DNA from: Planctomycetota bacterium
GTDB lineage: Bacteria > Planctomycetota > B15-G4 > SIAN01
Assembly (NCBI GenBank): GCA_031409275.1
Contig: JANNXA010000018.1
Span: 32,001 to 96,000 of the forward strand
Length of the DNA stretch: 64,000 nt
Reading direction: 5' to 3'
Under the pieces are notes generated by a model, which saw only the letters and a program-made list of their open reading frames with translations, ran no database searches and was not told where the DNA came from. The stretch's first letter is position 1, and every line of letters starts with the position of its first letter. This document shows positions 1 through 64,000 of this stretch, piece after piece. The position numbers were made by a program, and so were the translations under genes.

Positions 1-974
1 TTCACCGTCACCCCGCCCATCTTCTGCTGGCCGGTCTTTCCGGAGACGTCGAACAGCACGTGGCCATCGGCGCCGGAGTAGACGTAGACGCGCCCCACGT
101 CTGCAACGCCCGCGTCCTCGTTCGGCGCGGCGATGGCGAAGTCGGCGAGACCGTCGCCGTCGAGGTCGCCGGCACCCGCGACCGACGCCCCGAAGATCGC
201 CACCGGTTCGGGACCCGTGAAGAACTGCAGCTCGTGACCGTCGACCCCTGACCGCACCGATGCGCTGCCGAAGCGATCGCCCGCGATGCTGTCGTACGGC
301 GCTCCGACGAGCAGGTCCGGCGTTCCATCGCCGTCGACGTCGCCGAGCCCGGCGAGCCCGGCGCCGAACGCCGCGGAGCGGGGCGGCCCGAGCAGCGTGA
401 GGTGCAGCTCGTTGGTTGCGCCCGAGTAGACGTAGACCGCTCCTGAGCCAGAGGCGGCCGTCCAGTCGTTCGACGCCGAGATCGCGAAGTCGGCGACGCC
501 GTCGTGATCGAGGTCGCCGACGTGCGCGATCCGGTCGCCGAAGTTCCCGTTGGCGAGTTCGCCGCGGAAGACGTTGATCAGCGAGCCGTCCGCGCCGGAG
601 TGGAGGTAGGCGCTGCCGGCATCCGTGGCGCGCCAGTCGTTTCGCGGCGCGCCGACGACGAAGTCGCCCAGCCCGTCGCCGTCCATGTCCGGCAGCGCCG
701 CCAGCGCGAGGCCGTAACCGTCGAATTTCTTCTCGCCGAGGAGTTCGTAGAGGATCGAGCCGTCGACCCCAGAACGCACGCTCACCAGGCCGCTGCCGGA
801 GCTGAGGTTCCCCCCGACGACGACGTCGGGGATGCCGTCGCCGCTCATGTCCCAGCCGCCGGACGGGTGGATGCCGAGCTGATCGCTTTCAAAGCCGTGC
901 ACGGTCCAGAGCCCGCCTTGCGCGCTTGCGCTGGAGGCGATGGAGACGACGACCAAGATCGGCGCGAGACGCAT
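1..974 (-). CDS. Secreted FG-GAP/integrin-alpha repeat beta-propeller protein (3' end runs off the window)
   Basis: Absent from the ORF track because it has no stop inside the window. Manual translation from ATG at 974 (GGAGG upstream) gives MRLAPILVVVSIASSASAQ (signal peptide) and repeated DxDGDGxxDxxVGAP motifs. Confidence 0.85.
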   Translation of the reverse strand, partial: MRLAPILVVVSIASSASAQGGLWTVHGFESDQLGIHPSGGWDMSGDGIPDVVVGGNLSSGSGLVSVRSGVDGSILYELLGEKKFDGYGLALAALPDMDGDGLGDFVVGAPRNDWRATDAGSAYLHSGADGSLINVFRGELANGNFGDRIAHVGDLDHDGVADFAISASNDWTAASGSGAVYVYSGATNELHLTLLGPPRSAAFGAGLAGLGDVDGDGTPDLLVGAPYDSIAGDRFGSASVRSGVDGHELQFFTGPEPVAIFGASVAGAGDLDGDGLADFAIAAPNEDAGVADVGRVYVYSGADGHVLFDVSGKTGQQKMGGVTV

Positions 975-1022
975 CGAAACCTCCGTGGCAACAGGAATCT
1001 GGATCGAGAAGGCGACGCCTGA

Positions 1023-2555
1023 TCAGCGGATCGAAACCCGTTCGTCGAAGCTGTCGAGGAGCTTGCCGCTGCCGCTCGCTGGGAGCGCGTAGGCCCGCAG
1101 CGTGAACTCGTGATCGAAGAGGTCGGACTCGACCGTGTCGATGAGCTTCCACTCGCCAAACGAGTCGAGGTTGAACGTGCCGAGGTGCTCGAAGAGCGGC
1201 ACGTCATCGAGTCCTGTCACGAACAGCGCGAACAAGCTGCCCGGACTGCCGTTGCGGAACGACAACGTGATCGTGTCGCCGACGTGGGCGAACCACGGCT
1301 CCGCCTGGAGCCAGACGTCGTTGCCGCGGAACACGGTCGCGCTGCCTTCGCTGCCGTGCCGATGGAATGCGGCCGCGGCGCCAACGATCGGGTCATCGAA
1401 GCCGTCGCTGTCGAGATCGCCGGCGCCGCCCACCGCGAACCCGAACTCGTCGTCGACGTCGACCGACTCGAATCGGTAGAGCAGGCGGCCGGTGCGACCC
1501 GAGTAGAGCATCGCGTGGCTGTACATGAAGATCTCGGAAGGGGCGCCGAACAGCAGGTCGCCGCGCCCGTCGCCATCGACGTCGCCTGCAGATCCAACTG
1601 CTCTCGCATGGTCCTTCGAGATGCCTTCGACCGTGAAGAGCTTCGTGCGGGTCGCGCCGGAATAGACGTAGGCGGTGCCGTTGATGAGCTGGGTCGCCGA
1701 CACCGCGAAATCGCCGACGCCATCGCCGTCGGTATCGCCGAGACCGGCGACCGACCAGCCGAATCCGTCGTTGAAGTTCGGGTCGCCCTTCAAGCGCGCC
1801 AGCGAAGTGCCGGTCTTCCCGGAGTAGACCTCGGCGATGCGAGTTCCACCGCCGACGAAGTCGGTCACGCCATCGCCGTCGACGTCGCCGATCGCCGACA
1901 AAGACATGCCGAGGTTGTCGAGGCCGAAGCTGCCAGGCACCTCGTAGACGAGCGACGCATCGACGCCGGACATGACGCGCACCCGGCCGCGGTCGGTCTT
2001 GCTGGAGCTGTCGAAGAACGGCCCCCCAGCGGCGAAATCAGGCACCCCGTCGCCATTCACGTCGCCGAGCCCCGCGACCGAGTGGCCGAAACGCTCGAGG
2101 TTCGAGGTTCCGGCGATCAGGAAACGCAGAGCGCCCGTCGCGCCGTCATGGACCCGGACGTAGCCCTTCCCGTTCAGCTGGAAGGCGCCGACCACGATCT
2201 CCGAACACCCGTCGCCATCTTGGTCGCCGGCGCTCGCGACCGACCAGCCGAAGTCGTCGTCCTTTGCGCTGCCGTCGATGTCATGCAGCAGCGAGCCGTC
2301 GGCGCCGGAAAACACGCGCGCGCTGCCGGCGCGCGTGATCGCTGCGCTCGCATCCTCCATCGGGATGCCGACAATGATGTCGTCCCTGCCGTCACCGTTG
2401 ACATCGCCGGCATTTGCGAGCGCGCTGCCAAACTCGCCAGCCTGGTCGTCGCCGAACCATCGATAGAGCACGTCGTCCGCCCGAATGGCGGGCGCGAGCC
2501 CGGCCATCACGGTCACGAGGGCGAAACAACGGCGTCGGATGAGTCGGGAAGCCAT
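1023..2555 (-). CDS. Secreted FG-GAP/integrin-alpha repeat protein
   Basis: Signal peptide, about 7 GDVxGDG..D..VGA repeats, and a ~100-aa non-repeat C-terminal domain. Confidence 0.9.
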   Translation of the reverse strand: MASRLIRRRCFALVTVMAGLAPAIRADDVLYRWFGDDQAGEFGSALANAGDVNGDGRDDIIVGIPMEDASAAITRAGSARVFSGADGSLLHDIDGSAKDDDFGWSVASAGDQDGDGCSEIVVGAFQLNGKGYVRVHDGATGALRFLIAGTSNLERFGHSVAGLGDVNGDGVPDFAAGGPFFDSSSKTDRGRVRVMSGVDASLVYEVPGSFGLDNLGMSLSAIGDVDGDGVTDFVGGGTRIAEVYSGKTGTSLARLKGDPNFNDGFGWSVAGLGDTDGDGVGDFAVSATQLINGTAYVYSGATRTKLFTVEGISKDHARAVGSAGDVDGDGRGDLLFGAPSEIFMYSHAMLYSGRTGRLLYRFESVDVDDEFGFAVGGAGDLDSDGFDDPIVGAAAAFHRHGSEGSATVFRGNDVWLQAEPWFAHVGDTITLSFRNGSPGSLFALFVTGLDDVPLFEHLGTFNLDSFGEWKLIDTVESDLFDHEFTLRAYALPASGSGKLLDSFDERVSIR

Positions 2556-2598
2556 GCGAGCGACTCCGGTACGTGCGCGAACGCGAAGAGAACCGCGA

Positions 2599-4248
2599 TC
2601 AGAAGCCGAGGGTCAGTTCGAGACCGGCCGTGAAGGCCAGTCCGTGCACCGCACCCGGATCGAGGAGCAGTCCCTGGAGGTCGAGCACGATGCCGGCGAG
2701 GGACGGGTCGGGATCGATGAACGTCGGCAGGTCGAGACCGGCCGCGTCGACCGACACCGCGATGCTGAGCAGCGGGGCGACGAGGAGCGTTGCCCCATAC
2801 TTCAGCTGGACTGACGCGCGCGCCTGTCCCACGAGCAGGACTCCCGGCGTGATGACTCCCGCCGAGTTGCCGAAGGCGAGCGTGAACGTCGTGTTGAGGA
2901 TCGGCGAAAAGTCGACATCGAGCGACGGGACCCCGAGGGTCCCGGGCCAGCCCGCGCCGTAGTTCGTCCACGACGCGCTCGCGAACGCGCGCTCGCGGAC
3001 GAAGATGTCCTCCCTGCGATTGGTGTCGCTCGGCGCGAGGTTGTCGCCGTTGCTCGTGAACGAGACGAGCCGGCCATCCGCGGAGAGCGACGCGCGCTGG
3101 CTGAACCCGTTCGATTCGTCCCAGACGGACGAGACGCTCTCACGGTAGGTCGCGCCCGTCACGACATCGGCGACGAAGATGTCGAGGTAGTTGTTCAAGT
3201 CCCCTTCGACGAGGTCGATCGAGTAGCTCTGGAAGACGACGAAGCGCCCGTCGGCGCTGAGCTCGGGGAAGTCGCTCTCGTCGTTGCCGCCGCCGCCCTT
3301 CGAGTCGTTGCTGGCCCAGGCGGTCTTGCCGGTCGTCCGGTCGTGGACATAGATGTCGAACTCGCCGTTCGTGTCGGCCAGGTCGAGGTTGGTCGCGCCG
3401 CTCATGAACGCGACGAATCGCCCGTCATCGGAGATCGAAGGCCGGTCGCTGTAGCCGTCGGCCTCGCCGCCCGAGGAGTCGATGCTGACCCGGACCGTCG
3501 TGGCCAGAAGCCGGTCGCGCACGAAGATGTCGCGCGTCTTGTTCTTGTCGTTCGCGACGAGCAGCTTGTCGTCGCTGGCGAAGGCGATGAAACGGCCGTC
3601 CCCCGAGATCGCGCAGTTGTAGCTGTCGCCGAGCGTCGTCGGATTGCCGCTCGAGTCGAGGTTCACGCGCTCGGTGACGCCGTTCGCTAGGTCGCGCACG
3701 AAGATGTCAGGGCGACCGTTCGTGTCGGATCCGACCAGATCGCTGGCGTTGCTCCAGAACGCGACGAACATTCCATCGGACGAGATGCGTGCGTCATGGC
3801 TGTCGTCGTTCGGATCGCCACCGTTCGTGTCGACGCTCACCCGAACCGTTGTCGCCGCCGCGACGTCGCGCAGGAAGATGTCGGCCTGGCCGTTCGCATC
3901 GCCCGTCACGAACGGGCCGTTGCTCTCGAACGTGACGAGAGCGCCGTCGCCGGAGACGTCCGGGACGTAGCAGTCGAATGAGAGCTGCACCGTCCCGGTC
4001 TTGAGCGAGACGCGCGTCGTCGTCCCGGAGGTCCGGTCGCGCAGGAAGACGTCGCGCGACAGGTTGGTGTCGCCGCTCACGAGGTTCTTCGCGGCCGAGT
4101 CGAAGATCACCTTCGAACCATCGGCGGTGAGCTGAGACGTGTAGCTCGTCGAGTTGGAGAGGACGCCGGCGCTCGACACGCTGGCGATCTCGGTCTGCTG
4201 CGCGAGCATCAGCAGCGCGAACTCCGTCGGGAACAGGATCACACCCAT
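2599..4248 (-). CDS. TolB/PD40-like beta-propeller protein with C-terminal domain
   Basis: Repeated S.DG.FVAF.S.A.NLV.GDTN...DIFVRD units; start MGVILF at 4248 with GGAGG RBS. Confidence 0.85.
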   Translation of the reverse strand: MGVILFPTEFALLMLAQQTEIASVSSAGVLSNSTSYTSQLTADGSKVIFDSAAKNLVSGDTNLSRDVFLRDRTSGTTTRVSLKTGTVQLSFDCYVPDVSGDGALVTFESNGPFVTGDANGQADIFLRDVAAATTVRVSVDTNGGDPNDDSHDARISSDGMFVAFWSNASDLVGSDTNGRPDIFVRDLANGVTERVNLDSSGNPTTLGDSYNCAISGDGRFIAFASDDKLLVANDKNKTRDIFVRDRLLATTVRVSIDSSGGEADGYSDRPSISDDGRFVAFMSGATNLDLADTNGEFDIYVHDRTTGKTAWASNDSKGGGGNDESDFPELSADGRFVVFQSYSIDLVEGDLNNYLDIFVADVVTGATYRESVSSVWDESNGFSQRASLSADGRLVSFTSNGDNLAPSDTNRREDIFVRERAFASASWTNYGAGWPGTLGVPSLDVDFSPILNTTFTLAFGNSAGVITPGVLLVGQARASVQLKYGATLLVAPLLSIAVSVDAAGLDLPTFIDPDPSLAGIVLDLQGLLLDPGAVHGLAFTAGLELTLGF

Positions 4249-4512
4249 CGAGCGTCCTCCTTCGCGATTGCCGATCAAGACCGGGCCGGCCGAGCGTGCG
4301 ACACTGTAGGGAGCGTTCGCGAACTCACCAGACATCACGCTGCACGGGCCCGCTCGAGCCGGTCGATCGTTGCGGTCGGTCGCCCCGCCTCTTCGAACTC
4401 CACGTCTCCCCGTCGCCGCTCGGGCGGCAACGCCTCGTGAAACGGGACGGTCCAGTCGGCATGCCACACGTTGCGATCGATCGCGGCGCGGAGCACGGAC
4501 CGCGAGCGTCGC

Positions 4513-4992
4513 CTACGGAACCGTCGCCCCGAAGTCGATCAGCGGGAAGAGCCAGCCGAGGAGTCCGGCGATCGCGAGCGCGACGGCCAGCATCGCGAAG
4601 TGGAGCAGTGGGGCGCGGTCATCACGCGGGGTGGCGCGGCGCACGCAGAGGTAGCCGACGCCGAGCGCGGCGACGAGCGCCGGTTCGCCGAGCGAGTTCA
4701 CCAACCCCTTCATCGCCGGCTCCTCGGGACCGAGGATGAAGCCGAACCACCAGACGAGCGGCAGCGCCATCAGCAGCCACGCTTCGCCGGGTGCCCATGG
4801 CAGCGTGCGGTTCGCCGGAAACCTCTGGTTGGCCGTGGTGGCGCCCGCTTCCGCGGCGCTCATGCGCAAGGTCCGCATGCGCAGAGTCGCCAGTCCGCCG
4901 GCCAGGCCAAGTCCATGGACGATGCAAGCGGTCAGCAGCAGCGGCGAGCCGTCGATCAGCCGTTGCAGCGAGGTCAGCTTCTCGAAGACCAC
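4513..4992 (-). CDS. Hypothetical membrane protein (~4 TM)
   Basis: GTG at 4992 preceded by GGAGGAGG; hydrophobic segments; directly downstream of the DUF1501 gene. Confidence 0.6.
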   Translation of the reverse strand: MVFEKLTSLQRLIDGSPLLLTACIVHGLGLAGGLATLRMRTLRMSAAEAGATTANQRFPANRTLPWAPGEAWLLMALPLVWWFGFILGPEEPAMKGLVNSLGEPALVAALGVGYLCVRRATPRDDRAPLLHFAMLAVALAIAGLLGWLFPLIDFGATVP

Positions 4993-5021
4993 GTTTCCCC
5001 TCCTCCGCAGTGGCGCTGCGC

Positions 5022-6491
<1,470 letters not shown>

Positions 6492-6506
6492 CGAATCACG
6501 CCCTCC

Positions 6507-9500
6507 TCATTCGCGGGTGACGAACTCGTCGACGTTGAGCAGCGTGCTGGCGAGCAGCGTCCACGCGGCGAGCTCGGGCGCCGGCCGGGTCGCATCGAGC
6601 GGCGCCTCGCCCTGCGCCAGCAGCGCGTTGGCGCGCGCCGGCTCCTCGGCGAAGTGCGCCTGTTCGCGCGCCACCGCTGCCAGCGCGACGGCGAGCTCGT
6701 TCGAACTCGGCTCGCGGCAGAGCGTCAGGCGCCAGAGCAGCGACGCCCGCGCCCGCGCGTCGTCGCCCGCTTCCGCCGCGAGTCGCTGCGCAAGCACCCG
6801 CGCGGCTTCGACGAATTGCACGTCGTTCAGCAGCACGAGCGCCTGCAACGGCGTGTTGGTGCGGGCGCGCTGCACCGTGCAGCTCTCGCGGCTCGGCGCG
6901 TCGAACGCGGCGAGGTTCGCCGGCGGGGCGGTCCGCTTCCAGAAGGTGTACATGCTGCGCCGCCACAGCGCTTCCCCGTGGTCCTGCACGAAGTGGGCGG
7001 TGTTGCTGGTCGGGTAGGCGATCACCTGCCACAGGTCGCCCGGTTGATAGGGCTTCACGCTGCGGCCGCCGATCTGCTCGACCAGAAGGCCGCTCGCCGC
7101 CAGCGCGCTGTCGCGCACGACTTCCGCGTCGAGTCGCAGTCGCGGCGCACGCGCCAGCAGTCGGTTGTCGCGATCGCGCGCGAGGAACTCCGGCGCGACG
7201 GTCGAGCTCTGGCGCCAGGTCGCCGACGTGACGACCTGCTCGTGGAGGCGCCGCAGGTCGAAACCGTGATCGACGAAGTCGACGGCGAGCCAGTCGAGCA
7301 GCTCGGGATGGCTTGGCGCTTCGCCCTGCGCGCCGAAGTCCTCGGCGGTCTTCACCAGCCCGATCCCGAAGAGCTGCGCCCAGACGCGATTCACGACGAC
7401 GCGCGCCGTGAGCGGATGGTCGCGGCGGACCAGCCAGCGCGCGAGCGCCAGGCGATCGGCCTTCTCGCCTTCCGCCAACGTTCCCAGCGCCGCCGGCAGC
7501 GCGGCCGCGACCGCGTCGCCCTTCTGGTCGTACTGCCCGCGGCGCAGCACGTAGGTCGGGCGCGGCGTCGCGAGCTCGGCGGCGACCATCGACGACGGGA
7601 TGGTCGCATCGAGCGCCGTTCGCTGCGCCACGAGTGCGGCGAGCTGATCGTCCTGCGCGCGCCATTCGGGCGAGTGGCGACGGCGCAGCGCTCGCGTCAC
7701 TCGTTCCTGTGGCGCACCATCGCGACTGCCATCCGGCGCTTCGAGCAGCGCGTCGATCTCGAGGTCGAGGCGACCGTACTCCGGCGCGAGCAACGCGGGG
7801 TCATCGCTGACCGCGAGGCGCAGCCGACCGATGACGTGGCGCTCGAAGATCGACTCGTGGCGCACGACGAGGCGCAGTCGCGCGCCGGCCGCCACCGCCA
7901 CCGGTGTTGAGACCAGGAAGAGCGCCTGATGGCTCGTGAGCTTCGGCAGGATCGCCCAGCCGCTCGCGGCGTCGGCGTCGAGTGCGAGCGAGGGCGGGAA
8001 GTTCTCCTGCTCGTGGTCTGCGAGCGCGCGCGCGAAGGCGAGCGGACGTGCGCTTCCATCGGTCGCGACCAGCTCCGCGGAGAGGCCAGTCATCACGAAG
8101 TTGCCGTTCTCGAAACGGCCCGGTCCTCCTTGCGGCAGCGATGGGTCCGCGAGCGCCTCGACGCGCAGCGCGGTCAGCGTCGCCGGCAGTCCGCCGCACT
8201 CGAACGTCTCCACTTCGACGGCGGGCGAAGCGCCGGTCGCCAGCAGCGAGCCGTCCTGCTGCGGCTCGCGCGTGGTGCCGTGGGCGGCAGTGGTCTGCGA
8301 AGGGGACAGCACGCGGAAACGCGTTGCGATGGTGGCCCGCGCCGTCTGCTCCCACGCGCGCTGCGCGGCATCGAGGTCGGGGCGAGGGGCGGCGAGTGCC
8401 TGCTGCGCGGCCGCAGCCGCGGTGTCGAGCGCGGCGCGTTGCTGCGCCTGCTGCGGGAGCGGCGCCGCCATCGCCGGCATCGGCAACAGAGCGTTGTCGT
8501 CGCTGCCCTTCTCGGCGATGCCGTTCATGAAGGCGAAGAGGCCGTAGTAGTCGCGTTGCGTGATCGGGTCGAACTTGTGGTCGTGGCATTGCGCGCAGCC
8601 GACCGTCAGCCCGAGCCACACCTGACCGAGCGTGTTGACGCGGTCGACGGCGTACTTGACGAGGTACTCCTCCTCGATCAGGCCGCCTTCGCCGGTGGTC
8701 GGGTTGCAACGCAGGAAGCCGGTGGCGAGGCGTTGCGCGTCGGTCGCGTCGGGGAGCAGATCACCGGCGAGCTGCTCGAGCGAGAACTGATCGAAGGGCT
8801 GGTTGCGAGCGAACGACTCGATGACTCCATCGCGCCAGCGCCACAGTGCTCGCTCGTTGTCGAGGTGGTAGCCGTGCGTGTCGCCGTAGCGCGCGAGGTC
8901 GAGCCAGAGACGCGCCTGGTGCTCGGCCGCGCGCGACGAGGCGAGCAGCGCGCGCACCGTGCGCTCGAAGGCGTCGGCGCGCGCGTCGGAAAGGAACGCC
9001 GCCTGTTCGCCGGCGGTCGGCGGGAGTCCGGTCAGCGCCAGCGAGGCTCGACGCAGCAGCGTGGCGCGGTCGGCTTCTGGTGCAGGCGCCCAACCTTCGC
9101 GTTCGAGTCGAGCCAGGACGAAAACATCGAGCGGTTGGCGCGGCCACTCGCGTGCGCGCACCTCGGGCAGTGGCGCCGACACCGGCGCGAGGAAGCTCCA
9201 GTGCGGCCGATAGTCGCCGCCCTGCTCGATCCAACGGCGCAACGTCGCGCGCTGCGCGTCGGTGAGCGGTTTGGCGAACTTCTCCGGCGGCATGCGCTGC
9301 TTCGCGGAATCAGCGTCGATGCGAGCCACGAGTTCGGAGAGGTCGGGCTCGCCGGCAACGATCGCGCGATTGCCGGAATCTAGTTCCGCCGTCGCTCCGG
9401 CCGCGAGGTCGAGTCGCAGCCCCGCCTTGCGCTGCGCGGCGTCGGGGCCATGACAGGCGAAGCAGTGGTTCGACAGGATCGGCGCCACCTCGCGCGCGAA

Positions 9501-9563
9501 GTCGACCTCGGAACGTGCAGTGGCGGTGACGAAGAGCGCGATCAGCGACGGGAGCAGGTTCAC
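6507..9563 (-). CDS. Planctomycete cytochrome c / DUF1549-DUF1553 (PSD1) domain protein
   Basis: CFACH and [11 protein letters not shown] heme motifs; [23 protein letters not shown] and [11 protein letters not shown] motifs; canonical pairing with DUF1501. Start approximate. Confidence 0.92.
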
Positions 9564-9801
9564 CGCAGGATCCCCGCGTTGGGTGTTTGCGAGTCGACCA
9601 CCACCGGGCGCGATGGTACGGCGCGAGCTCGCCATGTGGTGCCGAGGTGACGTCTCGCGCGAGTCGGCGGCGGCCACTTCCACGCAGGGGCACTTGGTAC
9701 GGCGGTTGCCAAGTCGTTCTGCGTGTGCGCGGCGGGCTTCGCGGCCCGTGCCTTCTCCCCGATGGTTGCGCGCATCACGCCGCGCCAGGAGGTTTCACTC
9801 C

Positions 9802-11772
9802 ATGCGCTTCGAACGCTTCACGCTTGCGTTGGGATCCACGCTCTTCTTGCTGCCGCTTCCGCTGGGCTTCGCGCACGGCGGCAGCTATCACGGGCCGACC
9901 GACACCGTCCCGCCGAACACCGACGGCCCTGGCGATGTCACGACTCCACCAGGAATCCCGAACGGCCCGACCATTCCGAACGCGCCCACCACGCCAGGGC
10001 AGGATGGCGCGCGGCCGTCCACGAGTCCCGGTGCGACCCCCAGCAAGCCGGGAATGGGTCGCACCAACGGCTACGGTCGAAGGGACCCGTCGAAGAGCGG
10101 CGCCTTCGAGCAGTGGGAATTCTGGTGGGAGGCGAATGACGACGCCTTCCTCGATCTCAAGTCGCGCCTGCGCCAGCAGAACGGGACGACAGCGGTCTCC
10201 CTCGCAGGCGGCCGCGGCGCAGTGGTACCGAGCGCGCTCACGCAGCGCTTGAGCGGCGCGGATCGCGCGTCGATCCGTTCGGCGTTGCTGACGGCGCTGG
10301 CGGGCTCGGACGCGGAGATCGTCGACTCCGCCGCGATCGCGCTCGCGCGCATGACATCGGCGAAGGATGAGGGCGCGGTGGCCGTCGTTGCCGAGCTGAC
10401 CAAGGTGCTCGGCCATTCGGAGAAGACCGCGCGCGAAGCGGCGACCCTCGCGCTGGGCATCGTCGGTTCGACCGATGCGATTCCGGTGCTTCGGGACCTG
10501 CTGCTCGACACGAGCGCCGGTCGGCAGCGGACCGGGCGCGATGGCAACGTCGAGCCGCTGGTACGCGCGTTCGCGGCCGCGGCGCTCGGATTGATCGGCG
10601 ACGCGTCGGCGTTCGACGACCTGAAGTCGATCCTCGTCGATCCAAAGCAGAACGCCGATCGCGATCTGCAGTCGACGACGGTGCGGGCGATCGGCCTGTT
10701 GCGCGGTGCCCATTCGCGCGCCGTGCCGCTGTTGCAGCAGCTCCTCGACGATGGAGAGCTCGATCGCGTGGTGCGCGCGCAGGTGCCGGTGGCGCTCGCG
10801 CAGCTTTCCGAGCAGGCGGAGGGCACGCTTGCTCGCGCCGCGCTGCCGTCCATCGTGTCGCGCCTCGCTTCGGACAAGACCGATCTCGACCTGTTGCGTT
10901 CGTGCGCGGTGGCGCTTGGCCGCATGGCGACGCTCGAGGATCGCGAGGCGCTCGATGCACTGCGTGCGGCGGCGCGTGGCCGCGACGAGCAGACTCGCCA
11001 CTTCGCGATGATGGCGCTGGCCGACGTCGGTCGGCGCGATCCGCAGCCGCAGCTCCACGCGGTCGAGCAGCGCGCGCTCCAGCAGGAGCTGTTGCGCGAG
11101 ATGACGCAGCCCAGGCCGATCACGGCGGCGCCGTACGGTGCGCTGGCGCTGGCGGTGTGGTCGCGCAACCCCGGGGTCGACCGCGCACTGGTCGAGGAAG
11201 CGCGTGGGCGGCTGCTCGACCAGGTTCGCGACCTCAACAACCCGAGCTATCGCGCCGCGACTGCGGTGGCAATCGGACTGGCCGGCGCCAAGGAGGCGAG
11301 GGGCGATCTGTTGGGGCTCTTCGTCGACGAGAAGAACCAGGTCCTGAAGAGCTACGTCGCGATCGGGCTCGGGCTAATGGGAGCCACCGAGGCCGCCGAA
11401 CCGCTGCGCTCGGTGATGGGCGCGAAGGGGCTGGATGCGTCGCTGCGGCTGCAGATTGCGCGAGCGCTGGGGCTCCTTGGCGATCGCCAGGCGGTGCCGC
11501 TGCTGGTGGCGAACCTGCGCGCGGCCGAGACCTTCGTCGAAGTCGGATCGACGGTGCAGGCGCTTGGCTTGATCGGCGACCGTGACGCGGTGGCGCCTCT
11601 GCTCGAGTTGCTGAACGACGGCAAGCAGCATGCGTTGCGGCGCGGCTTCGCGGCAGTGGGCCTCGGCCTGCTGGCGGAGAAGTCGGACTTGCCGTGGAAC
11701 GCCGTCTTCACGGTCGGCTCGAACTATCGGGCCAAGACGCCGGCACTGGCCGAGATCTTCGACATCCTCTGA
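9802..11772 (+). CDS. Secreted HEAT-repeat protein with Pro/Gly/Thr-rich N-terminal segment
   Basis: ATG at 9802 after AGGAGG; signal peptide ending GFA-HGG; many 'R..AA.ALG..G' HEAT repeats. Confidence 0.85.
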   Translation: MRFERFTLALGSTLFLLPLPLGFAHGGSYHGPTDTVPPNTDGPGDVTTPPGIPNGPTIPNAPTTPGQDGARPSTSPGATPSKPGMGRTNGYGRRDPSKSGAFEQWEFWWEANDDAFLDLKSRLRQQNGTTAVSLAGGRGAVVPSALTQRLSGADRASIRSALLTALAGSDAEIVDSAAIALARMTSAKDEGAVAVVAELTKVLGHSEKTAREAATLALGIVGSTDAIPVLRDLLLDTSAGRQRTGRDGNVEPLVRAFAAAALGLIGDASAFDDLKSILVDPKQNADRDLQSTTVRAIGLLRGAHSRAVPLLQQLLDDGELDRVVRAQVPVALAQLSEQAEGTLARAALPSIVSRLASDKTDLDLLRSCAVALGRMATLEDREALDALRAAARGRDEQTRHFAMMALADVGRRDPQPQLHAVEQRALQQELLREMTQPRPITAAPYGALALAVWSRNPGVDRALVEEARGRLLDQVRDLNNPSYRAATAVAIGLAGAKEARGDLLGLFVDEKNQVLKSYVAIGLGLMGATEAAEPLRSVMGAKGLDASLRLQIARALGLLGDRQAVPLLVANLRAAETFVEVGSTVQALGLIGDRDAVAPLLELLNDGKQHALRRGFAAVGLGLLAEKSDLPWNAVFTVGSNYRAKTPALAEIFDIL

Positions 11773-11925
11773 TCGATTCATCGGGCGGCGTGGCGAGGTC
11801 CGACTCCTCGCTGCGCCGCCCCGCCCGCGCCTCGCGGCGATGGCCGCGCCACGGCGCGAACGGTGGGCGGCGGAGGGCGAGCTGCCGTCGAACGCGGTGT
11901 TGCGTACCGGTTCGAAGCTCCTGGC

Positions 11926-12825
11926 TCAGCTGACGAGCGTGCGGCGCGCCGCCGTCGTCAGCGCGAGGACGGCAGGGTGGCGGATGCGCCGTTCGATCGA
12001 GATCGCGTAGTAGCGCATGCGCACCTCGTCGATGCGGCCGCAGGTCACGAGGCGGTGTTGCCGCTTCACTTCCGCTTCGACGGTCGCCGGAATCGCGACG
12101 AGCCCGAGTTCCTGCTCGGCCATCACCTTGAGCAGCGCAGTGTCGTCGCACTCGGCGACCACTTCCGGCTGCACTCCGATCTCCTCGAACCACTGGTCGA
12201 GCGCGCGTCGCTGCGCCGAGAGCGGCGAAGGCAGCAGCATGGGGAGCCCCTGCAGGCTGCTCGGGAAGCGGCGGCGGGCGGTGGCGGCGAGGCGGCGCGC
12301 GCCCATGATCAACAGCTCCGATTCGCCGAGCAGATGGCTGAAGGCCTTGATGCGCACGCCAGGGCCGACCGGCGCGTCGGTGATCACCACGTCGAGCGCA
12401 TGACCCGCGAGCTGCTGCAGCAGGCGATCGTGGTGGTCCTCGCGCACTTCGAGTCGCACCTTCTCCGGCAGCCTCAGCGCGGGCTCGAGCAGTCGGAAGG
12501 CGACGAGCTTCGGGACGATGTCGGCCACGCCGACCACGAGCCGCAACGGGCGGCCGGTCGGACGGCCGCGCACGGTGTCGAGCAGCTCCTTGCCGAGCCC
12601 GAAGATCTCCTCGGCGTAGCGCTTCACGAGGTGGCCGCTGTCGGTCAGCTCGAGGCCGCGCCCATTGCGCAGGAAGAGCGGCCCGCCGAGCGCGCGCTCG
12701 AGATCGCGGATCTGCGCGCTGATCGTGGGCTTGGTGAGGTGGAGCTGCGCGGCGGCGCGCGCCAGCGAGCCTTCCCGGGCGGTGGTCCAGAAATAGAGCA
12801 GGTGGTGGTAGTTGAGCCACTCCAT
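11926..12825 (-). CDS. nhaR: LysR-family transcriptional activator NhaR
   Basis: MEWLNYHHLLYFW N-terminus, VGVADIVPKLVA and ERRIRHPAV typical of NhaR; nhaA nearby. Confidence 0.9.
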   Translation of the reverse strand: MEWLNYHHLLYFWTTAREGSLARAAAQLHLTKPTISAQIRDLERALGGPLFLRNGRGLELTDSGHLVKRYAEEIFGLGKELLDTVRGRPTGRPLRLVVGVADIVPKLVAFRLLEPALRLPEKVRLEVREDHHDRLLQQLAGHALDVVITDAPVGPGVRIKAFSHLLGESELLIMGARRLAATARRRFPSSLQGLPMLLPSPLSAQRRALDQWFEEIGVQPEVVAECDDTALLKVMAEQELGLVAIPATVEAEVKRQHRLVTCGRIDEVRMRYYAISIERRIRHPAVLALTTAARRTLVS

Positions 12826-12869
12826 GACGCGATCGTAGTGCGGCGGGCGGCTTGCGCTACGCTGCCGCC

Positions 12870-13511
12870 ATGAGCCTGCTCGACAAACTCTTCGAGAACA
12901 ACCGCAGTTGGTCGCAGAAGATCACCGCCGACGATCCTGAGTTCTTCTCGCGCCTCGCGCGCCAGCAGGCGCCGGAGTACCTCTGGATCGGCTGCTCCGA
13001 CAGCCGGGTTCCGGCGAACCAGGTGGTGGGGCTGCTGCCGGGCGAGGTCTTCGTCCACCGCAACGTCGCCAACCTCGTTCAGCACACCGACTTCAATTGC
13101 CTGTCGGTGCTGCAGTACGCGGTCGACGTCCTCAAGGTGAAGCACGTGATCGTCTGCGGCCACTACGGCTGCAGCGGCGTGCGGGCGGCGCTGGACGGGC
13201 GGCCGCTGGGCCTGATCGACCACTGGCTTCGCCACGTGCAGGATCTCTATCACCACCACGCGTCCAAGGTCGACTTGCTGGCGGGCGAGGAGCGCGTCGA
13301 TCGAATGTGCGAGTGGAACGTCATCGAGCAGGTCGGTCACCTTGGCCGCGCGACCATCGTGCAGGACGCCTGGCGGCGCGGGCAACCGCTGCACCTGCAT
13401 GGCGTCATCTACGGCCTCTCCGATGGCCTGCTGCGCGACCTTGGCGTCGGCTGCTCGTCGGCGGCGGAGGCGCAACAGCTGCAGCGGCGGCTCGAGCGAC
13501 CGCAGGCGTAG
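12870..13511 (+). CDS. can: Beta-class carbonic anhydrase
   Basis: WIGCSDSRVP, HRNVAN and CGHYGCSGV zinc motifs. Confidence 0.95.
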   Translation: MSLLDKLFENNRSWSQKITADDPEFFSRLARQQAPEYLWIGCSDSRVPANQVVGLLPGEVFVHRNVANLVQHTDFNCLSVLQYAVDVLKVKHVIVCGHYGCSGVRAALDGRPLGLIDHWLRHVQDLYHHHASKVDLLAGEERVDRMCEWNVIEQVGHLGRATIVQDAWRRGQPLHLHGVIYGLSDGLLRDLGVGCSSAAEAQQLQRRLERPQA

Positions 13512-13520
13512 CGAGCAGCG

Positions 13521-13543
13521 ATCGTTCGAGAAGATCGAACGAT
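13521..13543. promoter_or_regulatory. Palindromic putative LysR (NhaR) binding site
   Basis: ATCGTTCGA-gaaga-TCGAACGAT, a perfect 9-bp inverted repeat containing T-N11-A, 78 bp upstream of the HPF-like gene. Confidence 0.55.
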
Positions 13544-13620
13544 TCGTGCCAATCCGATGACTGGACCTTCCGTCGATCCGGGTCGATGATCCCCCGTCGA
13601 ACCAACACGGGACGGAACTC

Positions 13621-13929
13621 ATGCGACTCGCGATTCACATCGAGCCTGAAAGCGGACCGAGCCTGCGCGACCTGATCGACCATCGGCTCGCCTACGCGCT
13701 GGCTCGGCATGCACCACGCATCACTTCGACCACCATCGTGCTCGAGCGCGGCTCGGACTCGGTCCGGCTGGCGGTGATCGCGGTGTTGCGCGACGGCGCG
13801 CCGATCCACCTGCGCGAGGAGTCGCGCGATCCTGCGTTGGCAGTCGATCGAGCGGCGGCGCGCCTGCAGCGGTTGCTGCGGCTGCGCCTCGGCTCGAAGG
13901 TCGACGAACGCTCCACGTTGGCGTCTTGA
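13621..13929 (+). CDS. HPF/RaiA-like (ribosome-associated) small protein
   Basis: 102 aa; pattern 'L...I..RL..AL.R....I.......AVDRAA.RL.R.L' resembles the short HPF-like proteins found at nhaR loci. Confidence 0.6.
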   Translation: MRLAIHIEPESGPSLRDLIDHRLAYALARHAPRITSTTIVLERGSDSVRLAVIAVLRDGAPIHLREESRDPALAVDRAAARLQRLLRLRLGSKVDERSTLAS

Positions 13930-13989
13930 CCCGACGTTGGAGATGAAACTGAAGTTGAGATCGAACGGCGCCGCTTGAATGGCGGCGCG

Positions 13990-14037
13990 ACCGTCGCCCG
14001 CTCGGCTCCCTCTCCGGGCGGGGCGACGGTGTCTTTT
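13990..14037 (+). terminator. Putative intrinsic terminator/attenuator hairpin
   Basis: 16-bp GC-rich stem (13990-14005 / 14014-14030, one bulge) followed by GTCTTTT. Confidence 0.5.
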
Positions 14038-14106
14038 GGGTGCGCTGCGGTGTGCGACCGCTGCGGCGCGCCCTTCTCGTGTTGAAGGAACGGAAAGGTC
14101 ATCGCT

Positions 14107-15177
14107 GTGGAAATCCTGACGATCCTGCTGTTGGTTGGCGGCTTCCTGACCATGCTGGTCGGCGGCGAGCTGCTGGTGCGCCATGCCGCGCGTTTCGCGG
14201 CGCTGGTCGGCATGTCACCGCTCGTGATCGGGCTCACCATCGTCGCCTTCGGCACCAGCGCGCCCGAACTCGCGGTGAGCGTGATCGCAGGTTACGAGGG
14301 CAAGGGCGATGTCGCGGTTGGCAACGTCGTCGGCAGCAACACCTTCAACATCCTCTTCATCCTGGGTGCGTGCGCCGCCGTCAGTCCGCTCTTCTTCGGC
14401 CGCACGCTGGCGTGGATCGACGTGCCGATCATGATCGGCAGCGCGCTGTTGCTGCCGGTCCTGGCGCGCGACGGTCACGTGCAGTGGGTCGAAGGGGCGT
14501 TGCTGATCGCAGCGCTCGCGGCCTACACGCTCTTCGTGGTGCGGCGTGAAGGGAAGCGCATGCTCGAGGACGGCGGCGCCATCGAGCGGCCGCAGGGACG
14601 CAAGGACGTCGCGCTCGTGTGGATCGTCGGCGCGCTGGCGGTGCTGGTGATCGGCTCGCGCTGGTTCGTCGACGGGGCGGTGCGCATGGCGCAGGCGTTC
14701 GGCGTGAGCGAACTCGTGATCGGACTGACGATCGTGGCGGCCGGCACCTCGCTTCCCGAGGTCATCACCTCGATCCTCGCGACGATTCGCGGGCAGCGCG
14801 AGATCGCCGCTGGAAACGTCGTCGGGAGCAACATCTTCAACGTGCTCGGCGTGCTTGGAACCTCGGCGATCGCCGGCGGCAGCGTGAAGGTGTCGGAGCA
14901 GGTCATCGCCCTCGACGGACCGATCATGGTCGCGGTGTCGCTGGTGCTCTTCGCCTCCGTCGCACGCGGGCTCAAGATCGGTCGTATTCACGGCCTGCTC
15001 TTCCTTGCCGGGTACGCGGCCTACACGGCCTGGCTCATCCTGCATGCGGGTCGATCGACGGCTCTGCCGCAGTTCGAGCGCGCGTTGATCTGGTACTGCC
15101 TGCCGATCGCCACGCTGCTGTTCCTCGGAATGATCGCGCGCAAGCCGGCCCCGATCGCGCAGGCGACGCAGCCATGA
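14107..15177 (+). CDS. Calcium/sodium antiporter (YrbG/CaCA family)
   Basis: Two alpha repeats, GTSAPE...GNVVGSN and GTSLPE...GNVVGSNIFN. Confidence 0.93.
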   Translation: MEILTILLLVGGFLTMLVGGELLVRHAARFAALVGMSPLVIGLTIVAFGTSAPELAVSVIAGYEGKGDVAVGNVVGSNTFNILFILGACAAVSPLFFGRTLAWIDVPIMIGSALLLPVLARDGHVQWVEGALLIAALAAYTLFVVRREGKRMLEDGGAIERPQGRKDVALVWIVGALAVLVIGSRWFVDGAVRMAQAFGVSELVIGLTIVAAGTSLPEVITSILATIRGQREIAAGNVVGSNIFNVLGVLGTSAIAGGSVKVSEQVIALDGPIMVAVSLVLFASVARGLKIGRIHGLLFLAGYAAYTAWLILHAGRSTALPQFERALIWYCLPIATLLFLGMIARKPAPIAQATQP

Positions 15178-16538
15178 ACGAGGACACGGATCGCCCTTCC
15201 GGCCTGCCCATCGCGCCGGTCGAGCAGTGGACCGCCCCGATTCGCCGGTTCCTGCACGTCGAATCGGCGAGCGGCATCGTGCTGCTCGCCTGCACGGTGG
15301 TCGCGCTCGCGCTGGCGAACTCGCCGCTCGCCGCCGCCTTCGCGTCGTTCTGGCACACCAAGGTCGAGTTCGCGCTCGGCAGCTTCGTGCTGAAGGGCGA
15401 CCTTGGCCACCTCGTGATCAACGACGGGTTGATGGCGCTGTTCTTCTTCGTCGTCGGGCTCGAGATCAAGCGCGAGCTGGTGACCGGTGAGTTGCGCGAT
15501 CGGCGCAAGGCGCTGCTGCCGGTCCTCGCCGCCGTTGGCGGGATGGTGGTGCCGGCCGGCGTCTACCTGCTGCTCCAGTGGGGCGAGACCGGTCAGCGCG
15601 GCTTCGCGATCCCCATGGCGACGGACATCGCGTTCGTGGTCGGCTTCCTGGCGCTGTTCGGGCCGCGCGTGCCGTTCGGGTTGAAGATCTTCCTGCTGTC
15701 GCTGGCGATCGTCGATGACCTCGGCGCCGTCGTCGTGATCGCGCTTGGCTATTCGGGCGCGCTCGCCACGGGTTGGCTCGCGCTGGCCGCTGCGGGGCTC
15801 GCGCTCATCGTGGGGCTGAACCGCATCGGCGTGCGCTCGGTGGGCGTCTACGTCTGCGTTGGAGCGTTCATCTGGTTGGCGACGTTGCAGTCGGGCGTCC
15901 ACCCGACCGTTGCCGGGGTGTTCCTCGGCTTGTTGACTCCAGCGAGCGCCTGGGTGAGCGGCGCGGCCGTGGGGTCGACGGTCGGCCTCCTCTCGGATCG
16001 AGTGCGCAGCCGCGGAGCCGCGGTTGCGGATCGCGCCGCGCAGGAAGAGCTCGAGCAGCTCGAGTTCGCCGCGCGCGAAGCGACGTCGCCGCTGGTGCGG
16101 CTGGAGCGGGCGCTCCATCCATGGGTTGCGTTCGGGATCATGCCCGTGTTCGCGCTGGCCAACGCCGGTGTGGCGCTCGAAGCGTCGGCTTTGCGCGAGC
16201 CGGTGGCGTTGGCCGTGGCGGCCGGACTCGTGGTCGGGAAGCCGATCGGCATCCTGCTGTTCTCCTGGCTGTCGGTGCGCTTGGGCGCGACACGCCTGCC
16301 GGACGGGGTGAACTGGCCGATGATGGTCGGCGGGGGCTGCCTCGCGGGCATCGGCTTCACGATGGCGCTCTTCATCAACGGACTCGCCTTCCCCGTCGCC
16401 GAGTTCCCCAGCAAGGAAGCCGCCGGGAAGTTCGGAATCATGGTCGGCTCGCTGGTGAGCGTGGTTTTGGGCGCGACGATTCTGGCAGTCGCCTTCCGTG
16501 CGGCGGCTCGCGCGCGCGGTGCCGCCGCCGGCGCCTGA
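15174..16538 (+). CDS. nhaA: Na+/H+ antiporter NhaA
   Basis: INDGLM, GLEIKRE, MATDIAF, LAIVDD, GKPIG and GIGFTMALF motifs; ATGA overlap with the upstream gene. Confidence 0.95.
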   Translation: MNEDTDRPSGLPIAPVEQWTAPIRRFLHVESASGIVLLACTVVALALANSPLAAAFASFWHTKVEFALGSFVLKGDLGHLVINDGLMALFFFVVGLEIKRELVTGELRDRRKALLPVLAAVGGMVVPAGVYLLLQWGETGQRGFAIPMATDIAFVVGFLALFGPRVPFGLKIFLLSLAIVDDLGAVVVIALGYSGALATGWLALAAAGLALIVGLNRIGVRSVGVYVCVGAFIWLATLQSGVHPTVAGVFLGLLTPASAWVSGAAVGSTVGLLSDRVRSRGAAVADRAAQEELEQLEFAAREATSPLVRLERALHPWVAFGIMPVFALANAGVALEASALREPVALAVAAGLVVGKPIGILLFSWLSVRLGATRLPDGVNWPMMVGGGCLAGIGFTMALFINGLAFPVAEFPSKEAAGKFGIMVGSLVSVVLGATILAVAFRAAARARGAAAGA

Positions 16539-16629
16539 CCCGGCCCGGCGGTTGCTGGCGCTACGCTGTTGGCCGCCATCCACCTCCCGCACTCAAGCGC
16601 CCGCGCCCTGAACCGCAGAAAGAGCCCTC

Positions 16630-18501
16630 TTGTCCATTCCGCCACGAGCTCCTGAGCCCAAGCGCAAGACGCGCTTCCACGTCGTGTTCCTGCTGCTCGC
16701 CATCACGGGCGTCCTGTTCCTGCATGAGCTGATCGATGGCGCGACCGTCAAGCGCATCGACTACAGCGACTTCCTGGCGCAGTTGGACAAGAAGAGCGTC
16801 GAGGAGGTGATCGTCGCCGCCGACGAGATCCGCGGCACGTTCATCGATCCAGAGACCGGCGAGAAGAGCGGGTTCGTCACGACGCGCCTCGATCCGAAGC
16901 TCGCCGAGGAGCTGAAGAAGTCGGGCGTGACCTTCCGCGGCCAGCCGCAGTCGCTGCTGGTCGGCGTGATGGGGTGGTTGCTGCCGATCGCCTTCTTCGT
17001 CGTGATCTGGGTGTTGATGAACCGGCAGATGGGGGGCAAGGGCGCCGCCGGCTTCATGAACATCGGCAAGAGCAAGGCGCGCGTCTACGTCGAGAGCGAC
17101 ACCAAGGTGACCTTCGCCGACGTGGCGGGCGTCGATGAAGCGAAGGACGAGCTGAAGGAGATCGTCGACTTCCTGAAGGACCCGGTCGGCCACGGCCGAC
17201 TCGGCGGCCGCATGCCGCGCGGCGTGATGCTGGTGGGACCGCCAGGCACCGGCAAGACGCTGCTGGCGCGGGCGGTGGCCGGCGAGGCGGGCGTGCCGTT
17301 CTTCTCGATCAGCGGCTCCGAGTTCGTCGAGATGTTCGTCGGCGTCGGCGCGGCGCGCGTGCGCGACCTGTTCGAGCAGGCCAAGGAGAAGGCGCCGGCG
17401 ATCATCTTCATCGACGAGCTCGACGCCTTGGGCAAGGCACGCGGCGCCGGCCCGATGTATGGCGGCCACGACGAGAAGGAACAGACGCTGAACCAGCTGC
17501 TGGTCGAGCTCGATGGCTTCGACCCCCGCGCCGGCATCGTCTTGATCGCAGCCACCAACCGTCCCGAGATCCTCGACCCCGCGCTGCTGCGTGCCGGCCG
17601 CTTCGATCGCCAGGTGCTGGTCGATCGTCCCGACCATCGCGGCCGGGTGCAGATCCTCGAGGTCCACCTGAAGAAGGTGAAGACCGCGCCGGGGCTGCAG
17701 GTCGAGCAGGTCGCGTCGCTCACTCCGGGTTTCACCGGCGCCGACCTCGCCAACCTCTGCAACGAAGCGGCGCTGGTCGCCACGCGTCGCAAGGGCGAGC
17801 TCGTCGAGCTGAACGACTTCACGCTGGCCGTCGAGCGCATCGTCGCCGGCCTCGAGAAGCGCAATCGCATCCTGAACGAGCGCGAGCGGACGGTCGTCGC
17901 GCACCACGAGATGGGCCATGCGATCGTCGCTGCGGCCACGCCGGGCAGCGATCCGGTCCACAAGGTCTCGGTGATCCCGCGCGGCATCGGGGCGCTCGGC
18001 TACACGATGCAGCGGCCCACCGAGGATCGCTTCCTGATGACGCGTGAGGAGCTCGAGAACAAGATGGCGGTCCTGCTCGGGGGTCGCGCCGCCGAGCATC
18101 TGGTGTGGGGCCAGTTCTCGACCGGCGCCGCCGATGACCTCGAGCGGGCGACCCGCATCGCGCGCAGCATGGTCGCGCGCTACGGCATGACGGAGATCGG
18201 TCCCGTCTCCTACGACGACGACGGCGGCCACTTCCTGCAGCAGCAGAACCCGTTCGCGCCGCGCAGCGACAAGTCCGACGCCACCTCGCGCGAGATCGAC
18301 ATCGCCGTGCGCGGCCTCGTCGACCAGGCCTTCGTCCGTGCCCGCGCCATCCTCGCCAAGCACCAGCCGGTGCTGGTCGACGCGGCGAAGCAGCTGCTCG
18401 AGAGAGAGACGCTGGGCGAGGCCGATCTGAAGCCGATTTTCGAGCGGCTGAAGGAAGGCGGGGGAGCGAGCGGTGTCCCCGCGACCGCGCCGGCGACGTG
18501 A
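16630..18501 (+). CDS. ftsH: ATP-dependent zinc metalloprotease FtsH
   Basis: Two TM helices, Walker [45 protein letters not shown]. Confidence 0.96.
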
Positions 18502-18604
18502 CGTCCGACGGAGCAACGGTTCGACCGCAACCGACCGCCGCCGCCTCCTTACGCCCTTGCGCGCGCTCCGCTAGAACTCGCGCTCCTTCTCGCTGGAGCC
18601 GCGC

Positions 18605-20704
18605 ATGGTCGCTCGTCGTCGCGCCTTTTGCTTCCTGTGTGCTGCGACCCTCGCGGCGCTGGCCCTTGCGTCGCGCGGCGTCGCCCAGCAGGCGCCGCAA
18701 GCCGCGGTGGTGGGGGCACCACCCGCAAGCGCGACGGCAACGGGCAGCGGCGATGGCGCGCCGCTCGTACCGGTCGCGCTCGAACGCGTCATCAACCCCG
18801 AGCGCCTCCTCGTCAAGCCGCGCCGCGATGCGACGGCGGAGCAGGTGGCTGCAGCGCATGCGCGCGCGGGCGCGACCGTCGTCAGCGATCTGAAGCAGAT
18901 CGGCTGGCAGGTGGTGGCCGTGCCCTACGGCACTCACCTCGCGGCGCGGCAGAGCTACTTCGCCGACCCCGCCATCGAGCGCGCCGACCTCGATCGAGCG
19001 CGCCGTGTCGCGCATGTGCCGAACGACCCCTACTGGCCCTACCACTGGCACCTGCAGAACATCACGGCGGACCTTGCGTGGGACACGGTGAAGGGCGATC
19101 CGTCGGTGGTCGTGGCGGTGATGGACACCGGCCTCGAGGTGACCCATCCCGACCTTGCAGGCAACGTCTGGAGCAATCCGGGCGAGATCGCCGGCAACGG
19201 CATCGATGACGATGGCAACGGCTACGTCGATGACGTGAACGGCTACGACTTCGCCTATCTCGACGGCACGCCCAACGACAACTACGGCCACGGGACCGCG
19301 TGCGCGGGCATCGTCGCGGCGACGCAGGACAACGCGATCGGCGTCAGCGGCGTCGCGCCGACCTGCCGGCTCGCGGGCATCAAGGCGGCCAACGATTCGG
19401 GCTACTTCTACGACTCGGCCAACGTGCCGGCGTTCCTCTACTGCGCCGACATGGGCTTCAAAGTCATCTCGATGAGCTTCTTCAGCGACGACGTCACCGC
19501 CGCGGAACGCGATGCGGTCGACTATTGCTGGCAGCACGGCGTGGTCCTGGTTGCCGCCGCCGGCAACTCGCTCTCCGTGATCCCGTACTACCCGGGCGCC
19601 TACGAGCATGTGATCTCCGTCGCCGCGACCGATGGCGCCAACAACCCGACCTGGTTCACCGACTACGGCAGCTGGGTCGACGTCGCCGCGCCGGGCGTCG
19701 GGATCGCGACCACGACCGTCGGCGGCGGCTACACGACCGGTTTCGCCGGCACGTCGGCCGCCACGCCGCACGTCGCCGGTCTCGCCGGCCTCCTCTTCGC
19801 CGCCAACCCGGGTGCGAGCGCCGCCGCGGTCCGCGCCGCGCTCGAAGACACGGCCGTCGCCACCGTCAGCGCCGCGTGGGGCGAGTACACCAACTACGGA
19901 AAGATCGACTGCGATGCGGCCGTCGACCGCGTCACCGGCGTGACCAGCGGCAGCAAGACGGCGCGGTTCCTCTTCGCGGCGCCCGTCGGCGGCGATCGCA
20001 CGCGCGACCCGACGCTCGCCATGAGCGATCCGCGCCAGTCGATCCGCTTCTTCGGAGTCGGCCTCGAACGCCCGAACACCGTGCGCGTGCGCAGCGGCAA
20101 GCGCCGCATGCCGCTCTTCGCGCAGACGCGCCGCGAGGTGATCGCACCCTTCGCGACGCTGGCCGGACCGCGCGGCAGCGCCTTCTCGCCCACCTACGCT
20201 CTGGAAGTGAACGGCTCGGTGATCGGCTCGATCCAGTGGGACGACGGGCCGGGCCTCACCTACGCGCCGACCGATGTCGGCACCTACAACGCGACGGTCG
20301 TCGGCGGCTTCGCCGAGATCTATCGCGTCGACGGAGTGCTGTTGACCTGCAACGAGGCGTTCGGCTCGATCTACTGCGAGATTTCGGTGCGCAAGGTCGC
20401 GCCGCGCTCGCCATCGCGCCTCGACGTCGAGTTCACGCGCGGCTACGCCAACTGCACCGGCGGCAGCGAGACGCTGTGGGTCTACGACTGGAGCACCTGG
20501 AGCTACCCGTACGGAAGCTGGGTCGCGCTGTGGACCCGGTCGATCACCGGCTCGGCGCAGGAGAAGGTCACCACCGCCATCACGAGCGGCGCGGCGAACT
20601 ACCTCGACGACGAGGGGACGGCCTACTTCAAGCTGACCACTTCGGGTGCGGCGAGCGGCGGCCTGCTGCAAGCCGACGCCTTCCGCGTGACGGCGCACGA
20701 GTGA
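18605..20704 (+). CDS. Secreted subtilisin-like S8 serine peptidase with C-terminal extension
   Basis: Catalytic triad motifs MDTG, HGTACAG, GTSAATPHVAG; AAAGN oxyanion motif; signal peptide. Confidence 0.93.
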   Translation: MVARRRAFCFLCAATLAALALASRGVAQQAPQAAVVGAPPASATATGSGDGAPLVPVALERVINPERLLVKPRRDATAEQVAAAHARAGATVVSDLKQIGWQVVAVPYGTHLAARQSYFADPAIERADLDRARRVAHVPNDPYWPYHWHLQNITADLAWDTVKGDPSVVVAVMDTGLEVTHPDLAGNVWSNPGEIAGNGIDDDGNGYVDDVNGYDFAYLDGTPNDNYGHGTACAGIVAATQDNAIGVSGVAPTCRLAGIKAANDSGYFYDSANVPAFLYCADMGFKVISMSFFSDDVTAAERDAVDYCWQHGVVLVAAAGNSLSVIPYYPGAYEHVISVAATDGANNPTWFTDYGSWVDVAAPGVGIATTTVGGGYTTGFAGTSAATPHVAGLAGLLFAANPGASAAAVRAALEDTAVATVSAAWGEYTNYGKIDCDAAVDRVTGVTSGSKTARFLFAAPVGGDRTRDPTLAMSDPRQSIRFFGVGLERPNTVRVRSGKRRMPLFAQTRREVIAPFATLAGPRGSAFSPTYALEVNGSVIGSIQWDDGPGLTYAPTDVGTYNATVVGGFAEIYRVDGVLLTCNEAFGSIYCEISVRKVAPRSPSRLDVEFTRGYANCTGGSETLWVYDWSTWSYPYGSWVALWTRSITGSAQEKVTTAITSGAANYLDDEGTAYFKLTTSGAASGGLLQADAFRVTAHE

Positions 20705-20717
20705 CCGGTCGCGGCGG

Positions 20718-22289
20718 ATGAACTCCCTCGCGCACCTTCGCCTTCCCACAGTCCTGCTTTTCGCCGCGGCGTTCGCGCCGCTCGACGAGCGAATCGACGC
20801 GCCGCGCGCGGCCGACCTCTCGCAGCGAGTCGACCGCTGCCGCACCGCGCTCGGCGTTGCCCACTGGCAGGCGAGCGGACAGGAGCTGCTCCTCGAGGGA
20901 TCATCGATCGAAGAGGGGATGGAAGGGCCGTGGCGACTGCGAGTGAGCGCGGACGGCCGCTTCGCCGGTCAGCACGACACTCGCTTCCCGACTCGCTTCG
21001 GTTTCGACGGCGAGTCGACCTGGAGCGTCGATCGCTCGGGGCTCGCGACCCGCGGCCACCTCGAGGCGCGCGAGCAGGCACTGTTGTCGGCGGCGCTCTG
21101 GTCGGGCACTTGGTGCAGCGAGCAGGGGCCGCTCGCGATCTACGGCGAGTCCGATGGGGAGTTGCTGTTGCGACCGCGCAACGGCGAGCTCGCGGCCCGT
21201 GTCGCGATCGATCCGGCGAGCTCGCTGCCGAATCGACTCACGATCGAGACCTATCGCGGCGACTTCGTCTACGAGTACTCCGGTTGGAGCGCGCTCGAAG
21301 GCGGCTTGCAGGTGGCGCGCGACTGCCGTCTGGACGACAGTGGTCGGCAGAGCCGTTGGCACGTGCAGAGCGCGCAGTTCGTCGCTCCTGAACCGGACGC
21401 CTTCGCGTTTCCTGCGACCCGGCCGACCGACACCACCTTCGATCCGTCGCGACCGGCGCTGCTGACCTGCAAGATCGCGCGCACGCGTCATCTGCTGGTG
21501 CGCGCGGAACTCGACGGCGTCGACCACGGCTACTGGATCTTCGACAGTGGCGCCGGCGGCCTGGTCATCGACCCGAAGCTGGCGCAGAAGCTCGGTTACG
21601 AGCCCTACGGAGAGCTCTGGATCGGCGGCGCCGGCGCCGCGCGCACGGCGACCCACTACTACGAAGCGCGCTCGCTGCGGGTCGGCCCGGCGACCCTCGA
21701 TCGTCCTCGTCTCTCGAGCCTCGACCTCGACGCGCTCTCGGCGACCCTCGGCGCACCGCTGGTCGGGATCATCGGCTACGACTTCCTGCAACGCGTCGTC
21801 GCCACCGTCGACATGAAGGCGGGCCGCATCGAGATCGCCGATCCCGCCACCTTCACGCGCGTCGACGCCACCTGGCGGGCGCTGACCTTGCACGGTCACC
21901 ACCCTCACGTCGAATGCAGCTTCGGCCACGAAGGCGAGGAGTCGGCGCTGTTCCGGCTCGACACCGGCGCCGCCGGCGTGGCGGTCATCTTCCACTCGCC
22001 CTTCGTGCAGGAGAGCGGCCTGCTGACCGGGCGACCGACCGCGCCGTTCAACGGCCTTTCGGGCGTCGGCGGCGAATCGAAGGCGCGCATCGGGTTGATC
22101 GACTGGTTCGAACTCGGTGGTGTCGTCGTCGATCAGCCCACCGCGATCTTCGTCGAGGACGCGCACGGCGCGCTCGCGGACCCGTGGACCGCCGGCACGC
22201 TCGGCGGCGATCTGCTCGAGAAGTCGGACCTGATCTTCGACTATCCGCACGACCGCGTCGGCTTCGCGCCGCGCCGCGCCGCGAAGTAG
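20718..22289 (+). CDS. Secreted aspartyl protease family protein with two retropepsin-like domains
   Basis: IFDSGA...GIIGYDFL and LDTGA...GTLGGDLL. Confidence 0.8.
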   Translation: MNSLAHLRLPTVLLFAAAFAPLDERIDAPRAADLSQRVDRCRTALGVAHWQASGQELLLEGSSIEEGMEGPWRLRVSADGRFAGQHDTRFPTRFGFDGESTWSVDRSGLATRGHLEAREQALLSAALWSGTWCSEQGPLAIYGESDGELLLRPRNGELAARVAIDPASSLPNRLTIETYRGDFVYEYSGWSALEGGLQVARDCRLDDSGRQSRWHVQSAQFVAPEPDAFAFPATRPTDTTFDPSRPALLTCKIARTRHLLVRAELDGVDHGYWIFDSGAGGLVIDPKLAQKLGYEPYGELWIGGAGAARTATHYYEARSLRVGPATLDRPRLSSLDLDALSATLGAPLVGIIGYDFLQRVVATVDMKAGRIEIADPATFTRVDATWRALTLHGHHPHVECSFGHEGEESALFRLDTGAAGVAVIFHSPFVQESGLLTGRPTAPFNGLSGVGGESKARIGLIDWFELGGVVVDQPTAIFVEDAHGALADPWTAGTLGGDLLEKSDLIFDYPHDRVGFAPRRAAK

Positions 22290-22297
22290 CCGCGCGC

Positions 22298-23173
22298 TCA
22301 GCGGGTCAGATGCGCGTCGAGGAAGTGGCGCAGGAGCAGCTCGTACTCCGCGGGCGAGTGCTTCAGCAGATCCTCGTGGTCGGCGCCGACGATCGCTGCG
22401 AGCTCCTTCGGAGCGCGGGCGGCGGCGAAGAGCGCTTGCGCCTGCGCGAAGCGGGTCGAGCGATCCTCGCGCCCGTGCAGCAGCAGCAGCGGACAGCCGA
22501 TTTGCGCGATGGTGTCGACGGGTCGAACGCTCGCCGCGTCGCAGCCGGTCGCGAATCGGTAGGCGCCGCTCGCCAGCGGTCGCAGCCCCGGCGCGAGCGG
22601 TCCGAGGTAGCGAGCGATGCGCTCCTCGATCGCCTGATCGAGCGTGGCGTAGGTCGATTCGAGGACGACGAAGCGCACGTCGAGCGGCGCGGGCGCCAGG
22701 CAGAGCGCGGCGCCGCCCATCGAGATGCCGATCGCCCCGATCGGCGCGCCGGGCCAGCGCTCGCGCAGCCAATGGAGAGCCGGTTGCACGAGCGCCGCTT
22801 CGCGCGCGCCGAGCGTCACGACGTCACCGGCGCTTTCGCCGTGGCCGGGCAGGTCGAGCAGCAGTGACGCGCAGCGCAGTCTCGCCAGCAGCTCTCCGCG
22901 ACCGCGCATCGCGCCGCGCGAGCTGCCGCGACCATGCAGCACGAGGAGCGCGGCACGCGGCGCAGCGATGGCGACGTCCCAGCCTGCGACGCGCGCGCCG
23001 TCGGAAAGCGCGAGCTCGACGCGCTGCGTCGTGAGGCCGGCGCCTTCGGGTGGCGCGCCGACATCGCGAGAGGTGGGTCGTGTGAGCCACCAGGTGCCAA
23101 GCGGCGGCAAGGTCATCAGCACGGCCAGCGCGATCAGCGCGAAGTGGAGTGGACGTCGGGGGCGCCAGTTCAT
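22298..23173 (-). CDS. Alpha/beta hydrolase with N-terminal membrane anchor
   Basis: LHG, DLPGHGES, GISMGG nucleophile elbow, LHGRED, GADH. Confidence 0.9.
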   Translation of the reverse strand: MNWRPRRPLHFALIALAVLMTLPPLGTWWLTRPTSRDVGAPPEGAGLTTQRVELALSDGARVAGWDVAIAAPRAALLVLHGRGSSRGAMRGRGELLARLRCASLLLDLPGHGESAGDVVTLGAREAALVQPALHWLRERWPGAPIGAIGISMGGAALCLAPAPLDVRFVVLESTYATLDQAIEERIARYLGPLAPGLRPLASGAYRFATGCDAASVRPVDTIAQIGCPLLLLHGREDRSTRFAQAQALFAAARAPKELAAIVGADHEDLLKHSPAEYELLLRHFLDAHLTR

Positions 23174-23256
23174 GGCGGCGGATCATCGCATGCACGTGCG
23201 GCTACCATCGCTGCGACCTGCATGAACGAATCGGAATGGAGCGTCGGACCTTCCCC

Positions 23257-24174
23257 ATGGCGATCGATCCAAGCTGGCCGCGCGCCGCCGACTGGTTGGC
23301 GGGACAACACCTTCCAGGCGCGCGCGCGACGCTCGGAGTGGTCGGCTTGCCGGTTGGCGTCGGCGCCGTGACGCCGGGTCGCTGCGACCTCGCGCCCGCC
23401 GCCGTCCGCAAGCGCCTCGCGCGCATGAGCACCTACGACCTCGAGGCCGACGTCGACGTGCGTGAACTCGTCGCGCGCGACCACGGGGACGCGCTGCTGG
23501 CCGCCCTCCCGCTCGACGCGATGTTCGAGCCGGCTCGCGCGGCGGTGGTGCGCGCGCTCGACGGCAGCGTGGCCACACTCGTGCTGGGCGGCCACGACGC
23601 CGTCACGCGCCCCGCATGCCGTGCGGTGGGCGAAGACGTCGAGCGGATCGGGTTGCTGACGCTCGACGCTCACTTCGATTTGCGCGACCTCGGCGGCGGC
23701 ATGTCGAACGGCAATCCAGTGCGCGCGCTGCTGGCGGACGGAGTCCCGGGCCGCAACGTCGTGCAGCTCGAGCTGCAGAGCTTCGCCAATTCGCGCGACT
23801 ACGCGGCAGTGGCGCGCGCGGCGCAGATCCACTTCGTCAGTGTCGACGCATGGCGCGAGCGCGGCATCGTGGCGACCGTCGTCGCGGCGCTCGACGAGCT
23901 GGCCCGGCGCGCCGATGCGATCTACGTCGATGTCGACCTCGACGTGCTCGACCGCTGCCATGTGCCCGGCGCCCCCGGCTCGCGACCCGGCGGCCTTGCG
24001 CCGCACGAGCTCCTGCGCGCCGTCACCGCGTGCGGCCGCCATGCGGCGGTGCGCGCGCTCGGCCTCGTCGAGGTCGACCCGCTGCGCGATGTCGCCGACC
24101 TGTCGACCTTCGCGGCGGCGAGCAGCGCGCTCGCCTTCGCCAGCGGCGTCGCGCAGCGCGCGCGCAAAGGCTGA
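23257..24174 (+). CDS. Arginase/ureohydrolase family protein (formimidoylglutamase-like)
   Basis: DAHFD, DLDVLD, PGSRPGG and VEVDP motifs; start may be 23236. Confidence 0.8.
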   Translation: MAIDPSWPRAADWLAGQHLPGARATLGVVGLPVGVGAVTPGRCDLAPAAVRKRLARMSTYDLEADVDVRELVARDHGDALLAALPLDAMFEPARAAVVRALDGSVATLVLGGHDAVTRPACRAVGEDVERIGLLTLDAHFDLRDLGGGMSNGNPVRALLADGVPGRNVVQLELQSFANSRDYAAVARAAQIHFVSVDAWRERGIVATVVAALDELARRADAIYVDVDLDVLDRCHVPGAPGSRPGGLAPHELLRAVTACGRHAAVRALGLVEVDPLRDVADLSTFAAASSALAFASGVAQRARKG

Positions 24175-24314
24175 CGCGACGCGTTGCGCTCGTCCGCTTC
24201 GAGCGGCTGGTGGCGTGCGGGCCCCTCCCAGCACAAGAGTGGCGCGATCACCCTGCGCTGTGAATGCGCTGCGGTACGCGGCAGCTCGTGACATGGACAC
24301 TATCCTCGCCGCCA

Positions 24315-25004
24315 ATGACGCGATTCGCGACGATCGGGCGGTGGTGCAGGCGCATCGCGTGGGCGCTGCTTTCCGTGCTGCTGCTCTACGGGACGGCGTT
24401 GCTGGTGCTGCCGCGCGTTGCGGTGAACCGCGATTGGCAGCTGCCGGACGCGGGGGTCGAGGTGGTGGTGCAGTCGAATGGCGTCCACACCGACTTCATC
24501 GTGCCGGTCGCCACCGCCGAGTTCGATTGGTCGCGCCATCTGCCACCCAGCGACTTCGAGGCGGTCGATGACCGCTTCCGCTGGATCTCGCTGGGTTGGG
24601 GCAGCCGCGCGTTCTATCTCGAGACCCCGAACTGGTCCGACCTGCGTCTTGCGACCGCGCTGCGCGCCGTGTCAGGAGTGGCGCCGACCGCGCTGCACGT
24701 GAGTTACCGTTTCACGCTGCCGCCGCTCGATGACCGTGCCCGTCGGGTTCGACTCACGCCGGCGCAGTACCGGCAGCTTTGCGACGAAGTGCTGGCGACC
24801 TTCGCGTGCGATGCGGCGGGCCGCGTGCAACGCATCGATGCGCCGGGCTACACGCCCTACGACCGCTTCTACGAGGCGCATGACCACTACAGCGCCATCG
24901 TCACGTGCAACGAGTGGACCGGCGCGCGGCTGCGCTCGATCGGAGTGAAGGTCGGCGTCTGGACGCCGTTGGCAGACGACGTCCTGCGCTTCCTGCCACG
25001 CTGA
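24315..25004 (+). CDS. TIGR02117/DUF2459 family protein
   Basis: SNGVHTD, GWGSRAFY, FYEA...Y...TCNEW motifs; N-terminal TM helix. Confidence 0.8.
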   Translation: MTRFATIGRWCRRIAWALLSVLLLYGTALLVLPRVAVNRDWQLPDAGVEVVVQSNGVHTDFIVPVATAEFDWSRHLPPSDFEAVDDRFRWISLGWGSRAFYLETPNWSDLRLATALRAVSGVAPTALHVSYRFTLPPLDDRARRVRLTPAQYRQLCDEVLATFACDAAGRVQRIDAPGYTPYDRFYEAHDHYSAIVTCNEWTGARLRSIGVKVGVWTPLADDVLRFLPR

Positions 25005-25027
25005 CGGGCGCGCTAGCGCCTCGACCG

Positions 25028-26395
25028 CTACGGCGGCGTCGCTTCGCGCGCACGGTCATCGAGCGCGATGCCGCGATAGCTCCAGCCGCACAGCGTGAGC
25101 CGCGGTAGCTGGGCGAGGCGCGCGTCGATGCGGGCGAGGCGCGCGGCGTGGCCCGGCCGGTACTGCGGAATGCCGGGACGATGGGGGAAGGCGGCCAGGA
25201 GGCGTGGCGTCCCGTCGATGCGCAGCAGCGGCGCGACCTGCTCGAAGGCGAGCTGCGCGATGGCGCGCGGGTCGTCGGGCAGCGTGAGCCGTTCGCCACC
25301 GACCATCGCGCGCAGCAGCACGTGGCCCGGCGGAGCGCGTCCCGGGAAGAGGGCGCTCTCGTAGAGGACGCCAAGCAGCGGCCGCTGTTCGCCCTTCGGC
25401 ACCAGGAACCCGAGCGCGTCGACGTTGCCGCCCACCTGCTCGCGCCGGACGCCGATGGCGACCACCGCGACGTTCGCGGCCGCGATCCCCGCGAGTTCCG
25501 CGGCCAGCGTCCGATCGAGCGGCGCGAGCAGCGGCGCCGCCTCCGACGCGGGCGTGGCAAGGCAGAGCCGTCGCGTGCGCCAAGTCGCCGAGCTGGCCGC
25601 TCCTGACGTCGTGACGGTCGCGACGCGATAGGTGCCGTCCGCCTCGCGCGCGAGCGATGCCACCCGCACGTTGCAATGGATCACGCCACGCAACTTCTCC
25701 GCGAGCCGCGCCACCAGCGCGCCGGTCCCGCCGCGCAGCGCCGCGAGAAGCGGTCGCGGCGGCGGCGCTTCGCGTTGGAGGAGGCTCTTCACCAACGAGC
25801 GGTAGCGCTCCTCGAGCGCCACCATGCGCGGGAAGACGGAGCGCGCCTCGAGCCGTTCGGGGTCGCCGGCGAAGATCCCGGTCACCACCGCGTCGAGCAG
25901 CGGCGCGACCATGCCGCGGCCGAAGCGCCGCTCGATGAAGCGCGCGAGCGTCTCGTCGTCGTGGGGGCCGCCGGCGCGGCGCGCGACGAACGGCTCGCGC
26001 AACAGCCGCAGCTTGGCAAGCGGCGCGATCAGCGGTGTCGCGAGCAGCGAGATCAGCCCCGACGGCGCCGCGCAGAGCCGTCCGCGGTGGAGCACGAAGC
26101 GGCGCGCGGCGGCGGGACCTGCGGCGCAAAGCTCCGGCGCGAGACCAAGCTCCTCGATCAGCGCGTGGATCGCCGCGGCGCCGCGGCGGATCGACGAGGC
26201 GGCGCGCTCGATCAGGAATCCATCGTGCCGCTCGCTCGCCACCACGCCGCCCGGTGTCGCCGCCGACTCCAGCACGACGACGTCCGCGCGGGGGTCGGCG
26301 TTCCGTGCGCGCCACGCCGCCAGCAACCCTGCCAGTCCGCCGCCCACCACCACGAGGTCGTGGCGGGGCGCCGCGTCGTCACCGCAGAGCGGCAT
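25028..26395 (-). CDS. hemY: Protoporphyrinogen oxidase (HemY/PgoX, FAD-dependent)
   Basis: VVGGGLAGL FAD motif, GIFAGDP, GFLVP, IPQY; heme cluster context. Confidence 0.9.
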   Translation of the reverse strand: MPLCGDDAAPRHDLVVVGGGLAGLLAAWRARNADPRADVVVLESAATPGGVVASERHDGFLIERAASSIRRGAAAIHALIEELGLAPELCAAGPAAARRFVLHRGRLCAAPSGLISLLATPLIAPLAKLRLLREPFVARRAGGPHDDETLARFIERRFGRGMVAPLLDAVVTGIFAGDPERLEARSVFPRMVALEERYRSLVKSLLQREAPPPRPLLAALRGGTGALVARLAEKLRGVIHCNVRVASLAREADGTYRVATVTTSGAASSATWRTRRLCLATPASEAAPLLAPLDRTLAAELAGIAAANVAVVAIGVRREQVGGNVDALGFLVPKGEQRPLLGVLYESALFPGRAPPGHVLLRAMVGGERLTLPDDPRAIAQLAFEQVAPLLRIDGTPRLLAAFPHRPGIPQYRPGHAARLARIDARLAQLPRLTLCGWSYRGIALDDRAREATPP

Positions 26396-27389
26396 GCACC
26401 TGCGCCGCCAACGCGTCGATGAAGTCGCGACGCACGTCGAGCGCCGGTGTTCGCACGAAGGTCGCGATGCCGGCGGCGCGCGCCTCGGCGGCGAGCTCGA
26501 CGTCGATCTCGTGCACCGTCTCGATGTGGTCGGAGACGAAGCTGATCGGCACGATCACGAGCGATCGGCAGCCCGCGCCTCCCAGCCGATGGAGCGTGTT
26601 CGAGGTGGCCGGTTCGAGCCACTTCACCGGACCCGCGCGGCTCTGGAAGGAGAGTTCGACCGGGCCGGCGAAGTCGCGCAGCCGGGCACGGACGCCCGCA
26701 AGCGTGGCCTCGATCTCGGAGAGGTAGGGGTCGCCGTCGTCGACGATGCGCTGCGGCAGTCCGTGCGCGGAAAAGAGGAGCGTCGGCTCGCCGTTGCCGG
26801 CGGCGCGCGCCCGCGCGATCCCCTCCTCGACGCACGCGGTGAGCGCCGCGAGGTAGGCCGGATCACGCGCGTAGCTTTCGACGAGGGTGCGCGGCAGCGC
26901 CGGCGTCTCGCGAGTCGCCAGCGCATCGAGTTCGCGCCAGCTCGATCCGGTGGTTGCACGGCAGAAGTGCGGGTAGAGCGGCAGCGCGATCAAACGCTGC
27001 ACGCCGGCCGCGCGCAGCTCGGCCAGCGCGTCGGACGCGCGCGGCGCCCAGTAACGCATCGCCGTGCGAACGACGAAGCGCCGCTCGTTCGCGCCATCGT
27101 TCAACCGTTCTTCGAGCGCCCGCTCCTGCGCACGCGTCCGCGGCAGCAGCGGCGAGCCTCCGACCGCCGCGTAGTTCTTCCGCACTCCTGGCGCGCGCAG
27201 CGTCGCGATCAGCCACGCCAGCGCGTGGCGCACCGGCGCACCGCCCGGCAGCTTCAGCACTTCCGGGTCGCGAAAGAGCTCCAGCAGGAACGGGCGCACC
27301 GCCTCGGGACGGTCGGGTCCGCCGAGGTTCAGCAGCACGACTCCGATCGGGGAGTTCGCGCGCGCGATCGTTGCGCGGTGGCGGTGCAT
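26379..27389 (-). CDS. hemH: Ferrochelatase
   Basis: LLNLGGP, LPLYPHF, FSAHGLP, FQSRAGPVKWLEP, FVSDHIET. Confidence 0.95.
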   Translation of the reverse strand: MHRHRATIARANSPIGVVLLNLGGPDRPEAVRPFLLELFRDPEVLKLPGGAPVRHALAWLIATLRAPGVRKNYAAVGGSPLLPRTRAQERALEERLNDGANERRFVVRTAMRYWAPRASDALAELRAAGVQRLIALPLYPHFCRATTGSSWRELDALATRETPALPRTLVESYARDPAYLAALTACVEEGIARARAAGNGEPTLLFSAHGLPQRIVDDGDPYLSEIEATLAGVRARLRDFAGPVELSFQSRAGPVKWLEPATSNTLHRLGGAGCRSLVIVPISFVSDHIETVHEIDVELAAEARAAGIATFVRTPALDVRRDFIDALAAQVHAALR

Positions 27390-27395
27390 CGTTTC

Positions 27396-28799
27396 CTAGA
27401 CCGTCTGGGAGAAGCGCGGGCCGCTGCCGGCGGACGCACTCTCGACGAAGGTGTCGAATCGCATTGCCACGTTGCGAGCGAGGTATCTGCCGGGGCCGGT
27501 CAGTTCGAGCGTGGCGCCCTCGATCACCAGCAGTCCGTCAGCGACGAACGGCGCCAGTTGCTCGAACTCCCGCGCGAAGTGGGCGGCGAAGTCGACACCG
27601 TGGCGCGCACCGATCGCCGCGCCGTCGACGCGCAGCAGGCAGAGCAGCGAGCGGATCACGTCGCGCCGCAGCGCGTCCTCCTGCGAAAGCGCAAACCCGC
27701 GCCGCGTGGCGAGTCCGTGCTGCCGGATCGCTGCGGTCCACTCGGGAAGCGTCTCGTGGTTCTGCGCGTACAGGCGGTCGAGCTCGCCGATCGCGGAGGG
27801 GCCGAGGCCCACGGCGTGGTCGGCGTGGCGCACCGCGAAGCCCATGAAGTTGCGTGTCAGCGTCCCGTTGGCTCGCGCGGCGAAGAGCGGATCGGTCGGC
27901 CGCGCGAAGTGGTCGAAGCCGATCGATGCGTAGCCGGCCGCTTCGAGGCGTTCGACGGCGAGCTCGTACAGGTCGCGCCGCAGCGGAGGCGCAGGGAGCG
28001 TCGCCTCGTCGATCGACCGCTGCTGCTTCTTCAGCCACGGAACATGGGCGTAGCCGTAGACCGCGAGGCGATCGGGCCCCATCGCGATCACCTGGTCGAG
28101 CGTGCGCGCGAAGCCGGCAAGCGTCTGCCTGGGCAGTCCGTAGATGAGGTCGACGTTGATGCTGCCGAAGCCGCGCGTGCGCGCGTGCGCAAAGAGACTC
28201 GCGGTTTCCTCGTGGGTCTGGAAGCGATGGATGGCCGCCTGCACCTCGGGTGAGAGATCCTGCACGCCCATCGAGAGGCGCGTGAAGCCGCGCTCCGCGA
28301 GCAGGTCGAGCTGTGCCGGGCGCGTCACGTGCGGATGGACTTCGAGGCCCTTCTCGCGGCAGTCCGCGAAGTCGAAGCGCGCCTCGAGCAGATCGAGCAG
28401 TTGAGCGAGCTGCGCCTCGTCGAGGTGGGTCGGCGTGCCGCCGCCGAGGTGGAGCGCCCCGATTGTGAGCGGCCGGCCGGCGGCGCGCGCGACCGCGTCG
28501 ACCTCGCGCGAGAGCGTCGCGAGGTAGTCGACCACTGGCTCGCGCTTCTTCGTGATGAAGGTGTGGCAGCCGCAGAAGGTGCAGAGCTGCTCGCAGAACG
28601 GCAGGTGCACGTAGATCTCGCCGTCGGCGCGTCCGGCGACGGCGTGCGCGCGCCCGAGTGCTGCGAGCTCGTCGGCGAGCTGCCGCGGCCCGATCGCGTC
28701 GCTCCAGCTCGGGACGGGCGGATAGCTCGTGTAGCGCGGACCGTTCTTGCCGTACTTGACCAGCAACTCGTCGGCGACGCGCGGCGGAGCGAGGCTCAT
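27396..28799 (-). CDS. hemN: Oxygen-independent coproporphyrinogen III dehydrogenase
   Basis: GPRYTSYP, YVHLPFCEQLCTFCGC radical SAM motif, GGGTPT, DHFA, RNFMG. Confidence 0.95.
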   Translation of the reverse strand: MSLAPPRVADELLVKYGKNGPRYTSYPPVPSWSDAIGPRQLADELAALGRAHAVAGRADGEIYVHLPFCEQLCTFCGCHTFITKKREPVVDYLATLSREVDAVARAAGRPLTIGALHLGGGTPTHLDEAQLAQLLDLLEARFDFADCREKGLEVHPHVTRPAQLDLLAERGFTRLSMGVQDLSPEVQAAIHRFQTHEETASLFAHARTRGFGSINVDLIYGLPRQTLAGFARTLDQVIAMGPDRLAVYGYAHVPWLKKQQRSIDEATLPAPPLRRDLYELAVERLEAAGYASIGFDHFARPTDPLFAARANGTLTRNFMGFAVRHADHAVGLGPSAIGELDRLYAQNHETLPEWTAAIRQHGLATRRGFALSQEDALRRDVIRSLLCLLRVDGAAIGARHGVDFAAHFAREFEQLAPFVADGLLVIEGATLELTGPGRYLARNVAMRFDTFVESASAGSGPRFSQTV

Positions 28800-29863
28800 G
28801 GCGACACCAACGCGTCGACCAGTGCGGCGACGCAATCGGGCTTCGCCTCGGGCGTGATGCCGTGGCCGAGGTTGGCGATGAAGCGCGAGCGCGGCGCCAT
28901 CGCGCGGCGCAGCGCGAGGGCCGCCGCAGCCGCCTGTTCGGGTGCGCCGAGCAGCAGCGCCGGGTCGAGGTTGCCCTGCACGGTCACGTGCGCCGGTACG
29001 CTCGCCGCGAACTCCGGGAGGTCGATGGTCCAGTCGACCGCGATGCCATCCGCGCCCGTCTCGAGCGCGAGCCGTGCGTGGTCGGCCGAGCCGCGCAGAA
29101 ACCAGAGGACGGGCACGCCGAGCGATCGCACCCGCGTGACGAGATGGCGCGCTGCCGGCAACACGAGGCGGCGCCACTGCGATGGCGGCAGCAGCCCGCC
29201 CCAGCTGTCGAAGAGCTGCACCGCTTGCGCGCCCCCTTCGACCTGCAGCGCGAGGTAGCTCGCCACGCCATCGGCGAGCTTCTCCAGCAGCGCAGCGAAG
29301 CTCGCCTCGTCGGCGTTCGCCAGCGCGCGCGCCTTCTCGAAGCCCTTGGCTCCCTTGCCTTGCAGCAGGTAGAGCGCCAGCGTGAGCGGCGCGCCGGAGA
29401 AGCCGATGCGCGCGACGTGGAGCGGCAGTTCGCGCTCGAGCAGTCGCAGCGTGCGCGCCGGCGCCGTCACGGCATCGTTCGGCTCGAACCGCGCGGGCGT
29501 CGCCGCCGCTTTCGCGTCGCGTGGGCCGTCGATCACTTCAGGGCCGTGGTCGCCGTAGCGGACGGTCCAGCCGAGTCCCTCGAACGGCACCAGCAGGTCG
29601 GAGAAGACGATCGCCGCGTCGAGCGCGAATCGGCGAATCGGCTGCAGCGTCACCTCGCATGCGGCGGCCGGATCGGCGCAGAGGTCGCCAAACGCGATCT
29701 TCTCGCGCAGCGCGCGGTACTCCGGCAGGTAGCGACCCGCCTGGCGATAGAGCCACGTCGGCGGATGGTCGACCGGCTCGCCGGCGAGCGCGCGCAACAG
29801 CAACGGCCGGGTGGCGGGACGCGGGGCGGTGAGCGGGGTGGCGAGCGGGATCGCAGGGGTCAC
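28796..29863 (-). CDS. hemE: Uroporphyrinogen decarboxylase
   Basis: RQAGRYLPEYR, DAAIVFSDLL, QLFDSW, QGNLDP, NLGHGI. Confidence 0.95.
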   Translation of the reverse strand: MTPAIPLATPLTAPRPATRPLLLRALAGEPVDHPPTWLYRQAGRYLPEYRALREKIAFGDLCADPAAACEVTLQPIRRFALDAAIVFSDLLVPFEGLGWTVRYGDHGPEVIDGPRDAKAAATPARFEPNDAVTAPARTLRLLERELPLHVARIGFSGAPLTLALYLLQGKGAKGFEKARALANADEASFAALLEKLADGVASYLALQVEGGAQAVQLFDSWGGLLPPSQWRRLVLPAARHLVTRVRSLGVPVLWFLRGSADHARLALETGADGIAVDWTIDLPEFAASVPAHVTVQGNLDPALLLGAPEQAAAAALALRRAMAPRSRFIANLGHGITPEAKPDCVAALVDALVSP

Positions 29864-30588
29864 GGCGGGCTCCTCGGTTCGGGCGTCACGGCGAGCCGAT
29901 AGCCGATGCCGCGATGGGTGTGCAGCCACTGCGGATGGCTCGCGTCGGCCTCGATCACGCGGCGCAGCTTCATCACGAAGTTGTCGACGGTGCGCTCGGT
30001 CGGGTCGGCCTGCGGCCCCCAGACCTTGTCGAGCAGTTCGCCGCGTCGCACCACCTGCCCGCGCCGCTCGGCGAGGTAGCGCAGGAGGTCGAACTCCTTG
30101 CCGCTCAGCCGATGGACCGCTCCGTCGATCTCGACCTCGCCGCTTTTCAGGTTGATGCGCGCGGTGCCGAGTCGCAGCACGCTGCGGCCGTAGACCGGCG
30201 ATGCGGAGCGCTCGCGGCGGCGCAGCAGCGCGGCGACGCGCGCCAGGAGTTCGCGCAGGTCGAACGGCTTGGCGAGGTAGTCGTCGCCGCCCGCCTGCAG
30301 GCCGCGCACGCGCTCGGCCGTCGAGCCGAGCGCGGAAAGGAACAGGATCGGGGTGTCGGCGTCGACGGCGCGCAGCCGCGCGCAGAACTCGAATCCGTCG
30401 AGGCCGGGCAGCATCACGTCGAGCACGACGAGGTCGATGCCGCCCACCTCGGCCAGCGCGAGCGCCTGCGCACCGTCGCCGCAAACCTGCACCAGGTGCC
30501 CTTCGTGGGCAAGGTTGATGCGGAGCGCCTCGGCGATGCCGGAGTCGTCCTCGACGACGAGCAGACGGGCGGCGAGCGCCGTGCTCAT
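29860..30588 (-). CDS. OmpR-family response regulator
   Basis: VVEDD, LDVMLPGLDG, DDYLAKPF, winged-helix RTVDNF...HRGIGY. Confidence 0.95.
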   Translation of the reverse strand: MSTALAARLLVVEDDSGIAEALRINLAHEGHLVQVCGDGAQALALAEVGGIDLVVLDVMLPGLDGFEFCARLRAVDADTPILFLSALGSTAERVRGLQAGGDDYLAKPFDLRELLARVAALLRRRERSASPVYGRSVLRLGTARINLKSGEVEIDGAVHRLSGKEFDLLRYLAERRGQVVRRGELLDKVWGPQADPTERTVDNFVMKLRRVIEADASHPQWLHTHRGIGYRLAVTPEPRSPP

Positions 30589-31589
30589 GCGCGTGCCTCC
30601 AGCAGCGGCAAGGTGAAGGCGAACGTGGCCCCGCAGTTGGCGCCAGCGCTGTGCGCCGCGACGCTGCCGCCATGCAGCGCGACGATCTCGCGCACCAGCC
30701 ACAGCCCGAGGCCCAATCCGGGGCGGCTGCGATCGGCGGGCGCGGCGCCGCGCTGGAAGCGGTCGAAGAGCTCGAGCGCTTGGCTCTGCTCGAAACCGAC
30801 GCCGCGGTCGATGACCGAGAGCTTGGCCGCGGCGCCGTCGCGCTCGACGGTCACGGTGAGGTGGGGCGCCTCGTGCGAGTACTTGAGCGCGTTGTCGAGC
30901 AGGTTGCCGAGCGCGCTCTGCAACAGCGATGGGTCGGCGCGAACCGAGAGGCCCGGCGCGATGCGGCGCACCAGCGTCGCGCCGCGCGATTCGAGGAGCG
31001 GAGCGCGCTGCGCGAGGCCGCGCTCCACCTCGGCGGCGAGGTCGAGGGCGATGAAGGTCGCGCGCAGCTTGCCGGCGTGGAGGCGTCCGGCGGCCAGGAC
31101 GTTGTCGACGAGGTCCTCGAGGCGGCGCGCGTTGGCCACGAGCGTCTGCGCGAGGCGGGCGCGGTCGGCGTCGCTGCCACGGTGGAGCTCGATCGATTGG
31201 GCGGCGAGCATGAGTGACGTGAGCGGGGTCTTGAAGTCATGGCTCACGGCGGCGAGCAGCTGGTTCTGCTCGTGCTCACGCGTGAGCTCGCGGCCCATCA
31301 GCCAGTAGATGCTGACGACGCCGCCGATCAGTGCCGCCGCGAGGAACGCCCCTTCCGCCACCGCCATGCGTTCACGGCTCTTGCGGATCGACTCGGCGTG
31401 CTCGGACGTGTCGCCGAGCTGCACTGCCGCGACGACGTCGCGCCGCGCCTCACGGAGCTGGAAGTAGATCCACCAGCCGATCTGCGCCAGGCAAAGCGTG
31501 ACCACCGCGAAGATGACGATGCGGGCGCGCCGAAAGCGGACGGCGCGGACGGTGTCGGCGGCGGCGGCGGCGGTCGCAGTCGCGGTCAT
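30585..31589 (-). CDS. Membrane sensor histidine kinase
   Basis: Two TM helices, H-box SHDFKTPL, N-box NLLDNALKY, DRGVG, GLGLGL. Confidence 0.93.
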   Translation of the reverse strand: MTATATAAAAADTVRAVRFRRARIVIFAVVTLCLAQIGWWIYFQLREARRDVVAAVQLGDTSEHAESIRKSRERMAVAEGAFLAAALIGGVVSIYWLMGRELTREHEQNQLLAAVSHDFKTPLTSLMLAAQSIELHRGSDADRARLAQTLVANARRLEDLVDNVLAAGRLHAGKLRATFIALDLAAEVERGLAQRAPLLESRGATLVRRIAPGLSVRADPSLLQSALGNLLDNALKYSHEAPHLTVTVERDGAAAKLSVIDRGVGFEQSQALELFDRFQRGAAPADRSRPGLGLGLWLVREIVALHGGSVAAHSAGANCGATFAFTLPLLEARA

Positions 31590-31599
31590 GCAGGCTCCT

Positions 31600-32952
31600 T
31601 CAGCTCGGGGATCGCAACGTCGCGTCATCGGCGAGCTCGGCAAGCGACCGCGTCAGCGCCGCGGCGAACTCCTGCGCGACAGCGGGACCATGCGCGCTCG
31701 ACACGAACCCGACCTCATCCTGCGCCGGCGCGAGCAGCACGCCGTGGGCGCGCAAACGCTCGTGGAGGCGCGCGAAACGTCTTCGAACCAGTGCGTCCGC
31801 GCGGTCGGCGCGGCGTGGCGGTGCGCCGTCGCCCGTCCACAGCCAGAACATGCTGCCGAAGAAGAGCGGCAGGAGCGAGAACGGGGCGGTGCGGCAGACC
31901 GGCGCGATCGCCGCTTCGAGGCCGGCGCTGCAGGCGTCGAGGCGGGCGCGTTCGACCGGATCGAGCGCGAGCTGAACGCTGGCGAGTCCGGCGGCCATCG
32001 CCACCGGATTGCCGCTCAGCGTGCCGGCCTGGTAGACGGGCCCGAGCGGCGCGAGCAGGTCCATGACGCGCGCCGGCCCAGCCACCGCGCCGACCGGCAG
32101 CCCACCGCCGACGATCTTGCCGAGCGTGACGAGGTCGGGCGCGACGCCGAATCGCTCGGCGGCGCCGCCGGGCGCGACGCGCAGCCCGCTGATGACCTCG
32201 TCGAAGATGAGCAGCGCGCCACACGAGTCGCAGAGCTTGCGCAGCGTGGGCAGGAACTCGGGGCGTTGCAGCAGCAGGCCCGAGTTGGCCGGCACCGGCT
32301 CGACGAGCAGCGCCGCGATCTGGTCGCCCTCGCGCGCGATCACGTCGGCGACCGCGTCAAGATCGTCGAGCGGGACGAGGCGCGTGTCGGCGACCCGGCC
32401 GGCCGGCACCCCGGCAGAAGAGGCGTCGGGCAGCGCGTGGAGTCCCGAGCCGCCGCGCACCAGCACGGCGTCGGAGTGGCCGTGGTAGCAGCCCTCGAAG
32501 CGCAAGAGCACGTTGCGCTTCGTTGCGGCGCGGGCGAGGCGGATCGCCGTCATCACCGCTTCGGTGCCGCTGTTCACGAAGCGGACGCGCTGCGCGAACG
32601 GGAGCACGGTCAGCAGCAGCTCGGCCAGTTCGACCTCGCCGCGCGACGTCAGGCCGAAGCAGCTGCCGTCGGCCACCGCGCGTTGGACGGCCTCGACGAT
32701 GCGCGGATGGGCGTGGCCGAAGAGCAGCGGGCCGAACGAGAGGATGCAATCGACGTAACGGCGCCCCTCGAGGTCCCACACGTAGGGCCCGGCGCCGCGC
32801 GCGGCCAGCAGCGGTTCTTCGCCGACGCCACGGAAGGAGCGGACCGGCGAGGAGACTCCGCCCGGCAGGACTCGACGCGCCCGCTCGACCCAGCCGCTCA
32901 TGGCGACGCTCGTGGCGGTCGCAATCGAATTCGAGGTCGTCGTCGGGGTCAT
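31600..32952 (-). CDS. hemL: Glutamate-1-semialdehyde 2,1-aminomutase
   Basis: PGGVSSPVR, NSGTEA, YHGHSD, FDEVISG, GKIVGGG, YQAGTLSGNP. Confidence 0.96.
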   Translation of the reverse strand: MTPTTTSNSIATATSVAMSGWVERARRVLPGGVSSPVRSFRGVGEEPLLAARGAGPYVWDLEGRRYVDCILSFGPLLFGHAHPRIVEAVQRAVADGSCFGLTSRGEVELAELLLTVLPFAQRVRFVNSGTEAVMTAIRLARAATKRNVLLRFEGCYHGHSDAVLVRGGSGLHALPDASSAGVPAGRVADTRLVPLDDLDAVADVIAREGDQIAALLVEPVPANSGLLLQRPEFLPTLRKLCDSCGALLIFDEVISGLRVAPGGAAERFGVAPDLVTLGKIVGGGLPVGAVAGPARVMDLLAPLGPVYQAGTLSGNPVAMAAGLASVQLALDPVERARLDACSAGLEAAIAPVCRTAPFSLLPLFFGSMFWLWTGDGAPPRRADRADALVRRRFARLHERLRAHGVLLAPAQDEVGFVSSAHGPAVAQEFAAALTRSLAELADDATLRSPS

Positions 32953-33944
32953 CGCAGCCACCCTTTCTGCAGCGCTTCACGCGCGTGGTAGGTGATGACG
33001 AGATCGGCCCCGGCGCGCGCGAAGGCGAGCAGGTTCTCGCGCACCACCGCTCCCTCGTCGATCCAGCCGCGCTCCGCGGCCGCCTTCACCTGCGCGTATT
33101 CGCCACTCACGTTGTAGGCGACCAGCGGGAGGCGGGTCGCCGCGCGCGCACGCGCCAGCACGTCGAGGTAGGCGAGCGCCGGCTTCACCATCAGCAGATC
33201 GGCGCCTTCCGCCTCATCGGCGGCGATCTCGCGCAACGCCTCGCGGCCGTTGCGCAGGTCCATCTGGTAGGTGCGGCGATCGCCGAACTGGGGCGCCGAA
33301 CTCGCTGCTTCGCGGAACGGACCGTAGTAGCCCGACGCGAACTTCGCGGCATACGAGAGGATCCCGGTCGCGGTGCACTCCGCCTCGTCGAGCGCGGCGC
33401 GCAGGACGGCGACGCGGCCATCCATCATGTCGCTCGGCGCAACGAAGTCGGCGCCGGCGCGCGCGTGCGCGACCGCCATGGCCGCCAGCGCCGCGAGGCT
33501 CGCGTCGTTCACCACGCAGCCGCTCTCGACGAAACCGCAATGACCGTGCGAGGTGTAGGCGCACAAGCAGACGTCGGTGTGGATCACCAGGCTGGCGCCG
33601 AAGCGCTGGCGCAGCTCGCGGACGGCGCGCGGCACGAGCCCGTCGACATCGGCGGCGCGCCGGCCTTGTGGGTCCTTCAGCTCAGGATCGTCGATCACGC
33701 CGAAGAGCAACATGCTCGCGAGGCCGAGCGCGAGGTCGCGTTCGACGTCGCGCAGCAACTCGTCGAGGCCGACCCGATCGATGCCAGGCAGCGCGCCGAT
33801 CGGCTTGCGCGTCGCTCGCGAATCGACCACGAAGTGGGGCTGGATGAGCTGCGAGGGGTGGAGGCGCGTCTCGGCGAGCGCCTCGCGCAATGCCGCGCTC
33901 GACCGCAAGCGGCGCAGGCGCACGAAAGAACTCAGCGAGCGCAT
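32949..33944 (-). CDS. hemB: Porphobilinogen synthase (Zn-binding type)
   Basis: DVCLCAYTSHGHCG, APSDMMDGRV, MVKPA, YNVSGEY. Confidence 0.96.
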   Translation of the reverse strand: MRSLSSFVRLRRLRSSAALREALAETRLHPSQLIQPHFVVDSRATRKPIGALPGIDRVGLDELLRDVERDLALGLASMLLFGVIDDPELKDPQGRRAADVDGLVPRAVRELRQRFGASLVIHTDVCLCAYTSHGHCGFVESGCVVNDASLAALAAMAVAHARAGADFVAPSDMMDGRVAVLRAALDEAECTATGILSYAAKFASGYYGPFREAASSAPQFGDRRTYQMDLRNGREALREIAADEAEGADLLMVKPALAYLDVLARARAATRLPLVAYNVSGEYAQVKAAAERGWIDEGAVVRENLLAFARAGADLVITYHAREALQKGWLR

Positions 33945-35605
33945 GGCGTCTCCTTGAACGAAGCCAGTGCCGCGTCGAGTGCGGCGTGCAACGGGGCGCC
34001 GGTCGGCAGCGCCGCCGTCGTGACGTCGCATATGCCGAGCGCGGCGAGCTGCGCCGCCGTGGTCGCACCACCGGCGACGAAGCGCAGAGAGGCGGGCGCT
34101 GCCGCGAGGCGCGCCGCAACGCGCGGTCGGGCCAGCAGCGCGCGCGCCGCGCTCGGGCTCGCGAGAAGCGCGACGATCGGCGCATCGGGCAGTTCGGGGT
34201 CGTCGCTGCGGGCGACCGTCGCGTAGAGCGGGAGCGGCTGCACGAAGAAGCCGAGCGCTTCGAGCTCGCGCGCCAGCGTGCCTTCCGGCTCGAGCGGACC
34301 GGGATGGAGCACGCGCGCGCCGGTTCTCAACCGCGCGGCGAGTCGTTGCGCGAATGCGTGGCCGCCGCTGCCATCACCGATCGTGAAGGGCGTCGCGCCG
34401 TGCGCGGCGAGCGCGGCGGCAGTGGCTGGGCCGATGGCGGCGTAGCGCGGCGCCTTCCGCGTCGTGGAGGGGGGCGCGAGCGCGGGTGAGCGGAGGTGGT
34501 GGAAGTAGCTCTGCACGGCGCGCTGGCTGGTGAAGGCGATGGCGTCCCACTCGTGCGCGCTCGGCAATGCGGCCGCGATCGTGCCTGCGGTCGGTTGCTC
34601 GACGAAGTCGATCGCCGGCTGCGCCAGATGGGCGATCTGCCGCTCGCGCAGATGCGCCACGAGCGGCGCGTCGAGGCCGGTCGGCCGCGTCAGCAGCACG
34701 ATCGGCTGGCGCCGCAACGTTGCGGCCGCGAGGGTCGCCGCGGTCGCGCCGTCGGGCGCGCGCACCTCGACGCGGCGCAACTCACCGCCCATCGGATCTC
34801 CATCGAGCGCGAGGCACGCGTGGAGGACGAGGTCGCCACCGTCGCGGCGCGCCAGCGCACCGAGCGGCAGGCTGCAGCCGCCATCGAGTCGCGCCAGCAG
34901 GAGGCGCTCGGCCTGCGAGGCATCGCGCGCGTCGGGGTCGACCAACGCGTGCACCGCGAACGCGAGTTCGGGCTCGTCGGCGCGCAGCCGCGCGGCCAGC
35001 ACGCCCTGGCCGGGCGCCGGCAGGAAGCGTGGCGGATCGAGCGGGACGACGTCGAGGTCGCGAAGGTCGAGGGCGAGACGCTCGATGCCGGCAGCGGCCA
35101 GCATGATCGCGTCGTACTCACCGCGGCGCAGCTTTTCGATGCGGGTCGGCACGTTGCCGCGCAGGTCGACCACGTCGATGCCTCGGCAAACATGCGCGAG
35201 CTGCGCGAAGCGGCGCGTCGAGCTGGTGCCGACGCGTGCCCCAGGCGGCAGCATCGGCGCGGCGCCGTGCGGTGCGGCGCGCAGGACGCCGCGGCGCGCC
35301 AGCAGGAGGTCGCGCGGATCGGCGCGCGGCAGCACCGTCAACGTGACGAGGCCGTCGGGATCGTCGGTCGGCAGATCCTTCAGCGAGTGGATCGCGAGGT
35401 CGATCGCGCGGGCGTACAGCGCCTCGTCGAGCTCCTTGGTGAAGAAGGCCTTGCCCTCGAGCTCGCGGAACGGCCGATCGCTGGCGTCGCCACGGGTGGC
35501 GATGGTCACCAGCTCGACGGCGAGGCCGGTGGCGCGCAGCCGATCGGCGACCAGACCCGACTGGCGCAGGGCCAGCGCGCTGCCGCGTGTGCCGAGCCGG
35601 ATCAT
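33932..35605 (-). CDS. hemC: Fused hydroxymethylbilane synthase / uroporphyrinogen-III synthase (HemC-HemD)
   Basis: GTRGSALA, HSLKDLP, RGNVPTRI, GGCSLP, followed by HemD motifs LLTRP, FTSQRAV, AIGPATA, ASPSA. Confidence 0.92.
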   Translation of the reverse strand: MIRLGTRGSALALRQSGLVADRLRATGLAVELVTIATRGDASDRPFRELEGKAFFTKELDEALYARAIDLAIHSLKDLPTDDPDGLVTLTVLPRADPRDLLLARRGVLRAAPHGAAPMLPPGARVGTSSTRRFAQLAHVCRGIDVVDLRGNVPTRIEKLRRGEYDAIMLAAAGIERLALDLRDLDVVPLDPPRFLPAPGQGVLAARLRADEPELAFAVHALVDPDARDASQAERLLLARLDGGCSLPLGALARRDGGDLVLHACLALDGDPMGGELRRVEVRAPDGATAATLAAATLRRQPIVLLTRPTGLDAPLVAHLRERQIAHLAQPAIDFVEQPTAGTIAAALPSAHEWDAIAFTSQRAVQSYFHHLRSPALAPPSTTRKAPRYAAIGPATAAALAAHGATPFTIGDGSGGHAFAQRLAARLRTGARVLHPGPLEPEGTLARELEALGFFVQPLPLYATVARSDDPELPDAPIVALLASPSAARALLARPRVAARLAAAPASLRFVAGGATTAAQLAALGICDVTTAALPTGAPLHAALDAALASFKETPCAR

Positions 35606-36648
35606 CGATCGGCTCCACCGAGCGCGATCGTGGTGCGCGCGCGGTCGACGAAGAGGTGGCCGCGCCGCGCGATCGCCGCGTCGATCCACGCCTCGATCGT
35701 GGCGACGACGTCGGTCAGTCGCGCCGCGTGGTGGCCGGCGAGCGCGCGCAGGTCGTCAAGGTCGGCGTAGTGGAAGCGGTCGCGCGCGACCGGATCGACG
35801 TTGCGCGGCAATCCCAGATCGACGACACCGGCGGAAAGCGGCAGGCGCGTCGCCAGCCACTCGCTGCCGAAGAGCGGCTGCTCGCAAAAGGTGGCTCCGA
35901 TCAGGCCACGCAACGGCGTGCGGGTGGCGAGGAAGTCGTCGCGCAGCTGCCATGCGGTTGCGTGGCGAGCGGCGAGCGCGGCGCAGCGGCGCGGGTCGCG
36001 GCCGACGACGATCCAACCGTCGCGCGCCTGCTTGGGGCAGGATGCCAGGAGGGCCTCCGCCATCGTGCCGGTCCCGACCAGCGCAAGCGGCGCCGCTCCG
36101 GGCGCCGCCATGACCTCCGCACGCAGGTGGCGCAGCGCGAGGCGCGCGAGGTCGCAGCCGAGCTGGGCGAGGTTCGTCTCGCGACGCACCTTCTTGCCGA
36201 CCTGCAGGGCGAGATCGAAGGCGGAGCAGAGCGTCGAGTCGAGCGTCGCGGCGGAGCGCGCGCGCTGCAGGGCGTCGCGCACCTGGCCGAGGATCTGCTC
36301 CTCCCCGAGCGCCGCCGATTCGAGCGAACAGGCGACGCGCAGGAGGTGGCGCAGCGCGCCCTCGCCCGCCGCGGACTGCAATGCGCGCGGCGAGATCGGC
36401 GTGGGGAACGCGGCGGCGAAGGCGGCCGCGAGCATCGCCGGTTCGGGGCGCTGCGTCGTGCTGAGCGCCAATGAGACGCGATTGCACGTGACCAGTGCGA
36501 CGACGCCTTGCGCGCCGACCCGATCACGCGCGCGTGACGCCGCCGCGAGCGGGTCGCCGCCGGCCATCGCCAGCGCCGCCAGCTCGTCGAGCGGGAGCAG
36601 GTGCAGGTCGCTTCCGACGGTGGCGAAGCAGCTCATGCCGAGCTTCAT
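35602..36648 (-). CDS. hemA: Glutamyl-tRNA reductase (short, divergent form)
   Basis: TCNR catalytic Cys, SLES...GEEQILGQV, GTGTM, DLGLPRNVD; first gene of the hem cluster. Confidence 0.85.
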   Translation of the reverse strand: MKLGMSCFATVGSDLHLLPLDELAALAMAGGDPLAAASRARDRVGAQGVVALVTCNRVSLALSTTQRPEPAMLAAAFAAAFPTPISPRALQSAAGEGALRHLLRVACSLESAALGEEQILGQVRDALQRARSAATLDSTLCSAFDLALQVGKKVRRETNLAQLGCDLARLALRHLRAEVMAAPGAAPLALVGTGTMAEALLASCPKQARDGWIVVGRDPRRCAALAARHATAWQLRDDFLATRTPLRGLIGATFCEQPLFGSEWLATRLPLSAGVVDLGLPRNVDPVARDRFHYADLDDLRALAGHHAARLTDVVATIEAWIDAAIARRGHLFVDRARTTIALGGADR

Positions 36649-36682
36649 CGCCTGGCCGGCCACTCGCTCCGTCACCGGAGCG

Positions 36683-37402
36683 TCACGCCGCGGGGAGGCG
36701 AGTCCCTTTGCGCACCAGCACTTCCGAGCCATCGGCGATGAACGCGGAACTGGGCGTGCCGCGCAGGAACGGCGCGAATGGAGCTCCGTAGAGCGCTGCG
36801 ACGTCGACGTCGAGCTCGCACGCGGTGGCGCGCCAGACGTTCCAGCGCGGATGCTCGACCTGGTATTCGTTGGTCGAGCCGTCGCGCTGCTGCGCGTAGC
36901 CCCAGTAGTGCTCGGTGATGAACTCCTCTTCGGAACCCGGGAGCGCGGGACTCGGCGCGCCTTCCGAAGTGGCGCTGACGCGATCCCAGCGGCCGCGATG
37001 GCGCCACGCGAAGCTCGTCCTGCCGGGCAGCGCGACCTCGTGGCGCATCGGCAGCGCGACGTAGTGCTCGCCGTAGAGCGTGTTGGCGAGCCAGGCGATC
37101 GCGCGTCGCGGGACGATCTCCTTGACGAAGACGACCGCGCGGCGCACTTCACCCGCGACCTCGCGCCGCACGTAGAAGCGCAAGTTCACTTCATCGAAGT
37201 CGGAGTGGAAGGGCACCCGTACGCCCAAGACGCGCGTGTCGAGGAAGCGGAATCCGACGACGCTCGCGAGCGTGCGGCCGTGCCAGGAGTCGAGCTCGGT
37301 CCCCGCCGGAACCAGCGGTGCCATCAGGCGCGAGTCGACCTCGTAGTTCAGCATCACCAGCGCGCGCCACGCCGCGGAGAGGAAGACCGGGCGAGTCGCC
37401 AT
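36683..37402 (-). CDS. DUF2071 (YqjF-like) family protein
   Basis: FLSAAWR.L..LNY, FDEVNLRFYV, EFITEHYWGY, YQVEHPRW. Confidence 0.85.
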   Translation of the reverse strand: MATRPVFLSAAWRALVMLNYEVDSRLMAPLVPAGTELDSWHGRTLASVVGFRFLDTRVLGVRVPFHSDFDEVNLRFYVRREVAGEVRRAVVFVKEIVPRRAIAWLANTLYGEHYVALPMRHEVALPGRTSFAWRHRGRWDRVSATSEGAPSPALPGSEEEFITEHYWGYAQQRDGSTNEYQVEHPRWNVWRATACELDVDVAALYGAPFAPFLRGTPSSAFIADGSEVLVRKGTRLPAA

Positions 37403-37446
37403 CGCATGCTCCATCGCGCCGCGGGACGCTCGCTGCAGGTTGTCGA

Positions 37447-38841
<1,395 letters not shown>

Positions 38842-38860
38842 GCGCGGCTCCGGGTCGAGG

Positions 38861-39313
38861 TCATGAGGTGGGCGTCCGCGCCATGCCGAGCAGGGTCGCG
38901 GCGACGGCGGCCGCGGCGGCGCTGTCGGAGGTGATGACGAGGATGGTGTCGTCGCCCGCAAGCGACGCGAGGATGCCGGCGACCGGTTCGCGGTCGAGCA
39001 CGACGGCGAGCGCGCCGGCGTGGCCAGGCGCGGTCTTCAACACGACGAGGTTCTGCGCCGGGATGGCCGAGAGCAGGAACTCGGCGAGAGCGGTGGGGAG
39101 TTTGCGCGCGGGCGAAGTTGCCGTCGCGTCCGGCGGGAGCTGGTAGCCCTTCGCGCCCTTCACCAGAAGAAGTTCGCGCAGATCGCGAGAGAGCGTCGAC
39201 TGGTTCACTTCGAAGCCGTGCAGCCGCAACAGCGCGCGCAGCTGTTCCTGATTGGCGACACCGCCGGCGCGAACCAGCTCCACGATCTTCGAATGGCGCA
39301 GCGCCTTGCTCAT
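38861..39313 (-). CDS. argR: Arginine repressor
   Basis: NQEQL, QSTLSRDLREL, VLKTAPG, LAGDDT. Confidence 0.92.
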   Translation of the reverse strand: MSKALRHSKIVELVRAGGVANQEQLRALLRLHGFEVNQSTLSRDLRELLLVKGAKGYQLPPDATATSPARKLPTALAEFLLSAIPAQNLVVLKTAPGHAGALAVVLDREPVAGILASLAGDDTILVITSDSAAAAAVAATLLGMARTPTS

Positions 39314-39455
39314 CGGGCGGAAGAGTTTGGCGCGAAGGGCACCGCGGTTCCACGGGCAGGACGCCGCTCGCCGAGTCCGCCACGGCCCGGAGTTCGCCTC
39401 GCGAAGCGGCGGGCGGCTATGTTCCTGCGCCCGATCCCGATCCCGGAGCGCGAAC

Positions 39456-40487
39456 GTGAGCGACCCTGCGAGCAATGGTCACGGCCTCGAACTCGAGACG
39501 CTCGGCGCGGCGCCGGCGGCTGGGACCACCGGTCCGAAGATGCTGGTGCCGCTCTTCCTCGTCCCGCTCCTGATCGTGGCGGTCATCGTCGCGATCTTCA
39601 TCGGGGTCGGTTCCGTGGTGGGAACCGAGAAGACCGTCGAGGAGTGGATCGCCGAGGTGGAAACCGGCGGTGTCAACGAGCGCTGGCAGGCGGCAGCGAA
39701 TCTGACCGACGTCGCGCTGAAGCACCCGGAGACGCTGGCGACGCCCGAGATCCGCCGCCGTTTGCGCGACCTCTTCACGGTTGCGGGGCCGGAGGACACC
39801 CGGATCCGGCAGTGGGTGGCGGAGATCTGGAGCGCGGTCGGAGATGCTGAATCCGCACCGATGATCGTCGACGGTATCGCTCGGATGAAGGAAGTGCTGG
39901 AAACGCCCGAAGGCAGGTCCGGTCCTTCGGCGGAGCCGGCGCTACGCGAACTCATCAACTACGTGCGTGCCTTGGCGAGGGTCGGAAAGAGCACGGATGT
40001 TGCGGCGGTTCTTAGCGTCGCGACTGACCCTGACCTAGGGGTGCGGATGGCGGTTGCAGAAGCGCTGGGCTTCATGGCGCGGAAATCGATCTCCGAGGGT
40101 GGAGCGCCTTCGCCGGAGCTCGTCGAGGCACTCGTTCGTCTGCACGGCGATGCCGACGTCTGGGTTCGCATGAACGCGGCGCTCTCCTTGGCAAAGGGCG
40201 GGCGGCTCGAAGGCATGCCGACGCTCGAGACGATGCTCGATCGCGCGTGGCTCAAGTCGCAAGGATTGAGCTTCCCGGACGATGGCCACTACTCGGTTGC
40301 GCAGTTCGATCCGGCCGTCTCTCCCATCGTCTCCGCGCTCGTCGCGATCGAGGCGCTCTGGTCGCTGTCGCCGATCGAAGGCGCCAACCTCAACTCGTTG
40401 CGCGCCGCCGTCGCGACCGCTTTGAACGACCCGAATCCGCAGGTGCAGCAGCGTGCGAAGGAGTTGCTGAAGAAGGTCGGTGGCTGA
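39456..40487 (+). CDS. Membrane-anchored HEAT-repeat protein
   Basis: N-terminal TM helix (LFLVPLLIVAVIVAIF); HEAT repeats such as DLGVRMAVAEALG and DVWVRMNAALSL. Confidence 0.8.
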   Translation: MSDPASNGHGLELETLGAAPAAGTTGPKMLVPLFLVPLLIVAVIVAIFIGVGSVVGTEKTVEEWIAEVETGGVNERWQAAANLTDVALKHPETLATPEIRRRLRDLFTVAGPEDTRIRQWVAEIWSAVGDAESAPMIVDGIARMKEVLETPEGRSGPSAEPALRELINYVRALARVGKSTDVAAVLSVATDPDLGVRMAVAEALGFMARKSISEGGAPSPELVEALVRLHGDADVWVRMNAALSLAKGGRLEGMPTLETMLDRAWLKSQGLSFPDDGHYSVAQFDPAVSPIVSALVAIEALWSLSPIEGANLNSLRAAVATALNDPNPQVQQRAKELLKKVGG

Positions 40488-40695
40488 GTCGACGCGCGCG
40501 TAGAAAGTCGCGCGAGCCGCAGCTTTTCGCCTCGTTGCGACGCTTCCGCGTGCTCAGTATTGTCCGCCGCTTCTTCCCGGGCCAAGGAATGAGAGAGCGA
40601 GCGTCGCCGCGCGTCGATGGAACGCGCTTCGCCGTGCAGCTTGCGCTCGTCTCGTTCCAGTCGTCGGCCCGGTGAGATGAGGCCAGGAGAGCTCG

Positions 40696-41457
40696 ATGGC
40701 AGACGCTCCAGACAAACCGACGCCCTCCGCCGCGCCTGCGCCGGCCGCAGCGGCGGCACCGGCTGCAGCACCGGCGGCAGCACCGGCGGCAGCACCGGCG
40801 GCAGCACCGGCGGCAGCACCGGCCGCAGGCCCAGCGGCAGCGCCGGCCGCAGGCCCAGCGGCAGCGCCGGCGGCAGCCCCAGCGGCCGCCAAGCCCGCAG
40901 CGGTCGCGACTGCGCCGGCGGCTGCGAAGCCCGCTGCGCCGCGGCCCAAGGTTCAGCTCGTGTGGGAGCCAAAGGAGCTTCATCGCCGCGACTGGATGCT
41001 GATCGCGAGTTGGAGTCTCTTCGCGGTTTCGTCCGTCGTCGGCACGCTCTTCTACGTGCTGCGTTTCCTCTTCCCGAACGTGACGTACGAACCGCCGTTG
41101 CAGTTCAAGGCGGGTCTGCCCACCGAGTTCGCGCCGGGCCGCGTCGACGAGCGCTACAAGGCGGCGTTTGGCACCTGGGTCGTTCGCAACGAACTCGGGG
41201 TCTACGCGCTGTCGACGACCTGCACGCATCTCGGCTGCACGCCGAACTGGCTCGAGGGCGAGCAGAAGTTCAAGTGCCCGTGCCACGGCTCGGGCTTCCG
41301 CAAGACAGGAATCAACTTCGAAGGCCCGGCGCCGCGTCCGCTCGAGCGCTACCGGATCGGCCTCGCCGACGACGGCCAGGTGCAGATCGACAAGAGCGTG
41401 AAGTTCCAGGGCGAGAAGGGCGAGTGGGCGAACCCGGAGTCGTTCCTCTACGTGTGA
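40696..41457 (+). CDS. Rieske iron-sulfur subunit of a Rieske/cytochrome b complex, with Pro-Ala-rich N-terminus
   Basis: RR followed by a TM helix (Tat-like), CTHLGC, CPCHGS, GPAPRPL. Confidence 0.93.
   Translation: MADAPDKPTPSAAPAPAAAAAPAAAPAAAPAAAPAAAPAAAPAAGPAAAPAAGPAAAPAAAPAAAKPAAVATAPAAAKPAAPRPKVQLVWEPKELHRRDWMLIASWSLFAVSSVVGTLFYVLRFLFPNVTYEPPLQFKAGLPTEFAPGRVDERYKAAFGTWVVRNELGVYALSTTCTHLGCTPNWLEGEQKFKCPCHGSGFRKTGINFEGPAPRPLERYRIGLADDGQVQIDKSVKFQGEKGEWANPESFLYV
40759..40890 (+). repeat. In-frame 12-bp tandem repeat (11 units, PAAA/PAAG)
   Basis: Four perfect CCGGCGGCAGCA copies at 40771-40818, two identical 24-bp units at 40819-40866, and degenerate flanking units. Confidence 0.9.
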
Positions 41458-41513
41458 TCGACTCGTAGGCGTCGCGCGGCGATCGCCGTGGACGCCATTG
41501 CAGGAGGGCCGAG

Positions 41514-42449
41514 ATGGCCGACCAGACCCCGCAACCGCCAAGCAGCGGCGGAACGCCGAATCCTCCGACACCGGTCCCGCCGGCCGCGGCTCCCGCCGCC
41601 GTCGCTGCGGCAAAGCCGGCCGCGAAGAAGGACGACGTTCGCATCGCGCCGCCGCAGAAGACCTACGTGCCGCGGCCGGGCCTGATGGACCAGATCAAGG
41701 ACAGCCAGATCTGGCGCTCGGTCTTCCGTCACGGCTACCCGAACACGGTGCGCAACCGGTCGCTGGCCGTGTTGTCGAACGTCTTCCTGCACCTTCACCC
41801 GGTGAACGTGCGGACCTCGGGCCTGCGCCTGTCGTTCACGTGGTGCATGGGCGGGCTGACCTTCTTCCTCTTCCTGGTCGAGGTCATCACCGGCGTCCTG
41901 CTGATGTTCTATTACCGGCCCACCGGCGAGTACGCGTATCGCGACATCATCGCGATGGCCGAGCACGTGCCGATGGGGATCATGCGCGAGATCCATCGTT
42001 GGTCGGCGCATGCCATGGTGATCACGGTCTGGTTGCACATGTTCCGCGTGTTCATGACCGGCTCGTACAAACCGCCGCGCGAGTTCAACTGGAACATCGG
42101 CGTGATCCTGCTCGTGCTGACCCTGCTGCTGTCGTTCACCGGCTACCTGCTGCCGTGGGATCAGCTCGCGATCTGGGCCATCACCGTCGGCTCGAACATG
42201 GCGCGCGCGACGCCGATCGCCGGTTACGAGGGGCCGCTCTCGTCGTTGATCACGATCGACGACGTGAAGCTGGTCCACTCGGGCGACGACATGCGCTTCG
42301 CGCTGTTGGGTGGGCGATTCGTCGGCGAAGCGACGTTGCTGCGCTTCTACGTGCTCCACTGCATCTTCATCCCGCTGGTCGCCACCATCTTGATGGCGGT
42401 CCACTTCTGGCGCATCCGCAAGGACGGCGGGATCTCGGGGCCGCTGTGA
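41514..42449 (+). CDS. Cytochrome b6-like subunit (N-terminal part of a split cytochrome b)
   Basis: WCMGG, HRWSAH...LHMFRVF, PPREFNW, GYLLPWDQ, LRFYVLH...VHF. Confidence 0.93.
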   Translation: MADQTPQPPSSGGTPNPPTPVPPAAAPAAVAAAKPAAKKDDVRIAPPQKTYVPRPGLMDQIKDSQIWRSVFRHGYPNTVRNRSLAVLSNVFLHLHPVNVRTSGLRLSFTWCMGGLTFFLFLVEVITGVLLMFYYRPTGEYAYRDIIAMAEHVPMGIMREIHRWSAHAMVITVWLHMFRVFMTGSYKPPREFNWNIGVILLVLTLLLSFTGYLLPWDQLAIWAITVGSNMARATPIAGYEGPLSSLITIDDVKLVHSGDDMRFALLGGRFVGEATLLRFYVLHCIFIPLVATILMAVHFWRIRKDGGISGPL

Positions 42450-42462
42450 GGAGGACACGGGC

Positions 42463-43533
42463 TTGAAGGACTTCTTCAACGCGCTCGCGAACCCGAGCTA
42501 CTTCTTCGCGATCTTCACGATCTCCGTCTTCGCGATGCTCAAGTGGCGCGAGTTCTTCACTGCGCCGAAGGTCGCGCTGTCGATCTTCGTGGCGGCGGTG
42601 ATCTTCTTCGTCTGGGCGGTCCGCGACCCGGGCTTCGCCGCGAACATCAGCAAGCCGGACAACATCCCGATCATCTTCATGCTGTTCCTGGTCGGGTACT
42701 TCTCGTGGCTGTCGCTCTATCGGGCGGTGCGCAACGATCGGCGCATCGACCGCGGCGAGTTGCCGGAGGAGGCGGTCGAGAGTCCGAAGAAGGTGCTGAC
42801 CTGGCCCGACCTCGTCTACAGCGAGTTCGTCTGCATGCTGATCGGGACGGCGGTGCTCCTGATCTGGGCGCTCGTGCTGAAGGCCCCGCTCGAAGAGCCG
42901 GCCAATCCGAACAAGACGCCGAACCCGTCCAAGGCACCTTGGTACTTCCTCGGCCTGCAGGAAATGCTGGTCTATTTCGATCCGTGGCTCGCCGGCGTGA
43001 TCCTGCCCGGCCTGATCGTGAACGGCCTCATGGCCATTCCGTACGTCGACACCAATCCGAAGGGCAACGGCTACTACACCTTCAAGGAACGACCGTTCGC
43101 GATCACGTCGTTCTTCTTCGGATTCGTCGTGCTGTGGGTCTCGATGATCGTGCTGATGACCTTCCTGCGCGGCCCGAACCAGGCGTTCTTCGGCCCCTTC
43201 GAGCCGTGGAACCTGCACAAGGTCGAGCCGACCGTGAACATCCAGTTCAGCCAGATCTTCTGGGAGCAGTGGCTCGGCACGAGTCGCCCGGTCGGCTGGT
43301 TCGTCCGCGAGTTGCCCGGCATCGCCTTGGTGGTCGGCTACCTCGCCGTGACGCCGATCCTGCTGGCGAAGACCGTGTGCAAGAAGCTGGTCGTCCAGAT
43401 GGGCAACGCACGCTACCTGACGATGATGATCATGTTCCTCATCATGGTCGCGATGCCCATCAAGATGGTGTTGCGTTGGGTGTTCAACTTGCAGTTCATC
43501 GTCAACATCCAAGAACTCTTCCTGAACATCTGA
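42463..43533 (+). CDS. Cytochrome b C-terminal / subunit IV-like protein with extra TM helices
   Basis: WPDL, APLEEPANP..TPNPSKAPWYFLGLQE, IPYVD; TTG start after GAGGAG. Confidence 0.85.
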   Translation: MKDFFNALANPSYFFAIFTISVFAMLKWREFFTAPKVALSIFVAAVIFFVWAVRDPGFAANISKPDNIPIIFMLFLVGYFSWLSLYRAVRNDRRIDRGELPEEAVESPKKVLTWPDLVYSEFVCMLIGTAVLLIWALVLKAPLEEPANPNKTPNPSKAPWYFLGLQEMLVYFDPWLAGVILPGLIVNGLMAIPYVDTNPKGNGYYTFKERPFAITSFFFGFVVLWVSMIVLMTFLRGPNQAFFGPFEPWNLHKVEPTVNIQFSQIFWEQWLGTSRPVGWFVRELPGIALVVGYLAVTPILLAKTVCKKLVVQMGNARYLTMMIMFLIMVAMPIKMVLRWVFNLQFIVNIQELFLNI

Positions 43534-43597
43534 GCTCGGACAGCGCGGGAACCAGGCCTCAAAGCGCCGACCAAGCGCAACGACCAGGAGCGGGAAC

Positions 43598-46500
43598 GTG
43601 GCGGACGAGGGCATCAGGGACGCAGGCGCGACCTTCTTCAACCTGAAGGCGATGAACCGTTGGTTCTTCGCGTCGGTGGCCGTTCTCACGGTCGCCTACT
43701 TCTGGTCGGTCGTGCAAGACCATGACCGCGAGTTCAAGTCGTACCAGGGCCGCTTCTTCGAGATGGAGCGGCAGCTCTCGGTGCAACAGGGCAACGCGGC
43801 CTTCAACGCAGCGGGCGGCGCGACGACGATCGGCGATGGCGCCGGCAACCCGGGCGAGCTTCGCGAGGAGATCGTGCGCCTTCAGGGGATGCTCGCGGCC
43901 GACCACGACAAGCGCCCCGAGCTCGCGCTGAAGCTCCATGACACGCAGTTCCACTTCGACGTGAAGAACGCCGAGATGAAGATGGCGAAGGCCGTCTTCG
44001 AGGCCGAGCGCTTCATCTACGAGGAACTCGCTCACCACCTGAATGAGCACGCTCTCGAAGCGCCGCACAGCGAAGAGGCGAAGGTCGCGTACGAGAAGTA
44101 CAAGGACCTGAAGCGGAAGTACGAGGAGCTCGACGAGGCCAACAAGCAGGCGGAGGCCGCTCGCGACGCCGCTCGCGACGAGCTCGCCCGTCTCGATGCC
44201 CTCGCCGGCGACGTGGCGGTCAAGCTCGAGGTGGCGGAGCGCGAGGTCGGGCGCCTCGAGAAGCGTGCCGATTCGCTTGACTCCGAGCGGCTCTTCACGA
44301 AGTTCCGCAACTCGATCTTCTTCAGCTTCATGTCGCCGACGCTGGCGCCCAAGAAGATCGTCGTGCCCGAGATCTTCGACGACCTGAACTTCCTGTCGGT
44401 CCCGAAGGTCGACATGTGCATCTCGTGCCATCTGGCGACCGACCGTTTCAAGGACTACCCCGCCGGCAATTCGCACGTCACCTTCGGCGACGAGAAGAAC
44501 GCGCTGCAGAACGAGGACGACTCGGCGGCGTTCCGCTCTCACAGCAAACCCGAGCTCTTCTGCACGTCACTTTCGCCGCACGGACAGGAGCGCTTCGGCT
44601 GCTCCGGGTGCCACGGCGGCGGCAACCAGCGCGCGAACTTCAAGCAGACGTGGCACACGCCGACTGACGCGCATGAGCGCGAGGTGTGGGAGGACGAACT
44701 CCATTGGCACCCGGTGCATGAGTGGGAATACCCCATGCTCGGTTCCAAGTTCCTCGACGCGTCGTGCTACAAGTGCCACCAGCAGGAAGTGCACATCCAG
44801 GGTGCGCCGACGTGGAACCGCGGTCGCGATCTCGTCGCGAAGCTCGGCTGCTTCGGCTGCCACAAGATGGCGCCGTTCGACGGCGCTCGCCGCGTCGGAC
44901 CGCCGCTCGGCCATGTCGCCACCAAGTTCTCCGACCTCGACTTCATGCTGAAGTGGGTCGATGAACCGGCGTCGTTCCGTCCCTCGACGCGCATGCCGGC
45001 CTTCTTCCATCGCGAGAATCGCGCGATGGAGCCGGGCCGTGATGCCGCCGAGATCACCGCGCTCGTCGCCTACCTCTACAACCTCTCGTCGCCGCAGGCG
45101 CTGAAGAGCTACCCGGGCAATGGCGACGCGGCGAAGGGCAAGCAGCTCTTCGGCGAGTCCGGCGGCGTCGGCTGCATGGGTTGCCACGGCATCGACGACT
45201 TCCCGGAAGAGGTCAACGATCGGGTGGCCAAGCTCGACGCCCTGCGCCACGGTCCGGAGCTCTCCGGAATCGGCAGCAAGGTCACGCCGGACTGGCTCTT
45301 CACCTGGCTCCTCGATCCCAAGAGCCTGTGGCCGCAGACCAACATGCCGAACCTCCGGCTCACCGAGCAGGAAGCGGCGGACCTGGTCGCCTACCTGATG
45401 ACGAAGCGCAACGTCGCCTTCGAGCAGCAGGTCTTCGAGAAGCCGGCCGATGACGCGCCCTTCGAGCAGATCCTCCTGGAGAAGCTCACCGAGCGAATGA
45501 CCGAGGCGCGCGCCACTCTCGATATCTCGGCGATGAGCGGCCTCGAGAAGCGACGCAAGGCGGGCGAGTACCTGCTCAATCACTACGGCTGCTTCGGCTG
45601 CCATGACATTCCGGGCTACGAGGATTCGAAGCCCATCGGTGCCGAGCTGAACGGCTGGGGCAGCAAGCATCCCGATCGCCTCGACTTCGGCATGGTCGAG
45701 TTCGAGTGGAAGAACCCCGAAGTCGGCAAGTTCAACCGCGAGAGCTGGATCGATCAGAAACTGAAGAACACCCGCTTCTACGATCGCGGCAAGGACAAGA
45801 AGCCGTTCGAGAAGCTGAAGATGCCGCAGTTCTCCCAGCTGATGGAGGGCGTGCCGGACGGCGATCGTGACGCGGTGATGACCTTCGTGTTGTCGCTGGT
45901 GAAGGACAACACGGCGGAGTCGATCAAGCGGCACCTGACGCCGGACGAGGCGGCGGTGGAGCGCGGCGCGAAGCTCGTTCGCGAGAAGAACTGCGTTGGC
46001 TGCCATCTGCTCTACGGCGAGGGTGGCGAGATTCGCCACTTCCAGTTCGGCGAGGCGGGCAAGGCGTTCTATCCGCCGATCCTCGATGGGCAGGGCGCGC
46101 GCACGCAGCCAGAGTGGCTGACGCACTTCCTCGCCGATCCGGTGTTCGGCAAGGGTGCCGGTGCGAAGGCGCATCTGCGTCCTTGGATGAAGGCGCGCAT
46201 GCCGACGTTCGGCTTCGACCAGTCGCAGCTGAACGACATCGTGGCCTACTTCGCGCACGAGAAGGTCTGGCACACCTCCACCGATCGAACCCTGTGGGAC
46301 TCGATCGCCACGAAGTTCCGCAAGGACTTCCTGGGCTACGAGGAGGCGCAGCTGCGCAAGGCCGACCACACCAAGGTCAAGCTCTTCCACGACCTGGTCG
46401 CGCGCACCTACGAGAAGCAGGGCGGCGGCTTCGTCTTCAAGTCGGACTACCCGTACATGGAGAAGCCGGCCGAGCTGGCCGGCGGCGATCTCGACAAGGC

Positions 46501-46837
46501 GCGCAATCTCTTCGAGAAGTTGCAGTGCGTCCTCTGCCACATGCCGGGCGGCGTCGTCCCGACGGGCAAGTCGGCCGCGGACATGGCGCCGGACCTGAGC
46601 TACGCCAGGGAGCGCCTGTCGCCGAGCTGGGTGCGCCACTGGCTCGAAGTTCCCGAGGTCTACCAGCCGGGCACGCGCATGCCGCCGTTCTGGAAGGTGG
46701 AGGGCGGCGTCCGGCCGAGCGTCGATCCCGACATCAACGACCCCGAACGCGAGATGTCGCTGTTGCGCGACTACCTTTTCTCCTCGCAGTTTGCTGCCGA
46801 CTACGAGCGCGTCGCCAAGAAGGCGCGGGGCGAGTGA
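43598..46837 (+). CDS. Membrane-anchored multiheme (8x CxxCH) cytochrome c
   Basis: CISCH, CSGCH, CYKCH, CFGCH, CMGCH, CFGCH, CVGCH, CVLCH; N-terminal TM helix and coiled coil. Confidence 0.92.
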   Translation: MADEGIRDAGATFFNLKAMNRWFFASVAVLTVAYFWSVVQDHDREFKSYQGRFFEMERQLSVQQGNAAFNAAGGATTIGDGAGNPGELREEIVRLQGMLAADHDKRPELALKLHDTQFHFDVKNAEMKMAKAVFEAERFIYEELAHHLNEHALEAPHSEEAKVAYEKYKDLKRKYEELDEANKQAEAARDAARDELARLDALAGDVAVKLEVAEREVGRLEKRADSLDSERLFTKFRNSIFFSFMSPTLAPKKIVVPEIFDDLNFLSVPKVDMCISCHLATDRFKDYPAGNSHVTFGDEKNALQNEDDSAAFRSHSKPELFCTSLSPHGQERFGCSGCHGGGNQRANFKQTWHTPTDAHEREVWEDELHWHPVHEWEYPMLGSKFLDASCYKCHQQEVHIQGAPTWNRGRDLVAKLGCFGCHKMAPFDGARRVGPPLGHVATKFSDLDFMLKWVDEPASFRPSTRMPAFFHRENRAMEPGRDAAEITALVAYLYNLSSPQALKSYPGNGDAAKGKQLFGESGGVGCMGCHGIDDFPEEVNDRVAKLDALRHGPELSGIGSKVTPDWLFTWLLDPKSLWPQTNMPNLRLTEQEAADLVAYLMTKRNVAFEQQVFEKPADDAPFEQILLEKLTERMTEARATLDISAMSGLEKRRKAGEYLLNHYGCFGCHDIPGYEDSKPIGAELNGWGSKHPDRLDFGMVEFEWKNPEVGKFNRESWIDQKLKNTRFYDRGKDKKPFEKLKMPQFSQLMEGVPDGDRDAVMTFVLSLVKDNTAESIKRHLTPDEAAVERGAKLVREKNCVGCHLLYGEGGEIRHFQFGEAGKAFYPPILDGQGARTQPEWLTHFLADPVFGKGAGAKAHLRPWMKARMPTFGFDQSQLNDIVAYFAHEKVWHTSTDRTLWDSIATKFRKDFLGYEEAQLRKADHTKVKLFHDLVARTYEKQGGGFVFKSDYPYMEKPAELAGGDLDKARNLFEKLQCVLCHMPGGVVPTGKSAADMAPDLSYARERLSPSWVRHWLEVPEVYQPGTRMPPFWKVEGGVRPSVDPDINDPEREMSLLRDYLFSSQFAADYERVAKKARGE

Positions 46838-46849
46838 TTTGCGGAGTGA

Positions 46850-46872
46850 TTGAGATCTGAATCAGATCTCAA
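46850..46872. promoter_or_regulatory. Perfect AT-rich palindrome in the intercistronic gap
   Basis: TTGAGATCTGA-A-TCAGATCTCAA (11-bp arms), flanked by GGAG/CTCC. Function unassigned. Confidence 0.5.
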
Positions 46873-46893
46873 CTCCACGTGAGGAACCGAACC

Positions 46894-47733
46894 ATGAAGC
46901 GATCGAACGAAAAGACCCTCTGGATGCTCGCGCTCGGCATTGCCGGCATCGCGCTGGGTGCTGCCTGCGGCGGCGGTGAGTCGCGCAGCCGCAAATCCAT
47001 TCGCGGCAACGTGGAAAATTCGGCGGCGGCACCCGCGCCGGGCGCATCCGGTGGTGCGGCTACGACGCAGGCCGCCGGTGGCCCGAAGAAGGTCGATCCG
47101 GCGACGGCGGGCACGATCACCGGAATCGTCAAGTGGGACGGTGCGCGCCCGACGCCCGAGGCGCTCGACCTGTCGGGCAACCCCGACTGCTCGAAGGCGA
47201 TCAAGGAGACGGTCTACAAGGAAGACCTCGTCGTCAACGCCGACAACACTGTGGCGTTCGCGTTCGTTTCGATCGACACCAACGATGTCTACGAGACTCC
47301 GACCGAGCCGGTCGTCATCGACCAGATCGGCTGCCACTACGTGCCGCACGTCCTCGCTGCGATGGTCGGGCAGAAGATCAAGATCAAGAGCTCGGACGCG
47401 ACGCTGCACAACGTCCACTACCTCGGAACGGTGAACACCGACCTCGAGGACAACTTCGCGATGCCGGCTCCCGGTGTTCGCGAGCGCTCCTTCACTGCCG
47501 CCGACTGGGTGAAGTTCAAGTGCGACGTGCATCCGTGGATGGGCGCGTGGCTCGCCGTGAGGTCGCACCCGTTCTTTGCGGTCACGGGCACGGATGGCAA
47601 GTTCACCATCGCCAGCGTCCCCGCCGGGACGCACAAGCTCGTGATGAAGCACGAGTCGCTCGGCGAGCAGTCGGTGACGGTGACGGTCGAGGCCGGCAAG
47701 ACGGCCACCGCTGAGTTCACGCTGAAGAAGTGA
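46894..47733 (+). CDS. Lipoprotein with cupredoxin-like and carboxypeptidase-regulatory-like domains
   Basis: Lipobox-like LGAAC; DQIGCHYVPHV, HNVH, KCDVHPWM; C-terminal GKFTIASVPAGTHKL. Confidence 0.8.
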   Translation: MKRSNEKTLWMLALGIAGIALGAACGGGESRSRKSIRGNVENSAAAPAPGASGGAATTQAAGGPKKVDPATAGTITGIVKWDGARPTPEALDLSGNPDCSKAIKETVYKEDLVVNADNTVAFAFVSIDTNDVYETPTEPVVIDQIGCHYVPHVLAAMVGQKIKIKSSDATLHNVHYLGTVNTDLEDNFAMPAPGVRERSFTAADWVKFKCDVHPWMGAWLAVRSHPFFAVTGTDGKFTIASVPAGTHKLVMKHESLGEQSVTVTVEAGKTATAEFTLKK

Positions 47734-47806
47734 CCGACGTCTGTCTGGCCCGCGACGCGTGATGCGTCGCGGGCCTGCTGTTTGGAACGACGCCCCGGAG
47801 GCGCTC

Positions 47807-48652
47807 ATGCCGCAGGTTCGACCGCCCGATTTCGGCGAAGCGTGGAAGTGGTGGCTCCCGCCGCACTACTCCTCGTTCGGTGACGACATCGACTTGATGT
47901 TCCATTGGATCTTCTGGATCACGATGGTGACGTTCGTCGGTGTCGAGCTGGCGCTGCTGTACTTCTGCTTCAAGTACAAGAAGAACCCCGCCCGCAAGGC
48001 GACCTACACGCACGGCAGCCACTCGCTCGAAGTGGCGTGGACGGTGATTCCGGCGGTGATTTTGGTGGGTCTCGGCGTCGCCAGCACCAAGCTGTGGGCG
48101 ACCATCAAGAACCCGACGGACTCCGACTATCCCAAGGAGTTCCAGACGACTGTCAAGATCGCCGCCAAGCAGTTCGCCTGGAACGTCACCTACCCCGGGA
48201 TCGACAAGCAGTTGGGCACGGACGACGACTTCACCGAGACGAACATCCTGAACGTCCCGTACGAGCCGATCGACGCCGAGGGCAACGCCACGACCGAGGA
48301 GAACGTCCGCGTCATGCTGACGTCGATGGACGTCATCCACTCGTTCTTCGTGCCGGTGCTGCGCCTGAAGCAGGACGCAGTTCCCGGCTACATCGGCAAC
48401 GTCTGGTTCGACGTGCAGCGAATGACCTATCCGGGCCCCGACAAGAAGCACCTGACCAACGACACCAAGCCCTCGGACGACGGGATCACTCTCGTCGACT
48501 GGGAAGAGAGCTACGAAGTGGCGTGTGCCGAGCTGTGCGGCCTGGGCCATTCGCAGATGCGCATGCAGTTGAAGGCGGTGCCGCGCGCGGACTGGGAAGC
48601 GTGGGTCGCGGTGAAGTCGGCCGCTGCCAAGCAGCGCGCCGCCTCCAAGTGA
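47807..48652 (+). CDS. coxB: Cytochrome c oxidase subunit II
   Basis: LEVAWTVIP, DVIHSF, KQDAVPG, CuA motif CAELCGLGHSQM. Confidence 0.95.
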   Translation: MPQVRPPDFGEAWKWWLPPHYSSFGDDIDLMFHWIFWITMVTFVGVELALLYFCFKYKKNPARKATYTHGSHSLEVAWTVIPAVILVGLGVASTKLWATIKNPTDSDYPKEFQTTVKIAAKQFAWNVTYPGIDKQLGTDDDFTETNILNVPYEPIDAEGNATTEENVRVMLTSMDVIHSFFVPVLRLKQDAVPGYIGNVWFDVQRMTYPGPDKKHLTNDTKPSDDGITLVDWEESYEVACAELCGLGHSQMRMQLKAVPRADWEAWVAVKSAAAKQRAASK

Positions 48653-48721
48653 TCGCGCGACCCCGCTCGTTGCGCCCGCACTTCTGTCCAAACGATCGAA
48701 TCCGGCTTGGAGCCGAATGAC

Positions 48722-50719
48722 ATGAGCACGACCGCCACCGCCCCAGCCCACGCGGACCCTGCCGCCGGGCACGGCCATCACGAGCTCTCGTTCCTGCGCA
48801 AGTGGGTCTTCTCGACCGACCACAAGGTGATCGGGCTGCAGTACCTCTTCTGCTGCCTCTTCACGCTGATGGTCGGCGGCCTGCTCGCGCTGATGGTTCG
48901 CTGGCAGATCGCCTATCCGGCCGGCGCCAAGCCGACGCAAGAGCAGGTGCAGGAGCTGCGCGACCGTGGATTGTCGGGCGCTGAGCTCTCCGCAGAGCTC
49001 GCGAAGATCGACAACGATCGCCCGTTCCCGATCCTCGGCGAGGTTCTTTGGGGCGAGCACCTCGAACCCGAACTGGTGAACAACGGCGAGATCGGCGAGC
49101 CCGGCTTCTTCGGCAACAGCAACGGGATGATGCCGGCCGAGTGGTACAACGTCGCCTTCACCATGCACGCGTCGGTGATGATCTTCCTGGTCATCATTCC
49201 GATGCTGACCGGCGCGTTTGGCAACTGGGTCATCCCATTGCAGCTCGGTGCCAAGGACATGGCGTTCCCGTTCTTGAACGGGTTGTCGTTCTGGACGTGG
49301 ATCTGCGCGGTCCTGATCCTCTTCGCCAGCTTCTTCGTGACGCCCAACGGCGTCGGCGCTGGCGCGGGCTGGACTTCCTACCCGCCGTTGAGCGGCGTCG
49401 TGAGCCCGTCGGCCGGACCTGGCCAGACACTCTGGTGCATCGGGGTGATCATCGGCGGAACGTCCTCGATCATGGGGGCGATGAACTACATCACCACGAT
49501 CGTCAACCTGCGCGCGCCAGGGCTCACGCTCTTCCGCATGCCGCTGACGACATGGGCGGCGTTCATCACCGCGATCCTGCAGCTCTTCGCGACGCCAGTC
49601 CTCTCCTCCGCGATGGCGATGCTGCTGTTCGACCGCCATGCGGGAACCAGCTTCTTCCTCCCTGAAGGGCTGGTCTTCAGCGATGCGCCGGTACCCAACG
49701 CCGGCGGCGGCCAGGTGATCCTCTGGCAGCACATCTTCTGGTTCTATTCGCACCCGGCCGTCTACATCATGATCCTGCCGGCGATGGGCATCGTCTCGGA
49801 CGTGATCGCGGTCTGGTCGCGCAAACCGGTCTTCGGCTACCGGCCGATGGTCTACTCCATGTCCGCGATCGCCGGGCTCGGCTTCGTGGTGTGGGGACAC
49901 CACATGTTCCAGTCGGGCATGAACCCGGTGCTCGGAACCACCTTCATGATCTCGACGATCATGATCGCGCTGCCAAGTGCCGTGAAGGTCTTCAACTGGC
50001 TCGGAACCTTGTGGGGTGGGCAGATCACCTTCTCGCCCGCGCTCCTGTTCGCGCTTGGGTTCGTCTCGATGTTCGTGATCGGCGGCCTGTCCGGCATCTA
50101 CATGGCCAACGCGCCGTTCGACATGTTCATCCACGACACCTACTTCATCGTGGCGCACATCCACTACGTGCTCTTCACGGGCTCGGTGATGGGCATCTTC
50201 GCGGGCATCTACCACTGGTTCCCGAAGATGTTCGGGCGCCACATGAATGACGGGCTCGGCAAGCTCCACTTCTGGCTGACGTTCGTCTTCATGAACGGCG
50301 TCTTCTTCCCGATGCACATCATCGGGCTCGGCGGCTACCCGCGCCGTTACGCGAGCTTCCGCGGCTACGACTTCCTCGCGCCGTACGAGGGCATGAACAT
50401 CTTCATGACCTGGTGCGCCATCCTGCTCGGACTTTCGCAGCTCGTCTTCCTGGCGAACTTCTTCGGCGGGATCCTGTTCGGGCGCAAGACGACGAGCGAC
50501 AACCCTTGGCACGCCAGTTCGCTGGAGTGGTCGACGTCGACCCCGCCGCCGCACGGCAACTGGATCGGACCAGTGCCGACCGTGTACCACGGTCCCTACG
50601 AGTACAACCACCCCAACTGCAAGGAGGACTACGCTCCGCAGTGGATGCCGATGCAGCTGAACGCTGCGGCAACGGCGCCTGCGGCGACGGCGCCGGTGGC
50701 GACGACGCCGGGTCACTGA
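48722..50719 (+). CDS. coxA: Cytochrome c oxidase subunit I (type A2)
   Basis: TDHKVIG, DMAFP, FWFYSHPAVY, WGHHMF, VAHIHYV, PRRY. Confidence 0.97.
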   Translation: MSTTATAPAHADPAAGHGHHELSFLRKWVFSTDHKVIGLQYLFCCLFTLMVGGLLALMVRWQIAYPAGAKPTQEQVQELRDRGLSGAELSAELAKIDNDRPFPILGEVLWGEHLEPELVNNGEIGEPGFFGNSNGMMPAEWYNVAFTMHASVMIFLVIIPMLTGAFGNWVIPLQLGAKDMAFPFLNGLSFWTWICAVLILFASFFVTPNGVGAGAGWTSYPPLSGVVSPSAGPGQTLWCIGVIIGGTSSIMGAMNYITTIVNLRAPGLTLFRMPLTTWAAFITAILQLFATPVLSSAMAMLLFDRHAGTSFFLPEGLVFSDAPVPNAGGGQVILWQHIFWFYSHPAVYIMILPAMGIVSDVIAVWSRKPVFGYRPMVYSMSAIAGLGFVVWGHHMFQSGMNPVLGTTFMISTIMIALPSAVKVFNWLGTLWGGQITFSPALLFALGFVSMFVIGGLSGIYMANAPFDMFIHDTYFIVAHIHYVLFTGSVMGIFAGIYHWFPKMFGRHMNDGLGKLHFWLTFVFMNGVFFPMHIIGLGGYPRRYASFRGYDFLAPYEGMNIFMTWCAILLGLSQLVFLANFFGGILFGRKTTSDNPWHASSLEWSTSTPPPHGNWIGPVPTVYHGPYEYNHPNCKEDYAPQWMPMQLNAAATAPAATAPVATTPGH

Positions 50720-50753
50720 GTTTCGCCGTCGCAGACGAACGTCCTCGGATGAG

Positions 50754-50799
50754 CCCCGCTGGTTCGCGCCCGACGAGGGGGAGGCCAGAATCGGCGGGG
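50754..50799 (+). other. Intercistronic stem-loop after coxA
   Basis: CCCCGCTGGTTC pairs with GAATCGGCGGGG (12 bp with G-U pairs); no U-tract. Confidence 0.35.
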
Positions 50800-50813
50800 A
50801 ATGAGGTCTCGAG

Positions 50814-51779
50814 TTGTTGAACGCGAATCCCCCCGCTGCCGTGATCGAACCGAGCAGCAGCGCTGCCGCGCTCGAGCGTCCGCGCCACGCGGGGCGCCAC
50901 CGATTCGCCTGTTTCCACGTCTGCGCGACGTTCTGTCTGATCGCGTTTGGCGCTTCGGTGACCAGCAATGACGCCGGTCTCGCGGTCCCCGACTGGCCGA
51001 CGACCTACGGCGACCTGAATCCGATCGCGCCGTATTTGCGCGGCCTGGTCAGCGGACTGATCGCGTTGGAGCACAACCACCGCGTGATCGGGATGGTGGT
51101 CGGATTGCTGACCATCGCGCTGTGCGTCTGGATCTGGCGCACCGCGGAGACGACCCTGGTGAGACGCCTGGGAGTCATCCTCCTCGTCGCCGTCTGCGTG
51201 CAGGGCGGACTCGGCGGACTCACCGTGCACATGAAGCTGCCTGCAGCGGTCTCGATCGCGCACGGCATGCTCGCGCAGTCGTTCTTCTGCCTCTCGATCG
51301 CGACCGCCTATCTCCTCGCGGGGGAGGCCCGCGCTGCAGGCGGAAGCATCGCGCGCGGCTCGCCGACCGCCGCGGCGCGCTCGCTGCAGCGCTCGGCGGC
51401 GCACGTCTTCATCGCGGTCTTCCTGCAGCTCTTCTTCGGGGCGCTGGTGCGTCACACGGTTGCCAAGTGGCGCGTCCCGACCTTCGGCGACACGCCGGTC
51501 CTGCTGCACATGCTCTTCGCTCTGGTGGTGTTGTTGGTCGTCGGCCGCTTCGTCGCAAAGGTCACTTCCGAGTCGCCGCCGGGCTCCCGTCTTTCGGCTC
51601 CGGCGATCGCTCTCGCAGCGCTGGTCCTCGCGCAGTTGCTGCTCGGGCTGTTCGCGGTCGCGACACGGACCGATCCGCTCGTCACCGTGCTCCACGTCAT
51701 CACGGGCGCCTCGATCCTCGGGACGAGCCTCTTCACGTGGTTGCGCAGCCATCGCCTGGCGGCGCGGGAGCCGGCATGA
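50814..51779 (+). CDS. ctaA: Heme A synthase (COX15/CtaA)
   Basis: GLAVPDWP, EHNHR, QGGLGGLTV, three further TM histidines; start uncertain (50814-50841). Confidence 0.85.
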   Translation: MLNANPPAAVIEPSSSAAALERPRHAGRHRFACFHVCATFCLIAFGASVTSNDAGLAVPDWPTTYGDLNPIAPYLRGLVSGLIALEHNHRVIGMVVGLLTIALCVWIWRTAETTLVRRLGVILLVAVCVQGGLGGLTVHMKLPAAVSIAHGMLAQSFFCLSIATAYLLAGEARAAGGSIARGSPTAAARSLQRSAAHVFIAVFLQLFFGALVRHTVAKWRVPTFGDTPVLLHMLFALVVLLVVGRFVAKVTSESPPGSRLSAPAIALAALVLAQLLLGLFAVATRTDPLVTVLHVITGASILGTSLFTWLRSHRLAAREPA

Positions 51780-52630
51780 GGCTGCCGTCGCTGCGCGATC
51801 TGGTGATGCTGACCAAGCCGCGCATCGTCGTCGCCGGTGCGATGGCAGCGCTGGCTGGGTACCTGGCGCCGCGGGATCACGTGCAGATCGGACCGCTGCT
51901 CGAAGCGCTCGCGGCGATCGGCGGCATCACGGCCGCCGCCGGAATCCTCAATCAGGTGCTCGAGCGCGATGTCGACGCCCTCATGCCGCGCACCGCGGGC
52001 CGCCCGCTTCCTGCGGGACGAGTCGACGTTTCGTTCGCGATCCTGCTCGGGTGCCTCCTCGCGGCGGCGAGCCTCGCGCTGACGGCGTGGCGCATCAACG
52101 GCCTCACCGCGGCGCTCATGCTGTTCGCCTTCGTCTCGTACCTCTTCGTCTACACGCCGCTCAAGCGCCACACGACGCTCAACACCTTCGTCGGCGCGGT
52201 GCCCGGCGCGCTGCCGCCGGTGCTCGGATGGGCCGCCGCGTGCAACGACCTCGGTCGCGGCGCCTACGCGCTGTTCGCGATCCTCTTCCTCTGGCAGTTG
52301 CCGCACTTCCTCGCCATCGCATGGCTCTATCGGCGCGACTACGAGCTCGGCGGATTGAAGATGCTCCCGGCGCGCGATCCCGATGGGGAACTGGTGTCGC
52401 GCCAGATGTGCATGCACGCCGTGTCGCTGTGCCTCGCGGCGATGCTGCCGTTCATCTTCCGCATGGCGGGGCCGGTTTACCTCGTCGGCTCCTTGCTGCT
52501 TGGCATCAGCTTCGCGGTTCCGGCGTTCCGCTTCTGGCGCGTACGCAGCGACGTGCGCGCGCGCCAGGTGATGCGCGCCTCGTTGATCTACCTGCCCGGC
52601 ATCCTCTTCCTTCTGGCGCTCAAGGCATGA
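51776..52630 (+). CDS. ctaB: Protoheme IX farnesyltransferase (heme O synthase)
   Basis: LTKPRI, NQVLERDVDALMPRT..RPLP, YTPLKR, WQLPHF. Confidence 0.95.
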   Translation: MRLPSLRDLVMLTKPRIVVAGAMAALAGYLAPRDHVQIGPLLEALAAIGGITAAAGILNQVLERDVDALMPRTAGRPLPAGRVDVSFAILLGCLLAAASLALTAWRINGLTAALMLFAFVSYLFVYTPLKRHTTLNTFVGAVPGALPPVLGWAAACNDLGRGAYALFAILFLWQLPHFLAIAWLYRRDYELGGLKMLPARDPDGELVSRQMCMHAVSLCLAAMLPFIFRMAGPVYLVGSLLLGISFAVPAFRFWRVRSDVRARQVMRASLIYLPGILFLLALKA

Positions 52631-52953
52631 ACACCTCCGCCCGCGAGGAAAGCCGCGCCCCCGCGCGAACTCCACCGATCGAGCCGCCGATGGACGCGAG
52701 CCTCGACGAAGCGGTGCGCCGACGGCGACTGCGCCGCTTCGGCCTCGCGCTTGCGGCCGTCGTCGTGCTGCTCGTGCTCTTCGCGGTCGGCTACGTCAAG
52801 TTGTTCGACCGCGTGCTCGCCGATCCGTCGCGCCCGCCGACCGCCACCGCCGCACCCAATCCACGCGTCCTCACCTTCGAGTTGCTGCTCGCCGCGGCGA
52901 TCGCGGTCGGTGCCACGACGTGGTGGGTGCGCCGCCAAAGGCGAACGCCATGA
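52627..52953 (+). CDS. Small two-TM hypothetical protein
   Basis: ATGA overlaps with both ctaB and the SCO gene; two hydrophobic helices. Confidence 0.7.
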   Translation: MNTSAREESRAPARTPPIEPPMDASLDEAVRRRRLRRFGLALAAVVVLLVLFAVGYVKLFDRVLADPSRPPTATAAPNPRVLTFELLLAAAIAVGATTWWVRRQRRTP

Positions 52954-53681
52954 CCGAACCGACCGATCCCGCGCCCCCCTCGAAGTCGACGGCGGCCGCA
53001 CCGGCGCGGCCGGGCTCCTTCGCGCCGATCGCCCTCGGCATCGCGCTCATGCTTCTGATCGCGGTCGTCATCCAGCGCATGCAGCGCGGTGGCGAGCCCG
53101 TCGGAAGCGGCGCGCAGGACGTGACCGCCAAGGGCGCGAAGCTCGCGGTGTGGGGGCCGATGCCCACGCTCGAACTCGTCGACTCGTCGGGTCGTCCCTT
53201 CGCGCTGGCGGGCCAGAAGGGGCGCGTCACGGTCGTGAACTTCTTCTTCACCGGCTGCCCGGGTCCGTGCGTCGACCTCACGCAGAAGGTGCGCACGTTG
53301 ATGTCGAGCTTCCGCGCGCAGCCCGACGTCGACTTCGTCAGCATCAGCGTCGATCCCGAAGCGGACACGCCGGACCAGCTCACCACGTTCGCGCGGGTGC
53401 AAGGCGGCGAGTTCCCGCGCTGGCATTGGTTGACGGGGACGAAGGAGCAGATCACCGCGGTCTGCCTCGGCTTCTTCGCGCCGTTCGGCGACAAGGACGA
53501 TGCGGGCGACATCGTCCACTCGACCAAGCTCTACGTGGTCGATCGCGAAGGGCGCATCCGCTCGATGGTCAACACCCAGATCGATCCCGATTGGCTCGGC
53601 TCGGCTGCGCACGCCATCCGGCTGCTGATCGCCGGCGACGCAGGCGCGGCGGATGCCGAGCTGCCGTCGAAGTCGCCCTGA
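52950..53681 (+). CDS. SCO1/SenC copper chaperone
   Basis: TM helix, FFFTGCPGPC (CxxxC), SISVDPEADTP, IVHS, VDREGRIR. Confidence 0.93.
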   Translation: MTEPTDPAPPSKSTAAAPARPGSFAPIALGIALMLLIAVVIQRMQRGGEPVGSGAQDVTAKGAKLAVWGPMPTLELVDSSGRPFALAGQKGRVTVVNFFFTGCPGPCVDLTQKVRTLMSSFRAQPDVDFVSISVDPEADTPDQLTTFARVQGGEFPRWHWLTGTKEQITAVCLGFFAPFGDKDDAGDIVHSTKLYVVDREGRIRSMVNTQIDPDWLGSAAHAIRLLIAGDAGAADAELPSKSP

Positions 53682-53694
53682 GATCCACGCCCCG

Positions 53695-54144
53695 ATGTTG
53701 TTGCTCGCCTTCCATCTGCCGACGCTGAACGCCTGCCTCAACGCGCTGGCCGCGGTGCTGCTGACCTGCGGCTACATCGCCATTCGCCGCCGCGCGATCG
53801 AGGTGCACAAGCGTTGCATGCTGGCCGCGTTCGCGACCTCGACCGTCTTCCTGGTCTGCTACCTGATCCACAAGGCGACTGCCGGTCACACGTCGTTTCC
53901 AGGCAGCGGCGGCGCGAAGAAGATCTACCTCACGATCCTGCTGACTCACACCGTGCTTGCGGCGAGCGTGGTTCCGCTGGCGCTGTTGACGATTCGCGCG
54001 GCGCTCACGAAGCGCTTCGAGCGCCACAAGAAGCTGGCGCGCGTCACCTTTCCGATCTGGCTCTACGTCTCGGTGACCGGGGTCGTGATCTGGTGGTTCC
54101 TCTACTCGGGCACGTTCGATCCAGCCGTGACGACGCCGCGCTGA
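53695..54144 (+). CDS. DUF420 family (CtaM-like) oxidase assembly membrane protein
   Basis: LPTLNACLN, HKRCM, FLVCYL, HKKLARVTFPIWLYVSVTG. Confidence 0.9.
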   Translation: MLLLAFHLPTLNACLNALAAVLLTCGYIAIRRRAIEVHKRCMLAAFATSTVFLVCYLIHKATAGHTSFPGSGGAKKIYLTILLTHTVLAASVVPLALLTIRAALTKRFERHKKLARVTFPIWLYVSVTGVVIWWFLYSGTFDPAVTTPR

Positions 54145-54212
54145 CGGCTCGCGATGGACCCGACGCTTCGGCTTCGCGGCGGCTCGATCGACCGGCTGCT
54201 ATGGTGGCGCCC

Positions 54213-54530
54213 ATGACGTCGTCCGCGAAGCCATCGCTGCGGTCCATCGCGCATCGCGCCGCCGCGTGGTGCCGGTTCGCGCTGCTCGCGGCGTTGCTGC
54301 TCGGCGGTCCGCTGCCGCGGGCGGCGGCGCAATGTTCGATGTGAAAAGCTTCGGCCTACGATCAGGTGGATCGTGCCCAAAGTGATCGGCTCGGCTCGGC
54401 GTTCAACCTCAGCGTCTACTGGATGCTGGCGGTGCCAGGCCTGATGATCGCCGGATTGGCGACCTTGATCGCGGTGAACGTGCGCGCCCGCGTGCGCCTC
54501 GAAGCGCAGTCGACGCACGACCGCCAATGA
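54213..54530 (+). CDS. Candidate selenoprotein: exported, membrane-anchored 105-aa protein with CxxU motif (in-frame TGA at 54342-54344)
   Basis: MTSSAK...FALLAALLLGGPLPRAAA-QCSM-U-KASAYDQVDRAQSDRLGSAFNLSVYWMLAVPGLMIAGLATLIAVNVRARVRLEAQSTHDRQ*. The frame stays open for 61 codons after the TGA and ends in an ATGA overlap with dapF; a SECIS-like hairpin follows the TGA. Confidence 0.8.
54348..54383 (+). promoter_or_regulatory. Putative bacterial SECIS element
   Basis: GCTT-c-GGC-ct-ACGATC-[AGGTG]-GATCGT-GCC-ca-AAGT; the apical loop AGGU starts 20 nt after the UGA. Confidence 0.75.
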
Positions 54531-55375
54531 GCTCGCTGCCGTTCGTCAAGCTGCATGGCTGCGCCAACGACTACGTCCTGATCGATGGCGACGTGGTCGC
54601 GTCCGCGGAACTCGGCGCGTTCGCGCGCGCGGCGTGTGATCGGCGCCGCAGCGTCGGAGCCGATGGCGTGCTGGTGGTGCTGCCGTCGCCGGTGCCGGGC
54701 GCGTCGGCGCGCATGGCGATGATCAACCCCGACGGCAGCGAAGCGGAGATGTGCGGCAACGGGCTGCGCTGCCTCGGCAAGTTCCTCTTCGATCGCGGGC
54801 GGGTCGCGCGCGAGTTCGCCGTGGAAACTCGTGCCGGAGTCGTGCCGATGGTGGTCGAGGAGGTCGATGGCGCGGGCCACGCGACCCTTCTCACCGCGAC
54901 GATCGGCGTGCCCGACTTCCGCCGCTCTGCGGTTCCGATGGCGGGTCCACCGGAAACTCCCGCGCTCGACGAATCGTTCGCGCTGGCGGGCCGCACGCTG
55001 CGGCTCACGGCGCTGCGTCTGGGCAATCCCCATGCGGTGGTCTTCGTCGACGACGTGTTGCACTACCCGGTGCATTCGGTCGGGCCCGCGCTCGAGCACG
55101 ACCCGCGCTTCCCGGCGCGGATCAACGTCGAGTTCGTCGAGGTCGTCGCGCCCGACCGACTGCGCCAGCGGACCTGGGAGCGCGGCGCCGGCGAGACGCT
55201 CGCTTGCGGCAGCGGCGCGACCGCGGCGGCCATCGCCGCGCGGAAGGTCCGCGGCTTCCCGGCGGTCGTGCGGGTGGAACTGCAAGGCGGGGAACTCACC
55301 GTGCGATGGGGCGGGGCGGGCGAGCCGGCCCATCTGACGGGCCCGGCGATCGAGTCCTTCCGCGGCACGCTCTGA
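54527..55375 (+). CDS. dapF: Diaminopimelate epimerase
   Basis: FVKLHG.AND, EMCGNGLRC, GNPHAV, NVEF, ERGAGETLACGSG. Confidence 0.96.
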   Translation: MSSLPFVKLHGCANDYVLIDGDVVASAELGAFARAACDRRRSVGADGVLVVLPSPVPGASARMAMINPDGSEAEMCGNGLRCLGKFLFDRGRVAREFAVETRAGVVPMVVEEVDGAGHATLLTATIGVPDFRRSAVPMAGPPETPALDESFALAGRTLRLTALRLGNPHAVVFVDDVLHYPVHSVGPALEHDPRFPARINVEFVEVVAPDRLRQRTWERGAGETLACGSGATAAAIAARKVRGFPAVVRVELQGGELTVRWGGAGEPAHLTGPAIESFRGTL

Positions 55376-55454
55376 GCTCGTGGCCGTTGCGCCATCCCCG
55401 GCACGATCGGCCGCGGGCTCCTATACTCCCGCGCCGTTCGTTGGGAGGTGTGAT

Positions 55455-56429
55455 GTGAAGCGGTCGAGAGGTGGTGGTTTCGGCGGCGCCGGCGGCACTG
55501 GCGGTGGCGGCGCGGCGAGCGGCGGCACTGGGGCGGCGGCGGCGCGGGCGCTCGAGCCATCGTTGGCGGCGAATCCCGCCGAGAGCGACGGTTGGTTCAG
55601 CGTGAGTCGCGCCGCGCAGTTGCTGTCGATGCCGCTGCCGCGGATCTTCGACGCGATTCGCGACGGCAAGTTGCAGGTCCGATTCGAGCCGGGCAAGCCC
55701 GGTGAATCGGACAAGCCGCAAGTCACGTCGCCGGAGCTGCGCCAGAAGGCGGCACTGCCCGACCTGAGCGCGACCCCAACTCCGACTTCCGCTGCGAGTT
55801 CGCCGAATGCGGCGAACGCGCCGAACGCGCCGAGTGCGGCCACGTCCCGCGCGCTGTCCGCGGCGCCCTCGATGCCCTCGCCGCCGCCGACCGAAGCGCT
55901 GCTCGAGGAGTCGCGCCGCGCGGTCACTCGCCTTGAAGCGGAGGCGAAGGAGTCGCGTGCGACCTTCGAGGCGCTCGAAGCGCAGGTCGACGCCGCACTG
56001 AAGGCGGTCTACGAACGCGACGTTCGCATCGCTCGACTCGAATCCGAGGTCGCCACCAACGTGAAGCTGCGCGAAGGCGCGGACGGCTTCATCCGTCACC
56101 TCGAATCGCGGCTCGACAAGAACGAGGAGCGCTCCGAGGAGAAGGAGAAGGAGATCCGCCGCCTGGCCGTCGGGCTCGGCGAGGCACGCGGCGAGATCCG
56201 TCTGCTGAAGCCGCCCGACGCGCCGCCTCCGTCCGCGTGGCGTCGCCACGGCCGCGACGCGCTCGTCTTCCTCGTGGCGGTGGCGGTCGGCGGCGTCGTC
56301 GGCTACTTCGCGTACAAGTTGTCGAACAGCAAGCTGACGCTCGAAGCGAGCGTTGCGGCAGGCGCGGGAGCGTTGGCTTCATGGATCGCCGCGACGTTGG
56401 TCGAACGGTTGCGCCGAGCGAAGGGGTGA
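55455..56429 (+). CDS. Hypothetical protein: HTH-like segment, coiled coil and two C-terminal TM helices
   Basis: GTG after GGAGG; FSVSRAAQLL...IFDAIRDGKL (excisionase/MerR-like HTH pattern); heptad-rich region; hydrophobic C-terminus. Confidence 0.7.
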   Translation: MKRSRGGGFGGAGGTGGGGAASGGTGAAAARALEPSLAANPAESDGWFSVSRAAQLLSMPLPRIFDAIRDGKLQVRFEPGKPGESDKPQVTSPELRQKAALPDLSATPTPTSAASSPNAANAPNAPSAATSRALSAAPSMPSPPPTEALLEESRRAVTRLEAEAKESRATFEALEAQVDAALKAVYERDVRIARLESEVATNVKLREGADGFIRHLESRLDKNEERSEEKEKEIRRLAVGLGEARGEIRLLKPPDAPPPSAWRRHGRDALVFLVAVAVGGVVGYFAYKLSNSKLTLEASVAAGAGALASWIAATLVERLRRAKG

Positions 56430-57310
56430 CACCCGCGTCGTACCGCGCCCAACGATCGCGGTCCGCGAGGTTCGCTGCCACGGTGCTGGGCGCGGCCCTG
56501 CTCGGATCGGTTTCGAGTTGCGGTGATTCGCCGGCGCCGTCCAAGTGGGATGGCGCCCGTCCGATGAGCTTCGCCTCGCTCGAACGAGGCGAGGCACTCT
56601 CGCTCGTCGAGGTCGAGTCGCTCGTCGCGCGTCTGGTGGAAGTGGCCGGCGGCGTCGCCCGGTGGCGTTCGCGGCACTACCGACGGATCGAGGATCTCTA
56701 TCTCCTGCGTACCGGGAGCCAGCTCGGCAATCAGGTGCTCGCGACGACCTGGGTGCGTCCGGACGAGTCGGTCCGGGTTCAGCTCGACTATCGCGGCGGG
56801 GACCGCGAAGTGCGCGTGATGCTGCGCCGCGAGGAGTACGTGCACCCACAGCTCGGGTCGCTGGCGCTGGCGACCGGCGGCACGCAGCAGCACGTCGAGT
56901 GGGATTGGGAGCTGGCGCGACTGCCGGTCAACCTGCTCGAAGCCGAGGAGTTGCGACCGCTGCGTCCGGAAGGCACCGGGAGCGAGCGTCGGATCGGCAT
57001 CGCGGTGAAGCTGCGCGGCCTGAACCCGCCGTTCGAGGTGTGGATCGACCCTTCGGGGCCGGTCATCGAAGAGGTGCGGACCAAGCTGCCGGTGACGGCC
57101 GACCTCTCGTTCAAGACACTCGCCGACCACGCCCAGCGCTTCTCCGACTGGCGACGCGTCGATGGCGTGCTGCTGCCGTTCAAGCGCGAGATCTTCGCGG
57201 ACGGCCGGCGCATCGGGCTGGCCGAGTGCCGTGGCTACGACTTCGATGTCGAAGTCACCGACGCGATCCTCCTTCCCGAGCCACCGGCGCCGCCCGATCC
57301 GCCGAAGTGA
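56426..57310 (+). CDS. Hypothetical lipoprotein
   Basis: GTGA overlap with the upstream gene; hydrophobic stretch followed by VSSC lipobox; FSDWRRVDGVLLPF motif. Confidence 0.7.
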   Translation: MTPASYRAQRSRSARFAATVLGAALLGSVSSCGDSPAPSKWDGARPMSFASLERGEALSLVEVESLVARLVEVAGGVARWRSRHYRRIEDLYLLRTGSQLGNQVLATTWVRPDESVRVQLDYRGGDREVRVMLRREEYVHPQLGSLALATGGTQQHVEWDWELARLPVNLLEAEELRPLRPEGTGSERRIGIAVKLRGLNPPFEVWIDPSGPVIEEVRTKLPVTADLSFKTLADHAQRFSDWRRVDGVLLPFKREIFADGRRIGLAECRGYDFDVEVTDAILLPEPPAPPDPPK

Positions 57311-57365
57311 GGTGAGCCGCGGATCGCGGCCTGCGATGCGCGGCGCTTCGCGGTCGGAACGAAGC

Positions 57366-57401
57366 GGCGCGCGCCCAGGGGATCGGCCCCGGGCGCGCGC
57401 C
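57366..57401. terminator. GC-rich hairpin between convergent genes
   Basis: GGCGCGCGCCC-a-GGGG-atcgg-CCCC-GGGCGCGCGCC. Confidence 0.55.
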
Positions 57402-57418
57402 GAAGTTCGAGCGTTCGG

Positions 57419-60400
57419 TCAGCGCGGTGTCGTGCCGGAGACCGCGTTGGTCATCGCAAAGCCGTCAGCGGCGCCCGGATCGAGCACGAGCGCCTGGAGG
57501 AAGAAGCTCTCGCCGCCCGGGATGTCATCGCTGATGCAGTCGGAGTAGCTGAGTGTGCCGTTGCCGTCCGTGAACAGACCCGAGAGAACGATGTCGGGTG
57601 CCGGCACCAGCACGCCGCCGACGAACGGCAGACAGGTCGGCGTCAGTCCGACGACGAGCCACGCCGGCGCATTCGCCAACGCGCCGGTGACGTCGGCGGT
57701 GATCAACGTGAGCGGTCGCATGTCGCCGGTCATGGTCAACACCGGCGCACCATTGGTCCCGGCCAGTGCATGGCCGAGGTCGGCCCACGCGCCGGTCGGC
57801 TCGCTGCGGAAGCGAACCGTGCAATAGAGCTGCGTCGGGTCGACGCTGGCGGCGGTGATCGCCGCGCCGTCGCAAGGGGACGCGTCCTGGAACGAGAGGC
57901 CGCCCGTCGTGACGAGCGGTCCGTCGACGAGCGGGCCACTGATGGCCGTCGCGCGCAGCTTGGAGACTCGCACCGCGAGGCGATAGAGCCGACCCGGAGC
58001 GAGCGTCGCATCGATCGTGTGGTAGTTGCGATCGTTGCGGACGCGAACTCCGTAGCTGCGCAGCCCGCCCTCCGCCAGCACCGGGTTCAGCGGGTCGGTC
58101 ACGTCCCAGACGAAGACGTTCCCGAAGACGCCGCTGCAGTTGACGGCCGGAGCGAGCTGACCGTCGATCACGAGCTCTTCGAGGCGTTCTGCGGTGGCGG
58201 CGCCAGTCGTGTCGATCTCCATGCCGACGAACCAGTTGCTGGCGGGAGATGGACTCGGAGCGGGTAGCGGCGTGTCGATGCCGGCCAGCACGAGGCCGCC
58301 GTTCACCGTGGTCAGCGGCTCGATCGGCGCGCCGGGCACGAAGTCGCAGCCGTCGATCCGCACGCGCCCGCTGCGGAAGACGACGATTTCGCGATCCTGC
58401 AGTTGCGCGAGGTCGAGATCTCCGAGCACCGGGTTCACGTGGCGATCGACACGCATGGTCTTCTGCGCGGCGTTGCCTTTGAAGTCGACGATCACGCGGA
58501 AGTGGACGTCCTTGGAGGGATCGGGGTCGGGGTCGACCGGCAACGCGAAATGGAGCACGTACTCGTTCTGGTTCAGGTAGCCGGCCGAGGTCGAGACGAC
58601 CTTGGTGCGGCGGTTGGTGTCGGTCGGGTGGTCGAACGGGACGATCGTGACCTGCGCGCCGAACTCCGATTCGAGCCCGTCATCGAAGCGATCGGAGTCG
58701 CGCATGACGCGCACGCGCACGTGACGCTTCTGATCGGCGGGGGTGTTGGCGTCGTAGGTGTAGTTCTCGTACAGGCGTCCCTTCTCGCCCCAGTTGCCCA
58801 GCGCCGAGTCGAGGTCGCCGTCCTTGTCGAAGTCGCCCCAGGCCGGCGTGGCGTCCGTCACGTGGCCGGCCGGGATGCTGTGGGTGGCGACCGTGAAGTG
58901 GCGATCGCCGCCGGTCTCCTGGAACTGGTTGCGGCGGAACACTTCGCTGCTGGTCACGTCGACGTCGCCGTCGTTGTCCCAGTCCTCGAAGGAGAGGCCG
59001 AGGCACAGGCCGGTGTTGAACGAGTCGAAGAGGCTCTTGTTCTGGACCTTGAAGGTGCCGTCACCGAGGCTCTCGAACATGCGCACGCCCTTGGTGCTGT
59101 CGCAGAAGGCGAGGCAGAGGTCCATGTCCCCGTCCATGTCGTAGTCGAGGAAGCCGCCGCCCTCGTCGAGGATGTCGCTGAAGACCACTCCGGAGCCGTT
59201 CTCGGTCATCGCCTCGAAGAGCGGATTGCCGAGCGTCGAGAGGTTCCGGTAGATCGTGTTGTTCGAGTAGAGGTCGAGGTCGCCATCGAGGTCGACGTCG
59301 ACCCACTCGGCCCCCTCGGGTCGGTTCACCGGTAGCGGCGGGTTGTCGAGGCCGGCCTGCGCCGAGAGTTCACGGAAGGTGTAGACGCCGTTGGCGTCGG
59401 GCCCGTCGTTGTAGAGGAAGAAGTTCCCCGGCCCGCCGATCCACGACGGATAGACCGGGAAGAACCAGTCGAGGTTGGCGTCGCCGTCGATGTCAGCGAC
59501 CGAGTTCGTCTCGCAAGGCGCGATGGGGCGCACGTCGACGCGGTTGGGGTTGCCGCTGATCTCCTCGAAGACGTCGCCACCGAGCGCATGGAGGAAGTAG
59601 GCACCGCCGACGCGCGGCTCGTCGCAGATGTCGAGCAGCTGGTCGTTGTCGTAGTCCGCCATCGCGCAGCCGTAGCGCGTGCCCTTGCCCATGTAGACCG
59701 ACAAGTCGATCTGCTTGACCCAGTCGGCACCCGCGAGGTTCCGCCAGAGCGCCTCGCCATCGGCATTCACCACGTCGATCCAACCGTCGTGGTCGTAGTC
59801 GCCGAAGCTGATGCCGAAGGTGGCGCCGAAGATCAGCCCGGAGGAGAACGAGCCGCCCTTCCAGAGCTGCAGCGGCACGTCATCGGCCGCCGGTCCGAAC
59901 CGTGAACTCGTCGAGTAGCTCGTCGAGTGAAGCGCCAGCACGGCGCCTTGCGACTTGCCGACGAGGATGTTGTTGGGCATCCACGCCATGCGCCAGACGT
60001 CGTCGGGACCGGGCGGCAAAGCGGGCGCCCACTCCTCCGGGAAGGTCCCGCCGACCATCGCGTCATCGCGCCATTCGCGCGAGTAGACGACGTTGGTGAT
60101 CGGCGAACGTCCGGTGTTGCGCAAGGTCACGCCGATCACCAATGCTCCGGTGAACGGGCAGAAGGAGAAGGTGTGCTCGATCTCGAGCGCGCCGACCTTG
60201 CTGACCGTCACGGCGCCGCTCGCCGTGAAGCTGCTCGAGACGGGAGTCACCGGCGTCCGCCGGGCGTAGTCGGCGTTCGGTCCCGCGCCGACGGCGCTCA
60301 CATGTCCGCCGAGCGTGTCGAACGACAATCCGAACCACTCGGCCGTTCCTGGCGAGAACTCGATCTGCGGCCCATAGGTGGTGCAGAGTCCTTCGGCGGG

Positions 60401-60538
60401 CGGCGCCAGCATCACTCCGATCGGATCGAGACGCACCGAGTACTGCCCGTTGCTGATCGATTGCGCGGCTGCAGTCGCGCTGATCGCGGCGATCGCGGCC
60501 GGCAGCGCAACGCGCGAAAGGAAGGTGGGTGGACTCAT
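57419..60538 (-). CDS. Large secreted FG-GAP/VCBS-repeat (CRTAC1-like) protein
   Basis: Signal peptide ending AAA-Q; GDYDHDGWID, ADYDND, DWDNDGDVD, GDFDKDGDLD repeats; C-terminal domain. Confidence 0.9.
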   Translation of the reverse strand: MSPPTFLSRVALPAAIAAISATAAAQSISNGQYSVRLDPIGVMLAPPAEGLCTTYGPQIEFSPGTAEWFGLSFDTLGGHVSAVGAGPNADYARRTPVTPVSSSFTASGAVTVSKVGALEIEHTFSFCPFTGALVIGVTLRNTGRSPITNVVYSREWRDDAMVGGTFPEEWAPALPPGPDDVWRMAWMPNNILVGKSQGAVLALHSTSYSTSSRFGPAADDVPLQLWKGGSFSSGLIFGATFGISFGDYDHDGWIDVVNADGEALWRNLAGADWVKQIDLSVYMGKGTRYGCAMADYDNDQLLDICDEPRVGGAYFLHALGGDVFEEISGNPNRVDVRPIAPCETNSVADIDGDANLDWFFPVYPSWIGGPGNFFLYNDGPDANGVYTFRELSAQAGLDNPPLPVNRPEGAEWVDVDLDGDLDLYSNNTIYRNLSTLGNPLFEAMTENGSGVVFSDILDEGGGFLDYDMDGDMDLCLAFCDSTKGVRMFESLGDGTFKVQNKSLFDSFNTGLCLGLSFEDWDNDGDVDVTSSEVFRRNQFQETGGDRHFTVATHSIPAGHVTDATPAWGDFDKDGDLDSALGNWGEKGRLYENYTYDANTPADQKRHVRVRVMRDSDRFDDGLESEFGAQVTIVPFDHPTDTNRRTKVVSTSAGYLNQNEYVLHFALPVDPDPDPSKDVHFRVIVDFKGNAAQKTMRVDRHVNPVLGDLDLAQLQDREIVVFRSGRVRIDGCDFVPGAPIEPLTTVNGGLVLAGIDTPLPAPSPSPASNWFVGMEIDTTGAATAERLEELVIDGQLAPAVNCSGVFGNVFVWDVTDPLNPVLAEGGLRSYGVRVRNDRNYHTIDATLAPGRLYRLAVRVSKLRATAISGPLVDGPLVTTGGLSFQDASPCDGAAITAASVDPTQLYCTVRFRSEPTGAWADLGHALAGTNGAPVLTMTGDMRPLTLITADVTGALANAPAWLVVGLTPTCLPFVGGVLVPAPDIVLSGLFTDGNGTLSYSDCISDDIPGGESFFLQALVLDPGAADGFAMTNAVSGTTPR

Positions 60539-60650
60539 CGTTCGAAGCTCCTGGTGATGAAACGACGCACCTCTCGGCTGCCGATCCGGGCAGCTCCGTG
60601 GGCCTCTTCAGTATCCATGGCCGAGGGCGAAGTGGCCCGGACTGTTTCGT

Positions 60651-63600
60651 TCAGCGCGGCGTGGTCGCGGAAACCGCATTGGTCATCGAGAAGCCGCGCG
60701 CGGCACCCGGATCGAGGACGAGCGCCTGCAGGAAGAAGCTCTCGCCGCCGGGAAGGTCGTCACCGAGGCACTCGGAGTAGCTCATGGCGCCGTTCGCATC
60801 AGTGGACGCTCCCGACAGCACGACGTCGGGTGCGGGAACGAGCACGCCGCCCGCGAACGGCAGGCACGTCGGCGTCAGTCCGATGACGAGCCAGATCGGG
60901 GCATTCGCCAGGGCACCATCGACGTCGGCCGTCACCAGCGACAGCGGTCGCAGATCGCCTCCCATGGTCAGCCGCGGCGTGCCTTGGGTCCCGGTCAGCG
61001 CGTGGCCGAGGTCGGCGAACGCGCCGGTCGGTTCGCTGCGGAAGCGAACCGTGCAGTAGAGCCGCGTCGGGTCGACGCTCGCGGCGCTGATCGCGGCGCC
61101 GTCGCACGGAGACGCGTCCTGGAACGAAAGGCCGCCCGTCGTGAGGAATGGCCCATCGAGGAGCGGGCCGGTGATGGTCGTGGCGCGCAGCGCCTGCACG
61201 CGCACCGCAAGTCGGTAGAGCCGGCCCGGCTCGAGTGTGGCATCGAGAGCGTAGTAGTTGCGATCGTTGCGCGGTCGGATCGCGAAGTTGCGCATTCCTC
61301 CAGCGGCCAGCATCGGATTCAGCGGATCGGTGACATCCCACACGAACGTGTTGCCGAGCAACCCGCCGCAGTCGACGCCGCTCGCGAGCTTGCCGTCGAC
61401 GACCAGCTCCTCGATGCGTTGCGCCGAGGTCGCGCCGCGCGTGTCGATCTCCATGCCGATGAACCAATCGCCGGCGGGCGCCGCGATCGGCGCCGGGATC
61501 GCGGTGGTGAGGCCTGCCATCACCAGGCCGCCGTTCACCGTCGTGAGCGGTTCGAGCGACGCGCCCGGAATGAAGTCGCAGCCGTCGATTCGCACCCGTC
61601 CGCTGCGGTAGATGACGATCTCCCGCTCCTGCAATTGCGCGAGGTCGAGGTCGCCGAGCACGGGGTTGACGTGGCGATCGACGCGGACCGTCATCTGGGC
61701 CGCGTTGCCCTTGAAGTCGACGATGACGCGGAAGTGGACGTCCTGGTTCGGATCGGGATCGGGGTCGGTGGGCAACGCGAAGTGGAGCGTGTACTCGTTC
61801 TGGTTCAGGTAGCCACCCGACGTCGACACGACTTTCGTGCGACGGTTGACGTCGGTGGGGTGGTCGAGCGGGACGATCGTCACCTGAGCGCCGAACTCCG
61901 TCTCGAGACCGTCGTCGAAGAGGTCGGAGTCGCGCACCGGCTTCACGCGGAGATGGCGCTTCAGCTCGGGCGCGGTCGTCGCGTCGTAGGTCGTGTTGTC
62001 GTAGAGGTGACCAGTGGAGGCCCAGTTGCCGATCGCCGCGTCGACGTCGCCGTCGCGGTCGAAGTCGCCCCACGCCGGAGTCGCTTCGCTGATGTGGGTG
62101 GGATCGATCGAATGGGTGGCGATCGTGAAGTGGCGCCCCCCGTCGCTCTCGATGAACTGATTGCGCCGGAAGATCTCGCTGCTCGATACGTCGACGTCGC
62201 CGTCGTTGTCCCAATCCTCGAACGAGAGGCCGAGCGGCAAGCCGATGAAGGCGCCGTCGAAGAGCCCTCGCGACTGGACCTTGAAGTTCCCATCGCCACG
62301 GTTCTCGTACATGCGCAGGCCGACGCTGCTGTTGACATGGAACAGGCACAGGTCGATGTCGCCATCCATGTCGTAATCGAAGAGGCCGGCACCCTCCTCC
62401 GCGTCGAGCCCGAACGACATGCCGCTTGCCGTCGGGTCGAGCAGCTCGAACGACGGCGTGCCCGCGCTCGAGACGTTGCGGTAGATCGCCACGCACGCGT
62501 AGAGGTCGAGGTCGCCGTCGAAGTCGAAGTCGGCGAAGCCGGCGCCTTCGGGCAGCTGCCCGATCGGAGGGTTCTCGAGCCCGGCTTCGGTCACCATCTC
62601 GTGGAAGGCGTAGACGCCGTTGGCGTCCGGGCCGAGGTTGTAGAGGAAGCGGTTGCCGATGCTGCCGCCGTTGATGCCGTAGATCGGGAAGAACCAATCG
62701 AGATTGCCGTCGCCGTCGACGTCGGCAACCGAGTTGGTCTCGCACATCGCGGTGCACATCGGGTCATCGACGATGGCGGGGTCGAGGGCGACGTCCTCGA
62801 AATCATCGTTGCCGAGCGAATGGAGCACGTGGACGCAGTCGCCACGCGGCTCGTTCGCGATGTCGGGTCGTTGGTCGTTGTCGTAGTCGGCGACCGCACA
62901 GCCGTAGGGGACGAAGAAGTCGTTCAGCCACGGGCTGAGGTCGACCTGTTCCACCCAGTCGACGCCGGCCAGATTGCGCCAGATCTTCTTGCCACTCGAA
63001 TTCACCACATCGATCCAGCCATCGTGGTCGTAGTCGCCGAAGCTGATGCCGTTGGTGTTCCCGAAATCGAGCCCGCCTGGAAATGTGGCATTGGTCCAGA
63101 GGCGCAGCGGCAGGTCGTCGCTGGCCGGGCCGAGTTTCGAGCCGCTCGACCGTTGAGTCGGCATCAACACCAGCGAGCGTCCTTGCGACGCACCTGGCGA
63201 GAGCTCGTGCAGCTCCCACGCGAAGCGCATCACGTCCGCCGGGATCGGCGCGAGCCGCTCCGCGAGGGTTGGCGGGAACGTCGCGCCGTCGATGGAGTCA
63301 CGGCGCCATTCGCGGGTGTAGACGACGTCGCGCAACGGCGCGCGTCCGGTGTTGCGGAGCGTCGCCGTGATGATGAGCGCGCCGGTGAACGGGCAGAACG
63401 AGAAGCGGTGCTCGATCTCGAGCGCGACGCCGATGCCGGCCGTGACCGAGCCGAGGGTGAGCGCGCGGTCGGGCGCGAAGAGGCTCGAACCGGAGCTCAC
63501 CGGCAGGCGGTTGGCGTAGTCGGCGACCGCGCCCGCCCCGACCGCGCTCACCTCGGCGCCGAGTGCGTCGAAGGTGACGCCGAACCACTCCACCGTCCCT

Positions 63601-63791
63601 GGCACGAAGAGCGCTCGCGGCCCGAAGGTGGACACGAGACCGGCGGCGGGAGGCGCCACCATGACGCCGATCGGATCGAGGCGGACGGTCGTGGTGCCGT
63701 CGCTGATCGATTGCGCGCCGGCATCGGCGAAGCCGACGAGGAGCGCGGCGACGGTGGCGGAGCCGCTTCGAGACGGAACGCGTGATCGCAT
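60651..63791 (-). CDS. Large secreted FG-GAP/VCBS-repeat protein, tandem paralogue of 57419-60538
   Basis: Collinear along its length with the neighbour (e.g. FSFCPFTGAL, YLNQNEY.LHFALP, LYCTVRFRSEPTGA). Confidence 0.9.
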   Translation of the reverse strand: MRSRVPSRSGSATVAALLVGFADAGAQSISDGTTTVRLDPIGVMVAPPAAGLVSTFGPRALFVPGTVEWFGVTFDALGAEVSAVGAGAVADYANRLPVSSGSSLFAPDRALTLGSVTAGIGVALEIEHRFSFCPFTGALIITATLRNTGRAPLRDVVYTREWRRDSIDGATFPPTLAERLAPIPADVMRFAWELHELSPGASQGRSLVLMPTQRSSGSKLGPASDDLPLRLWTNATFPGGLDFGNTNGISFGDYDHDGWIDVVNSSGKKIWRNLAGVDWVEQVDLSPWLNDFFVPYGCAVADYDNDQRPDIANEPRGDCVHVLHSLGNDDFEDVALDPAIVDDPMCTAMCETNSVADVDGDGNLDWFFPIYGINGGSIGNRFLYNLGPDANGVYAFHEMVTEAGLENPPIGQLPEGAGFADFDFDGDLDLYACVAIYRNVSSAGTPSFELLDPTASGMSFGLDAEEGAGLFDYDMDGDIDLCLFHVNSSVGLRMYENRGDGNFKVQSRGLFDGAFIGLPLGLSFEDWDNDGDVDVSSSEIFRRNQFIESDGGRHFTIATHSIDPTHISEATPAWGDFDRDGDVDAAIGNWASTGHLYDNTTYDATTAPELKRHLRVKPVRDSDLFDDGLETEFGAQVTIVPLDHPTDVNRRTKVVSTSGGYLNQNEYTLHFALPTDPDPDPNQDVHFRVIVDFKGNAAQMTVRVDRHVNPVLGDLDLAQLQEREIVIYRSGRVRIDGCDFIPGASLEPLTTVNGGLVMAGLTTAIPAPIAAPAGDWFIGMEIDTRGATSAQRIEELVVDGKLASGVDCGGLLGNTFVWDVTDPLNPMLAAGGMRNFAIRPRNDRNYYALDATLEPGRLYRLAVRVQALRATTITGPLLDGPFLTTGGLSFQDASPCDGAAISAASVDPTRLYCTVRFRSEPTGAFADLGHALTGTQGTPRLTMGGDLRPLSLVTADVDGALANAPIWLVIGLTPTCLPFAGGVLVPAPDVVLSGASTDANGAMSYSECLGDDLPGGESFFLQALVLDPGAARGFSMTNAVSATTPR

Positions 63792-64000
63792 GGCGTGAAT
63801 TCCCGGAAGTGAGTCGAGTGGAACGCCGGCGACCGCGATGTGCGCTGCGGTGAAGGTAGGTAGCCCGATGTCAGAAGGTTGTCACCTCCCGCGAACCCGA
63901 CCGTCGATCCGCACCACCGCCCGCCCGGACTCTGCGAGCCACTCGCCGTCGCGCGTCAACGCAAGCGCGGCGATCGCACCGCCGCGCCGCTCGCCGATCG

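Follow-up and report, generated by a model that had tools for sequence, protein, structure and literature searches.

A probable selenoprotein gene beside the cytochrome oxidase assembly genes of a Planctomycetota bacterium and its widespread, unnamed family

We describe a small gene from a Planctomycetota bacterium that we conclude to be real and that very likely encodes a selenoprotein, a member of a family of membrane-anchored proteins that is widespread and has no name. The gene was found within the window, which is the whole stretch of 64,000 nucleotides of contig JANNXA010000018.1 that we analyzed. It occupies positions 54213..54530 on the + strand and specifies a 105-residue precursor, or ~66 residues when mature, with an in-frame TGA codon that would encode selenocysteine (Sec, U). 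Although the mode of decoding is known, the family itself, its tie to oxygen respiration, and the variety of positions that Sec takes among its members appear to be undescribed.

Reading frame and predicted protein

A preliminary description of this DNA, prepared from its letters alone, had proposed that an apparent gap of about 380 bp between a DUF420 gene and dapF holds one reading frame broken only by a TGA. Our translation of 54213-54530 agrees with that proposal, and the gap measures 382 bp from the DUF420 stop (54144) to dapF (54527). The single internal stop in the + strand frame, TGA 54342-54344, follows the residues ...PLPRAAA-Q-C-S-M and is followed in turn by 61 sense codons and a terminal TGA (54528-54530) that overlaps the dapF ATG (54527-54529), two further features of the preliminary description that were borne out. 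Alternative in-frame ATG/GTG starts are located at 54201/54204, and no sigma-70 promoter or terminator was detected in 53900-54700.

The precursor contains two hydrophobic stretches, one at approximately residues 16-34, which corresponds to the h-region of a signal peptide, and one at residues 65-88, within which the best 19-residue window scores 2.08. The signal peptide (54213..54329, +), which is predicted to be cleavable based on the A-x-A pattern, ends in A-A-A, and the P-L-P-x-A-A-A-Q of the predicted cleavage region is invariant in seven family members. Together, the h-region and the A-A-A end predict the signal peptide and the Q-C-S-M mature start that had been anticipated. The mature N-terminus is predicted to be Gln 54330-54332. 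The C-S-M-U motif (54333..54344, +) begins at the next residue, and both Cys columns of the motif are invariant in a 64-row alignment in which TGA is read as C. The second stretch is predicted by hydropathy and AlphaFold2 to form a single transmembrane helix (54405..54476, +), presumably oriented N-out and C-in. Such a helix had been proposed in the preliminary description. The tail behind it, said there to be basic, is only mildly so because it has four K/R and two D/E. The AlphaFold2 model (mean pLDDT 87.6, pTM 0.55) is all-helical and lacks a thioredoxin fold, featuring a signal helix, a short helix that bears the motif, and one long helix that passes through the membrane; the outer part of the protein comprises ~25 residues. 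We have good confidence that the signal peptide is cut after A-A-A, such that Q-C-S-M-U would start a short outer helix that leads into the membrane helix.

In family members with the reversed motif, UxxC, A-x-G/A precedes Sec, and Sec itself would be residue 1 after cleavage. The Met of C-x-M-U, which the preliminary description had offered as a possible copper ligand, did not hold up across the family, as only 3 of 42 UxxC members keep it. Because Met is so rarely kept in these members and His follows the motif in none of 125 members, the family has no conserved third ligand.

Conservation and decoding of the TGA codon

A search of 61 genomes with the read-through protein yielded matches in seven, the source genome included. 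Among other same-family genomes, six of seven carry one TGA at the same column within C-[AS]-M-U, and 17 of 18 metagenome loci feature the TGA form, with the remaining, distant locus encoding Cys. Forty loci from a genome collection divided into six of the same-family TGA form and 34 that encode C-[AS]-M-C, mostly from Bacteroidota and Acidobacteriota. These distant relatives have Cys in the column of the TGA, as expected from the earlier proposal that the codon stands at the second Cys of a CxxC motif. The putative Sec codon (54342..54344, +) thus lies in a conserved column at which homologues carry either Cys or TGA, and conservation continues beyond it, which the preliminary description had held to be necessary. 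The frame remains open for 47 codons past the TGA in 16 of 17 distinct close relatives, and the other two frames contain stops in 17 of 17 and 12 of 17. Seven close library proteins with Cys (P0003-6, P0008-10) have drifted in the residues encoded by the hairpin described below, a comparison made at the protein level only. Two others, P0007 and P0012, begin after the UGA, which matches the expectation that standard pipelines would truncate or miss the gene.

The codon is covered in contigs from four of four public DNA runs with no other letter; the runs all come from one study, from which this DNA may itself derive, and contribute contigs, not raw reads. An assembly error at the TGA, which had been raised as a possible objection, is excluded better by the independent relatives than by the public-run contigs. 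In one metagenome relative, L245, a TAG stands seven codons beyond the TGA, replacing a Gln codon inside the stem of the hairpin. This locus keeps the TGA and the hairpin, as the TAG change preserves pairing (G-U), and we regard it as a broken copy or a sequence error.

Behind the TGA is a SECIS-type hairpin (54357..54375, +) with a 7-bp stem and the 5-nt loop AGGUG, where the loop starts 20 nt after the UGA (19 nt spacing). All seven pairs hold in seven of seven family genomes, with a compensatory change in two of the seven by which one A-U pair becomes G-C, and synonymous variation is 0.14-0.16 within the hairpin versus 0.32 outside of it. In the portion of a 2026 review covered here, the bacterial SECIS (bSECIS) model calls for a loop of 3-9 nt with G in the first two loop positions, a stem of 4-16 bp, a distance of 16-37 nt from the UGA, and an energy of at most -7.5 kcal/mol (PMC13188914). 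With its 5-nt loop, 7 bp, 19 nt spacing, and -12.1 kcal/mol (for the 40 nt after the UGA), the candidate hairpin conforms to this model. However, shuffled sequences are as stable as the region itself (z 0.03), a competing fold has the lowest energy when 59 nt are folded, and the hairpin emerges as the prediction only for pieces of 40-45 nt of the gene.

A rule based on a GG-loop hairpin, which was written after the hairpins were seen, captured 45 of 65 TGA codons and left out the other 20, and it captured 9 of 185 Cys codons and 588 of 9856 (6%) random TGAs. The UxxC members have a hairpin of their own, with the loop GGUC located 18 nt after the UGA, in which 87.8% of cells are paired and 36 double changes are spread over five of six pairs. 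The covariation score of this hairpin was reached by none of 500 shuffles, slid controls pair in 37-72%, and C-P-x-C relatives have only 41% of the same cells paired. For the two UxxU forms, L190 (G359) and L213 (G314), the rule holds only for the second UGA of G359; both first codons fail, and G314 fails for both UGAs.

The preliminary description had named selA, selB, selC, and selD as genes to look for, and all four were found in the genome, with selC encoding a tRNA-Sec with a TCA anticodon and each gene passing curated cut-offs. The selD gene of this genome has its own in-frame TGA. The selA and selD genes are adjacent at the end of contig C40, with selC ~47 kb away, and selB is on contig C29. 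Among 119 Planctomycetota genomes, which include kin that are not independent, selA is present in 64 of 65 with TGA forms and in 27 of 54 with Cys-only forms, and the sole TGA-form genome without selA is 67% complete. Because TGA is also used as an ordinary stop in the source genome (e.g., DUF420, 54142-54144), genome-wide recoding is not the explanation. From these sequence comparisons, we are close to certain that TGA 54342-54344 would be read as selenocysteine, and we hold with equal assurance that SelB bound to the hairpin would insert Sec at the UGA. It is very improbable that the TGA instead ends translation, arose through misassembly, or is recoded as Trp or Gly, and that the gene is truncated or dead, as the TGA is kept across many families and aligns to Cys at two positions, each with its own hairpin, TGA forms occur nearly only in genomes with selA, and ordinary genes here end in TGA. 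Such a reading could still draw on a hairpin that is not unusually stable, on the apparently broken L245, and on readthrough being a prediction from sequence.

A genome-wide scan for TGA followed by a hairpin returned 133 matches, which are mostly chance and do not amount to a selenoproteome. Other likely Sec codons in the genome occur within E-S-C-U (C23 near 25248, -), F-G-S-F-T-U (C30 near 5828, -), and Y-C-T-A-U (C51 near 318725, -). We take the second of these contexts to be deiodinase-like, and the third is presumably SelW/Rdx-like.

Breadth of the family and placement of Sec

An alignment search gave matches in 120 of the 401 Planctomycetota genomes sampled, and TGA-bearing family members occur in 65 of the 401. 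We typed 136 Planctomycetota loci, which comprise the matches of the 120 genomes, four more same-family genomes, and one further match. The motif is CxxC in 62, UxxC in 42, CxxU in 20, and UxxU in 2, with the remaining loci consisting of seven adjacent pairs (five UU from TGA-TGA and two CU) and three non-members. Sec can take the first, the second, or both positions of the motif, or lie in an adjacent pair. Neither this freedom of position nor the SECIS-type hairpin features in the preliminary description. Tandem TGA-TGA codons (K-U-U, G-U-U) were observed in L211 (G408), L212 (G275), L218 (G080), L224 (G113), and L225 (G145), and C-U stands in place of CxxC in L188 (G230) and L220 (G368). 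These tandem-TGA and C-U genes are near coxA, coxC, or cox4, each with a GC-rich hairpin behind it. Within a sample of Acidobacteriota, 48 of 151 genomes matched, a tally that includes two unpublished genomes (G448, G473); all nine typed loci have Cys, and TGA occurs in 2 of 54 matches, both of which are untyped.

In a tree built from a short alignment, most CxxU members group with Q-C-x-M-C members and the outgroup rows, and most UxxC members group with C-P-x-C members. A single clade of all Sec forms was rejected (p 0.024, 58 columns), which lends weak support to separate gains of Sec, as the trees are built on just 58-72 columns and most of their branching is unresolved.

A single-sequence search of a 5.8-billion protein set found nothing. 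An alignment search returned 726 proteins, and nearly all of the named ones among the 120 listed are called 'hypothetical'. Querying the ESM Atlas with the Cys homologue P0003 gave unnamed clusters only, at 0.88, which we treat as a lead only. No real Pfam or NCBIfam match was obtained for 64 and 132 members (for the 64-member sets, among the best 25 of 27 and 35 weak families), and the PDB searched by sequence gave no usable match. Foldseek returned none at E 0.001, and the best VIA-align Z was 5.9, with nearly all rows being plain long helices; structure search cannot place so short a helical hairpin.

The candidate resembles the SelB/bSECIS-dependent CxxU/UxxC selenoproteins in its in-frame UGA aligned to Cys, the bSECIS-type hairpin behind it, and the presence of selABCD. 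It differs from the entries of a published selenoprotein table, in the portion covered here, in that Sec may occupy one Cys position, the other, or both, or form an adjacent UU, which is a motif unlisted there (PMC13188914). The preliminary description did not recognize the protein as a member of a described selenoprotein family, and we likewise found no catalogue entry, as that portion of the table has no row among its 119 families for a signal peptide-CxxU-single-helix protein or an oxidase assembly factor (PMC13188914). The covered portions of deep-Sep (PMC12013277), SelCysML (PMC13745706), PMC9402790, and PMC8552683 make no mention of it, and no description of the family was found in the open-access library searched. 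This comparison extends up to the family list of BSepDB, which stands outside of it; the first part of the BSepDB supplement holds genome accessions only (PMC13326102).

Oxidase context and proposed role

The gene is part of an oxidase cluster on the + strand. The head of the cluster (41514..47733) encodes a cytochrome b, a subunit-IV-like protein, a multiheme cytochrome c, and a carboxypeptidase-regulatory-like protein. These genes are followed by coxB (47759-48652) and coxA (48707-50719), which encode subunits II and I of an A-family cytochrome c oxidase, by the heme A synthase gene ctaA (50814-51779), and by the heme O synthase gene ctaB (51776-52630). The sco gene (SCO1/SenC; 52920..53681; PF02630, E 9e-22) is two genes upstream of the candidate, and the gene for a DUF420 protein of the CtaM type (53653..54144; PF04238, E 3e-43) is directly upstream.

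Several other features of this region were noted. The cytochrome b and subunit-IV-like genes resemble ExtP/ExtQ, below cut-off, and the multiheme cytochrome c has 1079 residues. Between ctaB and sco is a 108-residue gene (52627-52953, +) with two hydrophobic stretches and no Pfam or NCBIfam match, in whose place same-genus genomes have a weakly similar sequence. The coxC gene is outside this cluster, on contigs C19 and C27, and the window also contains two tandem FG-GAP/ASPIC-UnbV genes of ~1040 residues (57419-60538 and 60651-63791, -).

Across the family, the gene mostly follows sco-ctaM (DUF420) or coxC-cox4, and the small C-x-M-C proteins that the preliminary description had placed beside SCO/DUF420 were indeed found. 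Within the fetched 1.7-5.3 kb, an oxidase-cluster gene is present at 107 of 133 member loci, with DUF420 at 71 of 133. Such a gene also accompanies 30 of 34 distant Cys loci. Among 33 loci that were picked mostly for lacking sco/DUF420, and for which 145 of 165 called frames were scanned, 16 are beside coxA, coxC, or cox4 and 17 are without an oxidase gene nearby. DUF420 occurs in 114 of 119 genomes with the gene versus 50 of 282 without it. Conversely, 50 of 164 DUF420 genomes have no family match, and 38 of the 40 DUF420-only loci fetched from those 50 hold no member (the other two hold one divergent UxxC, in G303, and one doubtful CxxC), which indicates that the protein is not needed everywhere.

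According to the portion of PMC9145763 covered here, Bacillus subtilis requires CtaM (DUF420) to form aa3 and caa3, where it probably serves CuB or a late step, and for CuA the partner of Sco is PCuAC or a different small copper protein. Searches of five genomes detected PCuAC and Cox11 in none and Caa3_CtaG in one. The source genome gave none of the three, and its absences are soft because it is 92.9% complete. One genome, G367, has both the family gene and Caa3_CtaG. We consider a role in biogenesis of the A-family oxidase to be probable, in which the protein would work together with Sco and CtaM.

The best functional analogue is CutF/DUF2946 (PF11162), which is likewise a small protein with a signal peptide and a Cys motif encoded beside a copper enzyme. 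The covered portion of PMC8456105 describes CutF, a small protein with a Cys motif, as necessary for a multicopper oxidase. CutF-like proteins come from Proteobacteria and carry a PP motif at the C-terminus, whereas the candidate ends ...THDRQ with no PP, and the CXXC of DUF2946 is central, whereas the motif of the candidate is at the mature N-terminus and is accompanied by a membrane anchor (PMC8456105). PF11162 had no match among 132 Cys members, nor among the Pfam matches listed. The copper chaperones of family A oxidases, which are Cox11/CtaG (PF04442), PCuAC (PF04314), and Sco (PF02630; PMC9145763), have folded domains much longer than the outer part of the candidate and gave no match.

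Other resemblances were set aside. The GSU3128 family (NF041047), a distant AhpD homologue with CxxU, is likewise a small CxxU protein; one weak match (E 0.052) among 64 members, under the 110-bit cut-off, was treated as chance, and the NF041047 model gives no match at this gene in five genomes searched to E 1. A thioredoxin-fold protein of the CxxU/UxxC type (TlpA, DsbA, SelW) was rejected based on the 66-residue mature chain, the all-helical model, and the lack of a Pfam match, as was a c-type cytochrome (CxxCH), given that the His after the motif is missing in all 125 members.

We propose that the gene encodes a small exported, membrane-anchored selenoprotein that would display an N-terminal Cys-x-x-Sec pair at the outer face of the membrane. 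The pair may function as a two-ligand Cu(I) relay that does the job performed elsewhere by PCuAC or Cox11/CtaG, and gene context and motif together point to a possible hand-over of Cu(I) to the A-family oxidase encoded upstream; both suggestions are plausible, if short of probable. The relay is preferred because the known chaperones are missing, a catalytic fold is lacking, the positions of Sec are interchangeable, and CutF offers an analogy. In particular, a Sec that may be first, second, both, or adjacent would be a better fit for a pair of equivalent ligands than for one fixed nucleophile. That variation, which includes collapse of the motif to adjacent CU/UU in seven loci, also argues against a minimal thiol/selenol reductant whose task would be to maintain the Cys pairs of Sco or apo-subunit II (CuA) in reduced form, like TlpA in Bradyrhizobium. 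We judge this role for the same selenoprotein to be rather unlikely, as there is no thioredoxin or other catalytic fold and no DsbD/CcdA-type partner was seen in the cluster. However, redox motifs usually take the form CxxU or UxxC in the covered portion of the published table (PMC13188914), many members have C-P-x-C, and 71 of 133 loci have the gene behind sco-ctaM, as determined by DUF420 match; furthermore, CuA assembly needs reduced Cys, and many bacteria are without a TlpA homologue (PMC9145763, in the portion covered).

The second gene context, in which the gene follows coxC or cox4 without sco/DUF420 nearby, raises the question of whether the protein is a small subunit that stays in the oxidase, or in a bc-oxidase supercomplex, with a chalcogen pair that binds a structural metal or guards against oxidants. 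In its size and its one helix the protein resembles an accessory subunit, and in L048 the gene start overlaps the cox4 stop. However, the gene is among assembly genes in most Planctomycetota loci, coxC is on other contigs here, and no solved oxidase chain matches by sequence, which together make a permanent subunit improbable. A selenoprotein of general envelope copper/redox homeostasis that merely tends to sit in oxidase clusters is more doubtful still: it would fit the 17 of 33 selected loci without an oxidase gene, and neighbours that include cation-efflux, thioredoxin, and peroxiredoxin genes, but it sits poorly with the 107 of 133 Planctomycetota and 30 of 34 distant loci that are in oxidase clusters of two gene orders.

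In its fullest form, the proposal of a Cu(I) relay is tentative. The protein would deliver copper to family A heme-copper oxidases, as a factor not described so far that replaces PCuAC/Cox11 across Bacteroidota, Acidobacteriota, and Planctomycetota, and Sec would have been gained more than once in Planctomycetota, at opposite positions and also as U-x-x-U and tandem-UGA Sec-Sec. It would represent the first bacterial selenoprotein that serves oxygen respiration, with a selenolate-copper hand-over.

Not all oxidase assembly proteins are likely to be known in any organism, as stated in the covered portion of PMC9145763, and bacterial selenoproteins are described in that of the 2026 review as belonging predominantly to anaerobic pathways, with aerobes rarely retaining them (PMC13188914). 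A selenoprotein family tied to an oxygen-reducing oxidase, which is without a family model and is cut by gene callers, contrasts with this anaerobic bias. The Cys form is found in cultured Bacteroidota and Planctomycetota, which makes a missing assembly factor directly testable. Furthermore, the UxxC, CxxU, UxxU, and tandem-UGA forms provide a natural series in which to ask how a single hairpin can serve either one UGA codon or a pair.
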